A stretch of 64,000 nucleotides of DNA from an uncultured Acidobacteriota bacterium (GCA_963836075.1 CAWIIB010000001.1:1216001-1280000); one strand, 5' to 3'. Shown: positions 1 to 64,000, numbered from the stretch's first letter. The notes: generated from the letters alone by a model not told the origin. Program-made: numbers and translations.

Positions 1-540
1 GCCACCCCGTCGATCCGCTGCAGCGGCATGATAATCTGGTTCTGGATCAGGTTGTAAGGGTCGATCAGGCCGGGGTCCACGGTGAGCCCCAGCACCATCA
101 CCGGGATGCTGGCCTCGTCCTCCTTGCGGATGGTGATGCGGTCGGCGTCCTCGGGCATCCGCACCCGGGCGCGTTCGATGCGGTCGCGCAGTTCGCGGTA
201 GGCCACGTCCATGTCGGTGCCGCTTTTGAACTGCAGCGAGATGAAAGCGATGCCGGTGCGGGCGTAGGACCTGATGCCGTCGATGCCGGCAACGGTGCTC
301 ACCTCTTCCTCCAGGGGGAGGATGATCTTTTCCAGCATCTCCTGGGGCGGTGCGTCCCGCCAGGGCACGCGGATGCCGAGGAAGGGATTGTTGAACCCGG
401 AGGGGATCAGCTCGAGGGGGATGCCGATGGTGGCCACCACGCCCACCACCAGGGCGCTGGCCAACATGACCAGTACCGGCAATCCGGCGGTTCAGTGAGA
501 ACCGTGGCAAGGCCTCCTCGAGCTTGCGCCTGTCCTTCAC
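1..540 (-). CDS. AcrB/AcrD/AcrF-family RND permease, second subunit (N-terminal part; runs off the window; apparent 1-nt frameshift near 478)
   Basis: Manual translation: GTG at 540 gives MKDRRKLEEALPRFSLNRRIA; after one extra base the frame reads VLVMLASALVVGVVATIGIPLELIPSGFNNPFLGIRVPWRDAPPQEMLEKIILPLEEEVSTVAGI, a typical AcrB TM1/PN1 start. Lies directly downstream of another AcrB gene. Confidence 0.8.
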   Translation of the reverse strand, partial: MKDRRKLEEALPRFSLNRRIAGTGHVGQRPGGGRGGHHRHPPRADPLRVQQSLPRHPRALAGRTAPGDAGKDHPPPGGRGEHRCRHRRHQVLRPHRHRFHLAAVQKRHRHGRGLPRTARPHRTRPGADARGRRPHHHPQGGRGQHPGDGAGAHRGPRPDRPLQPDPEPDYHAAAADRRGG

Positions 541-565
541 CGGTCAAACCTCCCCTCACCCTCAA

Positions 566-3500
566 CTATACCAGTTCGGCCGGCGTGGCCGGCTCGCGGC
601 TGCCGAAAATCAGGTCCCGGCCCCGCTCGATCACGGCATAGACGCTGGGAATCACCAGCAGGGTCAACAGTGTGGATACGGTCAGTCCGCTGATCACCGA
701 GATGGCCATCGGCGTGCGAATCTCCGCGCCGTCGCCCAGCCCGAGGGCCATGGGCAGCAGGCCCAGGGCGGTGGTGGCGGTGGTCATCAGGATCGGCCGC
801 AGCCGCACCGTGCCGGCGGTGACGATGGCCTCGTTGCGCTCCATGCCCCGCCGCCGCAGGGTGTTGATGTAGTCGATAAAGACAATGGCGTTGTTCACCA
901 CGATACCGGCGAGCATGATCATCCCCAGGAAGACCACCACCGAGAGGCTGATCCCGAAGAGCTTCAGGGCCAGCATGGTACCGAGGAAGGCCAGCGGGAT
1001 GGTGAGCATGATCACCAGCGGCTGCATCAGCGACTCGAACTGGGCGGCCATGATCACGTAGACCAGGAAGATGGAGAGGCTGAGGGCCAGGATCAGGCTG
1101 CCCCGGCTCCGCTCCCACTCCAGGTTCTGGCCGGTGATGTAGAAGGTCATGTCCGACGGCCAGTCCAGGGCCCGGAGCTCATCCTCGATGCGGTTCACCG
1201 CGACGCCCAGGGAACCCTGACCGAGGTTCGCGGTGACCAGCGCCACCCGCCGGCCGTCCACCCGGCGCACCTCGCTGGGCCCTTCGGCCAGGTCGATGGC
1301 GGCCACGGCGGAGAGCGGGATCGGGTGCTCGCCGCCGGGGTTGACCACGAAGTCGCGAATATCCTCCACCCGGCTGCGGTCCGCCTCCTCGAAGCGGACG
1401 ATCAGCGGGATCCGCCGGTCGCCGAGGTTGAAGCGGGTCGCCTCGTAGCCCTTCACCGCGTTGCGCACCTGGTCGGCCACCCGGGCGATGTTGAGACCGA
1501 AGCGCGACAGCTGGTCCCGGTTGTACTCGATCTGCACTTCCGGCGCCCCGCTGCGCTGGGTGGTCTCCACGTCGGTCAGTTCGGACAGGCCGGCCATGGT
1601 GTCCCGGACTTTCTCCGCCATCCGCCGCAGCCGGGGCAGGTCCTCCCCGTGGATCTCCACCTCGATGGGCGTGCGGAAGCTGAAGAGCACCGGCCGCGTC
1701 ACCCGCGACTCGAGGTCGGGGATTTTCTCCAGCTGGCGCCTGACCCGGTCAGCCACCCGCTGTTCCACCCGAGGGTCGGAGGTATCGAGGATCACCTTCA
1801 GTTTGGCGGTGTGCTCGCCCTCGTCGGAACGCTGGCTGGTGGCCGGATCGAAACCGAAGGTCAGCAGCAGCGAGTCGATATGCTCACGCTCGGCCAGCAC
1901 GGCCTGCTCCACCGGTGAAAGCAGCGCCACCGTCTCTTCCAGGGGCGTGCCCACCGGCAGGGCAGCCTCGATGGTGAACTCGCCCTGGTGCACCTCGGGC
2001 AGCAGCTCGCTGTCCAGACTGAGGGCCAGCCAGCCGGTGACCACTATGCTGAGGATGGTGACCAGCACCATGCTCAGCGGGTGATCCACGGCCCAGCGTA
2101 CGGTGGGGGGGTAAAACCGGTTGAGCAGGGCCAGCAGCCAGTTCATCATCTTGAGCGGCAGGACGGTGATCAACCAGAAGACGTAGATGATGGCCTTGCC
2201 GAGAAAGACCTGCCAGATCCAGGACAGTCCCATCAGAATGGCGTAGAGCAGCTTGCCCACGGCTTCCAGGGCGGTTCCCACCACCAGCCGCGGTAGCCAG
2301 TAAAGCAGGTAGATCCAGCGCCGGATGCGGTTGCCCCGGCCGAAGTCGCCGCGGAAAACATGCCAGCTGGCTGTGGGCCAGAAGGAGGGTTTCCGCTCGG
2401 CCAGGGAACTGACCGCGATGCCGCGGCGGCTGGCCAGCATGGGAATGAAGAAGATGGCCACCAGCAGGGAGACCAGCAGCGAAATCACCACCGCCAGCCC
2501 CAGGTTGCCGAAAGCCTGGCCGGCCACGCCGACCACGAAGACCATGGGGAAGAACACGGCGATGGAGGTCAGGGTGGAGGCCACCACCGCCATCCGCACC
2601 TCGGCCGCACCGCGGCTGGCCGCCTGCTCCAGGTCGTCCCCCTCCTCGCGGCAGCGGTAGATCGACTCCAGCACCACGATGGAGGAGTCGACCAGCATAC
2701 CGATGCCCATGGCCAGGCCACCGAGACTCATGATGTTCAGGCTCACCCCGAGGATGTTCATCGGGGCAAAGGTGTCCAGCAGACTGATCGGGATGCTCAC
2801 CGCGATGATCAGGGTGGGCACGAATTTGCGCAGGAAGAGGAAGAGCACAAGCACGGCCAGCAGGCCGCCGATGATCGCCGTGTTGAGCACCTCGTTGACG
2901 CTGCTCTCGATGAACACCGAGCGGTCGGCCACCAGTTTGAGTTTCACGCCCTCGTCGCGGTACAGTTCGGCGGCCAGCTCGCTCTCCCGCTGCCCACCAG
3001 GGCGACGGCCCCGTCCCTCAGGCTCATCCCCTTCCGGTTTCTCCTCCGCGGCTTCGATCTCGGCCGCCAGCAGTTCGTCGATGTCCCCCACCCGCGTCTT
3101 GATGCTCTTGGCCAGGGAGACCATGTTGGCGTCGGCCTCCTTGAAGACCTCGATCTGGACGCTCTCGCTGCCGTCGGTGCGGGTGGTGATCTGGCGTTCC
3201 CGGTGACCCCAGCGAACCTGGCCCAGGTCGCGAATCCGGATCTGGCGGCCCTCCCTGATCACGACCACCGTGTCCTCGATCTGCTGCAGGTTCTGGTATT
3301 CGTTGATCGTCCGCACCATGTACTCGGTGCTGCCCTCCTTGAGCGTCCCGCCGGCCACGTTGATGTTCTCCTGGGCCAGCCGGTCAATCACCTGCTGGGC
3401 CGAGATTCTGGCCCGGCGCAGCTGCTCCTCGTCCAGCAGCACGTGGATCTCTTCCTCCAGCCCGCCGCGGATCCGCACAGCGGCCACACCCTTTACCGGC

Positions 3501-4015
3501 TCCAGTGCGCGCTTGACCTGCAGCTCGGCAATGCGGCGCAGCCGCCGCAGGCCCTCCTCGCCCTCGAACTGTTCGCCCTCGCCGGAGAGGCTCAGTTCGA
3601 GCACCGGGTCGAGGGAGGGGTCGAAACGGAGGATCAGCGGCCGCTCCGCCTCGTCAGGGAGAAAGACCAGGTCGAGTTTTTCCAGGGTGTCCTGCACCGC
3701 GTCGGACATCTCGGTGTCCCAGGAGAACTCCAGCACCACGTCGCTGACATCGGCCCGACTGACACTCCAGATGCGTCGCAGCCCGCCGATCACGCCCAGG
3801 GCTTCCTCCACCGGGCGGGTGATGTCGTTCTCCACTTCTTCGGGAGCTGCGCCGGGGTACTCGGTGCGCACGGTGAGGGTGGGATAGCTCAGCTCCGGCA
3901 TCAGGGTCACCGGGAGCCGGCCGTATGAGAAATAGCCGAAGACCACCGCGGCAAGGAAGACCATCAGGATGGCCACCGGCCGGCGGGTGACGAAGCTGTG
4001 GCTCTCGCTGCTCAC
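566..4015 (-). CDS. RND efflux transporter permease (AcrB/AcrD/AcrF family)
   Basis: 1149 aa; motifs RRPVA, YPGAAPEEVE, LNIMSLGGLAMGIGMLVDSSIVVLESI, GIVVNNAIVFID, RLRPILMT. Confidence 0.95.
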   Translation of the reverse strand: MSSESHSFVTRRPVAILMVFLAAVVFGYFSYGRLPVTLMPELSYPTLTVRTEYPGAAPEEVENDITRPVEEALGVIGGLRRIWSVSRADVSDVVLEFSWDTEMSDAVQDTLEKLDLVFLPDEAERPLILRFDPSLDPVLELSLSGEGEQFEGEEGLRRLRRIAELQVKRALEPVKGVAAVRIRGGLEEEIHVLLDEEQLRRARISAQQVIDRLAQENINVAGGTLKEGSTEYMVRTINEYQNLQQIEDTVVVIREGRQIRIRDLGQVRWGHRERQITTRTDGSESVQIEVFKEADANMVSLAKSIKTRVGDIDELLAAEIEAAEEKPEGDEPEGRGRRPGGQRESELAAELYRDEGVKLKLVADRSVFIESSVNEVLNTAIIGGLLAVLVLFLFLRKFVPTLIIAVSIPISLLDTFAPMNILGVSLNIMSLGGLAMGIGMLVDSSIVVLESIYRCREEGDDLEQAASRGAAEVRMAVVASTLTSIAVFFPMVFVVGVAGQAFGNLGLAVVISLLVSLLVAIFFIPMLASRRGIAVSSLAERKPSFWPTASWHVFRGDFGRGNRIRRWIYLLYWLPRLVVGTALEAVGKLLYAILMGLSWIWQVFLGKAIIYVFWLITVLPLKMMNWLLALLNRFYPPTVRWAVDHPLSMVLVTILSIVVTGWLALSLDSELLPEVHQGEFTIEAALPVGTPLEETVALLSPVEQAVLAEREHIDSLLLTFGFDPATSQRSDEGEHTAKLKVILDTSDPRVEQRVADRVRRQLEKIPDLESRVTRPVLFSFRTPIEVEIHGEDLPRLRRMAEKVRDTMAGLSELTDVETTQRSGAPEVQIEYNRDQLSRFGLNIARVADQVRNAVKGYEATRFNLGDRRIPLIVRFEEADRSRVEDIRDFVVNPGGEHPIPLSAVAAIDLAEGPSEVRRVDGRRVALVTANLGQGSLGVAVNRIEDELRALDWPSDMTFYITGQNLEWERSRGSLILALSLSIFLVYVIMAAQFESLMQPLVIMLTIPLAFLGTMLALKLFGISLSVVVFLGMIMLAGIVVNNAIVFIDYINTLRRRGMERNEAIVTAGTVRLRPILMTTATTALGLLPMALGLGDGAEIRTPMAISVISGLTVSTLLTLLVIPSVYAVIERGRDLIFGSREPATPAELV

Positions 4016-5262
4016 TGGCCGGCCACCTCCGCGTCCTCCGACGCTTCCGCGTCGTCCGGCACGTCGGTCTGTTCCTCCTCGGCAGTTTCGGTCACCACGC
4101 TGTCATCGTCCGGCGGACTGTTATCCGCATCCGCGACGGTTTCCTCGTCCTCTGGATCCGGATCCCCGGGCAGCCTGACCAGGGCCCCGTCCTTGAGGCC
4201 CGACTGTCCGGCGGTGACGATCAGGTCGCCGTCCTCGAAACCCTCCAGCGGCTCGACGAACATGGCGTCCTCCAGTTGCGGCACCAGGCGCACCCGCTCC
4301 ACGTCGCGCTCGCCGGCCAGGCGGAAGACGAAGATCTGGTCGTTCTCGTAGACCAGCGCCCGCTTGGGCACCAGCAGGGCATCGTCCTTTGTGGAGGCCA
4401 CCAGCTCCACCTCGACATACATTCCGGGCCGCAAGCCTTCCTGGCGGGGGATGGCCACGGTGACCTTCACCGTGCCGGTACCCGGGTCCACCGATGGGGC
4501 AATACGGTCGACACTGCCGCTGAACATCCGATCACCCATGGCATCGGCGCGAATCCGGGCGGTCTGACCCTTGTGCAGCCGGGAGAGCTCTTTTTCGGGA
4601 ACAAAGATCCGGGCCACGATGGAATCGAAGTCCACGATCTGGAACAGAGGCTGGTTGACGGTGACGTAGTCGCCGAGATTGACCATCCGTGAGACCACCA
4701 CCCCGGAGATCGGCGCCTTTACCGAGGTGTAGGCCAATTCGCGCTCGGCGTCATCGCGGGCCAGCAGCAGCTGCTCCACTTCATAGCTGGCCTCGTTGTA
4801 GACCTGCTCGCTGATCAGTTCCTGCTGGAAGAGCTTTTCCTGCCGGGCCAGTTCCCGCTGGGCCTGGGCCAGCTGGCCGTTGACCTTGGCCAGGGCGGTA
4901 TGCTGCATGTCGTCCTGCAGTTTGACCATCAACTGGCCGGCGCGAACCGCATGCCCCTCTTCGACTTTCAGCTGCTCTACAATCCGCGGGGCCTGGGCAA
5001 AGACCTGGACGTCCCTCTCGGCCTCGAGGTTGGAGGCGAAGCGCAGCACGGCTTCGATGTGGCCCCGCTCAATGGCTGCCACCTCAACCGGCACGGCCTC
5101 CCGTTCATTATTTTTCGATTCATCGGCGGCCTCTTCCCCGTTTTCCTTGCCGCCCTCCGGACCGCCCACGCTGATCTCACAGCCGGTGAGCGCCAGCGTG
5201 GCACCGAGAAGCAGTGCCGGCACACCCCACCCGAACACCCGTTTCAACTTTGTTATAATCAT
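4012..5262 (-). CDS. RND efflux periplasmic adaptor (MFP) lipoprotein
   Basis: ATG at 5262 behind a GAGGGG RBS; lipobox ALTGC; VEEGHAVRAGQ, APISGVV, LRPGMY and LLVP motifs; 4-nt overlap with the AcrB gene. Confidence 0.93.
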   Translation of the reverse strand: MIITKLKRVFGWGVPALLLGATLALTGCEISVGGPEGGKENGEEAADESKNNEREAVPVEVAAIERGHIEAVLRFASNLEAERDVQVFAQAPRIVEQLKVEEGHAVRAGQLMVKLQDDMQHTALAKVNGQLAQAQRELARQEKLFQQELISEQVYNEASYEVEQLLLARDDAERELAYTSVKAPISGVVVSRMVNLGDYVTVNQPLFQIVDFDSIVARIFVPEKELSRLHKGQTARIRADAMGDRMFSGSVDRIAPSVDPGTGTVKVTVAIPRQEGLRPGMYVEVELVASTKDDALLVPKRALVYENDQIFVFRLAGERDVERVRLVPQLEDAMFVEPLEGFEDGDLIVTAGQSGLKDGALVRLPGDPDPEDEETVADADNSPPDDDSVVTETAEEEQTDVPDDAEASEDAEVAGQ

Positions 5263-5562
5263 GGCCCCCTCGTGGAATCCTATCCCTATGATGCCATTCG
5301 ACCCGCTACAGATGGCTCTGGTGTTTATAACGTCTGAAACCATGGAAACTTAACTGCCGGGGCGATTTGTGCGCCCGATCAAGCACTCCCCGAAACTCCT
5401 GTAACCATACGTTGGGGCATGAGAAATAGTTCTGGAGAGCGGGAGCAGGGGATGCAGCCGTCCGGACGCGCTGCGCATGGCGGGATGGAACCGTTGAATT
5501 CGGGCGTAATCGAGGGGCGGGAGAGACGCCCTGCGCCCCTCCCGCCCGGTTGGGAAACGTGA

Positions 5563-6627
5563 TCAGTCGACGTAGGCCAGGCCGAAGGGGTTCAACCCCA
5601 CGGTCACTTCGCCGAGATAAACGGGCACCGGGTCGCCGCTGCTGGTGCGATACACGGTGACCTTGTCGCTCTCGCCACCGGAGTGGGTCACGAAGAGCTT
5701 CCGCCCGTTGGGGGTGAGCGCGATGTTGTGAGGCACGCCATACGGTGTATCCACAGGGTCACCGACGGCCATGTTGGTGCGGGTGTCGATGGTCCACAAC
5801 GCGTCCACTCCGCCGCCGGGCAGGTTGGTGGCGTAGAAGAAGCGTCCGCTGCGCGCCATCCCGGCACCGTGGGCGCCGGGGACGGTGAGTTCCATTACCG
5901 GTTCCATGGTGAACCGGTTGAGGATGTGCACCATGCCGCTGCCCTGGGCCGGGACGTAGAGGTAGGGGTTGCGGGGGGTGAGCGACAGGTGCGGGTCGTC
6001 ACCGACGGCCGCCCGGGCCAGTTCCTCGTAGGTGCGGGCGTCGAACTGCACCACGTAGTCCATGTCACCGTCCACGCCGATCACCGAAACGAAGGCATAA
6101 AATCCCCGGGGGGCAACCACCACGTCGTGGGGCTTGCCGCCCATGGCGACCAGGTCCGCCGGGGTGGGCACCACGGCCACGGTTTCCAGGGTCCGCATGT
6201 TGACCACCGCGGTGGTGTTGTCCACGTCGCAGTTGACCCACAGTTTGCCGGTGTGGTTGCTGCCCCACATGTGGAAAACACCCTCGCCCACACTGGCCGT
6301 GCCCACCACGTCGAAAGTCCGCGAATCGAAGGCCACCACGCGGTCGTTGGCCCGATCACCGACGAACACCCGCCGAAGGTTCGGTGCGGCAAAGACATAC
6401 ATCGGTTCCGGCGGGTTGTCGCCTGCCGGGAGATCGTAGGTGCCGAGGAGCTGGTCGGTCCTCGTGGAAATGACGGAAATGGTGCCGGACGCACGGTCAG
6501 CGATCACAATTTTGCCTGCGCCGTGGTGCGGACCGGATGCCTGCAGCGGAGCCGACAGGCCCAAAACGGCGACCAGCGCGGCCACCAGAATACAACTGAA
6601 CCAGAAACCCTGTGTCTTCGTTCTCAT
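5563..6627 (-). CDS. Secreted YVTN/YncE-type beta-propeller protein
   Basis: Signal peptide; repeated blades (GTISVIST, PHNIALTPNGRKLFVT, VGLNPFGLAY). Confidence 0.8.
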   Translation of the reverse strand: MRTKTQGFWFSCILVAALVAVLGLSAPLQASGPHHGAGKIVIADRASGTISVISTRTDQLLGTYDLPAGDNPPEPMYVFAAPNLRRVFVGDRANDRVVAFDSRTFDVVGTASVGEGVFHMWGSNHTGKLWVNCDVDNTTAVVNMRTLETVAVVPTPADLVAMGGKPHDVVVAPRGFYAFVSVIGVDGDMDYVVQFDARTYEELARAAVGDDPHLSLTPRNPYLYVPAQGSGMVHILNRFTMEPVMELTVPGAHGAGMARSGRFFYATNLPGGGVDALWTIDTRTNMAVGDPVDTPYGVPHNIALTPNGRKLFVTHSGGESDKVTVYRTSSGDPVPVYLGEVTVGLNPFGLAYVD

Positions 6628-7054
6628 GTACTACCTTTCTTTTGCTGACGGGCGACGGCCCGGGGGGCGGTTTTCCGCCGGTGCCCCTGCCGGCGCCCTG
6701 ATGGTCGAGAGAGAAACCGTTTCCCGGTTACCCGGGAGGGACCCGTAAACGGTCTGGAATCTGCCGCCTGCCGACGGTCCGACGGCGGCCTGTGCAATGT
6801 GAAAAGGGCGGATACTGCGAACTGCCCACCCTGAAACATAGTACGGTCCGGAATCGGAAAGTGTGACAAGAAATATTTTGAGAGTGTCTGACCACCATCT
6901 GAAATTGATCGGCACTCCCGGCCGTGGTAACCTTTCGTCTCGGTTTCATATCTTGATTTTCGAAGATCAAACTCAATCCCGGACCGCACCAATCCGGAAC
7001 GGACCGGTGGATTCATCATCGCCCCTCCGGGGCAGAGTCAGGAGACGCAAGATC

Positions 7055-10000
7055 ATGAACAGACGGGAAACTACCATATCCCGGTCGCTGGCCATTTTCG
7101 CCGCGGCCCTGGTCCTCACCCTTGCCGGTTTCGGGAGCAGTACCGGCTGCCGGAGACGACTCCGCCAAGCGTCCGCTGATGCGCTATCCCGACATCCACG
7201 GGGACACGGTGGTCTTCGTCTACGGCAACGACATCTGGAAGGCGCCGGCAACTGGCGGAACCGCGGTGCGACTGACGGTTCATGACGGGGATGAAAGCTT
7301 TCCCCGCTTCTCGCCCGACGGCTCGCTGATCGCCTTTACCGGCGAGTACGACGGTGGTGCCGACGTCTACGTGATGGACACCGACGGCGGCGAGATCACC
7401 CGGGTCACCTGGGAGCCCGGCTATGACCAGGTGGTGGGCTGGCACCCGGTGAAGAACAAGATCATCTTTACCTCCTCGCGGAACACCAACAGCCGGGTGG
7501 GCCGGCTCTATCTCATCTCGCCCGACGGCACCGGCCTCGAGGAACTGATCATGCACTGGGCCGTGGCCGGCAGTTTCTCCCCCGACGGCAAGCAGATCGC
7601 CTTCAACAAGGTCTCCCGCGAGGACCGCACCTGGAAACGCTACCAGGGCGGCCTGGCCCAGGAGGTGTATCTCTACGATTTCGCCACCGACGAGGAGCGG
7701 AACCTGACCAACTTCGAGGGCACCGACCGCACACCGATGTGGATCGGCGACACGGTCTATTTCACCTCCGACCGGGACGGTGTGCTCAACGTCTACTCCG
7801 CTGACCCGGCAACCGGAACCATCGAACAGGTCACCCGGCACACCGAATACGACGCGCGTCGCCCGAGCATGGGCGGCACGAGAATCGTCTACGAACTGGG
7901 CGGCTCCCTCTGGCTGCTGGATACGACCAGTGGCGAGACGGCACAGATCCCGGTGGAGATCCGCGCCGATGCGCCGGAGATCCGGCCGGCATTGGTCGAT
8001 GTTGCAGACCAGGTCCGCGGCATCGACATCTCACCCTCGGGCAAGCGTGCCCTGGTCACCGCCCGGGGCGAGGTCTTTTCCGTGCCCCAAAAAAACGGAC
8101 CCACCCGCAACTTGAGCAGCGACTGCGGCGCCCGGGAGAAGGACGCCGCCTGGAGCCCGGACGGCGCGAAAGTCGCCTGGATCTCCGACAGGAGCGGCGA
8201 GTACGAGATCTGGATGGCCGAAGCCGATGGCAGCGGCGAACCGGTAAAGCTGACCAGCCACGAGGACGGCTACCGCCACACGCTCCGCTGGAGCCCGGAC
8301 AGCAGCAAGATCGCCTTTGCCGACCAGACCCTGCGCTGCTTCTACCTCGACGTCGACTCGAAGATGATCACCGAGATCGACAAGGCCGACTTCGAGGACG
8401 TGGACGTCTCGATCGACCTCAAGCCGATCCACGACTTTTCCTGGAGCCCGGACAGCCGCTTCGTCGCCTACTCCAAGATGGACGAAACTCTGGTACAGAA
8501 GGTCTACATCCACGAACTGGCGTCGGGGATCAACCGCTGCGTGAGCAGCGGCCTGTTCAACGATTTCGGCCCGGTATTCTCCCGTGACGGGCAGCATCTC
8601 TTCTTCGTCTCCAACCGCCGGTTCAACCCCACCTTCTGCGACTTCGAGTGGGAGATGGTCTACAAAAAGGTGGCCGGGATCTACTGCCTGACCCTGCAGG
8701 TCGACGGCGACCCGCTGCTGCCGCCGCAGAGTGACGAGGAGCCTGCCGGCGAGGAGGAAAGCGATACCAGCGGGGACGAGGAGGGTGACGACGCCGACGT
8801 GGTCATCGACTTCGACGGCCTGGCCGAGCGTATCGAAGCCCTGCCCCTGCCCCGGGGTAACTACCGCAACCTGGCCTCCGGCGACGGTACGCTCTATTAT
8901 CTCGACGCCGATGAGGGCGACTTCAACCGCTTCGAGTTCCGCAACGTGCGATCCCGCGACCTCCACGCCTTCTCCTTCGAGGACCGCGAAGCGGAGACCG
9001 TGATCGAGGGCATCAGCGCCTACCGTCTCTCGGCGAACGGCAAGAGCATCGTCTACCGCAAGCGCCCGGGTGTGGGCATCATCTCCGCCTCCGACCGGAA
9101 ATCGAAAGGCGGCAGCCTCGATCTCTCCGGCCTCAAAATTAAAATCGACCCGGCTGCCGAGTGGGCCCAGATCTTCAACGAGGCCTGGCGGCTGGAGCGG
9201 GACTTCTACTACGACCCCAACACCCAGGGGATCGACTGGCCGGCAATGCGCGAAAAATACGGGCGGCTGCTGCCCTTCGCCTCCTGCCGGCAGGATCTGA
9301 CTTACATCATCGGGGAGATGATCGGCGAACTGAACACCTCCCACACCTACGTCTACTCCGGTGACAGCCGGCGTCAGGCCGAGCGGGTGAACATCGGCAT
9401 GCTGGGCGTGGACTGGGAAGTGGACGATGCAGCCAGCCGCTACCGTTTCGGCCGGATATTGGATGTGGCCGACTGGACCCTGGACGTGATTCCGCCGCTG
9501 GCCGGCCCGGGCAAGGACGTGGCCGCCGGCGACTACCTGCTGGCGGTGAACGGCACCGAGGTCACCGCCGACCGCAACGTCTACAGCTACTTCGAGGGCC
9601 TGGCCGGCCAGCAGGTGACCCTGCTGGTCAACGGTTCACCATCGGTGGACGGGGCGCGGGAACTGGTGGTGGAACCGCTGCGTTCCGAGCGGACCCTGCG
9701 TTACCGCGCCTGGGTCGAGGACAACCGGAAGAAGGTGGAGGAGGCCTCCGGCGGCAAACTGGGCTACATGCACCTGCCCGACACCTTCACCTCATCCACC
9801 CGGGAGTTCCCCAAGTATTTTTACGGCCAGACGAGAAAGCAGGGCCTGGTGATCGACGGGCGGTTCAACGCCGGCGGCCTGGACCCCGATATCTTTCTCC
9901 AGCGCTTGAACAAAAAGACCCTGGCCTACTGGACCCGAAGGTATTCCCACGACCAGAGCACTCCGTCGGTGGTCACCCGGGCCCACCTGGCCCTGCTGAC

Positions 10001-10355
10001 CAACCGGCGGGCCGGTTCGGGAGGCGACATGCTGCCGATGGAGTTCCAGATGCACAAGATGGGGCCGGTGATCGGCACCCGCACCTGGGGCGGCCTGGTG
10101 GGGGTCTCGATGTTCATCGGACTGATCGATGGTGGAGCAATCACCGCCCCCGACTACCGGATCTATGACCCCAGCGGCAAGTGGATCGTGGAGGGCGAAG
10201 GAGTGACCCCCGACATCGAGGTGGAGCTGAACTCGGCCGAGATGGCCCGCGGCGAGGACGCCCAGCTGAACACCGCCATCGACTACCTGATGAAAAAGAT
10301 CGAGGAGGAGCCGCGGCCCTGGCCCCAGCACGAACCGTTCCCCACGGACAAGTAG
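7055..10355 (+). CDS. Tricorn protease homolog (peptidase S41, PD40 propellers plus PDZ); signal peptide separated by a 1-nt frameshift near 7120
   Basis: RYPDIHGD start, PD40 repeats (FSPDG), AWRLERDFYYD, ELNTSHTY, DGRFNAGG, catalytic AGSGGD, IGTRTWGG. ATG at 7055 with GGAG RBS encodes a signal peptide in a frame one base off the main ORF (7122..10355). Confidence 0.92.
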
Positions 10356-10378
10356 GAATCAGGAACAAATGAAACAAA

Positions 10379-10415
10379 ACGGGGACTGGCAACCGAGCTG
10401 CCGGTCCCCTTTTTC
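10379..10415. terminator. Intrinsic (probably bidirectional) terminator between tricorn and pilT
   Basis: GGGGACTGGCA-accgagc-TGCCGGTCCCC stem with a T-run after it and an A-rich tract before it, between convergent genes. Confidence 0.75.
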
Positions 10416-10423
10416 ATGCTCGC

Positions 10424-11494
10424 TTACGACAGCATGGAGTTGCTGCACTGGTCGGCGAAGCTCGACTTGTCGATGGCCTTGAAGTAGGCCGCCTCGGGGG
10501 TGATCCGTCCCTGGTTCACCATCTCCTGCAGCGCCTGGTCCATGGTCTGCATGCCCTCGGTGGCCCCGGTCTGGATGATCGAGGTGATCTGGGAGAGCTT
10601 GTTCTCCCGGATCAGGTTGCCCACACCGGACTTGCTGAGCAGGATCTCCACCGCGGCGCAGCGGCCCTTGCCGTCGGCGGTCTTGAGCAGCTGCTGGGCC
10701 AGCACCGCTTTCAGCGAATCGCTGAGCATGTTGCGGACCTGGCCCTGCTGGCTGGCGGAAAAGGCGCTGATGATCCGGTCGATGGTCTTGACCGCCGAGT
10801 TGGTGTGCAAGGTGCCGAACACCAGAATCCCCAGCTCGGCACAGGTCAGGGCCAGGGAAATGGTCTCCAGGTCGCGCATCTCCCCCACCAGGATGATGTC
10901 CGGGTCCTCCCGTGAAGCCACGCGCAGCGCCTCGGCGAAGCTGCGGGCATGGGTCCCGATTTCCCGCTGGGTCATCAGGGACTGCTTGTTGGGATGGACA
11001 AATTCCACCGGGTCCTCGATGGTGATGATGTGCTTCTCCTGGGTGCGATTGATCTGGTCCACGATCGCCGCCAACGTGGTGGACTTTCCCGACCCGGTGG
11101 GCCCGGTGACCAGGATCAGCCCTTTGCGGACCTCGAGGATCCGCTGCACGCCAATGGGCATCCCCAGATCTTCGAGGCTCTTGATCCTGGTGGGGATCTC
11201 CCGGAACACGGCCGACAGGCCCCGCTGCTGGTAAAAGAAATTGCAGCGGAACCGGGCCAGCCCCGGCACCTCATAGGCCATGTCCAGCTCCAGTGTGTCC
11301 TTCAGCTTCTTCTGCTGTGCGGGGTTGAGGATCTCCAGAAACAGCTGTTCGTTGGAGGCGTGGGTCCGCGCCTCGTGGCCGGTGGGCACCAGGTCACCAT
11401 GCAGCCGCAGCAACGGCGGCATGGCCGGTACCACGTGAAGGTCCGAAGCTCCGGCCTTGACCATCTCCTGGAACAGTGTGTCGATCTGCGGCAT
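10424..11494 (-). CDS. pilT: Type IV pilus retraction ATPase, PilT family
   Basis: ASDLH, RFRCN, Walker A GPTGSGKST, TIEDPVE, REDPDIILVGEMRD, GTLHT, NLIRE. Confidence 0.92.
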   Translation of the reverse strand: MPQIDTLFQEMVKAGASDLHVVPAMPPLLRLHGDLVPTGHEARTHASNEQLFLEILNPAQQKKLKDTLELDMAYEVPGLARFRCNFFYQQRGLSAVFREIPTRIKSLEDLGMPIGVQRILEVRKGLILVTGPTGSGKSTTLAAIVDQINRTQEKHIITIEDPVEFVHPNKQSLMTQREIGTHARSFAEALRVASREDPDIILVGEMRDLETISLALTCAELGILVFGTLHTNSAVKTIDRIISAFSASQQGQVRNMLSDSLKAVLAQQLLKTADGKGRCAAVEILLSKSGVGNLIRENKLSQITSIIQTGATEGMQTMDQALQEMVNQGRITPEAAYFKAIDKSSFADQCSNSMLS

Positions 11495-11502
11495 GGCGAT
11501 TC

Positions 11503-12564
11503 CTACCCCCGATTCACCGGAGTTTTCACAGCCTTGTTGGTGGTGGAATACATCGCCGCCGCCTCGGCAGTGATCACTCCGGCTTTCAGCAGGTCCAGGA
11601 TCGAATCGTCCAGCACATGCATCCCCACCCCGCGGCCGGTCTGCATGATGTTCCCCAGCTGGTAGGTTTTGCCGGTGCGGATCAGATTGGTCATCGGTAC
11701 CGTACCGATCATGATCTCGGTGGCCAGCGCCCGGCCCGTTCCATCGGCCCGGGGAATCAGCTGCTGGGTGATCACCGCCCGCAGGCTTTCGGCGAGCATG
11801 GTGCGGATCTGGTTCTGCTCCTCCGCGGGGAAGGAGTCGATCAACCGGTCCACGGTCTTGGGCCCTGAGGAGGTGGAAAGGGTGCCCAGCACCAGGTGCC
11901 CGGTCTCGCTGGCTTCGATGGCCAGCCGGATGGCTTCCAGGTCACGAAGCTCCCCCACCATGATCACGTCGGGGTCCTCGCGCAATGCCGCACGGAGCGC
12001 ATTTTCAAAGGATTGAGTATTGCGGCCCAGTTCCCGCTGATTGACGATCCCCTTCTTGATCGGGTGGACGAACTCGATGGGGTCCTCCACGGTGAGGACA
12101 TGTACTGCCCGGTTGCTGTTGATCAGGTCGATCATCGCCGCCAGGGTGGTGGATTTCCCCTGGCCGGTGGCGCCGGTGACCATGATCAGTCCCTGGTGGA
12201 AATCACAGAACTGGGGCACAACCTCCGGGAGCCCCAGCTTTTCCAGGCTGGGAATCTGGAGCGGAATGATCCGGAAAGTGGCATCATAGCCATGGCGCTG
12301 CAGTACCACGCTGCAGCGGAACCGCGCCACGTCAGGTATCTGGTAGCTGAAATCGAGTTGGAGGTGCTTGCCCAGTTGAGTCCGCTGATAGGGGCTGAGC
12401 AGTTCGAGCACCAGGGCCTGAACCGCCTCGGCGGTGAGCGGCTGTGACTTCATTTTCTGCAACCGGCCAAAACGCCGGAAGATAAACGGGCTGCCCGTGG
12501 GGACATGAAGGTCTGACGCACCAGCCTTTACCGCCATCTGCAATACGCTGTCCAATCGGGCCAT
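11503..12564 (-). CDS. pilT: Type IV pilus retraction ATPase, PilT/PilU family paralog
   Basis: ASDLH, GATGQGKST, EDPIE, LREDPDVIMVGELRD, ETGHLVLGTLST. Confidence 0.88.
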   Translation of the reverse strand: MARLDSVLQMAVKAGASDLHVPTGSPFIFRRFGRLQKMKSQPLTAEAVQALVLELLSPYQRTQLGKHLQLDFSYQIPDVARFRCSVVLQRHGYDATFRIIPLQIPSLEKLGLPEVVPQFCDFHQGLIMVTGATGQGKSTTLAAMIDLINSNRAVHVLTVEDPIEFVHPIKKGIVNQRELGRNTQSFENALRAALREDPDVIMVGELRDLEAIRLAIEASETGHLVLGTLSTSSGPKTVDRLIDSFPAEEQNQIRTMLAESLRAVITQQLIPRADGTGRALATEIMIGTVPMTNLIRTGKTYQLGNIMQTGRGVGMHVLDDSILDLLKAGVITAEAAAMYSTTNKAVKTPVNRG

Positions 12565-12770
12565 TTCGAGCTACACCTTTCGATGGGATGGAAATTCCCT
12601 ACCTACTCCTATCGAGAAACCATCCCTCCGGCTTGAGCGCCGGGGGTAAATAACCGCCGCCAGGCAATTGACAGCCGTCCACAAGCGGTCGACAATATCG
12701 GGAGGCGAAAGGGCCGCATCACCGCGGCCGGACCTGCAACGATTTGCAGAAGGGACGCCGAATCAACCTG

Positions 12771-15700
12771 ATGCAACAGACAGCCCATACAGGACCTGGC
12801 CCCGGCACCGGTTTCCGGCCATTGTCCGTTCTGATCGTTTTCCTCGCCTGGACGGTCCTTTTCCCGGCATGGCCGGCCCGGGCCCAGTCCTACCTGGTGC
12901 ACCAGTACGGCGTGGACACCGGCCTGCCTCACCCCACTGTCTACGGCATGACCCAGCACCGGGACGGCCGGATCTGGTTCGCCACACAAAACGGCATCGC
13001 CGCATTCGACGGGCTGGAATGGACGTCTTACATCAGCCCCAACGACCTCCCCGCCGACACGTACCGCCACATCTGCACCGACAATCGCCACCGGATCTGG
13101 GCCGCGGCTCCCATGACAAAAAGAATGCTCTCGGTATTCGATGGCCGGGCCTGGACCGCGCGGGAAGGGCCCGAGGAACTGGTCCACGACAGGTCGGTCG
13201 AGCTCACCGGGCTGGCCGTGCTGGCAAGCAACACCGGGGAAACCGTTCTCCTGGGCACGCTGGCCCACGGTCTCTGGCTGCTCAAAGACGAATCCTGGCA
13301 TCGAATCGTCTCCAGGGACGGCCTGATCGATCAGCAGATCCACTCGGTCATGGTTGGCCGGGACAGGTTTTACGTGGCTTCCGGCCGGGGTCTGGCCACG
13401 GTGAGCGCAACCGGTGAGATCAATACGGCCCTCACCGCCGCCCTGCCCCCGGAGTGCGCGACCATCCGGGCCATCCAGGTGGTCTGCCCGCCCGAAGATT
13501 CCGCCACCGGCACCCCCTCACCTGAACTCTGGGTCCTCACCGACGGGTGGATCGGCTCCATCCGGGAGAGCATGCTGCAGGTGGCCCACCGCCATGTCCT
13601 CCGCGCCTATCAGAGCGAGCACATCCAGCCGACGCTGCAGAAGGGCCCTGGACAGGCCATTTTTTACGCCACCCGTTATGACCTGTTCTATCTCGATCTG
13701 GAATCCTCCCGGGTGGAGCGGTTGGGGCGGTCCAGCGGACTGAATAACGAGGGGGCCACCGACCTCCTGCTGGACCGGGAAGGCAATATATGGATATCCG
13801 GCAGCCGCGGCGTGAGCAAGATCGCCTCCATGCGGTTCGGCACCCTGAGGTCGGTGCACGGACTTCTGGAAGACGAGGTAACCGCGGTCTGCGAACCCCG
13901 GGCCGGCACCCTGGTCTTTGGCCACAACAACGGGATCACCATCAGCGACAACGGCCTCCTGACAACAAAGGCCATCCCGGACCGCCAGCGCAACCGGTCG
14001 GTACCGCCGCGTATTCTCGATATGTATCGCGACGACGACGGCACGGTCTGGCTGGCCGGCAGCGGCGCAGGCCTGGGCCATTTGCAGGCCTCGGGAAGCT
14101 GGCGGTGGCAGGACCTCCCCGCCGGGGTCAACTCGGTCCTGCGCGATGGCGCGGGACAGCTGCTGGCCGGCACCAACAGCGGGGTGTTTGTCCTGGACGG
14201 TGATCGCTTTGTCCACACCGACTTCGTGGATCCCCACTGCAGGGTGCGGCGCCTGTTCAGCGGGAATGACGGCAGCACGTATATTGCGACCATGGCCAAC
14301 GGCCTTTTTTGCCGGCGTGCTGGCCGGACTGATCACATCCCCGGCCCGGATAAAACCGCGGTCCTGAACGTCTACAGCATCCTCGAAGACCGTGAGGGCC
14401 GCTTCTGGGTCGGAACCAGAGCCGGCCTCTACATCAAAGAGAACGGCCGCCTGGTCCGCCCGGCCAATACCCGACTGGTCTTCCCCCGCGCTGTTTTTTT
14501 CATCGTCCAGGATGAGACCGGCCTGCACTGGTTCGGCACGGACGACGGCCTCTTTTGCTGGGACGGAGAAGCTCTGCGGCACTACACCATGCGTGATGGG
14601 CTGGCCGGAAGAGAGACCAACCGGGCCGCGGCCCTGGTGGATCACTCGGGCCGGCTGTGGGTCGGCACCGACTCCGGAGTCTCCGTCTACCGCAAGGCTT
14701 TTACACGTGAACACGTGCCGCCGCTGGTCCAGCTGGATCACCTGCTGTCCGGGGATGACCGGTACGCCCTGGGGGAACCCCTTTCCCTGGACCACCAAAG
14801 CAACACTCTCGAGTTCCACTACCGGGCGGTCTCCTTTCTCGATGAACGGGGCATCCTCTACTCCTACCGGCTGGAAGGGTTCGAACAGCAGTGGCGAGAT
14901 CCCGTACCGGCCGGGCACCGTTCGGTCCGCTACACCAACCTGCCGCCGGGCCGCTACCGGTTTCTGCTCCGCGCGGCCAACGCCGAAGGTATCTGGTCCT
15001 CGCCGGTGGTATCCAACTGGATTGTGATCAACAAGCCGTTCTGGAATCGCTGGTGGTTCTATCTCTGCTGCGTCCTCCTGCTGGGCCTGCTCGTCTACCT
15101 GGCCAACGCGACCCTGCTCCAGTATCGCTACACCGCAAAACTGGAGAGCGAGGTGAACGCCCGGACAGTCAAACTGGCCGAATCGGAAAATCGCTACCGT
15201 CTGCTCTTCGACAACGCGGCGGTGGCCAAGCTGCTGATCCACCCGGAAGGGACACGGATCCTGGAGGCCAACGACTCGGCCTGCCGCCTCACCGGGGTGC
15301 CGCGGCGGGAGCTGGTGGGCGCCGCTGCCGGGGAGACCGGCGCGGAGTGGCTGCAGGAACTGGGCCGCCGGATCGTAGCCGTCCCGCACAATGGAGACCT
15401 GGAGTTTACCGGGTTCCAGCAACCGGGGGGGGAAAATCAGCGCGAAGTGGAGGTACACGCCTCTTTCCTGACCATCGACGGTGAACCTCGGGTATTGGCC
15501 ATGGCCCAGGACATCACCGAGAAGCGGCGTCTGGAGAGCGAGCGGCTGCGAGCCAGCAAGCTCGAGTCGCTGGGCCTGCTGGCCGGCGGCATCGCCCATG
15601 ACTTCAACAACTACCTCACCGGGATCCTGGGAAACATCTCCCTGGCCCGCCGGCTCTCCTCCAGGGGCGATGATGTCACCGACCTGCTGGAAGAGGCCGA

Positions 15701-16685
15701 AGAGTCGGTGCCCCGCGCCAGACACCTCACCAGCCTGCTGTTGACCTTTGCCAAGGGAGGCACGCCGGTGAGGAGGCCGCTGGACCTGGCCCGCGTGGCG
15801 CAGTCGGCAGCGTCATTTTCAGTCACCGGTTCGGGCATCACCTGTGTCTGCGACATCGAAGAAACGCTCTGGCCGGTGGAGGCTGACGAGGGTCAGATGG
15901 GCCAGGTGGTGAGCAACCTGGTGATCAACGCTGTCCAGGCCTCGAACAGCCGGGGCAAGATCACTCTCAGTGTGTCGAACTGCGAGCCGGATGAGGACAA
16001 CCGCCGCGTCCCTCCGGAAGGCCCCTCCGTCAAGCTGACCGTTCAGGACGAGGGTGCGGGAATCGATCCCCGCATCATGGACCAGATCTTCGACCCCTAT
16101 TTCAGCACCCGGGATTCGGGGAGCGGCCTCGGCCTGGCCACCGTCTACTCCATCGTCACCAGGCACCAGGGAACCGTGAAGATCGAATCCGTACCCGGAG
16201 CAGGGACCACGGCCATGGTTCTGATACCGGCCAGCCCCGGCGCGGTCATCGAGGAGGATGTGGAAGAAGAGGAGATGACCACACTGGAACCGATCGGAAA
16301 GGGGCGGGTTCTGGTGATGGACGACGAGCAGTCCCTGCGCCGCTACTACCACCGGGTGCTCACCTTCCTCGGCTACCAGCCAGAAACGGTCCCCGATGGC
16401 GAATCGGCCATCAACCTCTACCTCGAGGCCGCCGAATCGGGACGGCCCTTCGAACTGGTGATACTCGACCTCACCGTTCCCGGCGGCATGGGCGGCGAAG
16501 AGACGTTCCGAATTCTGCGGCAGGAGGACCCGGACGTGAGAGCCATCGTCTCCAGCGGGTACTCCAACGACCCGGTGGTGGCCAACCACCGGGAGGCCGG
16601 ATTTGTCGACCTGCTGAGAAAACCGCTCTCCACCAGCGACCTGGCCCGGGTCATGAGAAGAGTGCAGGAGCAGCAGGACTCCTGA
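12771..16685 (+). CDS. Hybrid sensor histidine kinase/response regulator with periplasmic Reg_prop propellers, Y_Y_Y, PAS, HisKA, HATPase and REC domains
   Basis: DGRIWFAT/EGRFWVGT repeats, YRLEGFE..YTNLPPGRYRF, PFWNRWWF TM segment, LAGGIAHDFNN, NLVINA, FDPYFST, GLGL, C-terminal VLVMDDE..ILDLTVP. Confidence 0.93.
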   Translation: MQQTAHTGPGPGTGFRPLSVLIVFLAWTVLFPAWPARAQSYLVHQYGVDTGLPHPTVYGMTQHRDGRIWFATQNGIAAFDGLEWTSYISPNDLPADTYRHICTDNRHRIWAAAPMTKRMLSVFDGRAWTAREGPEELVHDRSVELTGLAVLASNTGETVLLGTLAHGLWLLKDESWHRIVSRDGLIDQQIHSVMVGRDRFYVASGRGLATVSATGEINTALTAALPPECATIRAIQVVCPPEDSATGTPSPELWVLTDGWIGSIRESMLQVAHRHVLRAYQSEHIQPTLQKGPGQAIFYATRYDLFYLDLESSRVERLGRSSGLNNEGATDLLLDREGNIWISGSRGVSKIASMRFGTLRSVHGLLEDEVTAVCEPRAGTLVFGHNNGITISDNGLLTTKAIPDRQRNRSVPPRILDMYRDDDGTVWLAGSGAGLGHLQASGSWRWQDLPAGVNSVLRDGAGQLLAGTNSGVFVLDGDRFVHTDFVDPHCRVRRLFSGNDGSTYIATMANGLFCRRAGRTDHIPGPDKTAVLNVYSILEDREGRFWVGTRAGLYIKENGRLVRPANTRLVFPRAVFFIVQDETGLHWFGTDDGLFCWDGEALRHYTMRDGLAGRETNRAAALVDHSGRLWVGTDSGVSVYRKAFTREHVPPLVQLDHLLSGDDRYALGEPLSLDHQSNTLEFHYRAVSFLDERGILYSYRLEGFEQQWRDPVPAGHRSVRYTNLPPGRYRFLLRAANAEGIWSSPVVSNWIVINKPFWNRWWFYLCCVLLLGLLVYLANATLLQYRYTAKLESEVNARTVKLAESENRYRLLFDNAAVAKLLIHPEGTRILEANDSACRLTGVPRRELVGAAAGETGAEWLQELGRRIVAVPHNGDLEFTGFQQPGGENQREVEVHASFLTIDGEPRVLAMAQDITEKRRLESERLRASKLESLGLLAGGIAHDFNNYLTGILGNISLARRLSSRGDDVTDLLEEAEESVPRARHLTSLLLTFAKGGTPVRRPLDLARVAQSAASFSVTGSGITCVCDIEETLWPVEADEGQMGQVVSNLVINAVQASNSRGKITLSVSNCEPDEDNRRVPPEGPSVKLTVQDEGAGIDPRIMDQIFDPYFSTRDSGSGLGLATVYSIVTRHQGTVKIESVPGAGTTAMVLIPASPGAVIEEDVEEEEMTTLEPIGKGRVLVMDDEQSLRRYYHRVLTFLGYQPETVPDGESAINLYLEAAESGRPFELVILDLTVPGGMGGEETFRILRQEDPDVRAIVSSGYSNDPVVANHREAGFVDLLRKPLSTSDLARVMRRVQEQQDS

Positions 16686-16749
16686 TCACCGGCCCTCGCC
16701 ACACCCTTTTCAGCGGATGATTTCCACGGTGGGATTCGGGTGCGCTCCG

Positions 16750-16758
16750 TGGTATGAT
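16750..16758 (+). promoter_or_regulatory. Extended -10 promoter element upstream of the aminotransferase
   Basis: TGgTATGAT about 100 bp upstream of the start. Confidence 0.4.
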
Positions 16759-16858
16759 CGCGCCGTTTTCGCTCGGCGGCGGTGGTTTCCGCCGCCGGAA
16801 CGGATGACGATCGGGCGGGAGCCGGGTGGCGGTTCTCCCCCGGCGGAGGAAACGTGTG

Positions 16859-18301
16859 ATGTCCAGGTCGATTGTATTGAACCGGAACGTGATCGAGATG
16901 GAATACGCCGTTCGGGGACCGATCCCCCAGCGGGCTGCCGTACTTCGCCAGCAGGGGATGAAGACCATCCCCTGCAACATCGGCAACCCCCAGGCGCTGG
17001 GGCAGAAACCGATCTCCTTTTACCGCCAGGTGCTCAGCCTGGCCGAGATGCCCTCCCGGATTGGCCGCGAACGCGCGCTGAACGCCTTGCGCCGCCGCGA
17101 CAGCCGGTCGTTCCCTGGCCTGGACGAAGGGGACTTCTGCTCGGACTACGTGCTCGACTTCACCGACCGGATGCTGGGCCTGCTGGAGACCGGCACCGGG
17201 GCCTACACCGACAGCAAGGGTCCGGCCTTTATCCGCCGCGCGGTGGCGGACTTCATCGACCGCCGTGACGGGGTGACCCCGGCGAGCGGTATCCCGGCCG
17301 ACCCGGAGGCGATCTTTCTCACCGACGGGGCCAGCGAAGGGGCGAAAAATGTCATCGAGGCGCTGATCACCAAAGAGAACGACGGGATCATGATCCCCAT
17401 CCCGCAGTATCCACTCTACTCGGCCACCATCACCCGCTGCGGCGGCGCCCAGGTCAACTATTACCCCGACGAAGAGAACGGCTGGGTCCTCAACCGCGCC
17501 ATCCTCGACGAGGGCCTGGCTGATGCCCGCCGCCGGGGCGTCAATCTCAAGGCCATCGTGGTGATCAACCCGGGTAACCCCACCGGCGCCATTCTCGACG
17601 AGGAGAGCGTGCGGGTGGTGATCAGCTTCGCCCTGGAGAACGGGCTGGCCATCATCGCCGACGAGGTCTACCAGGAGAACCTCTACGGCGGGGAGTTCTT
17701 CTCCTTGGCCCGGATACTGGGCCAGGAAAAGGAGGTCACGCTGTTCAGCCTGCACAGCGCCTCCAAGGGCTTCTACGGCGAGTGCGGCCACCGCGGCGGC
17801 TACCTGGAAGTGCGCAACCCGCCGGCGGTTGAAGGCAGCGAGATCCCCTTCCTCGACGTGATGTTCAAACAGGCCTCGGTGAATCTCTGCTCCAACACGG
17901 TGGGCCAGATTCTGATCTACCTCATGGCCAGTTCGCCGGAACCGGGCAGCGACCTCTACCACCAGTTCACCACCGAACGCCAGGGAGTGCTGGACGACCT
18001 CTACGGCAAGGCCACCATGATCAGGGAGGCCTTCACGTCGATGGAGGGGATGGAGTGCTTCGGACGCACCGGAGCGATGTATCTCTTCCCCCGGCTGGGG
18101 CGGCTGCCCGCCGGCACCGGCGACTTCGACTACTGCATGAACCTCCTGGAAACCACCGGCCTCTGCACGGTCAACGGGTCGGGTTTCGGACAGCAGGAGA
18201 ACACCCATCACCTGCGGATCGCCTTCCTGCCTCCACGAGAGATGCTGGAGGAGATCCTGCCCCGCTGGATCGAGTTTCACAACGACTATGTCACGGGCTG
18301 A
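16859..18301 (+). CDS. Alanine aminotransferase (class I/II PLP), eukaryote ALT/GGAT-like
   Basis: YAVRG, CNIGNPQALGQKP, GAYTDSKG, PIPQYPLYSA, INPGNPTG, ADEVYQEN, SASKGFYGECGHRGGY, GAMYLFP, GSGFGQ; GGAGGA RBS. Confidence 0.9.
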   Translation: MSRSIVLNRNVIEMEYAVRGPIPQRAAVLRQQGMKTIPCNIGNPQALGQKPISFYRQVLSLAEMPSRIGRERALNALRRRDSRSFPGLDEGDFCSDYVLDFTDRMLGLLETGTGAYTDSKGPAFIRRAVADFIDRRDGVTPASGIPADPEAIFLTDGASEGAKNVIEALITKENDGIMIPIPQYPLYSATITRCGGAQVNYYPDEENGWVLNRAILDEGLADARRRGVNLKAIVVINPGNPTGAILDEESVRVVISFALENGLAIIADEVYQENLYGGEFFSLARILGQEKEVTLFSLHSASKGFYGECGHRGGYLEVRNPPAVEGSEIPFLDVMFKQASVNLCSNTVGQILIYLMASSPEPGSDLYHQFTTERQGVLDDLYGKATMIREAFTSMEGMECFGRTGAMYLFPRLGRLPAGTGDFDYCMNLLETTGLCTVNGSGFGQQENTHHLRIAFLPPREMLEEILPRWIEFHNDYVTG

Positions 18302-18439
18302 GTCGCGCCCGGTTCAAAAAAGAGTATCTCCACTTCTGAAGTATCGTGGCCGCCCGGCCTGGCGGGGCATCAGCCCCTGCCCGGCCGCCGGCCGTGGAGC
18401 CCCCCGGTGGACAATGGCGGCGGGGCGGGGAGCAGTGCC

Positions 18440-19300
18440 ATGCGCCGTCTGAAGATCACAAACCTGGCCGCCATCCTCATCGGATCGGCGATCATGGGCT
18501 TCGGCATCAACTATTTCAACATTGCCAACAACCTGGCCGAGGGGGGTGTCACCGGCATCGCCATCCTGCTCAAACTGAGCTTCGACCTCGACCCCGGGCT
18601 GACCTCGCTGCTGATCAATATCCCCCTGCTGCTGCTGGGCTGGAAGGTGCTGGGCCGCATCACCCTGGTCTACACGGTATTCGGCACACTCTGCGTCTCA
18701 TTCTTCCTCTGGCTCTTCGGCCGCTACCGGCTGCCCCTGGACGACATCCTCCTGGCCTCGCTCTTTGCCGGGGCCTTTGTCGGCATCGGGCTGGGGATCA
18801 TCTTCCGCTTCGGCGGCACCACCGGCGGCGTGGACATCATCGCCCGCATCTGCCACAAGTATTTCGGCTGGCGGATCGGCCGCACGATCCTGGTGGCCGA
18901 TATGCTGGTCATCGCCGTCTCACTGATCCACCTCACCGTGCAGCAGGCGATGTACACCGTGGTGGCCGTCTTTGTGGGGGCACGGGTGATCGACGTGGTG
19001 CAGGATGCCGCCTATTCGGCACGGGCGGTGTTCATCATCTCCGACCAGGAGCCGGAGATCGCCAAACGGATCATGGCCCACATGAACCGCGGGGTGACCG
19101 TACTCAAAGGCACCGGCGGCTACACCGACCGGGACAAGGCGGTGATCTACACCGTGGTCAGCCGTTACGAGATCGTCAAGCTGAAGAACCTGATCCAGCG
19201 CATCGATCCAGCGGCCTTCATCTCCATCCAGCAGGCCAACGAGGTGATGGGCGAAGGCTTCACCCTCGACACCAACAAACAGCCGCTCTTCGAAGAATGA
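18440..19300 (+). CDS. YitT family membrane protein (DUF2179)
   Basis: LAEGGVTG, NIPL, GGTTGGVDI, RGVT..G.GGYT, IDPAAFI. Confidence 0.92.
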   Translation: MRRLKITNLAAILIGSAIMGFGINYFNIANNLAEGGVTGIAILLKLSFDLDPGLTSLLINIPLLLLGWKVLGRITLVYTVFGTLCVSFFLWLFGRYRLPLDDILLASLFAGAFVGIGLGIIFRFGGTTGGVDIIARICHKYFGWRIGRTILVADMLVIAVSLIHLTVQQAMYTVVAVFVGARVIDVVQDAAYSARAVFIISDQEPEIAKRIMAHMNRGVTVLKGTGGYTDRDKAVIYTVVSRYEIVKLKNLIQRIDPAAFISIQQANEVMGEGFTLDTNKQPLFEE

Positions 19301-19487
19301 CGCCGGACTCCTTTTCGCTAAAGGTCGCAATTTCCCTCAGGGGGCAATTCCCGATTGAAAGTCGTTCCCGGGAATGGTAGTGTACTTGCGCCTTGTTGCA
19401 GGCGAGGAGCACTACCACAGGCCCGCCACCCGGCACAGCTGAATGAACTGCAACGAGACCCGGATCAGATCACCTGGAGGTTCTCCC

Positions 19488-21671
19488 GTGAGTGTCCCCA
19501 AGCGGATTGTCCTTACCACCGGCTGTATTCTGTTCAGCCTGATGCTGGCCGCCACCGGGACATCCTTTGCCCAGCGGGCCGAACCGATCATCATCGACCA
19601 TAGCTGTACCGTCCTCGAGGATATTCCAGAGGAATGGGTTATCGAGGCCAAAGACCAGCTGCGAATTTGCTACGGTCACACTTCACACGGAAGCCAGCCC
19701 ATTTCCGGAATGCAAGTACTGATGGACGATCCCGGTTACCAGGGCCTCTACGATTTCAACTATGACGGAGCCGTGGAACCAGGAGTGCTCTCCCTCCAAG
19801 ACACCGTACCCGAAGGTGACCTGGGAAATCCGGATTACACCACCTGGGCCGCGCGTACGCGCAGCCACCTCGACGGTCCGGGAAGCGACCGCAACGTGGT
19901 GATCTGGTCCTGGTGCGGCCAGGTCGACACCACGTCCGAGAACATCGATATCTACCTCGGTCTGATGAATCAACTGGAGGCAGATTATCCTGATGTTTCC
20001 TTCGTCTACATGACCGGCCATCTCAACGGCACCGGCGAAACGGGCAATGTCAACCTGCGGAATAACCAGATCCGGGCCTTCTGCATCGCCAACAACAAAA
20101 CTCTCTACGATTTCGCCGATATCGAGAGCTACGACCCGGATGGTAACTATTTCCTCGACCAGGGCGCTGATGATGAATGCAACTACGACGGCGGCAACTG
20201 GGCCGATGAATGGTGCGACTCACATCCCGGCAGTCCGCTCTGTATTGATTGTACCTGTGCCCACTCCCGGCCGCTGAACTGCAATCTCAAGGCCCGGGCC
20301 TTCTGGCGGCTCCTGGCAGAGATCGCCGGCATGGGGACAAAGCCGGACGAATACAGCATCGCCTTCTCCCCGTCCAGCCTCGTCTTCACCGCGCTGGAGG
20401 GCGGATCGCCTCCGGCGGCGCAAACCCTGGAGATCTGGCGCGAAGGGGACGGCACGCTGGACTGGACCGCCGCTGAGAGCACCGGCTGGCTCTCCCTGTC
20501 ACCCGCTTCGGGCAGTTCCACCGGTGAACATGATCCGGTGACTGTGGCAGTGGACGCCGCCGGCCTGCAGACCGGCACCTTCAATGCCACCATCACCATC
20601 TCCGATCCCGGTGCGCTGAACTCACCGCAAACCGTGCCGGTGAGCCTCACGGTCACCAGCGCCCAGACCTTCATCACGGCAGGCCCGGGCCCGGACTACG
20701 GCAACTCGCCGGAGGTGCGCGTCTTCCCACCGGAACAGGACAGCGGGCCGATCTATACCTTTGCCGCATACGGATCCCCGCACTACGGGGTGAACGTCAG
20801 CTGCGGCCGGGTGGCCGGCGGCAGCGGCGACGTGATCCTCACCGGCGCCGGACCGGGGGACATCTATGGACCCCACGTGCGGGGCTTCAGTGCGGACGGT
20901 ACACCGGTGGGCGGGCTGAGCTTCCTGGCCTATGGCACCAACAAGTTCGGGGTCAACGTGGCGGCCGGCGACCTGGACGCTGACGGCTATGACGAGATCA
21001 TCACCGGCGCAGGACCGGGCGCCGTCTTCGGCCCCCATGTCCGGGCCTTCGATTTCGACGGCGCACCGCCGGTGAGCCCGGTGGCCGGAGTGAGCTACTT
21101 CGCCTACGGCACACTGAAATACGGGGTCAATATCGCCGCCGGCGACCTGGACGGCGACGGTTATGACGAGATCGTCACCGGCGCTGGGCCGGGTGCCGTC
21201 TTTGGCCCCCACGTCCGGGGCTGGAACGTGGACGGCGGGGCGGCGACACCCATCCCCGGGGTCAGCTGGTTTGCCTACGGCACCTTGAAATACGGGGTCC
21301 ATGTGGCAGCCGGCGACCTGGACGGCGACGGACTGGCCGAGATCGTCACCGCCCCGGGCCCCTCTTCCCTCTTCGGCGCCCATGTGCGCGGCTGGAACGT
21401 GGACGGCACGGTGAGCCCCATGCCCGGCTTCAGCTTCTTCGCCTGGCCGGCAAGCCAGTCCACTTATGGCGCCCGGATCTTTGCCGGCGCCGACCTCAAC
21501 GATGACGGACGGGACGACCTGGTGGCGGGTGCCGGTCCGGACCCGGCGGCCGGAACACCGGTGCAGGTCTACCGCTACCTCGGCGGCACGGCCGAGCTCT
21601 GGTTCTCCCTGGAGGCCTTCCCCGCCGGCACCACCAGCGGCACCAGCGTTGCCGGAGGCGATCTGGGCTAG
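19488..21671 (+). CDS. Secreted protein: uncharacterised N-terminal (SGNH-like?) domain, BACON/Ig-like linker and C-terminal FG-GAP/VCBS-like GPGP-repeat module
   Basis: GTG behind GGAGG (ORF open from 19443); signal peptide; YGHTSHGSQ..WSWCGQ..FVYMTGH..CAHS domain; WLSLSPASG BACON; repeats GVNVAAGDLDGDGYDEIVTGAGPGAVFGPHVRGW. Confidence 0.8.
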   Translation: MSVPKRIVLTTGCILFSLMLAATGTSFAQRAEPIIIDHSCTVLEDIPEEWVIEAKDQLRICYGHTSHGSQPISGMQVLMDDPGYQGLYDFNYDGAVEPGVLSLQDTVPEGDLGNPDYTTWAARTRSHLDGPGSDRNVVIWSWCGQVDTTSENIDIYLGLMNQLEADYPDVSFVYMTGHLNGTGETGNVNLRNNQIRAFCIANNKTLYDFADIESYDPDGNYFLDQGADDECNYDGGNWADEWCDSHPGSPLCIDCTCAHSRPLNCNLKARAFWRLLAEIAGMGTKPDEYSIAFSPSSLVFTALEGGSPPAAQTLEIWREGDGTLDWTAAESTGWLSLSPASGSSTGEHDPVTVAVDAAGLQTGTFNATITISDPGALNSPQTVPVSLTVTSAQTFITAGPGPDYGNSPEVRVFPPEQDSGPIYTFAAYGSPHYGVNVSCGRVAGGSGDVILTGAGPGDIYGPHVRGFSADGTPVGGLSFLAYGTNKFGVNVAAGDLDADGYDEIITGAGPGAVFGPHVRAFDFDGAPPVSPVAGVSYFAYGTLKYGVNIAAGDLDGDGYDEIVTGAGPGAVFGPHVRGWNVDGGAATPIPGVSWFAYGTLKYGVHVAAGDLDGDGLAEIVTAPGPSSLFGAHVRGWNVDGTVSPMPGFSFFAWPASQSTYGARIFAGADLNDDGRDDLVAGAGPDPAAGTPVQVYRYLGGTAELWFSLEAFPAGTTSGTSVAGGDLG

Positions 21672-23167
21672 CCTGGCCCAACCAATTCCTCGAACAACAC
21701 CGCTATTTCTTCGGCGATCAACCTGTGCCCTTCCCGGGTCGGGTGGCAGTGGTCCAGGAAGAGGGATTCCCTTCCCTCCCTGTTGAACGCTGAAACCGCA
21801 TCCACCAGGGGAACACCATATTTCAACGAGAGTTCCTTCAGCTTTTCCCTGTATGCACTCTTGATCCGCAAAGACAGGTAGTCAAGATCCTTTGCCCTTT
21901 CCAGTTCGGCCTCAGCTTCGCAGAGTTTCCCTTTACTTTTCAGCGCGATACCCAGGTTGTAGTGGAAGACGGGGTATGAAGGGTTCTCGGTGAGGGCCTT
22001 CCGGAAATAGACCTCGGCTGCCGTGTGGTTGCCCTCCTTCAAGTAAAGAACCCCCAGATTGTTGAGGAATGTGGAGTTGTGCGGTTCGGTGAGCAGACGT
22101 TCCTCGTAAAAAGTCCTGTTCGCACCGGGATCACCCTGATCCTCGTAGGCTGATCGGAAGACGGAGATGGAGTAACGGGTGATCTGGTCATGGTCCCTGG
22201 CAAACTGCTCCCAGTCCAGGGCATAGGCGATCTTTCGTTGCAGGAGTTTCTGGGTCCGGTCTGCCATCACCAGTTCACCCTGCAGGTTCCTGATGTCGGA
22301 GAAGAGCTTGAACTGCAAACCGGCAGGCCATTCCAGGGGAACCGGGACGTTCACCATGGCCATATCGATACTGTTCTCTCTGGCGAAAGCGATCATTTTC
22401 TCAAGGTTCAGGTAGTAGTCTTCAGGCAATACCCTGATCACCACCTCCCTGTCCTCCGTACGCTCGCTCCCCAGCCGGTTCTTGATCAGCAGGATGATTT
22501 TTTCCATGAACCTGTAGGTGGCGAGGTTGTGCAGAGCGTCGAGGAAGCTCACGAACCGAGCGTTCCGGTGAACGAGCTCCTTGTCGGAAATATAGCCGCT
22601 CATCGAGGCATCGTTATTGCCGAAATAGGTCAGGATCAGGTCGGGTGAGTATTTCAATCCATAATTTTGAAGATAAAGCAGGCCCTGCAGGGAGGTGTAG
22701 CCGGAAACCGCCGCATTGACCAGTTCGAACTTTTTCCCGGGGTATCGCCGATCCAGGATTTCCACCAGCTGTTCCCCGAAAGCATGCTCTCTCTGTTTCA
22801 AGCCCAGGCCCACGGGAGTGGAATCCCCCAGCAACAGAATTCTGTAAGTGTCCCGGGGTTTGGGGATGGCAATGTCAGGGCCCAGCAGACCATCGTGATT
22901 GGTCCGCAGGAGGGGTTGGCGAACATCAGGTTTGAACTTCCACAGCAGCAGAGGGTCGCTCTGGTGCACTCCCCGGAAACGGGAGAAGAGCTCGTGCTGC
23001 CAGAGCTTGTTTCCGTGGATCAGCTTCTCCTGTCCAGTTCTGGAGGAAATGGCGTGAAAACCCAGCTCCAGGATCCTCAAAGCCCCCTCCAGGAACAGGA
23101 TGGGAGAAACGATGAGGATCACTTTGATCAGAATATGTTTGATCTTGAGACTGGATATCAGTGACAT
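21668..23167 (-). CDS. Membrane-anchored SGNH/GDSL hydrolase with an inserted TPR
   Basis: N-terminal TM, LLLGDST, NAAVSGYTS, YFGNND, terminal DHCHP; TPR FLNNLGVLY..HYNLG. Confidence 0.85.
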   Translation of the reverse strand: MSLISSLKIKHILIKVILIVSPILFLEGALRILELGFHAISSRTGQEKLIHGNKLWQHELFSRFRGVHQSDPLLLWKFKPDVRQPLLRTNHDGLLGPDIAIPKPRDTYRILLLGDSTPVGLGLKQREHAFGEQLVEILDRRYPGKKFELVNAAVSGYTSLQGLLYLQNYGLKYSPDLILTYFGNNDASMSGYISDKELVHRNARFVSFLDALHNLATYRFMEKIILLIKNRLGSERTEDREVVIRVLPEDYYLNLEKMIAFARENSIDMAMVNVPVPLEWPAGLQFKLFSDIRNLQGELVMADRTQKLLQRKIAYALDWEQFARDHDQITRYSISVFRSAYEDQGDPGANRTFYEERLLTEPHNSTFLNNLGVLYLKEGNHTAAEVYFRKALTENPSYPVFHYNLGIALKSKGKLCEAEAELERAKDLDYLSLRIKSAYREKLKELSLKYGVPLVDAVSAFNREGRESLFLDHCHPTREGHRLIAEEIAVLFEELVGPG

Positions 23168-23306
23168 TTCAGATACTCGGCATCAGCTGAATTCGATTAT
23201 TGGAATCCAACTGTAGCGGATTCAGCCCAGGCCCATCAAGAGCCCACCCGGAATCACACAAGCGGAAATCTTATCGATAATATTTATAGATTGTTATTGC
23301 CGCAGG

Positions 23307-23315
23307 TGATATAAT
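23307..23315 (+). promoter_or_regulatory. Consensus extended -10 promoter
   Basis: TGaTATAAT in an AT-rich intergenic region 80 bp upstream of 23395. Confidence 0.55.
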
Positions 23316-23394
23316 ATCGACAGATTTAGTAGACGATTCAGCAGAGTGCCCCCGGTCAAACATCGACGGAGACAACTCCTGGAAGGAGAATCAA

Positions 23395-23847
23395 ATGTCA
23401 ACCCATCTGACGAAAATCCTCGTTGTCCTGGCAATGACCATGCTCTTCGCCCCCGCGGCCCAGTCCGAAGTTCTCGGAGTTACACCCACTCTCGATCTGG
23501 AACTGACCTGCTCACCGGAGAAATTCACCCTCCCCGGCGACCTCCTGTTCAGTATCGAAGCCGTCAATATGACCGACCACCCGCGCATCTACTGGGGCCG
23601 CATAAACGTCGCCCTGGGCCAGGGACAAGTGATCCGGAACTGGCGGTTGGAGTTCGATCAGACTGTTGGAGGGCGCCAGACCTACAACAAACAGTTCAAG
23701 ATCAGGATTCCCGCCCTCCCCGGGTTTGCCGGAAACTATCGCTTCAAGTGCACCGCCATTGACATCACCCCGCCCGCGATGATCAATGGAATTCCCGCCG
23801 GCTACCGTGCCCGGAGCGAATGCATCGTGGGGATGATTCTCCCGTAG
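23395..23847 (+). CDS. Small secreted protein; free-standing copy of the domain at the C-terminus of the 38795..40672 protein
   Basis: AAGGAG RBS; signal peptide; LTCxP..TLP, WR, PAL..G, D.TP and PAGY..CxV pattern shared with that C-terminus. Confidence 0.8.
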   Translation: MSTHLTKILVVLAMTMLFAPAAQSEVLGVTPTLDLELTCSPEKFTLPGDLLFSIEAVNMTDHPRIYWGRINVALGQGQVIRNWRLEFDQTVGGRQTYNKQFKIRIPALPGFAGNYRFKCTAIDITPPAMINGIPAGYRARSECIVGMILP

Positions 23848-23897
23848 GACCGCGCCAGGAGGTATCAGGGAGGGACGTACGGAGCATGGTCGGGGTA

Positions 23898-25757
<1,860 letters not shown>

Positions 25758-26039
25758 CTGGCCCACCTCGAATAAGCTGCCGTGTTCCCCTGCCGGGATT
25801 CGTGCAAACGACAGGAGCCGGGAAAAAGGGGGATCCCCCCCCGGCGGTCGCGGTCATCGTATCAACGGTGCGCGCGTAGTGTGACAAATCAGGGGGTGGC
25901 GATTCAAGGAGGGAAAGGTAAATCGGCAATAAGGCTGTCCAGTGTCACCGGGTTCGACGGTTGAAGCGTGACTAACGCCCTCATATACTGTCTGTACTTG
26001 TAGAAAGCGTTTGATAACCGGAGCCTGGAGGAGGACATC

Positions 26040-26252
26040 ATGGAAATCGATCTGGTCAGCTTCTTCTTCGGCGTGGTGCTGACCCTGGCCCTGATCCTGG
26101 TGGCCGAGCGGGTCTACGGCCGGTTCTTCGGCAACAAGGAACTGCGCACGTTGCGGCGCGAAGTCAAACGTCTGCAGGGGATTTTGCGTAAGAAGAATGA
26201 ACTGATCAAGAAATCACTGAAAGATATCGAGACTCGGGAGGCCCGTCAATGA
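26040..26252 (+). CDS. Small single-TM protein with a coiled coil
   Basis: GGAGGAGG RBS; N-terminal TM; heptad tail; ATGA overlap with the next gene. Confidence 0.7.
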   Translation: MEIDLVSFFFGVVLTLALILVAERVYGRFFGNKELRTLRREVKRLQGILRKKNELIKKSLKDIETREARQ

Positions 26253-26560
26253 ACGAACATATCGATCGCCTGAAGAAATCGGTTACCCACGGGGCCATCG
26301 GTGGGCTGGCCGGGTTTATCGCTGAACGGGGCCTGGAATCGGCCACCGGAATGGACTTCATCAACGGCGTCTTCGAGGTTGCCGGCGCCACCCTGGGGGT
26401 GGTCAACGCCAACCGCGACCTGATCAAGCTGGCCTACGACAGCGCGGTCCAGCTCACCGGCAAGGAACCGAAGGATCTGACCAACGACGAGTGGGAAGAG
26501 GTCCGCCGGAAATATCCCAAGGCCGTGGAATACCTGGAGCGGGCGCTGGCCCTGCAATAA
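26249..26560 (+). CDS. Hypothetical protein with a glycine-zipper-like segment
   Basis: GGAGG RBS, translational coupling, GC3-rich codons; HGAIGGLAGFIA. Confidence 0.7.
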   Translation: MNEHIDRLKKSVTHGAIGGLAGFIAERGLESATGMDFINGVFEVAGATLGVVNANRDLIKLAYDSAVQLTGKEPKDLTNDEWEEVRRKYPKAVEYLERALALQ

Positions 26561-26574
26561 GCGGTGAAACCTTC

Positions 26575-27249
26575 ATGCCCGTTCCCGGATTGACTACGCT
26601 GGCCCTCACCGCCACCCGTCTGGCCTATCACCTGGCCGAGAAGAAACGGTGGCTGCCGGGCGGGGCCTACCACCGTCTGTCGGTGGACCGTCTCAAGGCC
26701 GGGGACCTGGACGAGGCCGAACGGCTCAATCGCCTGGCCCTGCAGCGCAAACCGAAACACCACCGGGCCCTGGTGGTCCGCGACCTGATCGCCATGCGCC
26801 GGGACGCCACCACCGCCGAAATCCAGAAGAGGCTCGACGATGAACAGCTGCGGATCGACGCGCTGCAGGCGGAACGCCAGACCTGCCGCTGGACGCTGGC
26901 CCGGGGCGAACGGCGGCGGCGGCACAAGCGGCTTGCCGGCTGGTTGCTGATCCCCCTGGCCGTCGCGGGCGCCCTGGTGGCCGGTACCGTGCTGGCCGGC
27001 GAGCAGTTCCCCCTCTGGGGCCGGATCGTTGCCGGGGCGGTGGGCGCCGCCCTGGTCTTCGTCCTGGTGCTGCCACGGTTCATCGGCGGAAGAGTTGATG
27101 ACCTGGTGCGGGAGGAGGAATGCCGGGCCGCTCTGGTGACCCTCTCCCGAGAGATCGAGGCCCGCAGTCGGCGAACCGCCGAACTGCAGCGGCAGCTGAA
27201 GGAAATCGCAGGGCCGCCGGACTGGCGAACCGAGGGAGCGGGACCATGA
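26575..27249 (+). CDS. Hypothetical membrane protein (TPR-like segment, coiled coils, 2 TM)
   Basis: ATG 14 nt after the previous stop; two hydrophobic helices flanked by coiled coils; overlaps the ABC ATPase start. Confidence 0.65.
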   Translation: MPVPGLTTLALTATRLAYHLAEKKRWLPGGAYHRLSVDRLKAGDLDEAERLNRLALQRKPKHHRALVVRDLIAMRRDATTAEIQKRLDDEQLRIDALQAERQTCRWTLARGERRRRHKRLAGWLLIPLAVAGALVAGTVLAGEQFPLWGRIVAGAVGAALVFVLVLPRFIGGRVDDLVREEECRAALVTLSREIEARSRRTAELQRQLKEIAGPPDWRTEGAGP

Positions 27250-28004
27250 ACCCCCTGATCGGCCTCTACGAGCTCAACAAGTGGTACGGACCCCTGAAGG
27301 CCCTCGACCGGTTGACCATTGAGGTGCACGGCGGCGAGATCTACGGCCTGTTGGGGCCCAACGGCGCCGGCAAGACCACGGCCCTCTCCTGCCTGGCCGG
27401 TCTGTCCCGTGCGGACAGCGGCCGGGTGATGGTGGCCGGGGAGGACGTCCGTTCCCGGCAGCGCCAGGCGGCGGCCCGGCTGGCCCTGATCCCCGACCGC
27501 CCGCACCTCCCCGACCGGCTGACCGTCATCGAGGTGGGTGAATACAGCCTGGGGCTGCGCGGGGCCGGCACCCGGGAGGCGCGCCGGCGGTTCACCCCCT
27601 GGCTGGAGCGCTTCGGCCTGGCGGACAAGGTTGACAGCCTGGTCTCCGAGTTGTCCCACGGCATGCGGCAAAAGGTGGTCTTCTCCACCGCACTGGCCGC
27701 CGACACCGACGTGCTGGTGGTGGACGAGCCGATGGTGGGGCTGGACGTGCCGGCCCAGCGTCTGGTGCTGGACATCCTGCGCGAAAAAGCTGATGCCCAC
27801 AGCGCCGTGCTGGTGACCACCCACACCCTGGCGGTGGCCCAGAAGCTCTGCACCCGGGTGGGCATCCTCGACCATGGGCGGCTGCTGGAGGAGGGGGCGC
27901 CGGAGGTGCTTTCCGCTACCCGGGGCCGGCCCGACCTGGAGGAGGTGTTCCTCGACCTGCTCCGTGAAAGCCAGCCTGCGGCGCAGCCCTCCGAGGCGGG
28001 TTGA
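27246..28004 (+). CDS. ABC transporter ATP-binding protein (CcmA/DrrA-like)
   Basis: GPNGAGKTT, LSHGMRQK, VVDEPMVGLD, VTTH. Confidence 0.93.
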   Translation: MNPLIGLYELNKWYGPLKALDRLTIEVHGGEIYGLLGPNGAGKTTALSCLAGLSRADSGRVMVAGEDVRSRQRQAAARLALIPDRPHLPDRLTVIEVGEYSLGLRGAGTREARRRFTPWLERFGLADKVDSLVSELSHGMRQKVVFSTALAADTDVLVVDEPMVGLDVPAQRLVLDILREKADAHSAVLVTTHTLAVAQKLCTRVGILDHGRLLEEGAPEVLSATRGRPDLEEVFLDLLRESQPAAQPSEAG

Positions 28005-28137
28005 ACGGCGGCAGGCCCTTTCCTATACTGTTCCCCCGGAGCGGGACACGGATAGCCGGCCCAAACCGGTGCAGCAACATTGATTCGACATCTTCATCCA
28101 TCGCAACGTACAGGGAGTGACAAAGGAGCCCCGGAAA

Positions 28138-29424
28138 ATGGCCGACAAATCGTTCAACGCCTTTGAAATGGCACAGACCCAGTTTGACCGGGTGGCTGAC
28201 CTGCTCGATCTCGACCCCTCCTCCAGGGAGCTGCTGCGCCAGCCCCTGCGGGAGTATCACTTCAGCATTCCGGTGCGGATGGATGACGGCGCGGTCAAGG
28301 TCTTCCGCGGGTTCCGGGTCCAGCACAACGATGCCCGGGGACCCTGCAAGGGCGGTATCCGCTTCCACCCCCAGGAAACGGTGGACACGGTGCGCGCCCT
28401 ATCGATGTGGATGACCTGGAAGTGCGCGGTGGTGGACATCCCCCTGGGCGGCGGCAAGGGCGGCGTGATCTGCGACCCGCACAACCTGAGCCAGCGGGAA
28501 CAGGAGCTGATCTGCCGCGGCTGGGTGCGCCAGCTGGCAAAGAACGTGGGGCCGGTCTCCGATGTTCCGGCACCGGACGTGATGACCAGCGGCCAGCACA
28601 TGCTCTGGATGCTCGACGAGTTCGAGACGATCCACGGCGGGAAGTACCCCGGGTTCATCACCGGCAAACCGGTGGGCATGGGCGGATCACTGGGCCGCAC
28701 CGAGGCCACCGGCTACGGGGTGATCTACACCGTTCGCGAAGCGCTGCATCAACTGGGCATCGCCCCGGAGAGCACCACGGCCAGTGTCCAGGGTTTCGGC
28801 AACGTGGCCCAGTTCGCCATCGACCTCTACAGCCAGATGGGCGGCAAGGTGGTCTGCGTTTCCTGCTGGGACCAGGGTGACCAGACCTCCTATTCCTTCC
28901 GCAAGACGGACGGCATCCAGCTGGAGGTCCTCAAGGGAATCACCGACCGCTTCGGCGGTATCGACAAGGACAAGGCCCGGGAGCTGGGCTACGAAGTGCT
29001 GCCCGGCGACGCCTGGCTGGAGCAGGAGGTGGACCTCCTCATCCCGGCGGCGCTGGAGAACCAGATCACTGGCGACAATGCGGACAAGCTCAGCAAACAG
29101 GTCAAGGTCATCGCCGAAGGGGCCAACGGTCCCACCACCCCGGAGGCCGACCGGCTGATCGAGGAGCGGGGCATCTTCCTCATCCCCGACTTCCTGGCCA
29201 ACGCCGGCGGGGTCACCTGCAGCTACTTCGAGCAGGTGCAGTGCAACATGAACTACTACTGGGAGAGGGACGAGGTCCTGGAGAAACTGGATCTGCAGAT
29301 GACCGCGGCCTTCAGGGCGGTGAGCGAGCTGGCGGCAAAGCGCAAGCTCTACACCCGCGACTCGGCCTATGTCATTTCCATCGGCCGGGTGGCCCAGGCC
29401 TGCCGCAACCGCGGCTGGGTCTGA
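28138..29424 (+). CDS. gdhA: Glu/Leu/Phe/Val dehydrogenase (glutamate dehydrogenase)
   Basis: GFRVQHNDARGPCKGGIRF, GGGKGG, DVPAPD, GGSLGRTEATGYG, QGFGNV, EGANGP, ANAGGV. Confidence 0.92.
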   Translation: MADKSFNAFEMAQTQFDRVADLLDLDPSSRELLRQPLREYHFSIPVRMDDGAVKVFRGFRVQHNDARGPCKGGIRFHPQETVDTVRALSMWMTWKCAVVDIPLGGGKGGVICDPHNLSQREQELICRGWVRQLAKNVGPVSDVPAPDVMTSGQHMLWMLDEFETIHGGKYPGFITGKPVGMGGSLGRTEATGYGVIYTVREALHQLGIAPESTTASVQGFGNVAQFAIDLYSQMGGKVVCVSCWDQGDQTSYSFRKTDGIQLEVLKGITDRFGGIDKDKARELGYEVLPGDAWLEQEVDLLIPAALENQITGDNADKLSKQVKVIAEGANGPTTPEADRLIEERGIFLIPDFLANAGGVTCSYFEQVQCNMNYYWERDEVLEKLDLQMTAAFRAVSELAAKRKLYTRDSAYVISIGRVAQACRNRGWV

Positions 29425-29452
29425 TCCCGAAAGCCCGCCGGGGAGGGACGAC

Positions 29453-32400
29453 GTGAACAAGCAGTTGAACTGCCTCCACCGCCTCGAGGAGATCCTCGCC
29501 GACACCGACGCCCCGCTGGCCGATGTCTGCGGCCGGCTGCTGCAGGTACTGCCCGACGGCTGGCACCGCCCCGAGGATTGCGGGGTGTGCCTCATCGTGG
29601 AGGGCGAGCGGTTCGAAAGCCCCGACTTCGACACGGCCGGGTGGTCGAAGACCGAGGACATCCTCGCCGAGGGAAAGGTCTGCGGCACCATCACCGTCTC
29701 CTACGGCGACCAGCCGCCCGAAAGCGGCGCCGGGCCGTTCACCCCCGAGGAATCCCGCCTGCTGCGCACCGTGTCCATGCGGCTGGGCCGCTACCTGACC
29801 CACAAGCGGACCCGCGGGATCAGGCACGAGCTGGAGCAGGCCAGCAAGGGGCTGATCGACCGCACCACGGGCCAGTGGCGGGCGGTACTGGAGATGAGCC
29901 GCCAGACCAACCGGCGCTTCTACCTCGGCCTGGCGCGCAAGATGCTCAACCATCTCAGTTGGAGCGGCGTGCCCGAGGCCGAGCAGTTGCTGCAGAAGCT
30001 CGGCATCTGCTCCCACGATTCCGAGGCCGAGGAGCTGCTCAAAGACTGGAACGTGCCCGGCGAGCTGAAGCGCCAGGCCGAGCTTTCCGAGGACCTCAGC
30101 GAGGTGGCCTTTGCCATTGCCGCCGCCCACCTCGACGACAAGGAGATCCTGGCCCTGATCAAACGCTGGATCCAGGAGGGCCAGCTGAACTTCCTGGCCC
30201 GGGTGGTCAACCGCCACCTCTCCATGGCCGAGGTGGCCGACGCGCTGCAGCGCTACGAGTTCCTCTCCCCGGACGAGAGCGCCATCGAGCCGGCGAACAA
30301 GCGGGGCATCACCGTGGCCCTGATCCGTCGCTTCCTCGGCGACCAGTTGGAATACATCAACGTGGCCCAGCGTTACTTCGAGCCGCGTGATTTCTACCAG
30401 TTGCTGAAACGGATCATCTTCTCCGCCGAAAGCCACGGCAAGTTGGGCGGCAAGGGCGCCGGCCTGCACCTGGCGGCACAGATCCTGCGCCGCGAGGCCA
30501 AGCAGAACGAGTTGCTGGCCAACGTCCGCCTGCCCAAGACGTGGCACATCACCTCCGACGTGGTGCTCAACTTCATGCACCACAACGGTTTCGAAGAGGT
30601 GCTGGAGCAAAAGTACAAGGACACCAAGCAGATCCGCCTGGAATACCCCCACATCGTCCAGGACTTCAAGAGTGGGTTCTTCCCCCAGGAAATCGTGGCC
30701 GGCCTGGCCGCGGCACTGGACGATCTCGGTGACCAGCCGATCATCGTCCGCAGCTCCAGCCTGCTGGAAGACCGGCTGGGCTCGGCCTTCTCCGGCAAGT
30801 ACAAAAGCCTCTTCCTGGCCAACCAGGGCAGCAAGGGGATGCGGCTGGAGGCGCTGATGGCTGCTGTGGCCGAGGTATTTGCCTCCACTTTCAGCCCCGA
30901 CCCCATCGAGTATCGCGTGGAGCGGGGGCTGATCGACTACGGCGAGGAGATGGGGGTACTGATCCAGGAGGTGGTGGGCACCCGGGTGGGCCACTACTTC
31001 CTGCCCTCCTACGCCGGGGTGGCTTTCAGCAACAACGAATTCCGCTGGTCGCCGCGCATCCGCCGCGAGGACGGCCTGCTGCGGCTGGTGCCCGGCATGG
31101 GCACCCGGGCAGTTGACCGGCTGGGCGACGACTACCCGGTGCTGGTGGCCCCGGGGCAGCCGGGTCTGCGGGCCAACGTCAGCATCGACGAGGTGCTGCG
31201 CTACTCGCCGCGCAAGATCGACCTCATCGACCTGAAGACCAACCAGTTCGTCACCATCGAGCTTGCCTCGTTCATCCGTGAGCACGGACACGACCTGCCC
31301 GGGCTGAACCGGATGATCTCCATCTATCGCGATGGCCACCTTGAGAAGCCGTTCGGTATGGAGGACCTCACCGAATGCGATTCGGTGGTCACCTTCGAGG
31401 GGCTGACCGGAATTACACCGTTCGTCAAGCGGATGAAGGCGATTCTCGACACGCTGCAGAAAGCGCTGGGCACCCCGGTGGACATCGAGTTCGCCTCGGA
31501 CGGCGAGGACTTCTACCTGTTGCAGTGCCGGCCCCAGAGCTACGCCAAAGAGTGCCGGCCGGCTCCGATACCGCGAAAAATCAGCCCCGAGCGGGTCCTG
31601 TTCACCGCCCACCGCCACGTCTCCAACGGCGCCGTCCCCGGCATAACCCACGTGGTGTACGTCGACCCGCGCAGCTACGCCGAGTTGGAGAGCCAGGAGG
31701 AACTGCTGGCCGTGGGCCGGGCGGTGAGCCGGCTGAACCAGGCTTTGCCCCGGCGGCACTTCATTCTCATCGGCCCCGGCCGCTGGGGCAGCCGCGGCGA
31801 CATCAAGCTGGGGGTCAACGTCACCTACTCCGATATCAACAACACCGCGGCCCTGATCGAAGTGGCCTTCAAGAAGGGAAACTACGTCCCCGACCTCTCC
31901 TTCGGCACCCACTTCTTCCAGGACCTGGTGGAGGCCAACATCCACTACCTGCCGCTCTACCCTGACGACGACGAGGCCCGCTTCAACGAGGAGTTTTTCA
32001 CCGGCAGCGACAACGCGCTGGCCGAGTTTGCCCCGGAGTTTGCCGCATTGGCCGACACGGTGCGGGTGATCGACGTGCCGGCGGTGACAGAGGGCCGGAC
32101 ACTGGAACTGCTGATGAACGGCGACCTGGACGAAGCGGCGGCCATCTTCTCCCGGCCGGGGTTCGACCTGACGGAGCCGGGGGAGGTGGAGGGTGCCGGC
32201 ACGGACGACGGCGCGCCCTTCATTGACCGGCTGAACGTGTGGCAGGCGGAGATGGCGGACCGGGTGGCCGCGGAAACGGATTCGGCCCGTTTCGGGATCG
32301 AAGCGCTGTGGCACCGTGTCGACCCCGGCGGCGAGGACGAACGAATTGTCCTGCTGGTCCAGTTCAAGGAAGCCGGAGCGCAGCGGGGGGCCTACCAGGA

Positions 32401-32590
32401 CTGGCTGGACGGCTGGAACCACGGACTACTGGAGCTTTTCCAACAGCGCACCGGCCACCGGCCGGAAAAGATACTGGACGCCCACTTCCTTACTGCGGAC
32501 CAGGTCAGGGGTGACGAGGGCCGGGCCACCGGCATCGGGGCCGAAGAGAACCCCGCCAGGCCGCTGGCGCTGCCCGGGCGCCGGAGGTGA
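29453..32590 (+). CDS. PEP/pyruvate-binding (PPDK N-terminal, ATP-grasp) domain protein with a GAF-like N-terminus and no PEP-utiliser TIM barrel
   Basis: GKLGGKGAGL, VRSSSLLED, AFSGKYKS, EEMGVLIQEVVG, PVDIEFA, LLQCRP, GPGRWGS, SFGTHFFQD. Confidence 0.85.
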   Translation: MNKQLNCLHRLEEILADTDAPLADVCGRLLQVLPDGWHRPEDCGVCLIVEGERFESPDFDTAGWSKTEDILAEGKVCGTITVSYGDQPPESGAGPFTPEESRLLRTVSMRLGRYLTHKRTRGIRHELEQASKGLIDRTTGQWRAVLEMSRQTNRRFYLGLARKMLNHLSWSGVPEAEQLLQKLGICSHDSEAEELLKDWNVPGELKRQAELSEDLSEVAFAIAAAHLDDKEILALIKRWIQEGQLNFLARVVNRHLSMAEVADALQRYEFLSPDESAIEPANKRGITVALIRRFLGDQLEYINVAQRYFEPRDFYQLLKRIIFSAESHGKLGGKGAGLHLAAQILRREAKQNELLANVRLPKTWHITSDVVLNFMHHNGFEEVLEQKYKDTKQIRLEYPHIVQDFKSGFFPQEIVAGLAAALDDLGDQPIIVRSSSLLEDRLGSAFSGKYKSLFLANQGSKGMRLEALMAAVAEVFASTFSPDPIEYRVERGLIDYGEEMGVLIQEVVGTRVGHYFLPSYAGVAFSNNEFRWSPRIRREDGLLRLVPGMGTRAVDRLGDDYPVLVAPGQPGLRANVSIDEVLRYSPRKIDLIDLKTNQFVTIELASFIREHGHDLPGLNRMISIYRDGHLEKPFGMEDLTECDSVVTFEGLTGITPFVKRMKAILDTLQKALGTPVDIEFASDGEDFYLLQCRPQSYAKECRPAPIPRKISPERVLFTAHRHVSNGAVPGITHVVYVDPRSYAELESQEELLAVGRAVSRLNQALPRRHFILIGPGRWGSRGDIKLGVNVTYSDINNTAALIEVAFKKGNYVPDLSFGTHFFQDLVEANIHYLPLYPDDDEARFNEEFFTGSDNALAEFAPEFAALADTVRVIDVPAVTEGRTLELLMNGDLDEAAAIFSRPGFDLTEPGEVEGAGTDDGAPFIDRLNVWQAEMADRVAAETDSARFGIEALWHRVDPGGEDERIVLLVQFKEAGAQRGAYQDWLDGWNHGLLELFQQRTGHRPEKILDAHFLTADQVRGDEGRATGIGAEENPARPLALPGRRR

Positions 32591-32591
32591 G

Positions 32592-34286
32592 ATGTCCCAC
32601 CTGGCCGCCCTGGTGACCGCCGACCTGCGCTCCGCCCGGAACCGCTTCACCCGCGGGGGATGGGGCGAACGTCTGGGGGCAGCCGCCGCCCTGCTGGTGG
32701 TGACCCTTTTCTGCTGGGGCTGTCACAGCTTCTTCCGCCGCATCTTCGACGGGATCCTCCAGCTGCGTTCGGTGGAATCGATGCTGCCCACCGAGCTCAC
32801 CGGCTCGCTGCAGGCGCTCACCGCCCGGCTGCTGGCCATGACCGCGCTGACCGCCCTCTCCGCGCTCTTCGCCTCCTCGCTGGTCACCGGGCTGGCCGCG
32901 GCGGTCCAGTCCCGGGACCTGCCGCTGCTCCTGGCCCAGCCGCTGCCCCGGCTCTCCCTCTACGGCCACCGCCTGCTGCGCAGCACCCTGGCCGCCGGCG
33001 CGCCGATCCTGCTCTTCCTCCTGCCCACGGCCCACGCCCTGGGCAGTTCATGGGGCCACCCCTGGCGGGTGACCCTCACCGCCGCCGCCACCGGCCTGCT
33101 GCTCACCACCGGCACCGCCGCCCTGGGCCTGGCCCTGGTACTGGTGCTGCTACGGGTCTTCCCCGCCGGGAAAACCGCACAGACCATCACCTCCATCTCC
33201 GCCCTCTCCCTGGCGGTGGTCATCGGGGCAGTGCGCGCGGTGCGGCCGGAGCGGCTGTTCAACCCGGCCAGCGGCGAAGACCTGCTTTCGGCACTGCAGA
33301 GCATGGAACTGCCGGCACTGCACTTCTACCCCTCCTCCTGGATGACCGATTGCTGGATGGCGGTGGCCACCGGAGCCGGGGTGCGGCAACCCCTCGGCCA
33401 ACTGGCCCTCTATTGCGCCATTGCCGTCATTCTTGGGGCGACTGCCTTTGTCACACTGCACCGCCACGGCTGGATCCGGGCCCGTGAAGCCCCGGCCCCG
33501 ACCCTGCCCGGCGCCGGCGCGGCCGGCCGGCTGGGCCGCCGGCTCTGTGCGCTGCTCCCCCGGCCGATGGCCGCCGTGGCCCGCCTGGAACTGGCCTCGA
33601 TCACACGAGATGCCGGCCAGTGGACCCAACTGGCTCTGCTGGCCGCGCTCTCCGGGCTCTATCTCTACAACCTGAAAATGATCCCCGGCGACCAGCGGAT
33701 CGTCGGTCCGCTGCTGGCCCTGCTCAACGTGGGGGTGGCCGGCCTGGTGCTCAGCGCGGTGGCCCTGCGCCTGGGCCTCCCCTCGGTCTCCCGTGACGGA
33801 CCCTCCCGCTGGCTTCCCGAGACCTCGCCGCTGAGCGCGTTCCATCGGTTGCTGGCCAAGAGCCTGGTGGTGGGTGGACCGCTGGTGCTGCTGGGCGGCG
33901 GCCTGACCACTGCCGCTGCCCTGCTGGTTCCCGCGCCGCTGGGCCTGAGGAGCCACGCGGTGATAGCGGTGCTGCTGATGGGCCCCACCCTGGCCGCCAT
34001 GGCCGTGGGTGTGGGCGCCCGTTTCCCGCGCTACGACGCGGCCGACGCCTCCCAGGCCACCATCGGCTCCGGCGGGCTGCTGGGGTTCGCTTTGATGCTG
34101 CTCTACACCGGCGTGATGACCGTGCTCTCCGCCCGGCCGGTATTCAGCTGGTATCTGTCCCGGGTGGGCTTTCACACCGGCCCCTCAACCCTGTTCCTGG
34201 TCTCGCTGCTGCTTCAGGCAGCGCTGTCGCTGCTGCTCGGGGCCGGGGCGCTCTGGTGGGGGGCTCGTTTCCTGGAGAAGAGATGA
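32592..34286 (+). CDS. Putative ABC exporter permease (multi-TM)
   Basis: GGAGG RBS; 12 or more hydrophobic helices; RDLPLLLAQP, RDAGQWTQ, YLYN, PSVSRDG and RFPRYD motifs of putative ABC-2 permeases. Confidence 0.8.
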   Translation: MSHLAALVTADLRSARNRFTRGGWGERLGAAAALLVVTLFCWGCHSFFRRIFDGILQLRSVESMLPTELTGSLQALTARLLAMTALTALSALFASSLVTGLAAAVQSRDLPLLLAQPLPRLSLYGHRLLRSTLAAGAPILLFLLPTAHALGSSWGHPWRVTLTAAATGLLLTTGTAALGLALVLVLLRVFPAGKTAQTITSISALSLAVVIGAVRAVRPERLFNPASGEDLLSALQSMELPALHFYPSSWMTDCWMAVATGAGVRQPLGQLALYCAIAVILGATAFVTLHRHGWIRAREAPAPTLPGAGAAGRLGRRLCALLPRPMAAVARLELASITRDAGQWTQLALLAALSGLYLYNLKMIPGDQRIVGPLLALLNVGVAGLVLSAVALRLGLPSVSRDGPSRWLPETSPLSAFHRLLAKSLVVGGPLVLLGGGLTTAAALLVPAPLGLRSHAVIAVLLMGPTLAAMAVGVGARFPRYDAADASQATIGSGGLLGFALMLLYTGVMTVLSARPVFSWYLSRVGFHTGPSTLFLVSLLLQAALSLLLGAGALWWGARFLEKR

Positions 34287-34291
34287 TTAGC

Positions 34292-34419
34292 GGCGACAGT
34301 CACCTATTTCATGGCCTTGCGGCAGCGAATGCAAAAACTGGTGACTGTCACCCGGGGATATGAGCAGTAAAACTCACAAATAAAATAGGATGGCTTGTTT
34401 AAAATAGGTGGCTGTCACC
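34292..34419. repeat. MITE/REP-like element with 18-bp terminal inverted repeats and an internal GGTGACTGTCACC palindrome
   Basis: GGCGACAGTCACCTATTT (34292-34309) against the reverse complement of AAATAGGTGGCTGTCACC (34402-34419) matches at 16/18; palindrome at 34340-34352. Confidence 0.6.
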
Positions 34420-34477
34420 ACTTTAATATCCCCTGACAGTTTCCGATAAGGGGGGTATGAATCCGAACCAGCCGCTG

Positions 34478-34486
34478 TGGTATCAT
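34478..34486 (+). promoter_or_regulatory. Extended -10 promoter of the amidase-actin-TPR operon
   Basis: TGgTATCAT followed by an AT-rich tract, about 25 bp before the ATG. Confidence 0.45.
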
Positions 34487-34510
34487 ATTTTTTTTACATG
34501 AGCATTCCAG

Positions 34511-35563
34511 ATGCGTCAGAAGCAGCGGATCAAGCGCTCCCTGATCAGGGAGCTGGTTGAAGAGAATATCGAGGCCATCGAGCGTCGGCCCCGGGGATCC
34601 CTGCGCCGGCGCCGCCGGTTCAATCGGGCCCGGCTGTTCCACTGGATTCTCAGTGGCGTGGCCGGGATGGCGGTGGGGGCCCTGCTCTTTTTCACGGTCC
34701 TCGACACCGGGGGCCGGCTCTACCGCCAGTGGCTTGGAGGAGACCCGGATCCGGGTCCCGCCGAGACCGACGGCTCGGTTCTCGACACGCTGGGGGAGGC
34801 GGTCCTGCCGGCCGGGTTCACCCGCCCCGAACCGCTGGCGCCCGATGTGATCCCGCTGGCCGTCAACCGGATCGCCATCGACGCCGGACATGGCGGGGAC
34901 GAGGAGGGGACGATCACCGAGTCGGGGCTGATGGAGAAGGAGCTGACCCTCGACATCGCCCACAGGCTCAGACGGCTCCTCGAATCGGCCTCCTATTCGG
35001 TGACCATGATCCGCACCGGGGACGAGGACGTACAGCTGAAGGAAAGGGCCAGGACGGCCAATGAGGCACGGGCGGACATCTATCTCTCGATCCACGTCAA
35101 CTGGATCCGCAACCGCACGGTGCGCGGGGTGGAGACCTACTATCTGGGGCCCACCGACGACCCGCACATTCGGAAGCTGGCCTCTTTGGAGAACCGCGAT
35201 TCCGGATACTCGGTGGCCGATTACCGGCGCCTGCTGGACTCGATTTACGCCGATGCCCGGAGCTTCGAGTCGCGGCGCCTGGCCACCGCGGTCCAGCGTT
35301 CGCTGTTCAGCAGCCTGCGCCGCACCACACCCGAAATCAGTAACCGCGGGGTCAAGTGCGCGCCCTTCGTGGTGCTGGTGGCCACGAATATGCCGGCCAT
35401 CCTGGCCGAGGTCTCCTGCCTGTCCAACGAACATGAGGCCCGGCTGCTGGCCCGGCCCGCCTATCGTCAACAGATCGCCCGAGCTCTTTTCGAGGGGATC
35501 CGAAATTACAGTGCACCGCCGGAAACCGCAGACAGCGGCGGCGGAAAAGGGAAGGAATCATGA
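34511..35563 (+). CDS. N-acetylmuramoyl-L-alanine amidase (Amidase_3), inner-membrane anchored
   Basis: IAIDAGHGG, EKELTL, LKERA, YLSIHVN, GVETYY, PFVVL, MPAILAEV; basic N-tail followed by one TM helix. Confidence 0.93.
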   Translation: MRQKQRIKRSLIRELVEENIEAIERRPRGSLRRRRRFNRARLFHWILSGVAGMAVGALLFFTVLDTGGRLYRQWLGGDPDPGPAETDGSVLDTLGEAVLPAGFTRPEPLAPDVIPLAVNRIAIDAGHGGDEEGTITESGLMEKELTLDIAHRLRRLLESASYSVTMIRTGDEDVQLKERARTANEARADIYLSIHVNWIRNRTVRGVETYYLGPTDDPHIRKLASLENRDSGYSVADYRRLLDSIYADARSFESRRLATAVQRSLFSSLRRTTPEISNRGVKCAPFVVLVATNMPAILAEVSCLSNEHEARLLARPAYRQQIARALFEGIRNYSAPPETADSGGGKGKES

Positions 35564-36591
35564 GTACAGAGCAAGGTGATCTCTATATCGGTATCGACCT
35601 CGGGACATCGCGCAGCGCCATCGCCACATCCGAAGGCCAGCGTCACGTGGTGGAGAGCTACGTCGGCTGGCCGCTGGACATGGTGGCCCGGAAGGTGATC
35701 AAGCGGGACGTGCTGATCGGCCGGGAAGCGCTGGACAACCGGATGATGCTCGACCTGCACCGGCCGCTGGAACGGGGGCTGCTCAAGGAGGGCTCGGAAA
35801 AGGACCAGGCCGCGGTGCGCCAGCTGATGTCCCACCTGCTGGACCTGGCCGGGGTTCGCGAGATCCGCGAGAAAGGGGCCAAGGTGCGGGCAGTGGTTGG
35901 TGTGCCGGCCGAAGCCCTGCGGGTAAACAAGGAGCACCTGCGTGAAGCGCTCCAGGGCCTGGTGGACGGCCTGATCATCGTTTCCGAGCCGTTCGCCGTT
36001 GCCTACGGCATGGAAGCCCTGCTCCACGCCCTGGTGATCGACGTGGGAGCCGGCACCACCGACTTCTGCATGATGAAAGGCCACTACCCCACTGACGAAG
36101 ACCAGCGGACTCTGCCCAACGCCGGCGACTGGGTGGACGAACAGCTGGCCACCCTGCTGGCCGAACGGAAAGCCGAGGTCAAGGTTTCGATCCACACCGT
36201 GCGGCAGTGGAAGGAAAACTGGAGTTTTGTCGGTGACAACAGCAAACCGCTGAAGGTCAACGTTCCGGTGGGCGGAAAACCGACGGAAATCGACATCACC
36301 GACGAACTGCGCGTGGCCTGCGAAGGGCTGATCGCTCCGGTGTCGGAAACGATGATCGACCTCATTGCCGCCACCGAAACCGAATACCAGGAACGTGTGC
36401 GCCAGAACATCATCCTCGCCGGTGGCAGCTCGGCCATCCGGGGTTTTGCCAAACGCCTGGAGGACGAACTCGCCGACTACGGCGGCGGCAAGATCAAAGT
36501 GGTGGATGACCCAGTCTTTGCCGGGTGTGACGGGGGGCTGGCGCTGGCCATCGATGCACCCGGCGCCGATTGGGAAAAACTGACCAACTGA
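35560..36591 (+). CDS. mamK: MamK-family bacterial actin (MreB/Mbl superfamily)
   Basis: GIDLGTS, VVGVPA, VSEPFAVAYG, IDVGAGTTDFC..KG..P..EDQ, KENWSFVG, ACE, EYQ..QNIILAGG, DPVFAGC..W; a MamK-like rather than MreB-like pattern. Confidence 0.85.
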   Translation: MSTEQGDLYIGIDLGTSRSAIATSEGQRHVVESYVGWPLDMVARKVIKRDVLIGREALDNRMMLDLHRPLERGLLKEGSEKDQAAVRQLMSHLLDLAGVREIREKGAKVRAVVGVPAEALRVNKEHLREALQGLVDGLIIVSEPFAVAYGMEALLHALVIDVGAGTTDFCMMKGHYPTDEDQRTLPNAGDWVDEQLATLLAERKAEVKVSIHTVRQWKENWSFVGDNSKPLKVNVPVGGKPTEIDITDELRVACEGLIAPVSETMIDLIAATETEYQERVRQNIILAGGSSAIRGFAKRLEDELADYGGGKIKVVDDPVFAGCDGGLALAIDAPGADWEKLTN

Positions 36592-36605
36592 AACTCGGGG
36601 AAAAT

Positions 36606-37067
36606 ATGAGTGATGAAATCACAACCGCCGCCTGGGAGGGCATCAACCTCTGCCGGGGCGGCTCCTGGAGCCAGGGAGTAACCCGCCTGACCCGGGTGGC
36701 CCGCGAGAAGCATCCGGACACCAAACTCCCCGGGATCTTTTACTCTTATCTGGGGTATGGCATCGCCCTTTGTGAGCACCGGGTCCGCGAGGGCCTGGTC
36801 CTCTGTGAGCAGGCGGTGAAGACCGGGTTCTACGAGCCGGAGAACTACCTCAATCTCTCGCGGGCTTTCCTGCTGCGCAAGAATCGCCGGGCGGCGGTGA
36901 AGTGGCTGAACAAGGGGCTCAAAGTGGATCCAAATCACGAGGGCCTGATCAGCCTGCAGCAGGACATGGGCGTCCGGAAGCGGCCGATCATCCCCTTCCT
37001 GTCCCGGGACGCCGCCTTCAACATTTTGCTGGGCAAAATGCGGCACAACCTGACCAAACGCCGCTGA
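36606..37067 (+). CDS. Tetratricopeptide repeat protein
   Basis: YSYLGYGIA..LCEQAV..PENYLNLSRAFL..GLKVDP; starts 14 nt after the actin stop. Confidence 0.8.
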   Translation: MSDEITTAAWEGINLCRGGSWSQGVTRLTRVAREKHPDTKLPGIFYSYLGYGIALCEHRVREGLVLCEQAVKTGFYEPENYLNLSRAFLLRKNRRAAVKWLNKGLKVDPNHEGLISLQQDMGVRKRPIIPFLSRDAAFNILLGKMRHNLTKRR

Positions 37068-37133
37068 TTCCTGACACCGGAGCGCCCAAGCGAACACCGG
37101 CGCAGCCCGGTCATCCGTTGGAGGACCCGTACC

Positions 37134-38771
37134 GTGAAACCGCAGCTCTCCCTGCTCATCGCCGCCCTGCTGGCGGTTGCCGCCCCTACGGCGCCAACCG
37201 CTGAGGCCTGCACCAACTTCCTGGTCACCAGGGGCGCCTCCGCCGACGGTTCGGTGATGATCACCTACACCTGTGACGGCGAGTTCCACCCCACCATGCG
37301 CTACCTGCCGGCCGAGGACCACGAGGAAGAGTTCGAGGAGCTGACCCACTGGACCGGCGAGGTGGTGGGCAGGATCCGCCAGGTGCCGCACACCTATGCC
37401 GTGGTGCAGCTGATGAACGAACACCAGGTGGCCATGGGCGAGACCACCTGGGACGGCCGGGAGGAACTGCGCAACAAAGAGGGGATGCTGCACTACTGGA
37501 TGCTGATGCGGCTGGCCCTGCAGCGCTCGCGCACCGCCCGGGAAGCCATCGAGGTGATGGCCGCCCTGGTGGACGAGTACGGCTACTCCAGCACCGGCGA
37601 GTCGATGGTCATCGCCGACCCCGACGAGGCCTGGATCATGGAGATCATCGGCCCCGGCCCGGGCGGCAAGGGTGCCATCTGGGTGGCCATGAAGGTGCCC
37701 GACGGCTCGGTCTGCGCCTATGCCAACAAGTCACGGATCGCCGGGTTCCCTCTGGACGACCCCGAAAACTGCCTCTACTCACCCAACGTCATCTCCTTTG
37801 CCGTGGAAAAGGGCTACTACGACCCGCAGAGCGGCGTCCCCTTCAGTTTCCGCGATGCGTACTGCCCGGCCTCGCCGCAGAAGATCGGCTACACCTCCAC
37901 CCGGGTCTGGAGCCTCTACCGCCGCTGCGCCCCCTCGCTGGAGCTCACCGCCGACTACAGCAGGGCCGCGGCCGGTGCCGAGCACTACCCGCTCTGGATC
38001 GAGCCGGATAAAAAACTGAGTGTGGGTGACGTCTTCGACCTGATGCGCGACCACTACGAAGGCACCGAGCTGGACATGACCAGGGGTGTGGACGCCGGCC
38101 CCTTCGGCACACCCAACCGCTGGCGGCCCATGACCTTTACCGTGGACGACGAACTCTACTCCTGGGAGCGACCCATCTCCACCCAGCAGACCGGCTTCTC
38201 CATCGTCACCCAGTCCCGCTCCTGGCTCCCCGACCCGGTGGGCGGCGTGCTGTGGTATGGCGTGGACGACACTGACGGCACCTGCTACGTGCCGATGTAT
38301 TGCGGCATCGACCAGGCCCCCGAGGCCTTTACCCGGGGCAGCTTCACGCACTTCTCCTGGGACTCCGCCTGGTGGATTTTCAACCTGGTGGCCAACTATG
38401 CCAACCTCAAGTATTCCTACATGATCGAGGACATCCGCGCCGTGCAGTCGGCCATCGAGGACGAGTTCCTCGCCCTGCAGCCGGAGCTGGACCGCACCGC
38501 CGCCGCCCTCTACGAGAAGGACCGGCCGCTGATGACCCGCTACCTCACCGATTTCTCGGTAAGCCGCGCCGAGCAGACCGTCACACGGTGGCAGGCCCTG
38601 GCCGAGCACCTTATCACCAAGTACAACGACGGCTACGTGCGGAACGAGAAAGGCCGGCCCGAGGAAGTGGGCTACCCCGAAAGCTGGTTGCGCGAGGTGC
38701 TGAACAGCCGGCCCGAGCAGTTCAAGATGGACAACCGGGGGAAGACGGTGGAGACGGAACTCTGGTCCTAA
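37134..38771 (+). CDS. C69 family dipeptidase (Ntn hydrolase), secreted
   Basis: Signal peptide ending AEA/CTNFLV; GASADGS, MNEHQV.MGETT, IADPDEAW, RDHYEG, WERPIS. Confidence 0.92.
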   Translation: MKPQLSLLIAALLAVAAPTAPTAEACTNFLVTRGASADGSVMITYTCDGEFHPTMRYLPAEDHEEEFEELTHWTGEVVGRIRQVPHTYAVVQLMNEHQVAMGETTWDGREELRNKEGMLHYWMLMRLALQRSRTAREAIEVMAALVDEYGYSSTGESMVIADPDEAWIMEIIGPGPGGKGAIWVAMKVPDGSVCAYANKSRIAGFPLDDPENCLYSPNVISFAVEKGYYDPQSGVPFSFRDAYCPASPQKIGYTSTRVWSLYRRCAPSLELTADYSRAAAGAEHYPLWIEPDKKLSVGDVFDLMRDHYEGTELDMTRGVDAGPFGTPNRWRPMTFTVDDELYSWERPISTQQTGFSIVTQSRSWLPDPVGGVLWYGVDDTDGTCYVPMYCGIDQAPEAFTRGSFTHFSWDSAWWIFNLVANYANLKYSYMIEDIRAVQSAIEDEFLALQPELDRTAAALYEKDRPLMTRYLTDFSVSRAEQTVTRWQALAEHLITKYNDGYVRNEKGRPEEVGYPESWLREVLNSRPEQFKMDNRGKTVETELWS

Positions 38772-38794
38772 CCGCCCCTGGACACCGCCTTGAT

Positions 38795-40672
38795 TCAGGG
38801 ACCATACCCTTCCACAGTGCAACTGTCGCTGTCGGTGTAGCCCGCCGGCGGATAGGGCGGCCGGTTGTAGGGATATGGCGTGACGTCCTGGGCTTGCAGG
38901 GTGAAGGTATTCAGCCCCACCAGCGTACCGAGGGCCGGCAGGTTCTGCATCCAGGAACTGGTGAACATCGCCTCCGGACCGATGTTGGTGAAGCCGGCCC
39001 GCCAGGAGGGAAAGACCGTCCCGTTGGCCAGCCGGGCCTCCAGTCGGCCGGCCATGCGGCGGGACTGCCCGTCGTAGTGATTGAGCAGCGAGGCCGTGAT
39101 CAGGGTGCCGAAGGGCAGGGTGCCGGCGGCAGGTTCGCAGGTCAATATACAGCTCACCGTGACCGGGTTCTGGTAGTCGCTGAGCAGAAGATAGCCCTGG
39201 CCCGATTTCGATCCCCCTTCATTGTCTAACGGTGCCCCGATCAGGAAGTCGTCGAAACCGTTGCCGTCCACGTCGCCCGCCCCGGCCACGGCATACCCGG
39301 AATAGCCCCCCCACCGCTCGCCATGGAATGACGCATCGGCGAGAGAGAGACCGGTGTCCATGGCCCAGCCGGCGGCCCGGCCCAGGATCAGGTAGGTCTG
39401 CCCGGCATCGCTGCTCCCCTCGTCGCTGCCGGAAGCCCCGATGAGAAAATCGTCGAACCCGTCACCGTTGACGTCACCGGTTCCGGCCACGGTACCGGCC
39501 CAATCATCTGCAGCTTCCCCGAGAAACGAGGCATCAGCGGCCGAGAGACTGACGTCGGTTTCCCAGCCCGCAGCCCGGCCCCGGACGAGGTATGCCTGCC
39601 CGGCACCATCACCGGCCTCGTCGTTGCCGGAAACACCGATGAGGAAATCGTCGAACCCGTCACCATTGACATCACCGGTTCCGGCCAGGCTTCCACCCGA
39701 TTGATCGGCAGCATGCTCTCCCAGCCAGGAGGCGTCGGCATGGGAGAGGGAGAGGTTAAAACTCCAGCCCGAGGCCCGGCCCAGGATGAGATAGGTCTGG
39801 CCCACATCCGCACTGCCCGGGATATTCCTCCCCCGGGCGCCGACGAGAAAATCGTCGTACCCGTCACCGTTGACGTCCCCGGCCCCGGCCAGGCCAGAGC
39901 CCGAATAGTCGTTCGGCGCTTCGCCGCGAAGCGAGGCATCGGCGGCGGAGAGGGGTGTGTCCATGGCCCAGCCTGTTTCCTTGCCAAAAATGATGTAGGT
40001 CATACCGGCTAAGGAAGGGCCAATGGAACCGATGATGATGTCGTCATATCCGTCACTGTTCACGTCACCGGCCCCGGTGGCGGACAGCCCCGAGCGGTCG
40101 CCGGCATTTTCACCGAGAAACGAGGCATCAACGCTGGAAAGGGGCTTGTCCATCACCCAGCCATCCGGACGGCCCAGGATAAGGTAGGTCTGCCCCGCGC
40201 TGTCGCCGGCTTCATCGTTTTGCTGGACCGCGATGAGAAAATCGTCATACCCGTCGCCGTTCACATCGCCGGCCCCCGCCCGGCGCAGGGATCGGCCCGA
40301 CGAGTCGGCCGGGGCCTCCCCGATAAACGAAGCGTCGGCGCTGCTGATCAGCGTGTCCCTGGCCCAGCCGTCCGGCCTGCCGAGGATGAGGTAGGTCTGC
40401 CCGGCACTGCTGCCGCCCTCGGAATTGCCGTAGCTGCCGATGAGGAAATCGTCATACCCGTCGCCGTTCACGTCACCCACACCGGCCAGTGATTGCCCCA
40501 GATAGTCACCCTGGTCTTCGCCCCAGAAGGAGGCATCGGAGATCCCCAGACTCGTGTCGCTCACCCAGTCGGCCAAGGTGACTGCGGACACAGCCAGGCA
40601 GAGAACCAGTGACAGGCCAAAACCGGTCAGGCGCCTGAGCCGTAGAGATCTGCAAGGTGTGCGAATCATCAT
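38795..40672 (-). CDS. Secreted FG-GAP/integrin-alpha repeat protein with a C-terminal two-Cys domain
   Basis: AGGAGGGAG RBS; signal peptide; about 7 repeats of GAGDVNGDGYDDFLIG..AGQTYLILGR; distinct 120-aa C-terminal domain. Confidence 0.88.
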   Translation of the reverse strand: MMIRTPCRSLRLRRLTGFGLSLVLCLAVSAVTLADWVSDTSLGISDASFWGEDQGDYLGQSLAGVGDVNGDGYDDFLIGSYGNSEGGSSAGQTYLILGRPDGWARDTLISSADASFIGEAPADSSGRSLRRAGAGDVNGDGYDDFLIAVQQNDEAGDSAGQTYLILGRPDGWVMDKPLSSVDASFLGENAGDRSGLSATGAGDVNSDGYDDIIIGSIGPSLAGMTYIIFGKETGWAMDTPLSAADASLRGEAPNDYSGSGLAGAGDVNGDGYDDFLVGARGRNIPGSADVGQTYLILGRASGWSFNLSLSHADASWLGEHAADQSGGSLAGTGDVNGDGFDDFLIGVSGNDEAGDGAGQAYLVRGRAAGWETDVSLSAADASFLGEAADDWAGTVAGTGDVNGDGFDDFLIGASGSDEGSSDAGQTYLILGRAAGWAMDTGLSLADASFHGERWGGYSGYAVAGAGDVDGNGFDDFLIGAPLDNEGGSKSGQGYLLLSDYQNPVTVSCILTCEPAAGTLPFGTLITASLLNHYDGQSRRMAGRLEARLANGTVFPSWRAGFTNIGPEAMFTSSWMQNLPALGTLVGLNTFTLQAQDVTPYPYNRPPYPPAGYTDSDSCTVEGYGP

Positions 40673-41001
40673 CCATCTCCCTCCTGTCCGACTGCCGGAC
40701 ACTCGATGAGTATTAACTATGTTGTAAGTTAATCCCTGACGGTTGTCAAGTTCGGCCAAATCCCGTCACAGGATGAAAGTGACCTCCGGGGCAAACAAGT
40801 GGAGAGGGAGTTGCTGGATTGATCCAAAACACCGGTTATTTCCAGCCCCCCTCGATCACCGCGGCGAGGGTCTGGAAATAGAGATTCAACCGGTGGCCGA
40901 ACCGGCCGGGATCGGACTCCAGGCCATCGAACTCAGCCTTGATCAGGTCCACCAGCAGTTCCCTGGTTGGCACGTTTTCCTTTGCCGCACAGCCCAGGGG
41001 G

Positions 41002-42279
41002 TCAAGGTTTCGCGGCGGCCCGCAGCAGGGCTTCGATTTCATCCGAATCGGCGTAGTCAAGGGCGGTCTTGCCTTCGTCGTTCTCGATGGCGGGGTCGGC
41101 GCCATATTCGAGGAGCAGCTCGACCATGGCTTTGCTGCTCTTGGCGGCCGCGTTCATCAGGGCCGTCACACGGTCCCCTTCCGTGATCACCGCGTTTACG
41201 TCGGCGCCGTTGTCCAGCAGCCAGCGAACGATATCCAGGTCCTCGTTTCGGGCAGCGAGAAACAACAGCGTGGTCCCGTCGTCGGCACGGGCCAGGGGGT
41301 CTGTACCGGATTCAGCCAGCCTCAAGGCGACGTCGTGGTGTTCCTGTTTGATGGCCCGGAACATCGGCACACGGCCGAAATGGTCACGCGCATTGACATC
41401 GGCGCCGTTGGCCAACAACAGGTCCACGATCTCGAGATTTCCCTGCTCGGCCGCCAGATGCAGCGGTGTGAGCTGCAGGGTCATGTTGACGTCGTCTCCC
41501 TGCTCGATCAGGGACTTGACCACCGCAACGGTCCCGTGTTCCGCAGCCGTCACCAGGTTCCAATCGTCACCACCACTGAAGGACGACAGATGGAACAGCA
41601 GGATGTACAGTATCGTCATGAGTGTCATGACAATCATGTAGCCGCCCATCCCGAGGACGTACGCGGCGACTGTTTTGAGCACGGTGAGGACCCGGCCTCC
41701 TAAAAAACGTGTGGAAGCATAGCTGAAGTAGGCCAGGGTCACCGGAATGCCGAGGATCGCCGGATGGAGGGAGAACAACGTTGACAGGGGAAGAAGCACA
41801 ACGCCGAACAGCGCTGTATGACCAACGGTGTACAGGGCAAAAACGGCCATCTCGGCCAGGTTGAATCCTGTCCGGCGAAAAAAGAGGCGGAGCATCACGG
41901 CAAAGGGGATCAGGATACCCAGCGACGTGTAGAGCATGTTTTTGAACAACAGCCGCATGAGGTCCGACATGATGGCCACCTGGGCCGGACTCAGCTCGGG
42001 ATTGTCGGTCGTGCCAGCGATCATCGACTCCTGGAAGCCCACGCTGGTCTGGATCAGCACGCTGATCGCGGTGGCCACCAGCAGGTAGGCGAAGGGGTTG
42101 GCGTAGAGCAGCCGTTCGCCTTCGATATAGCGCCGAATCATCTCTCCCGGTTCGGTGAACAGCTCCTTGAACGTGCGCAGCCACCCGTTCTCCAGGCTGA
42201 AGAAGCGGGTCAGCACATCGTGCATGATCTGCCGGAGGGTCAGCCGCTGTCCGTGTGTGTTCTTTTCCAGATCAGGCAT
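41002..42279 (-). CDS. DUF3667-like membrane protein fused to ankyrin repeats
   Basis: TFKELFTEPG..YIEGER.LYANPF plus TM helices; TPLHLAAEQGNLEIVDLLLANGADVN repeats. Confidence 0.85.
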   Translation of the reverse strand: MPDLEKNTHGQRLTLRQIMHDVLTRFFSLENGWLRTFKELFTEPGEMIRRYIEGERLLYANPFAYLLVATAISVLIQTSVGFQESMIAGTTDNPELSPAQVAIMSDLMRLLFKNMLYTSLGILIPFAVMLRLFFRRTGFNLAEMAVFALYTVGHTALFGVVLLPLSTLFSLHPAILGIPVTLAYFSYASTRFLGGRVLTVLKTVAAYVLGMGGYMIVMTLMTILYILLFHLSSFSGGDDWNLVTAAEHGTVAVVKSLIEQGDDVNMTLQLTPLHLAAEQGNLEIVDLLLANGADVNARDHFGRVPMFRAIKQEHHDVALRLAESGTDPLARADDGTTLLFLAARNEDLDIVRWLLDNGADVNAVITEGDRVTALMNAAAKSSKAMVELLLEYGADPAIENDEGKTALDYADSDEIEALLRAAAKP

Positions 42280-42360
42280 ATTTGAACCGATGGATAGTGT
42301 TCAGCCGTTTTCGTCTCGTATCAAACAGATACGAATACCGGCCGCCGCTGATTCGTCCGA

Positions 42361-43719
42361 TCAGCGAATGATAGTGCTTTTGTTTTCACCTGTCATCAGG
42401 GCAACCGTCTCGGTGATCGAGAAAGCGGAGAACCCGTAGAGAACGAAGGATACCGGGATGCGCATCCTGGCCGAGGCCACCACCAGCGAGACCAGCAGCA
42501 CGTATGACAGCACGGCCAGGAGCAGGGCCCCGAATCCTCGTTCTTCCAGCTTCAGCCAGCGGCGCACCCCGTCGAGGAAGAAGAGCAGCACCACAATGTT
42601 GAACATCAACTGCACGATCACCAGCGTTGTCTCGGCTGGTCCGGCGCGGCCCAGAGACCCGGCCACGCCGGCGGCATCCCGCCGGCCGTCGGAGATGGTC
42701 CGTACCGTGTCCTCACCACCGGCGGCCCCCAGCAGTTTCAGCAGGTTCCTTCGTTCCCCGGCCAGTCCCATCTCGAAGAAGGAAAAGAGCGCTTCGGTCA
42801 CTGTCTGCCCCGGATAGTGCGTGAATACCGCCACCGCCTGGCCCAGGAACCAGCTGTTCAGTGCCGGGATGTCCCGGAGTGGCGCCTCGTCCACCGCCTG
42901 TTCCACCAGCTGCTCCTCGGCCTGCCAGCGGGGGATCTCCGTGGAGCGGGACAGCACCTTGGCCGCGGCCACGCGGTAGAGGTTGTAGTGGAACGCGCTG
43001 CTCAGGGAGAAGCTGCCGCAGACGGCGTGATTCCGCACAGCCCAGGCGGCGGGGAAGATCAGGGCCGCGAGGCAGAACAGCGCCACCTGGCTTCGGCCGG
43101 TCTTGCGGACCAGCAGCCAGACGGCCACCACCACGAACAGCCACGCCCCCAGCGGGCGCACCGCGGCGGAGAGGGCCAGGACCAGCCCTGATGCGGGCAG
43201 CAGACAGAACTGTTGGCGGCCCCGGTAGGCCAGCAACATCAGAAAAGCGGTCAGCACCAGCGCGGCAAAGAGGATGTCCGACATCACCATGTTGGCATAG
43301 ACTGCGTGTCCGGTGTCGGCGGCCAGCAGAAGGCCGCACAGCAGACCGGCCCGGGGGGAGAAGACTCGTCCGGCAATCCAGGCCCCGCCGGCGGCCAGCA
43401 CCGAGCCGAGGATGATCTGCAGCAGAATCAGCAGGGTATGGCCGCCGCCGGGCAGGGCGGTGCAGAGAAGAACGAACAGCGGGTAACCCGGTGTCCGGAA
43501 GACCTCCGGCTGCACCGGGTTCTCCAGCGAGAATCCGCCCCCCCGGGAAAACCGTCCTTGCTCAGCCAGGTGTTGCGCCAGTCCGAGATAGACTCCGGAA
43601 TCGGGCGTGGAGATGCGGCTGAGTTTGAACTGGTGCCCGGCACAGAGCAGGAGACGGATCAGCAGCGCCGCAATGAAGACGGCGAGCAGCGCCTTGCTGG
43701 ATAACCGGGAGTCGCTCAT
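42361..43719 (-). CDS. GT-C fold membrane glycosyltransferase (ArnT/PMT-like, GT39-like)
   Basis: DSGVYLGLA, FRTPGYPLF, MSDILF, VRP, WAVRN, ARMRIP; polytopic. Confidence 0.75.
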   Translation of the reverse strand: MSDSRLSSKALLAVFIAALLIRLLLCAGHQFKLSRISTPDSGVYLGLAQHLAEQGRFSRGGGFSLENPVQPEVFRTPGYPLFVLLCTALPGGGHTLLILLQIILGSVLAAGGAWIAGRVFSPRAGLLCGLLLAADTGHAVYANMVMSDILFAALVLTAFLMLLAYRGRQQFCLLPASGLVLALSAAVRPLGAWLFVVVAVWLLVRKTGRSQVALFCLAALIFPAAWAVRNHAVCGSFSLSSAFHYNLYRVAAAKVLSRSTEIPRWQAEEQLVEQAVDEAPLRDIPALNSWFLGQAVAVFTHYPGQTVTEALFSFFEMGLAGERRNLLKLLGAAGGEDTVRTISDGRRDAAGVAGSLGRAGPAETTLVIVQLMFNIVVLLFFLDGVRRWLKLEERGFGALLLAVLSYVLLVSLVVASARMRIPVSFVLYGFSAFSITETVALMTGENKSTIIR

Positions 43720-43735
43720 GGAGATTCCCCGGAGA

Positions 43736-45754
43736 TTATCCGCGGACCAGTTTGCGGCCCTGGTGGGCCACCGCCTCGGCGGTGATCCCGAAATGCTTGA
43801 ACAGCTCACCCGCTGGGGCGCTGGTCCCGAACCCGTCCATCCCCACCGCGGCACCATCGAGGCCCACGTAACGCTCCCAGCCGATACGGCTTCCGGCCTC
43901 CACCGAGACCCGGGCGCGCACTGCGGACGGGAACAGTTTGTCCCGGTAGGCCTGGTCCTGCTTCTCGAACAGTTCCCAACTGGGCATGGAGACCACCCGC
44001 ACGGCGATCCCCTCCCCGGCCAGGGTCTGCCCCGCCTCCAGGGCCAGGCCGGTCTCGGAGCCGGTGCCGATGAGGATCAGTTCCGGCAGACCCTCCGACG
44101 ACTCCCAGAGCATGTAGGCCCCGCGACGGACACCCGAGGCCGGCCGGCAGACCCGGCGGTCGATCACCGGCACCTTCTGCCGGGTGAAGATCAGCACCGT
44201 GGGGCCGGTGGTGTTCTCCAGCGCCAGGCGCCAGGCTTCAGGCGTCTCGGTGGCGTCGGCCGGGCGGATCACGGTCATGTTGGGCACCGAACGAAGGTTC
44301 ATCAGCTGTTCGATGGGCTGGTGGGTGGGGCCGTCCTCCCCCACGCCGATGCTGTCGTGGGTGAAGACGTAGATCACCCGGATGCCCATCAGGGCGGCCA
44401 GCCGCATCGGCGGCCGCATGTAGTCGGAGAAGGCGAGGAAGGTGGCGGTGTAGGGAATCACCCCGCCGTGCAGCGCCATCCCGTTGGCGATGGCGCCCAT
44501 GGCATGCTCCCGCACGCCGAAGTGCAGGTTGTGACCGACGAACTGCCGCCAGCCGAAATCCCCGGCCCCCTCGATGGTGGTCTTGGTGCTGGGCGACAGG
44601 TCGGCCGAACCGCCGATCAGCGCATGGACCGACAACGCCAGGTTGCGCAGCACGGTTCCCGAAGCGATGCGCGTGGCCATCGGCTCGCTGTCCGGTGGAA
44701 AGAGGTCATCGAGACCGCCGTCCCAACCCCGGGCCAGTTCGCCCAGCAGCAGCGCATCCAGTTGGGCCGCGTCCTCGGGGAAATCGTCGCGGTAGCTCTG
44801 CAGCCGCTGGTTCCACTCCGTTTCCCCTTCCCGGCCCCGCTCCAGCGCCAGGCCCATGTGTTCACGGACGTCATCGGGCACCAGGAATTCAGGCTCGGTG
44901 GGCCACCCCAGGTTTTCCTTGGCCCAGCGCACTTCCTCCTCACCCAGCGGCTCGCCGTGCACCCGGGCCGTCCCGCCGCGGCGGCTGCCGAATCCGATCA
45001 CCGTCTCGCAAATCACCAGCGAGGGCCGCATCTCGTCTCTCTTCGCTTCCTCGATGGCCGCTTCCACGGCGTCGGCATCGTGCCCGTTCACCGGCCCCAC
45101 CACCTGCCAGCCGTAAGCCCGGAACCGCCGGGCCACGTTCTCGCGGAAGGTAATGTCGATGGACCCCTCGATCTGGATGTGGTTGTCGTCGTAGACCGCG
45201 ATCAGCTTGCCCAGGCCCAGGGTCCCGGCGAGGCTGCCCGCCTCGGATGTGATCCCCTCCTGCATCGCCCCGTCGGAAACGATGGCGTAGGTGAAGTGGT
45301 CGATGATCGGGTTGCCCGGCCGGTTGTAGTGCGCGGCCAGCCAGCGCTCCACGATGGCCATGCCCACCGCGTGGGCAATGCCCTGGCCCAGCGGCCCGGT
45401 GGTCATCTCCACCCCCGGGGTCAGCCCGTACTCCGGGTGACCCGGCGTGCGGCTGCCCAGCTGGCGGAACTTCTTCAGCTCGGACAAAGACAGGTCGTAG
45501 CCGGTGAGGTGCAGCATGGCGTACAGCATCATCGAGGCGTGGCCCGGGGAGAGGACGAAGCGGTCACGGTCCGCCCAGTGGGGATTGGCCGGGTTGTGCT
45601 TGAGAAAGCGTTCAAAAAGGACGTAGGCCAGTGTGGCCGCGCCCATGGGCGTGCCGGGATGGCCGGAGTTCGCTTTCTGGATCGCGTCCACCGCCAGAAA
45701 GCGGATGGTGTTGACGCAGTCGTCGATCAGTTTGGCCCTGTTCTTGGAGTCCAT
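43736..45754 (-). CDS. tkt: Transketolase
   Basis: ANSGHPG, DRDRFVLSPGH, TTGPLGQG, GGSADL, FGVREHAM, THDSIGVGEDGPTHQP. Confidence 0.97.
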   Translation of the reverse strand: MDSKNRAKLIDDCVNTIRFLAVDAIQKANSGHPGTPMGAATLAYVLFERFLKHNPANPHWADRDRFVLSPGHASMMLYAMLHLTGYDLSLSELKKFRQLGSRTPGHPEYGLTPGVEMTTGPLGQGIAHAVGMAIVERWLAAHYNRPGNPIIDHFTYAIVSDGAMQEGITSEAGSLAGTLGLGKLIAVYDDNHIQIEGSIDITFRENVARRFRAYGWQVVGPVNGHDADAVEAAIEEAKRDEMRPSLVICETVIGFGSRRGGTARVHGEPLGEEEVRWAKENLGWPTEPEFLVPDDVREHMGLALERGREGETEWNQRLQSYRDDFPEDAAQLDALLLGELARGWDGGLDDLFPPDSEPMATRIASGTVLRNLALSVHALIGGSADLSPSTKTTIEGAGDFGWRQFVGHNLHFGVREHAMGAIANGMALHGGVIPYTATFLAFSDYMRPPMRLAALMGIRVIYVFTHDSIGVGEDGPTHQPIEQLMNLRSVPNMTVIRPADATETPEAWRLALENTTGPTVLIFTRQKVPVIDRRVCRPASGVRRGAYMLWESSEGLPELILIGTGSETGLALEAGQTLAGEGIAVRVVSMPSWELFEKQDQAYRDKLFPSAVRARVSVEAGSRIGWERYVGLDGAAVGMDGFGTSAPAGELFKHFGITAEAVAHQGRKLVRG

Positions 45755-45979
45755 CGGTGCTGATTCCTCGTTATTCCCGTACAGATCTGCTGTCGGACGG
45801 CGGGCCTTTGTGGCCGCGATCGCCCGGGCCCAGGGGGAAAAGATATGATGTCACGATTTGTCCGCTGTGTAAATTCCAGCGGTTCATTACCCTTCTGCGG
45901 CCTTGCACCGGACCGGCCGATCAACTAGATTCACTTTTCGGATGCCACAGAAATGATTGACCGTCAGAGGTTCAGGGAC

Positions 45980-47245
45980 ATGAATTCAGACACGAACCCG
46001 GCAAAAAGCAGCCGTGTTCTGCACGTGCTGAGCCAGCGCCCGTCGCTCACCGGCAGCGGTATCACTCTCGACGCCCTGGTCCGCCTGGCCGGTGAGGCGG
46101 GCTGGGAACAGCGGGCGGTTGTGGGCGTTCCCGCCGGGGGGCCGCCACCTGAGGTTGGCGGTCTTCCCCGCCAGTGGATCCACCCCCTCACCTTTGCCGG
46201 TCCCGACGACACCTGCCCCACGCAGCTCCCCTTTCCCGTGCCCGGGATGAGCGATGTGATGCCCTACCTCAGCAGCCGCTGGTCCCGTCTCAGCGAAGAA
46301 CAGGTGGATGACTACTGCCGGGCCTGGCGTGAGTATTTGACCGGCATCATCGCGGATTTCCGCCCCCACGTGATCCACGCCCACCACGCCTGGATGGTCA
46401 GTTCACTGCTCAAGGGACTGGCCCCGGACACGCCGGTGGCGGTGCACTGCCACGGCACCGGACTGCGGCAGATGGTCCTCTGCCCGCACCTGGCCGACCC
46501 GGTTCGAGAGGGGTGCAGGACGATTGATCGCTTCATGGTCCTGCACCGGCAGCACGCGAATGACTATGCCAGCGCTCTGAATCTGGAGGCGAACCGCATT
46601 ACCGTGGTGGGCGCAGGGTATGGGGAGGAACTGTTCCACCCCCGGGGCCGGAAGGACGCCGGAGCCCCCGCACTGCTCTACGCCGGCAAGCTGAGCCGGG
46701 CCAAGGGCCTGCCCTGGCTGCTGGACGCGGTGCAGTCCCTGACCGCGGAGATTCCGGAACTGACCCTGCACGTGGCCGGCGGCGGTGACGGCGTCGAGGC
46801 CGACGACCTGCGGCAACGGATCGAGCGGATGGCCCCGCTGGTGACATTTCACGGGCGGTTGGACCAGCAGGCCCTGGCCGAGCTGATGCGCCGCTCGTCC
46901 CTCTTCGTGCTTCCCTCGTTCTACGAGGGACTGCCCCTGGTGCTGGTGGAGGCGCTGGCCAGCGGCTGCCGGCTTGTTTCCACGGCCCTGCCCGGTGTGG
47001 TGGAGGAACTGGGCCCGCGGATGGGCCGGCACCTCGAGCTGGTGCCCCTGCCCCGGTTGCGGGGGGCTGACGAGCCTCGGGAAGAGGACCTGCCGGCCTT
47101 CACCGCCGCCCTGGCCGGTGCCATCCGGGATTCCCTCAGAGCGGGCAGGGAGCATGACCCGGCAGTCACGGATGAACTGGAGACATTTACCTGGAGGGCC
47201 GTTTTTGACCGGGTGGAACGGGCCTGGATGGAAATGACCGGTTGA
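45980..47245 (+). CDS. Glycosyltransferase family 4
   Basis: VIHAHH, YAGKL..AKG, FVLPSFYEGLPLVLVEALASG. Confidence 0.9.
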   Translation: MNSDTNPAKSSRVLHVLSQRPSLTGSGITLDALVRLAGEAGWEQRAVVGVPAGGPPPEVGGLPRQWIHPLTFAGPDDTCPTQLPFPVPGMSDVMPYLSSRWSRLSEEQVDDYCRAWREYLTGIIADFRPHVIHAHHAWMVSSLLKGLAPDTPVAVHCHGTGLRQMVLCPHLADPVREGCRTIDRFMVLHRQHANDYASALNLEANRITVVGAGYGEELFHPRGRKDAGAPALLYAGKLSRAKGLPWLLDAVQSLTAEIPELTLHVAGGGDGVEADDLRQRIERMAPLVTFHGRLDQQALAELMRRSSLFVLPSFYEGLPLVLVEALASGCRLVSTALPGVVEELGPRMGRHLELVPLPRLRGADEPREEDLPAFTAALAGAIRDSLRAGREHDPAVTDELETFTWRAVFDRVERAWMEMTG

Positions 47246-47302
47246 AGGGCCGTCCCCTGCCCCATATACTCGTTGCCGAACTCAAACCAAACGGAGTGAC
47301 CA

Positions 47303-47725
47303 ATGAAAATCAGCAAGTACATGTCCACTCGGCTGATCACCACCACGCCGAACACCACGGTGAGGGACGCTTTCCTGACCATGAAAGCCAACCGCGTGCG
47401 GCACCTCCCGGTGGTGGAGGGCGACACCCTGGTGGGCATCATCAGCGACCGTGACCTCCGGCGCCCCAGGTGGGTGGATGCCATGGACGACTGGACGTCC
47501 TATTACCAGATCAGCGACGACACCACGGTGGAGTCGGTGATGACCAGCAACCCCGAAGTGGTGCACACCTACGAGCGGATTTTCCGGGCGGTGGAGATTT
47601 TCCGCGAACAGCGCTACGGCGCCCTGCCGGTGCTGGACAAAAACGAGGATCTGGCCGGCATCATCTCGCCCCACGACCTGCTGGGCGCCCTGGAGGAACT
47701 GCTGGAAAAGACACGGGAGAAGTGA
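47303..47725 (+). CDS. CBS domain pair protein
   Basis: RHLPVV..LVGIISDRD; ALPVLD..LAGIIS..D. Confidence 0.92.
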   Translation: MKISKYMSTRLITTTPNTTVRDAFLTMKANRVRHLPVVEGDTLVGIISDRDLRRPRWVDAMDDWTSYYQISDDTTVESVMTSNPEVVHTYERIFRAVEIFREQRYGALPVLDKNEDLAGIISPHDLLGALEELLEKTREK

Positions 47726-47726
47726 G

Positions 47727-48158
47727 ATGGATGCACGGGGTGACCACATCCTGAGCCTGGTCCGCCTCGACGCCGGGGAACGGATAATCGAGACCTTGAA
47801 CCGCTACCTGGCCGGACCGGGACGGTCCATCCGCTCCGGCTTTCTCAGCGGGATCGGCGCTGCCGCCAACTGCGAGATCGGCTACTACGACCTCGATTCC
47901 GGCAAGTACCTCACCCGGGTCATCGAGCAGAGCTGCGAAATCACCGCCCTCACCGGCAACATCACCCGCATCGACGACGAACCGCTGATCCACGCCCACA
48001 TCACCCTCGCCGGCCCCGACTTCACCGTCCTCGGCGGCCACCTGGTGGAGGGAACCATCAGTGTCACCGGCGAGATCTGGATTCACGGGGCGCCGCTGGA
48101 GTTAACCCGCCGGCCCGGGGACTTTCCCGGACTGAAACTGATCCGTTTCACCGACTGA
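47727..48158 (+). CDS. PPC/DUF296 domain protein
   Basis: RLDAGE, SGIGA, EITALTGNI, HAHITL, GGHL. Confidence 0.9.
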   Translation: MDARGDHILSLVRLDAGERIIETLNRYLAGPGRSIRSGFLSGIGAAANCEIGYYDLDSGKYLTRVIEQSCEITALTGNITRIDDEPLIHAHITLAGPDFTVLGGHLVEGTISVTGEIWIHGAPLELTRRPGDFPGLKLIRFTD

Positions 48159-48172
48159 TCCCGGAGGAAGAG

Positions 48173-50648
48173 ATGCTCAGCACACCGGCCCGAATGTCCC
48201 TGATGCTCGCCATGGTTTTCCTGGCCACCGCCATGATGTCCGCACCATTGCCGGCGCAGGATGATGCCGCCGCATACCGTCTGCCATCACCGGCCCTGGT
48301 GGAGATGGTGGACGCCCCGCCCACACCACTGGTCAGTGTGGCCCCGGGGGACGAGTGGATGCTGCTGCTCCAGTCGCCCAACCTGCCCTCCATCGCCGAA
48401 CTGGCCGAGCGCGAGCTGCGTCTGGCCGGACTGCGCATCAAGCCCCAGACCAACGGACCGAGCCGCACCCGGCCCTATGTGGGTCTTGAACTGCTGCGCA
48501 TTGCCGACCTGAAGAAAGTGCCGGTGACCGGCCTGCCCGAAACACCTCGCATCGGCAACGTGCGCTGGGCTCCGGACGGAGCCCACTTCTGCTTCACCAA
48601 CACCGGCCCGGCGGGTATCGAGCTCTGGGTGGTGGAAACGACCAGCGGCACGGCGCGGCGGCTCACCGGCCCGCTGCTCAACCTGGCGGCCCGCACCCCG
48701 CCCGGTTGGATGGACAACCAGACCCTGGCCTGCACCATGGTCCCCGAGGGCCGCAAGGCCGAGCCGGCACCACCCAGTGTTCCGTCCGGCCCGGTGACCC
48801 AGGAGAATCTGGGCACCACTTCGCCGAACCGCACCTACCAGGACTTGCTGAAGAACCCGCACGACGAAGCGCTCTTCGAATATTACTGCACCTCCCGGCT
48901 GGCCCTGGTGAATTTGGACGGCAGCATGGAGTTTATCGGCGGCCCGGAGATCGTCTGGGACTTCGACCCCTCGCCCGACGGAAACTTCATCATCATCGAA
49001 ACTCTGCACCGGCCCTGGTCCTACCTGGTGCCCGCCAGCCGGTTTCCCAAACGGATGGAAATCCGCGGCCGGAACGGCAAGCTGGTCCACACGGTGGCCG
49101 ACCTGCCGCTGCAGGAAAGCATCCCCATCGCCTTTGGCAGCGTGGCCACCGGGCCGCGGTCACTGGGCTGGCGCGGTGACACACCGGCCACGGTTTCCTG
49201 GGTCGAGGCCCTGGACGGCGGAGACGCCGGCACCGCAGCGGAATATCGTGACCGGGTATTTACCCTGGCCGCCCCCTTTGACGGCGACCCGCAACCGCTG
49301 ATCACCACCACCCTCCGGTTCAGCAACATCACCTGGGGCGACGACGGCCTGGCCCTGGCCAGCGAGTGGTGGTGGAAGACCAGGATGCAGCGCCTCTGGA
49401 CAATACAGCCGGGAAACCGGGATGCCGCCCCGGTGCTGCTCTTTGAGAACTCCTTCGAGGACCGCTACAACGACCCCGGCCGTCCGTTGACCAAGCGTAA
49501 CCCGCGGGGGCGTTCGGTGCTGCTCACCGGGGGCCAGGGTAAAACACTCTACCTGCTGGGCAGCGGCGCCTCTCCGGCAGGAGACCGGCCGTTCCTCGAC
49601 ATCCTCGATACGGAGACCATGAAAACGGAGCGAAAATTCCACTCGGAAGCGCCGTACTACGAGCGGCCGGTGACCCTGTTGGACGGTGACCCGGGCCGAA
49701 TGCTGACCCGCCGGGAGTCGGTGGAAGAGCCACCGAACTACTTTGTCCGCGACCTGGAAACGGGCGCCCTGCGCCAGGTGACCGAATTCCCGCACCCCAC
49801 GCCACAATTGGTGGGTCTGCACAAGGAACAGATCCGTTACCAGCGCGACAGACGGCGTGATGCTCACCGCCACGCTCTACCTGCCACCGGGGTACGACGT
49901 TGAGCAGGGGCCGCTGCCGCTGCTGATGTGGGCCTACCCCCAGGAGTACAAGAGCGCCGATGCCGCCGGGCAGGTCACCGACTCGCCCTACCGCTTCTCC
50001 CGCGTCGGCTGGTGGTCCCCGCTGCTCTTCCTGGCCGCAGGCTATGCCGTGCTGGACGACCCGACCATGCCCATCGTGGGCGAGGGCGACGAGGAGCCGA
50101 ACGACACGTTCATCGACCAGCTGGTCTCCAGCGCCCAGGCGGCGGCGGACGAGGTGGTGCGCCGCAAGGTGGCCGACGCGCACCGCCTGGCCGTGGGCGG
50201 CCACTCCTACGGCGCTTTCATGACCGCCAACCTGCTGGCCCACAGCGATATCTATGCCGCCGGCATCGCCCGCAGCGGGGCCTACAACCGCACCCTGACG
50301 CCCTTCGGCTTCCAGTCCGAGGAGCGGACGCTCTGGGAGGCCCCGGAGATCTACTTCGCCATGTCCCCCTTCATGCACGCGGAGAAGGTCAACGAGCCGA
50401 TGCTGCTGATCCACGGCGAGGCGGACAACAACTCCGGCACCTTCCCCATGCAGAGCGAACGCTACTACAACGCGCTCAAGGGTCACGGGGCCACGGCGCG
50501 CCTCTGCTTTCTGCCCCACGAGAGCCACGGCTACCGGGCGCGGGAGTCGGTGCTGCACATGCTGTGGGAGACCGAGCAGTGGCTGGACACGTACGTGAAG
50601 GACGCGGAGCCGAAGCCCGAGGGTGAAGAAGAGGAGAGAGTAGAGTAG
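48173..50648 (+). CDS. S9 family peptidase (glutamyl endopeptidase CGEP-like), split by a 1-nt frameshift near 49850
   Basis: Signal peptide and propeller in 48173..49903; catalytic domain in 49857..50648 (GGHSYGA, HGEADNN, ESHGY). The junction reads YQR(D)DGVMLTATLYLP if one base is removed. Confidence 0.9.
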
Positions 50649-50654
50649 AGAGAA

Positions 50655-50689
50655 TGGGGACTGTCACGCCTTGGTGACTGCCCCCAATT
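50655..50689. terminator. Imperfect hairpin between convergent genes (REP-like/terminator)
   Basis: GGGGACTGTCAC-gccttg-GTGACTGCCCC. Confidence 0.5.
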
Positions 50690-50692
50690 CCC

Positions 50693-51313
50693 TTACTGCG
50701 CGGCGACCGAGAACGGCACCTCGATGGGTGGTCTGTCCCGCAGGTTTTTAACCACCATGGTCAGGGTGCCGGTCATGCGCCGCCAGTCCTCTATCTCGTA
50801 GTACAGGATATCGACGAAGCGGCTCACCGTCGGCATGTCAAACTTGTCCACGATGATCCGGTCCGCGTTGTTGGAATAGAAGTTGGCGCGCATGTTGCCG
50901 CTCAACCCAATGCCACTGTTGAGCAGGCCGATAAACTCGGTGGTGTTGGCCAGTTCGTAGTCGTAGTTGACCCGGTTATAAATCGACTTGAGCTGTGTCG
51001 GGGGCACCGGCTGGTATTCGATGCCGTACTCGTCGCGGACCACGAAGTTGGCCGCCTCGACGTGGATGTTCTCCGCCGAGTTGTTGCGCACCAGGATCTG
51101 CAGCGGCAACACCGTTTCGGACCGGCTGTGCCGGGCCAGCTTGGTGCCCACCACCACACTGACGTTCTCGTCGGTGGAGACATAGGCAAAGGGGTTGAGC
51201 TTTCTCCCGTCGGCGGCATGGTGGGGGTCGGACGAGAGTTTGACCAGGCATCCCCCGCTGATCAATACGGCCGCCACAAGCAGCGCGGCGGTCAGGGCTG
51301 TTCTCCGTCTCAT
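50693..51313 (-). CDS. Hypothetical lipoprotein
   Basis: MRRR plus hydrophobic stretch plus ISGGC lipobox; GGAG RBS. Confidence 0.75.
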   Translation of the reverse strand: MRRRTALTAALLVAAVLISGGCLVKLSSDPHHAADGRKLNPFAYVSTDENVSVVVGTKLARHSRSETVLPLQILVRNNSAENIHVEAANFVVRDEYGIEYQPVPPTQLKSIYNRVNYDYELANTTEFIGLLNSGIGLSGNMRANFYSNNADRIIVDKFDMPTVSRFVDILYYEIEDWRRMTGTLTMVVKNLRDRPPIEVPFSVAAQ

Positions 51314-51470
51314 GCTGTGCGCTCCCTGATGATGTTATTGTTCTCGTGCATCCAGGATCACGGTCACCGGAAGTATACAACACGGCCCAGGTGACTTGTA
51401 CTGTGCAGACACAATTCACCGTTGCCGGCCGGCGGGGCCGGCGGGCTGGACACGCCTTGAGGCAGGTTCG

Positions 51471-51668
51471 CTACTTCTGGCCGTGGTGGCCGGGCATGAA
51501 CGTGGATTTTTTCTGCTTGCGTCGTGGTCTGCCCACGAATGAACGGCCGCCGAGCATCTCGTCCAGAGCTTCCCGTTCCCGCCTGCGTGTCACCTGGCGT
51601 TGCTCGCGAACGGCCTTGAGCCGTTCGCGTCCGCGCCGGGTGTTTTCCGAGACGGACATCTGCGCCAT
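51471..51668 (-). CDS. Small, highly basic hypothetical protein (65 aa)
   Basis: Strong AGGAGGT RBS before the ATG at 51668; Arg/Lys-rich. Confidence 0.55.
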   Translation of the reverse strand: MAQMSVSENTRRGRERLKAVREQRQVTRRREREALDEMLGGRSFVGRPRRKQKKSTFMPGHHGQK

Positions 51669-51909
51669 GGCCCACCTCCTCCTGCCCGGGGGACCTCTTT
51701 TGACAGACCGATCACGACCCCGGGGTCGAAAGAAAAACAGATGGAATCTGTCCATGGTTAAGATTTAAGTTCCTGATCCGAAAATGTCAAGAGCCCGCGT
51801 TGACTGATTGCTCCCTGAAATCTTACAATCCTCGCCGGTTACCCTGTCCGCACACTGACCAGCCGATGATGAAGGAGCCGGCGCCGTGCCGGCCCACCGG
51901 GGAGACACC

Positions 51910-54783
51910 GTGGCCCAGGGGTTGATGGAAAAGATCGTCAACGTCAAGAAGCAGGAATGGCGCCTGCTTTCCTGGCTGCTGCTCTTCTTTTTCTTCGAAA
52001 GCATCGGCACCGAGATCATGGACATCCTGGCCGTCTCCACCTTCCTCAAGGAGGCGGGGATCAGGAACCTCCCCCTGGTCTACATCTTTGACGAAGTGCT
52101 GCTGGCCATCTTCCTCGTCCTCTACGGCACGGTGGTGGACCGCTTCGACCGCGCCCGGTTCGTCAACTACCTGCAGATCGGATTTGCCGCCGCGCTGGTG
52201 CTGCTCTTCTTCGCCATCAAGTCCGGAGCGTCCCCCACGGTGATCTCCGTGCTGATCTACGTCCTCAAGTCGCTGATCATCAGCGTGCTTGAGGAAGCCT
52301 TCTGGCTGATGAACGACGACCTCTACGACGTGCAGGAGGCCAAGCGACTCTACCCGATCATCAACCTCGGCGGTGTGGCCGGAGGGATGGTGGGCGGCGG
52401 GCTGGTGGCGGCCCTGCTCACCACCGTGGTGGACGACACCAACAACCTGATCCCCATCGCCCCGCTGATGCTGATCGCCGGCGTGGTGTTCATCCACCTG
52501 GCGCGGCGGCAGGCGCTGAAGGAGGGACGGGTGGAAGGGCTGGCTGGCGCGGAACCGCGAGCCGGCAGACCCGCGGTGGGCTCACCGCCCAAAAAGCGGA
52601 AGAAGAAAAAGAAAGTGCCGCTGAGCGAAGGGATCCGCTTTATCAGGGAAACGCCGCTGTTCAAGTACATCCTGATCATCTTCGTCCTGATGGGCGCAGT
52701 GGCACCGCTGGGCGACTGGATGTTTGCCGCTGTGGCCGACACGGTGTTTACCGACCGCAAGTCCTACGCCACCTTCCTCTCGATCTACAAGACCTCGCTG
52801 ACCCTGGTGATCTTCGTCGCTCAGCTCTTTCTCTCCAGCAAGATCCTCACCCGGCTGGGCCTGACCCGGGCCAACCTCTTCAGCCCGGTGAACAACGTGA
52901 TCAAGTTTGCGGTGCTCCTCTTCTGGTTCAAGCTGGGCCCGGTGATCTACGCCCAGGGCTCGAAGAAGCTGCTGGAGAAGGTGGTGACCAAGCCGTCCCA
53001 GCGGGTGCTCTTCGGCTTCGCGCCACGGGCGAACAAGGGCAGGATCAAGGTCTTTATCAAGACGATGAAGGGCAACGCGGCCATCGCCACCCTGGTGCTG
53101 CTCTTCGCCGTGCTGCACCTTTTGCCCCTTGACTTCGACCTGCCGCAGAACCGGCTGCTGGTGGCCAAGGGGGTGGCCGCAATCTGTGCCGTGCTCTCGT
53201 TGATCTGGTTGATCACCGCTCTGAAGCTGAAGTCCACCTTCACCACCAGCCTGATGGACATCCTGCAGAAGGAGGAGATCGACTTCGGGGCCCTGGAGCG
53301 GGAGGACTTCCGCAGCTTCCTCGACCAGAAGTCGGTGGACTTCCTACTGGCCAACCTGGAGAAGGGGGACGACAAGCGAGCCATTTTCATTGCCGGCCTG
53401 CTGGAGGAGATCGCCGACGAGCGGGTCCTCGACCCGGTGATCCGGACCTACCCCAACAAGTCGGTGCCGGTGCAGGTAGCACTGGTCCGCCTGGTGGGCC
53501 GGGTGGGCGGCGCCCGCGCCCATTCGGCGCTGCAGCAGCTCTGCCGCAGTTCAAAACCCGAAGTGCGCGCCGAAGCGGTCACCGCCCTGGGCGCGGAGCC
53601 GGAAACCGATGCCGCCACCGAAATCGTCCCGCTGCTCAACGACCCGGACGACCAGGTGCGCAGCGCCGCGGCACAGGTGGTGCTTCGCTCCCCGGACGTG
53701 GAGCTGCGCAAACAGGGCCTGGCCGTGCTCCAGGGGATGCTCCGCTCGGACAAACGGGAAGCCCGTTTGCAGGGTATCTTCCTCCTCGGCGAGCTGGGGG
53801 TGAAGAAGAACAAACGTCTGCTGGAAGGTACGATCACCGACCCCGACTCCGAGGTGCGCCTGGCCTCTTTGCAGGCACTGGCCAAACTGGTGGAACCGGG
53901 AGAGGACGTGCGGTTCCTGGGCGAGATGGAGCCGCTGCTCAGTGACGGCAGCAGCGAGATCCGGCTGGCCGCGGCAACCATCGTCCGCGCCGTGGGCAGC
54001 ATCCAGGCGGTGAGCCTCCTGGAGGGCTGTCTCGACCAGCGGGGTTACCAGATGCGGCGGCTGGCCGTGGAGGGCCTGGCGGAACTGGGCGACGAGGGCC
54101 GAATGGCCCTGGTGCGGGCGGTGGGCGACTCGGCGGTAGACCTGGAAACACGGGAGTACGCCCTGCAGCAGGTGCGCAAGAGCGGCTGGGGTGAGGAGGA
54201 GATGCGCACCCACTTCATCCCCCTGGCCGAGGAGGAACTGCAGGAGGTCTACCTGCGGGCGTTCCACCGGCGGGCGCTCCGCCGCCTGGGCGAGGGGGCG
54301 GAGTCGGTGCAGCTGCTGCTCAAGGCCCTCGCGGACCTGGACGACGAGGCCCGCGCACTCTGTATCTCGATCATCACCACCATGGCCAACCCGGAAAAGA
54401 TAAAGCTGATCCGCAAGGCGCTGGCCAGCGGTACCCGTCAGACCCGGGCCAACGTGCTGGAACTGCTGGAAAATGCCTCGGAGAGGAACCTGTTCAACCT
54501 GCTGGTTCCGTTGCTCGACCAGGCGCCGGCCGAACAGCTGCGGGAGCTGGCCCGCAAGCAGTTCCAGGTGGACGAACCCGAACCGGAAAGTTCTCTGAGG
54601 GAGATGATCGGGTCGCGCAATCTCACCGTGCGGCTGGCCGCCATCTATGCCGTGGGCGAGCTGGGCCTCAAGCATTTCTCCGGCGAACTGGAGCGGCTGC
54701 GGCAGGATCCCTTTGCCGCCCCGAACCTGAAACAGGAGGTGGAGCGGGCGCTTGCGGCCCTTGGCGGTAACATTGATTTTTAA
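51910..54783 (+). CDS. Npt1/TLC-like (ATP/ADP translocase-type) MFS transporter fused to HEAT repeats
   Basis: NVKKQEW start, FLKEAGIRNLP, FWLMNDDLYDVQEAKRLYPII, about 12 TM, then LNDPDDQVRSAA / DPDSEVRLASLQAL HEAT repeats. Confidence 0.8.
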   Translation: MAQGLMEKIVNVKKQEWRLLSWLLLFFFFESIGTEIMDILAVSTFLKEAGIRNLPLVYIFDEVLLAIFLVLYGTVVDRFDRARFVNYLQIGFAAALVLLFFAIKSGASPTVISVLIYVLKSLIISVLEEAFWLMNDDLYDVQEAKRLYPIINLGGVAGGMVGGGLVAALLTTVVDDTNNLIPIAPLMLIAGVVFIHLARRQALKEGRVEGLAGAEPRAGRPAVGSPPKKRKKKKKVPLSEGIRFIRETPLFKYILIIFVLMGAVAPLGDWMFAAVADTVFTDRKSYATFLSIYKTSLTLVIFVAQLFLSSKILTRLGLTRANLFSPVNNVIKFAVLLFWFKLGPVIYAQGSKKLLEKVVTKPSQRVLFGFAPRANKGRIKVFIKTMKGNAAIATLVLLFAVLHLLPLDFDLPQNRLLVAKGVAAICAVLSLIWLITALKLKSTFTTSLMDILQKEEIDFGALEREDFRSFLDQKSVDFLLANLEKGDDKRAIFIAGLLEEIADERVLDPVIRTYPNKSVPVQVALVRLVGRVGGARAHSALQQLCRSSKPEVRAEAVTALGAEPETDAATEIVPLLNDPDDQVRSAAAQVVLRSPDVELRKQGLAVLQGMLRSDKREARLQGIFLLGELGVKKNKRLLEGTITDPDSEVRLASLQALAKLVEPGEDVRFLGEMEPLLSDGSSEIRLAAATIVRAVGSIQAVSLLEGCLDQRGYQMRRLAVEGLAELGDEGRMALVRAVGDSAVDLETREYALQQVRKSGWGEEEMRTHFIPLAEEELQEVYLRAFHRRALRRLGEGAESVQLLLKALADLDDEARALCISIITTMANPEKIKLIRKALASGTRQTRANVLELLENASERNLFNLLVPLLDQAPAEQLRELARKQFQVDEPEPESSLREMIGSRNLTVRLAAIYAVGELGLKHFSGELERLRQDPFAAPNLKQEVERALAALGGNIDF

Positions 54784-54899
54784 GTCAACGGGTGCTACCA
54801 TTTGGCCATTGGTTAAAAAAGTTTTCCTGACTGCCGACCGTAAGGAGCAGCAGGATATCGGCCTCGTCCCGCGAACTCCCGCCAGGAGGGGAGCAGCCC

Positions 54900-56111
54900 A
54901 TGGTGAACATCAGATACTTCGACTTCCGTGACCTCTTTCTCGCGCCGCGCGCCGGCCTCTCCGGAAAAAAGATCTGGATCGCCACCAGCGGCCTGTTGCT
55001 GGCCCACCTGGGGTTTGCCGTCTTCACCTACCTGGCCCGCATCGCCACCGGGATGACCCTCGGCGGCATCTGGTCCACCCAGGGGCTCTGGCCGGTACCC
55101 GCCTTTGCCCAGTATTCCTGGCCCGGGTGGCTGCTGCAGTTGCTGGGCCTCGGCTTCGCCGGCATGGTGCTGCTGCTGGCGGCCACCGCGGTGAGCAGTC
55201 TGGCCTACCAGCAGTTCAGGGGCGACGACTTCTTCTCCACCGGCGACGCCTGGTCCTTTGCCCGCAGCCGCTGGATAGCCCTGATCCTGGCCCCGCTGGT
55301 CATCGCCGGCCTGATCGTCTTTCTGGTGGTCGCCGGCATGCTGCTGGGACTGATCGGCAAGATCCCGCTGATCGGCCCGCTGGTGGTGGCGGTTCACATG
55401 CCGCTGGTGGTCTTCTTCGCCATGATCGCCGCGTTCTCCGCCCTGGTCTTCTTCACCCACTTCTCCCTCGGCCCGGCCATCATCAGCACCACTTCGGGCG
55501 ATGCCATGGACGTGCTGGTCCAGCTCTTCTCCTGTGCCTGGTCCCAGCCCTGGCGCTTCCTGACCTACCAGTTTCTGCTCAAGCTGATCTCCGTCTTCGC
55601 GGTCCACGTGCTGGTCTTCTTTGTCATTGGCGGCTTCTGGATCAGCCGCTGGGTCATCGCCCCGGTGATGGGCAGCAGTTTCGCCCAGATGCTGCAGATC
55701 GGCTACGAGTTCGCCCGGTTCCGCTGCCCGGTGACTTCCACCGCCTGCGCCCTGGCCCGGGAAAACTGCGGCATCGATCTGGCATCCCGGCTCCCCGCTC
55801 TGCAACAGCGCTGCCTCGACTCCCTCTTCGCCGCCGACCTCACCGGCGCCGGGACAGCGGTCACCATCGCCGGGCACATCTTCGGGGTGGTCCTCTTCCT
55901 CACCATCATCGCCGTCACCGGCTACTTCTTCGCCACCTGGTTCTCCGGGCAGACCATCGTCTATCTCATCCTTCGCCGGCGTAAGGACGGTGAGGACCTG
56001 CTGGAGTTCAACGAAGAAGACGACTGGGAACCGGCCGGTTTCGGGGACGACGAGGACGAACAGGCGGCGGAGAACGAATCGGAGCCCGCCGGGGACGAGG
56101 CAGCGGACTGA
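54900..56111 (+). CDS. Hypothetical polytopic membrane protein with an acidic C-terminus
   Basis: About 7 TM helices; YLILRRRKDG followed by a D/E-rich tail; GGAG RBS. Confidence 0.75.
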   Translation: MVNIRYFDFRDLFLAPRAGLSGKKIWIATSGLLLAHLGFAVFTYLARIATGMTLGGIWSTQGLWPVPAFAQYSWPGWLLQLLGLGFAGMVLLLAATAVSSLAYQQFRGDDFFSTGDAWSFARSRWIALILAPLVIAGLIVFLVVAGMLLGLIGKIPLIGPLVVAVHMPLVVFFAMIAAFSALVFFTHFSLGPAIISTTSGDAMDVLVQLFSCAWSQPWRFLTYQFLLKLISVFAVHVLVFFVIGGFWISRWVIAPVMGSSFAQMLQIGYEFARFRCPVTSTACALARENCGIDLASRLPALQQRCLDSLFAADLTGAGTAVTIAGHIFGVVLFLTIIAVTGYFFATWFSGQTIVYLILRRRKDGEDLLEFNEEDDWEPAGFGDDEDEQAAENESEPAGDEAAD

Positions 56112-56185
56112 ACGGACCGACTACAGGCCAAATCGTGCCAACAACACCGGTTTTCCTTCGTCAGGGTGAATCCCCCGGCATAAAT

Positions 56186-56706
56186 TCCTTCTCAATCCTG
56201 GGCGATACGCTGGTTGGGCAAATGCTCCCGGCCTGGCGGCCGGAGTTCAAGGTTCGGGAGGCGGCCCAACAGAAGTTCTACTGGTTTGATCCGGGCGTGG
56301 CCCGGGCTGCTGCCGGCCTGATCCGTGACCCTGCAGACAGCCTCTGACAGGGCACTCTGCTGGAAACTCTGGTTTACCACGAACTGCGGGTCTACAACGA
56401 CGTCTGCCGAAAACAGCGCCCGCTGGCCTACAACCACACGCCGGCAGGCGTCGAAGTGGATTTCATTGTGCAGACCGCCTCGCGACAGGCAAGGAAGCTC
56501 CCCTAGGTGACGGCCATTGAGGTCAAGCGGGGTGAGCGCGGGAACCGGAAGTGAGAAAAACCGATGCGAAATCTCGCCAAACGCCGGGGGGGGGTGGAGC
56601 GGATGATCGGGGTGTACTGCGGAAAGCGCAGATACCGCTTCGACGAGGTTGAGGTCTGGCCCGTCGAAGATTTCGCAAAAGCGCTGTTCAACGGTGAGGT
56701 TTCCTG
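56186..56706 (+). pseudogene. Decayed C-terminal (DUF4143-type) half of an AAA+ ATPase
   Basis: One frame reads ..KFYWFDPGVAR..DSL*QGTLLETLVYHELR..GVEVDFIV..LP*VTAIEVK..RK*EKPM; in-frame stops at 56345, 56504 and 56552; the ATPase N-terminus is absent. Confidence 0.75.
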
Positions 56707-56799
56707 AACTCCATGGCGCATCACACTCAAAAAGAAACACTTCATTGACCGGCAGCACTTACCCTCATGCTCTTTCCCCTCCGTCATTCTTTTTGAACG

Positions 56800-56828
56800 T
56801 TGACATTTGAATATTCCCGCCATAAATT
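56800..56828 (+). promoter_or_regulatory. Sigma70-type promoter
   Basis: TTGACA-17 bp-TAAATT in an AT-rich intergenic region. Confidence 0.5.
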
Positions 56829-57040
56829 GAAAATATCCTTTCGGTTTCACTCAACAAGAATTGAATCCTCCGGAACAGGCTTCAGATTATGTGGATACAT
56901 TCATCTTGAAGCCAACTTGTGCTGTCAACGAGTTCAAAAAATGTTGTCAAACTTATTGGCATCAACCACATTCTAGGGCATTAACGTGTGGACCACATAT
57001 TCATTTAACAAGGGAGGAACACAGTTCATTGAAGTAGAAA

Positions 57041-57070
57041 CTGCCTGCCTGCCTGCCTGCCTGCCTGCCT
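57041..57070. repeat. (CTGC)7.5 tetranucleotide microsatellite
   Basis: Perfect 30-bp ctgcctgc... run. Confidence 0.95.
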
Positions 57071-57194
57071 AAGAATCGCCCCCGTCAGAACTCGAGTTCG
57101 CTGTCAGCATCAAGATCACTTCATACACAGCATTTCCTTCAAAATATATTTACCCACAACTTGTCGCTTTCGGACACATTTGATGAGGTGAACC

Positions 57195-60100
57195 ATGCAA
57201 TCCCGAACCACGGCCTCAGCCACATTCGTCTTGATCATCTCTGTTTTTCTGCTCACCGGATTGAGCAGCAATTTAGTGAAGGCCGGCAGCTACTCTACAA
57301 CCGGAGAAGGAGACAACCTTTCACTCACGGCTAATGAAACCACCGGCAGGGTGACCGGTCTCGAAATAGATGGTCTATCCGTCACCTTTTGCTCCGGCAG
57401 TAACACCGGCGGATTTTACCTCAGGGACAACACAACCGGCGCCAATGGCCTCCCTGCTGGCGTCATCAACGAGCTGGGCTGCGGTGGGTTCGGAAGCGAT
57501 ATACGGAGTGCCAGGCTTGTCTCGTCGATCCCTGGAAGCATGAATCTTTCGGAGGAGGCGCCACGATAGAATGCGACAGCGGCAACCCTGTGGCCAGTAT
57601 TCAGGTCAATCAAGGGCAGAGAAGCATCGGCGTACTCTATCAGGATATCACTGCCCTGCTCAGCGGTGATACGAATGAACATGAGCTTTACTATTTCACC
57701 TTCGAGATGGCCACCGAGTGCGGTTGGCGGTCGAGCGAACACCCAGTGGATCGGGATTTCGATACGCACTTCACTCATCGGGTGGTGGCCTATGTCGAAT
57801 GGTATGATGATACGACAATAGCGCCCACCACCGATCTCTGGGAAAAGAGCGACACCGCCATCACAATCACCTCCCTTGAAGCCTTTAACACCTCCGTCGA
57901 GCTGACGCCCTTCTGCCTGCGCACCTACCGGCCGCTGGAGGCCAGCCAGGCGAGGATTAAGCTGGTCGTGGAAGGGTTCATGCCCAACGATAATATAATC
58001 TATACAGATCCGAATTTCGTCCAGTTTGACAACGTGGCTTTCTTTAAGGCCCCGGAAATAGAACAGCTGGTTGGCGAATGGCACGAAACTGAGCCGAAAT
58101 CCCTGACCTACTTATCGGGCGGCGCAACCAACCTCTCCATGACACTCACCGTTAATGCTCATGAGACCTATATTTTGTTTGAAGGGGAATTGACCAATGA
58201 TGACCCGGACAAGCTGCGGGCTCTCGATTTCGGCTTTGCCCTGCCCATTTACGCCGGCACCGTCCAGCAGGTGGAATGGTTTGACGACAACCATGTTTCC
58301 ATGAGTGTGACGGAAAATTCCCTGGAACAAACAATTCCGTACCGCATGGTGGGCCCGGCCGACATGCGCCTGACGGCCTCCACCGATTTTGTTTTTCCGG
58401 ATGGCAAAAAACAACACGTGGAAAAGAATTACCGCGGCCGTGGCCTCAACATCTCAGCTTATCCCTTCAGCGCGATCACCATCACCAAGAACAACATCAC
58501 ACGGGGCCTCTCCTTCGGGGAGTACCTGCCGGTCACCTATCCACCAATATCTCATATCGGTTACCGTGTAGAAAATCCAGGCCCCTACTATTTCGCATAC
58601 AAAGGCCGCTACTATGTTGAATTCAGCATCGGCCTGCTCGACAGCAACACCTCGCCCGGCATGAACACCGGGCGCTTCAGCTTTATCCTTTTTCGCAGTG
58701 ATATCGAGCAATGGACCGAGACCCAGGCGTTCCGCGAGGCGGCACAGAAATATCAACAGGCAATCTTTCCCGGCTTCTTCACCAGGCCCACTCATTGCGA
58801 GACTGACGACTGGCTATTTGGCGGAGGAAGTTTCTCGGGGGAAACGGACGCAACTGCGGGCTTCAATTTCAGACCCAACGATTTCGGGTTCCGCTATACC
58901 AGGAAAAAGAATCTCGACACTGAACCCGGCGATACGCAATTAACCGCCTTGATCGACTACTGGGATGACCCGTATCACCTCGAGGCAAAAAATATTGACA
59001 TCCTGGTCAATGATCACCCCTGGGTAGCTGGCTTCGTCAACGAGCGAAGCGGATCGCCTGATATGGATTCAGTGAATGTCTACTCGGTGCAAACGGAAGA
59101 TCGCATACCCGATCACGTCCCGGTTGGCCAACTCTGGCGAAACCTCTACCTGGCACAACAAGAGAACAAACTTCTGCTGCCAGGGCTGACCGATCCGTTC
59201 ATTCTGCTCACCAGGGACTTGACCAAGGACGATAATGACCCAACGAGTGCGGAATATTTCTTCCCGGTGCTCCTTGCCGACCCTCCGATTGGACAGAACA
59301 ACCTGCTCAGTCAACAACTCGGAAATTTAACCGACGCATACACAAGCGTGAGCATTCAATCAGAAAAAGGACTGGGTGGGGTCTTCCTGGACAACATGTT
59401 CGTCGCGGAGAACAAGGGACCATATCTCGATGTTCTCGCCGATTCGTCCCCCCCTATTTCCCGAAGTCGTCAGGAGGCCTTCGTTTCGGCTGAAGGCACT
59501 TTGACCTACAGTCTCAGTCACTTCAAGCCGGCCATCTCGCAACTGCCCTTGAATGCAGCCATGGTGAAAGCAGCGAAAAATCTTCTCGACGAAATAGACG
59601 AAGATAGCGGCGGACAGTATGAGCATGGCGAGGGTATCGGGGCCCCCGGAGACACCAAGGAAGAAATCCTTACCGGCAACATCAATGCACCATACTTCGG
59701 TGGCTCGAAGTACGGTTTGATCCATGCCGATATGGGAGGGTTTGAGGGCAATCCGGTCCTTTCTTTCAACAACGGCTCCCAGGCCTTTGATTTCCGGCGA
59801 ACCCTGGCCCGGGCTGGCAACATGCCGCACAAGCTTCTCAAATTCCCCTGCATCCACGGGATGCGCACCACATTCGATACCTGTCAGAATTGGAAAGATC
59901 TGTGGGGTGATTCCGATGATTCCTGGGAGAAGATGTACGAACAGATCGTCAACGAAGCCATCTGGATCGACCTTGCCTGGGGGTTTCACCCTGGCATCAC
60001 GGTGCTGCTGCCTGTTGATGAATCCGTGCCCGGCGATCTCGATGAATTCGTGGAGGAACATATCAGAGGGAAATATACGGGAAGCGGCGGCGATTTGGGC

Positions 60101-61291
60101 TATACCGCCATCTATAAAGAACTCCACCTTGCAGGCTGGCATCCAATCAATAATGCAGTGACCCACGTTGATGGGGTTCCACTGCCCCTCTTTGTTGAGC
60201 GTTTTGGCGATACTATCGGCTGGGGGGATGAAAACGCGAAATACTTTACCGTTCTCAACAACGACACCCTTTCTTACACCCTTGTCCAAATGACAGAGGA
60301 TGAAATCGCAGGGACGCCATCACCGGAGATCTATTTCGAAGACATTCCGGATATTCAGACACTTGATGATACGATTAAATGTAGTCTTGTGCAGAACTGT
60401 GAAGGGTACCCTTCAAGGGAAGATGCCGACGATCACTTTATATTGAAAAGGAAAACCTTCCACCTTGAGATTCACGACCCCGTTCAATTCGGCCTTCATA
60501 ACGGAAACCTATATGCCAAACAGTTGGTCAGCAACGCGGATGACGCGGAAGTCTGCAACTGGCCGCTCATCCAACCGGCAGAGTTCGATGACGGCACCCT
60601 CATGGGCAGATATTCGATCGTGAGAAAAAATTCTAGTATCATAATCGGTGGCGCTAGACTTGGGACCACTCAAACCAAGATCACATTGGAGGACAAGGCC
60701 CTCCTGGTCTTTAAAATCTGGCCCAGCCTCACGGTAAACAACGGTACATCAGGGGAATGCCGGGATGGGTCCGGTGAGGGCTCGTGGACCGAGTCATCGA
60801 GGCTCTGGTCATATTTCGAGATGTACGGGGACGGCTGGCAGCGCTTGGACTCCGATGCCGGGTATGGCGGAAACCTGGACCTGGTTCAGTCGAGCAGCCC
60901 AGGCGCCTGTGTGAACTACAAATTCACCATCGGCGAAAGCGGCAGATATAGCATCCGGGTCCACCTCCCGGTTTCACCCCAGACTCCGGCGCCGGCACGA
61001 TACAAAGCCTACGTCCTCGATTATCTGGAAGGACCGGTGGGGCCCGCGCCGCCCGGTGATCCGGTCTGGAGCCACCTCCTTGACCCGGGCGATTCAGATA
61101 CTTATAACCAGGAGTGGGACGAGGAAGGGTTCGTCGAGATCGGCGCCATCGACGTCACCCTGACCGAACCGGCTCTGGTCACCGTGGTGATCAGACTGAG
61201 CGGCAGCGGAAGCGGCACCGACCGAACCGCCGCCGGCTCGGGCTACCTCCTGGCCGACGCGGTTAAACTCGTCCCGGAGGATGAAGAATGA
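57195..61291 (+). CDS. Large secreted protein (putative glycoside-hydrolase-like core, golvesin/CBM-like C-terminal domain), frameshifted between about 57404 and 57569
   Basis: GAGGTG RBS and signal peptide in ORF 57195..57569; the second frame is open from 57404 into 57590..61291; motifs GVFLDN, AGWHPI..FVERFG..YFTVLN and a terminal GRYSIRVH..LADAVKLV. Confidence 0.65.
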
Positions 61292-63807
61292 TAGGACCAA
61301 TCTCGGCAGGGCGAGCCGTTCTCTCCCTGCTCCTCTTTGCCTGCCTATTCTCTACGAGGGCAGACAGCCAGGTCATCTACGATCTGGCCGAAATGACAAG
61401 TGACGTGCAGATCATCGGCCAGACTTACGAGGATTTTCTATCAAAAATAGCGATCTTTGATTTTAACGACAATGGCCAGAATGATCTCTTTTTCGGTAGC
61501 AATGATATTGGATCACGAGGTCACGTCTACGGGATTTTTGACCAACCCCTGCACCATGGCCTGGTCATCGATCTGCTTAAGGTCGAGATACACCTCGAAA
61601 TTTATGATGAGTATCCCAATGATGTCGGATACGACGTCATCCGCTGCGACATCAATGCCGATGACATCGGCGACCTCGTGGTGAGTGACAGCAATGAAGG
61701 AGAGGTCCACCTTTTCATCGGCTCAGACCAATGGGTGCCGGGAACCGAGATCAACCTGGCCAATGAGAGCGCCGATATCACGTTTATCAATTCCTACGGG
61801 CTGGGTTGCGACATGACATCGGCTGACCTCAACAACGACGGCCTTGAAGATCTGGTGATCGGCGCTGAATATGCCGCCAACCCCGTTGGCTGGTCCACCG
61901 GCGCCGTCTATGTCTTCTTCGCCGGGCCGCAGTATGCTGCCTCCCCGATGACCATTGACCTGGCGGTGGATCAGGCAGACCTCACCATTTACGGCTATTC
62001 CTGGCAAGACCAGTTCGGCCATAGCCTGACCACGGGTGACGTCAACAATGACGGGATCCGTGACTTGATTGTAGGCGCCTGGAGGGCCGTCTCCGCCTCC
62101 GACAAACTGGGCCGGACCTATGTCTTTTTCGGGTCCGGGGACTGGCCGGACCATCATGTCATTGACCTCTCATCTCAAAGCGCCGATGCAACTGTAATTG
62201 GACCGCAGTGGGCCTCAGGGTTGGGCTTTTCCGTGGCATCGGGGGATATTGACGGTGACGGCATCGATGACATCATCTCCGCGGCCCATCATTACGAAGG
62301 AACCGACAACGCCATGGGTGCCGGTTATATGATAAAGGGCAGGTCATCATTCATGCCGGGGGCCACCTTCAACCTGGAGAGTGAACCGGCCGACCTTACC
62401 TGTATCGGCGAGGCTCGCGACAGTGAGTTGGGCATCAGCATGGGCGCAGGGGATCTGGACGGTGACGGCCTGGACGAGTGGGTCATATGCGCCTCAAATT
62501 TCACCAGCGGCCTGCAAAGCAACGGCAAGGGGTTCGTCATCGCCGGGTCGCCGCTAATCCCTCCTCAACACACCATCGATTTTTCGGTCCACCAGCCTAC
62601 GATAAAGGTCCTGCGGCATGCCGATGACGAAGACTTGACCGTGTCCAATAGCGAACTGAGTGATGTGAACGGCGACGGGACCGACGATCTGATCCTTGCC
62701 TCCCGGCGAGCCGACATGCCGGGCCGTGACCACTGCGGCAAGATCTACATCTTTTTCGGTCATGCACCGCTGGACGCCCCGCCCCGCGTGCTTGCCGGGC
62801 CGGGGCCGCACGCGGCCAACCGCGCTGAAGTGCGGTTATTCAACCCCTTCGATCACGAGCAGTGGCTGCTTCGCCTCGCCCCCTACCTGGTGCAGGGATA
62901 CGGCGCCCGGGTTGCTGCCGCGGACCTCGATGGAGACGGTTACGACGAGATCGTGGCCGGACCTGGCCCCGGGCCTCACCACCCGCCCCTGGTGACCATT
63001 TTTAGCGGGGCGGGGAGCCTCCAAGATGTTTTCCAGGCATATGGGACACCCAACTATGGGGTGAACCTTGCTGCTGGTGACCTGGACGGCGATGGGAAGG
63101 ACGAAGTCGTCACCGGAGCCGGGCCCGGTTCGGTCTACGGGCCCCACGTGCGGGCCTGGCACTCTGATAGCGGCTCGATGGCTCCCCTGCCTGGGGCCAG
63201 TTTCATGGCTTACGGCACTCTGCGCTGGGGCGTCAACGTGGCCTGTGGCGACCTGAACGGCGACGGCAGGGACGAGATCGTTACCGGCGCCGGGCCGGGT
63301 GAGATCTTCGGGCCGCATGTGCGGGCCTGGCGTTATAGCAGCGGGACCGTCAGCCCAATCCAGAGTATCAGCTTCATGGCCTACGGTACGGATCAGTATG
63401 GGGTCAAGGTGGCCTGCGGCGATATCGACGGCGACGGGATCGATGAGATCGTCACCGGGCCAGGCCCCGGAGTGCGGTTCGGTTCTCACGTTCGCGGCTG
63501 GAACTATGACGGACAATCACTGGAGCCGATAGGCGCGATCAGCTTCCTCGCCTTTCCCGGTCCGCAGGGCACGGGGGGCGTGGTGGTGGCCTGCGGTGAT
63601 ATCGATAATGACGGCAACGACGAAATTCTCACCACGCCGGGACCGTTCGGTGGAAGTCCACCAAAACTGAGCACTTGGAACTATGATGGTGATGTGTTGA
63701 CCTATTTCGCAAGCAAGAGCTTTCTGCTCTTCGAGGCCGATCACTATTTTTCTGGAGCGTATTCGGCCATCGGCAATTTTTTAGAACCGGCCGATTACCT
63801 GCCATGA
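61288..63807 (+). CDS. Secreted FG-GAP/integrin-alpha repeat protein with a C-terminal GPGP-repeat module
   Basis: Signal peptide; GDVNNDGIRDLIVGA repeats; C-terminal GVNVACGDLNGDGRDEIVTGAGPGEIFGPHVRAW repeats; ATGA overlap with the upstream gene. Confidence 0.88.
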   Translation: MIGPISAGRAVLSLLLFACLFSTRADSQVIYDLAEMTSDVQIIGQTYEDFLSKIAIFDFNDNGQNDLFFGSNDIGSRGHVYGIFDQPLHHGLVIDLLKVEIHLEIYDEYPNDVGYDVIRCDINADDIGDLVVSDSNEGEVHLFIGSDQWVPGTEINLANESADITFINSYGLGCDMTSADLNNDGLEDLVIGAEYAANPVGWSTGAVYVFFAGPQYAASPMTIDLAVDQADLTIYGYSWQDQFGHSLTTGDVNNDGIRDLIVGAWRAVSASDKLGRTYVFFGSGDWPDHHVIDLSSQSADATVIGPQWASGLGFSVASGDIDGDGIDDIISAAHHYEGTDNAMGAGYMIKGRSSFMPGATFNLESEPADLTCIGEARDSELGISMGAGDLDGDGLDEWVICASNFTSGLQSNGKGFVIAGSPLIPPQHTIDFSVHQPTIKVLRHADDEDLTVSNSELSDVNGDGTDDLILASRRADMPGRDHCGKIYIFFGHAPLDAPPRVLAGPGPHAANRAEVRLFNPFDHEQWLLRLAPYLVQGYGARVAAADLDGDGYDEIVAGPGPGPHHPPLVTIFSGAGSLQDVFQAYGTPNYGVNLAAGDLDGDGKDEVVTGAGPGSVYGPHVRAWHSDSGSMAPLPGASFMAYGTLRWGVNVACGDLNGDGRDEIVTGAGPGEIFGPHVRAWRYSSGTVSPIQSISFMAYGTDQYGVKVACGDIDGDGIDEIVTGPGPGVRFGSHVRGWNYDGQSLEPIGAISFLAFPGPQGTGGVVVACGDIDNDGNDEILTTPGPFGGSPPKLSTWNYDGDVLTYFASKSFLLFEADHYFSGAYSAIGNFLEPADYLP

Positions 63808-64000
63808 GTCCGCAAAACTGCGGCCGCCCCCCTCCCGACACATCGTGCTGAAAACAGAACACTTCCTTTGCCGGAAGTGCTTTTCCTGATGCTCCATTTC
63901 CATCGGGGTTCACGCCCCCTCCTCCTTGACCACCTCCGGTGCTCGTGATAGTTTTCACGATGTTCCGCCGGCCCGCCCGGTTGGCCCGAACTTCTCCCGC

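Follow-up and report, generated by a model that had tools for sequence, protein, structure and literature searches.

A MamK-like actin encoded beside a predicted membrane-anchored amidase: a candidate module for steering peptidoglycan cleavage in uncultured bacteria

Introduction

The aiming of wall-cutting enzymes is central to the growth, division and shape of bacteria. In MreB-RodZ and FtsA-FtsN, an actin-family protein binds the cytoplasmic end of a bitopic protein that has a periplasmic role at the wall. Wall-cutting enzymes are known to be aimed by periplasmic targeting domains and by activators, and in one recent case by a bactofilin to which a peptidase is attached through its cytoplasmic tail. 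In Hyphomonas neptunium and Rhodospirillum rubrum, according to the available part of that report, the M23 peptidase LmdC is a bitopic protein whose N-terminal tail in the cytoplasm is bound by the bactofilin BacA; LmdC takes its position from this polymer, and the two genes form a putative lmdC-bacA operon (PMC10945521).

The actin MamK has so far been tied to magnetic organelles. A MamK relative from non-magnetotactic bacteria, BeeR, forms a three-stranded tubular actin in Verrucomicrobiota; a partner enzyme goes unmentioned in the available part of the paper, which contains neither the word "amidase" nor the word "operon" (PMC11929497).

Here we analysed a window of 64,000 nucleotides from the genome of an uncultured Acidobacteriota bacterium, by which we mean the whole stretch at its full length. 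An earlier note, made from the sequence alone, had proposed that it holds a three-gene unit in which a MamK-family actin is coupled to a membrane-anchored peptidoglycan amidase, with a TPR protein as adaptor. Our literature search found no paper on a pair of this amidase and a MamK-like actin.

Results

Organization of the locus

The three genes, the overlap of the first two and the short gap before the third were all borne out by the ORF calls and by direct reading (Table 1). The amidase and actin frames share the ATGA at 35560-35563, which was read directly off the sequence, and 14 nt separate the actin gene from the ATG of the TPR gene; the ORF of the latter as listed begins at the TTG at 36570, and the ATG lies at 36606.

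Table 1. Features of the amidase-actin locus, in positions of the window
Feature	Position	Strand	Remarks
Spacer, likely promoter/operator	34287..34510	.	precedes the amidase gene
Amidase gene	34511..35563	+	350 aa; ORF call
Amidase cytoplasmic tail	34511..34636	+	residues 1-42; helix motif at about 5-25, then arginine run; predicted actin-docking peptide
Transmembrane segment, single (putative)	34646..34702	+	residues 46-64
Amidase_3 catalytic domain	34871..35506	+	residues 121-332
AmiA/B/C-type insert	35153..35290	+	residues about 215-260; contains invariant E227-N228
MamK-like actin gene	35560..36591	+	343 aa; start overlaps amidase stop by 4 nt
TPR-fold protein gene	36606..37067	+	153 aa counted from ATG

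The spacer in front of the amidase gene is likely to be a promoter/operator region. Its G+C content was 45.1% against 63.3% for the window, which agrees with the AT-rich promoter described in the earlier note as far as composition goes, but a consensus scan of the spacer returned no sigma-70-like site. The spacer contains three copies of a GGTGACTGTCACC-like palindromic box and, immediately 5' of the amidase start codon, a block conserved in the genus; in the contig of one run, 67 nt are missing between two of the boxes. No Rfam family matched it. Among metatranscriptome data, one library gave two contigs, 235 and 251 nt long, that lie on the amidase gene and show 6 and 8 differences from it (about 97% identity), and the remaining matches of the RNA search were conserved stubs of 32-41 nt. 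These traces are too weak to show transcription of the locus or a shared operon transcript.

The actin belongs with MamK and not with MreB

MamK (NF040964) was the best-scoring NCBIfam family for the window actin, at 375.5 bits, though its curated cut-off of 400 bits was missed; relatives from the same clade scored 369.6 to 425.4 bits, some of them above the cut-off. The other models scored far lower, including BeeR (212.6 bits, cut-off 530), MreB (50.6 bits), TIGR00904 (35.8 bits, cut-off 365.75) and FtsA (20.4 bits), with the MreB models spanning 35-51 bits. The search of solved structures agreed, as MamK 5LJW matched residues 6-341 with 262.6 bits (E 6e-77) and MreB 4CZF reached 31.8 bits. 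The window actin shares 38.7% identity with MamK from a verified mamAB operon. These scores confirmed the MamK-type character that the earlier note had read from motifs, and we conclude that the window actin is MamK-like and not MreB.

The Pfam search gave a full-length actin-fold match (MreB_Mbl 59.1 bits, Actin 57.2 bits). Residues D13, G15, T16, E143, D161, G163-T166, D168, G288 and G289, which we take to be the phosphate- and adenosine-binding motifs, were invariant in an alignment of 40 sequences. Fold match and retained motifs mark it as an actin/ASKHA-fold protein and presumably an ATPase, and its likeness to MamK suggests ATP-dependent polymerisation into filaments.

In a quick-search tree with SH-aLRT support, 23 amidase-linked actins and two representatives without known context formed one clade (support 91), whose core of 21 sequences had a support of 100. 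Verified MamK, labelled by way of solved structures and a verified mamAB operon, fell together with P0146 and P0195 into a separate clade of six (99), so that the window actin branches outside the clade of MamK from magnetosome operons. The BeeR-like proteins formed a clade of their own (96); structure 8R2N is taken to be BeeR. The clade of linked actins sits next to the other members of the MamK family. With the root inside the family not placed by the tree, the ancestral role raised in the earlier note is a possibility.

Search for magnetosome genes and mreB in the genome

The genome, at a completeness of 94.7%, contains no detectable magnetosome cluster. When it was searched with 13 proteins from a verified mamAB operon, MamP, N, L, J, I and H had no match, and B/M, Q, A, O and E had only scattered matches of 27-44% to generic families. 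The NCBIfam models of MamP, MamI and MamQ stayed under their cut-offs genome-wide, as did both CDF proteins of the genome against those of MamB/M. A full mamAB operon locus served as positive control for these models; the MamI model, silent in the first controls and uninformative alone at that stage, later scored 101.9 bits on a real MamI. All Mam, MreB and MreC matches of the genome lay outside the window (C1:1216001-1280000), as the earlier note had said of the 64 kb, and its view of a MamK-family member outside a magnetosome context held for the genome as well, where no full cluster was detected elsewhere from which a mamK might have been displaced.

A true mreB (508 bits) with mreC adjacent is located on the same contig, about 316 kb from the window actin. 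Two further Amidase_3 genes are also present. Since the genome has mreB-mreC and these two other amidase genes besides, the actin-amidase module is an extra system.

The amidase keeps a regulatory insert and is probably bitopic

The amidase matched Pfam Amidase_3 (PF01520) with 162.6 bits over residues 121-332 (cut-off 27). In 40 sequences H127, E142 and H195 were invariant and E300 was conserved in at least 90%; these are presumably the zinc ligands and the catalytic glutamate of the family. Its closest solved relatives were AmiB 3NE8, AmiA 8C2O and AmiC 4BIN, while all three NCBIfam equivalogs were missed (AmiA 92.4 against 400 bits, AmiB 94.6 against 532, AmiC 86.3 against 700). The alignments to AmiB 3NE8 and AmiA 8C2O ran unbroken across residues 215-260, whereas the best alignments to short amidases without the insert (4RN7, 5EMI, 1JWQ, 7TJ4) ended at residue 212-217. 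The AmiA/B/C-like segment noticed earlier is confirmed in this way, and by analogy it would act as an autoinhibitory segment that blocks the active site. As the regulatory insert is kept, the amidase should need a periplasmic activator; the operon in the window contains no gene for one.

Kyte-Doolittle analysis gave residues 46-64 a mean of 2.24 over 19 residues, with the next window (1.71) inside the catalytic domain, and the 44 residues ahead of this hydrophobic segment include 16 K/R and 5 D/E. This pattern agrees with the membrane anchor and charged cytoplasmic tail of the earlier note, and points to a bitopic protein with a cytoplasmic N-terminus and a periplasmic catalytic domain.

Amidase and actin genes form a conserved pair

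The survey covered 80 listed loci, all from uncultured organisms, out of at least 190 species-level genomes. An amidase homologue lay directly upstream of the actin in 79 of the 80, and the remaining locus was cut by a contig end. These loci belong to Acidobacteriota, Binatia, delta-type and other lineages, across several phyla. The first tblastn count had been 78 of 80, as composition-based statistics made BLAST miss the amidase of L070, which was detected by phmmer (2e-97) and by BLAST without this adjustment (48% over 356 aa); the adjustment was off in later tblastn runs. At L057, only the last 37 or so amidase codons are left, at the contig end, and two loci (L053 and L139) have a frame-shifted amidase. 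An amidase-actin fusion was considered and rejected, the N-terminal parts of the long forms being without any Pfam domain. Among 77 junctions, 33 showed overlapping frames (26 by 4 nt) and 42 had a gap of 0-30 nt.

In a sample of the phylum, the pair was adjacent in all six other actin-bearing genomes, and the actin was absent from 54 of 61 genomes, which implies an accessory role. As a control we used one alphaproteobacterial order, where an amidase was found within 1.5 kb in none of 20 high-scoring mamK loci and within 10 kb in neither of two; one high-scoring locus was a complete mamH-I-E-J-K-L-M-N-O-P-A-Q-B operon. In the same order, all three low-scoring, window-like actins that were fetched do have an amidase. 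The amidase-actin pair is the real unit, and its gene order is conserved far beyond this genome.

The third gene varies among lineages

The general adaptor role once suggested for the TPR protein was not supported: its gene follows the actin in only 2 of the 80 listed loci, both from this genus, and other lineages have other third genes. In four of five other carrier genomes searched, TPR homologues matched only away from the actin locus. A recurring "gene" upstream of TPR homologues, tried as a fixed partner, was rejected for its shadow-frame look and lack of a Pfam match.

The assignment to TPR failed the Pfam cut-offs (TPR_2 16.4 bits against 27, TPR_8 15.8 against 25.7) and was upheld at the level of fold. 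The AlphaFold2 model (pLDDT 92.2) has eight helices, and the top Foldseek matches were three-repeat TPR domains such as 1ELW (target-normalised TM 0.76, E 2e-4). Judged by this model, the TPR fold is real: seven helices form a three-repeat TPR-type domain in a cytoplasmic protein, followed by a conserved C-terminal stretch.

The third genes of other lineages encode a PilZ-membrane protein, a PilZ protein, a small membrane protein or an M23 peptidase. The PilZ-membrane protein is encoded just upstream in 33 related loci, and the M23 gene followed the actin at one locus only (L047) among those examined. The C-terminal part of the PilZ-membrane protein looks AMIN-like by eye, although Pfam reported no AMIN. 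As for the genome of the window, its only PilZ-domain match lies at a distance of about 540 kb and is not enclosed by a long reading frame. No recurrent cargo gene accompanied the pair across all lineages.

A conserved tail motif is predicted to dock on the actin

The cytoplasmic tail of the amidase carries a motif in which N19 was invariant and K8 and V16 were conserved in at least 90% of the 40 aligned sequences, which go down to 37% overall identity. A pattern search placed the start of the motif near residue 7 in 68 of 78 homologues; of the remaining ten, five have uncut frames in which it can be seen by eye, and five are truncated where the locus ends. The same search did not find it in 150 MamK-family representatives, long N-terminal extensions included.

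Complex prediction of the actin with tail residues 1-42, for which 40-row custom alignments of each were supplied, gave an ipSAE of 0.87 (median of 0.88, 0.87 and 0.87), and the best of three controls, which were unrelated proteins rather than near relatives, gave 0.00. At that mark 116 of 157 solved complexes and 2 of 215 mismatched pairs pass, a calibration that is only rough with custom alignments. The runs agreed in at least 96% of contacts, with a partner pLDDT of at least 65. K8, V16 and N19 are among the touching residues of the tail, and the predicted site on the actin is built from the helix that follows the VSEPF strand, a loop in the adjacent subdomain and the helix at the C-terminus. 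The interface contains the clade-specific positions R128, L155, R175, A333 and D337, where the rest of the MamK family has L/I/V, mixed residues, T/S, L/M/I and Y/F, respectively. Solved peptide complexes exist for other bacterial actins, including ParM-ParR, FtsA with the FtsZ tail, and MreB-RodZ, and the predictor could carry some memory of them. Binding of the tail may be confined to actin monomers or filament ends. The docking stands as a prediction with a model's confidence, and together with the conserved motif it adds to the link through the tail that had been proposed.

Discussion

A proposed mechanism

The reading that we favour, and hold to be moderately probable, is a conserved two-gene module in which a tail-docked MamK-like actin steers a bitopic amidase. 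The first gene would encode an AmiA/B/C-type amidase whose short cytoplasmic tail and single membrane helix are joined by a loose linker in the periplasm to an Amidase_3 domain with the insert, and the second, translationally coupled to it, a MamK-like actin ATPase. The conserved tail helix would dock into the actin site, and actin filaments or filament ends at the inner membrane face would set the position of the amidase and possibly its timing, by which peptidoglycan splitting in the periplasm would be placed from the cytoplasm. The genus of the window appears to have added the soluble TPR-fold protein to the operon as a lineage-specific accessory, and other lineages seem to use one of the PilZ, small membrane or M23 proteins in its stead.

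A more ambitious version, which we regard as speculative, sees here a third wall machine built on an actin, in addition to those of MreB for elongation and FtsA for division. A dynamic MamK-like filament would carry or cap the amidase through a helix in the actin cleft, like ParR in ParM, its growth or turnover would move or gate cleavage, and many lineages would add PilZ-linked c-di-GMP control. MamK and this actin would then be two specialisations of one cargo-positioning family.

Alternative explanations

The logic could run in reverse, with an amidase-like protein that mainly anchors the actin filament to membrane or wall while the filament places some other structure or cargo. Synteny, tail motif and predicted contact fit this equally well, the variable third genes (PilZ proteins, TPR, small membrane protein) could be cargo adaptors, and the known job of MamK, in the available part of the BeeR paper, is to hold an organelle in place (PMC11929497). 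We nevertheless consider it unlikely, as the presumed catalytic and metal residues are invariant or nearly so in 40 homologues, which argues that enzyme activity is under selection, and as the pair has no cargo gene common to all lineages. Still less probable is a non-filamentous actin-fold ATPase that acts as chaperone or gatekeeper and binds the N-terminal signal-anchor of the amidase before insertion or export. The E. coli amidases AmiA and AmiC carry twin-arginine signals, and the arginine run here can be read as one; in addition, the predicted contact lies at the extreme N-terminus, beside the RRRRRF stretch and the hydrophobic segment, and translational coupling would suit a one-to-one partner. 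However, many homologues do not keep the double arginine, as in L026, L039 and L061, where the basic residues are single or spaced, and the actin is collinear over its full length with filament-forming MamK.

That the two genes are chance neighbours, sharing an operon by historical accident and no function, seems very improbable to us. Gene order alone is no proof of interaction, and when neighbour pairs were picked blindly, only 7 of 44 passed the complex test; yet the adjacency recurs in several phyla with frames that overlap or nearly abut, the tail motif is conserved, and this complex passed where its controls did not. We give hardly any credence to the view that the gene is a mamK displaced or left over from a magnetosome cluster, or that it encodes a second MreB with a role in rod shape. 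MamK is indeed the best-matching family, and JGI source labels name close relatives "rod shape-determining protein MreB", but the genome-wide Mam searches, the position of the actin outside the verified MamK clade, its low scores with the MreB models and the distant true mreB-mreC all speak against it.

What remains foremost, a MamK-like actin that positions the amidase, points to a possible route by which the cell interior could steer wall cleavage, and in at least 190 species-level genomes a MamK-family actin seems to hold an amidase as the bactofilin holds a peptidase. If this is true, MamK-type actins would gain a second, non-magnetic job, the principle of a filament that holds a hydrolase by its tail would be extended to another polymer and another class of enzyme, and the short, defined pair of peptide and site could quickly be tested in vitro.

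Comparison with known systems

BacA-LmdC is the closest precedent in the available part of its description, and since it shows a polymer that binds the tail of a hydrolase encoded next to it, the idea is less unprecedented than the earlier note implied (PMC10945521). In both systems the genes of polymer and bitopic hydrolase lie side by side with the hydrolase first, a conserved adjacency that we found in 79 of 80 listed loci, and LmdC is described there with a short conserved cytoplasmic N-terminus, one membrane helix and a periplasmic catalytic domain (PMC10945521), an arrangement also predicted for the window amidase. As far as that part of the description goes, the differences are that the polymer here is an actin-fold protein and presumably an ATPase, that the enzyme is an Amidase_3 protein with an AmiA/B/C-type insert and not an M23 endopeptidase, and that the tail motif is a helix with predicted docking, known from sequence and models, in place of the beta-hairpin of LmdC.

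MamK (5LJW, 5JYG, 5LJV; MamJ and MamL among its mamAB neighbours) is both the best-matching family and the best solved relative of the window actin, which differs in its separate clade, its score under the NCBIfam cut-off, the lack of detectable magnetosome genes around it or elsewhere in the genome and its fixed partner, an amidase. BeeR, likewise a MamK relative from non-magnetotactic bacteria, has its clade apart, and its cut-off was missed widely. The proposed module would resemble MreB-RodZ and FtsA-FtsN in that an actin fold at the inner face is coupled to peptidoglycan work outside through the cytoplasmic segment of a single-pass protein; in those systems, however, the bitopic partner is a regulator or adaptor and not a hydrolase, and the actin here is neither MreB nor FtsA. 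Finally, the division amidases AmiA, AmiB and AmiC (8C2O, 3NE8, 4BIN), with the LytM-domain activators EnvC and NlpD, are the best match of the catalytic domain, insert included, whereas the window amidase is without AMIN, another periplasmic targeting domain or a visible cleavable export signal, and has instead a putative membrane anchor and a conserved cytoplasmic tail.

Results

Conserved Pairing of the Amidase and Actin Genes

In a scan with one genome per species, 190 stretches were found to encode an actin relative, and the best 80 of them, kept as loci, came from Acidobacteriota (Thermoanaerobaculia, Holophagales, and others), Binatia, delta-type and Syntrophobacter lineages, together with one Chloroflexota bin and one Rhodospirillaceae bin. 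An amidase homologue lay directly upstream of the actin in 78 of these best 80 loci by tblastn. The upstream amidase of locus L070 (48% identity over 356 aa, phmmer 2e-97) was unseen by tblastn with default composition-based statistics, which is a BLAST scoring artefact; since a homologue at 48% identity can be missed, default-tblastn synteny counts on these G+C-rich genomes can be too low. At L057 the contig end truncates the amidase, leaving its last ∼37 codons. The two genes overlapped at 33 of 77 junctions (26 by 4 nt; two others, −223 and −53, were frame-extension artefacts) and were separated by a gap of 0–30 nt at 42. The amidase frame was shifted in L053 (after about residue 240) and in L139 (two pieces), which may reflect sequencing error or decay.

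A separate sample of 61 genomes from the window's phylum contained seven with the actin, the window's own included, and the amidase adjoined it in all six others, two of which are same-genus genomes also present among the 80 loci. As the opposite control, 301 genomes of the order containing locus L080 were analyzed, where MamK-model scores amounted to 485–549 bits in 32 genomes and 384–433 bits in five. None of 20 high-scoring loci had an amidase within 1.5 kb, nor was one present within 10 kb in two longer stretches around two of those 20 genes; the low-scoring actins were accompanied by the amidase in all three loci examined, as well as in L080 itself. The high-scoring group is the magnetosome type, and the low-scoring group is amidase-linked where examined. 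Because the latter reaches 384–433 bits, some amidase-linked actins clear the MamK cut-off of NCBI, and annotation would label them MamK.

Gene Layout in the Window

The earlier note had described a three-gene unit here, and this was confirmed: the frames lie on the same strand, the amidase gene ends and the actin gene begins within one shared ATGA, and the third gene starts 14 nt past the actin stop. The spacer before the amidase gene has 45.1% G+C, compared with 63.3% for the window, and contains three GGTGACTGTCACC-like palindromic boxes, whose starts are spaced by 48 and 67 nt, as well as a conserved block immediately before the amidase start codon. Boxes and block also occurred upstream of the amidase in both same-genus loci aligned (n = 2), and the 67 nt between two boxes were absent from the contig of one public run. 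A simple sigma-70 scan of the spacer gave no site and an Rfam search no match; the boxes look like an operator array for a regulator. The pair is flanked upstream by genes for a PF16949 membrane protein and a PPDK_N-domain protein and, past the third gene, by those for a C69 dipeptidase, an FG-GAP protein and an ankyrin protein, none of which accompanies the pair outside the genus in the related loci. Elsewhere in the window, 22001–24000 and 56001–62000 have 53–55% G+C within the 63% background and may be acquired islands.

Features of the window and of related loci (L-numbers)
Feature	Coordinates	Strand	Remark
1073-aa protein	29369-32590	+	PPDK_N nucleotide-binding domain
Spacer, 224 nt	34287-34510		before amidase gene
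Amidase, 350 aa	34511-35563	+	reading frame
Actin-fold protein, 343 aa	35560-36591	+	reading frame
Third protein, 153 aa from ATG	36606-37067	+	reading frame; TTG at 36570 also open
654-aa protein	38795-40759	-	seven FG-GAP repeat matches
425-aa protein	41002-42279	-	DUF3667 and ankyrin repeats
Upstream amidase	L070:4856-5971		
PilZ protein with membrane helix	L078:3428-4876	+	directly upstream of pair
PilZ-domain protein (Pfam)	L043:7154-7864	+	downstream of pair
Peptidase_M23 (LytM-type)	L047:7037-7849	+	113.3 bits; 5 nt past actin stop

The Amidase Tail and Its Predicted Contact With the Actin

Pfam assigned amidase residues 121–332 to Amidase_3, and the best solved relatives were AmiB 3NE8, AmiA 8C2O and AmiC 4BIN. 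The alignment to AmiB and AmiA passes through the insert that distinguishes those enzymes; the best alignments of four short amidases end at its start. Across a 40-sequence alignment H127, E142 and H195 were invariant, E300 was nearly so, and E227-N228 of the insert was again invariant; the periplasmic linker displayed no conservation. The protein has one hydrophobic segment (residues 46–64), preceded by a tail with 16 basic and five acidic residues, so that, by the positive-inside rule, the tail would be cytoplasmic and the enzyme domain would lie outside.

The tail carries a helix-like motif, RIKRSLIRELVEENIEAIE in the window, followed by a basic run and then the membrane helix, and the motif begins about seven residues past the start codon in almost every homologue. 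It was present in 68 of 78 homologues by pattern and in five further uncut frames by eye, and five were cut by locus ends. Among 40 sequences reaching down to 37% overall identity, N19 was invariant and K8 and V16 were at least 90% conserved. The motif also persisted in L014 (48% actin identity), the linked pair at the greatest distance.

Complex prediction with the actin and tail residues 1–42, each as its own 40-row alignment, yielded ipSAE values of 0.88, 0.87 and 0.87, against 0.00 for the best of three controls; the runs shared at least 96% of contacts, with partner pLDDT of at least 65. Of 157 solved complexes, 116 attain the predictor's mark, as do two of 215 mismatched pairs; for custom alignments such as these, the counts are only a rough guide. 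Tail residues 3–25 were placed on actin residues 124–155, 174–176 and 329–341, which we take to be the cleft between subdomains IA and IIA, ParR's site on ParM. Five of the contacting actin positions were specific to the clade of amidase-linked actins. The prediction thus supports binding of the tail to the actin; the predictor may have profited from already solved complexes of peptides with other bacterial actins.

A MamK-Like Actin in a Genome With No Detectable Magnetosome Cluster

Among NCBIfam models MamK ranked first for the window actin at 375.5 bits (cut-off 400), followed by BeeR, a MamK relative, at 212.6, with MreB models at 35–51. The best solved relative was MamK 5LJW (262.6 bits, E 6e-77, residues 6–341); 8R2N came second (145.9 bits) and MreB far lower (31.8 bits). 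Nucleotide-binding columns were invariant across 40 relatives. Identity was 38.7% to the MamK of a verified operon (mamH-I-E-J-K-L-M-N-O-P-A-Q-B), all of whose NCBIfam models score above their own cut-offs.

Two quick IQ-TREE runs (LG+C20) were rooted on the genome's own MreB, the second omitting P0143, P0258 and P0268, rows that were long or odd. In the second tree, BeeR-like proteins formed one clade (support 96); 23 amidase-linked rows and two context-less representatives formed one clade (91) with a 21-row core (100); and verified MamK grouped with the family representatives P0146 and P0195 in another (99), within the remaining MamK-like sequences. Because of this placement, the window actin is MamK-like and not a magnetosome MamK. 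In a further MamK-family clade (P0133, P0134, P0137, P0145, P0149, P0152, P0142; support 99), proteins bear N-terminal extensions of ∼190–900 residues that look coiled-coil-like or of low complexity and contain no Pfam domain.

The assembly (6.23 Mb, 10 contigs, 94.7% complete) has one MamK-like gene, two Amidase_3 genes elsewhere, and a true mreB (508 bits) with adjoining mreC ∼316 kb from the locus. MamP, MamI and MamQ models all stayed under their cut-offs in the genome, and its only two CDF genes are mutually distant and both under the MamB/M cut-offs. When all 13 mamAB proteins from the verified operon were used as queries, MamP, N, L, J, I and H had no match in the genome, and the others gave scattered 27–44% matches to generic families (CDF, LemA, TPR, HtrA). 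Therefore, the genome has no detectable magnetosome cluster, with the caveat of the ∼5% unassembled.

The Third Gene and Other Accessory Genes

The 153-aa protein scores below the Pfam TPR cut-offs, and its model (pLDDT 92.2) shows a three-repeat TPR-type domain, after which come an extended segment and one last helix; top Foldseek matches were peptide-binding three-repeat TPR domains. There were 107 homologues, mostly at 40–58% identity, the named ones labelled Thermoanaerobaculia or Acidobacteriota. The region C-terminal to the repeats (about residues 122–146) is strongly kept, with P127, F131, L132, R134, N139 and G143 invariant, and resembles a peptide for docking or membrane binding. The gene was joined to the pair only in the genus (two of the best 80 loci), and in four of five other carrier genomes the homologue was distant from the actin locus or on a separate contig, if contig numbers follow record order. 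The best interpretation of the TPR protein is that of an accessory specific to this lineage.

Directly upstream of the pair, 33 loci encode a protein in which PilZ is joined by a proline-rich linker, one membrane helix and a C-terminal region of AMIN-like appearance by eye; for one example, Pfam gave PilZ alone. A downstream type in L043, with a similar frame in L052, has a receiver-like part and then PilZ. The window's own genome has one isolated PilZ match ∼540 kb off. These neighbours hint at c-di-GMP input to the pair. Ten loci have a small membrane protein downstream, and the M23 peptidase gene, found at one locus (L047), is a candidate for activating the amidase in the periplasm or for acting as its co-hydrolase.

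Discussion

Comparative data and one passing structure prediction make it well supported that the pair would act as a filament holding a wall hydrolase by its tail, itself a known kind of system. The core of the earlier interpretation, a non-magnetosome MamK-like actin coupled to an anchored amidase via the tail, stands; the adaptor role for the TPR protein and the ancestral role for the actin are wrong or unproven.

In the full-text literature searched on MamK-like actins, amidases and Acidobacteriota, the pair is described nowhere, and papers beyond it may exist. BeeR, from non-magnetotactic bacteria, is a further MamK relative, and the passages considered from the paper describing it never use the words "amidase" or "operon" (PMC11929497). 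The nearest precedent for the pair is the module of the bactofilin BacA and the M23 peptidase LmdC (PMC10945521).
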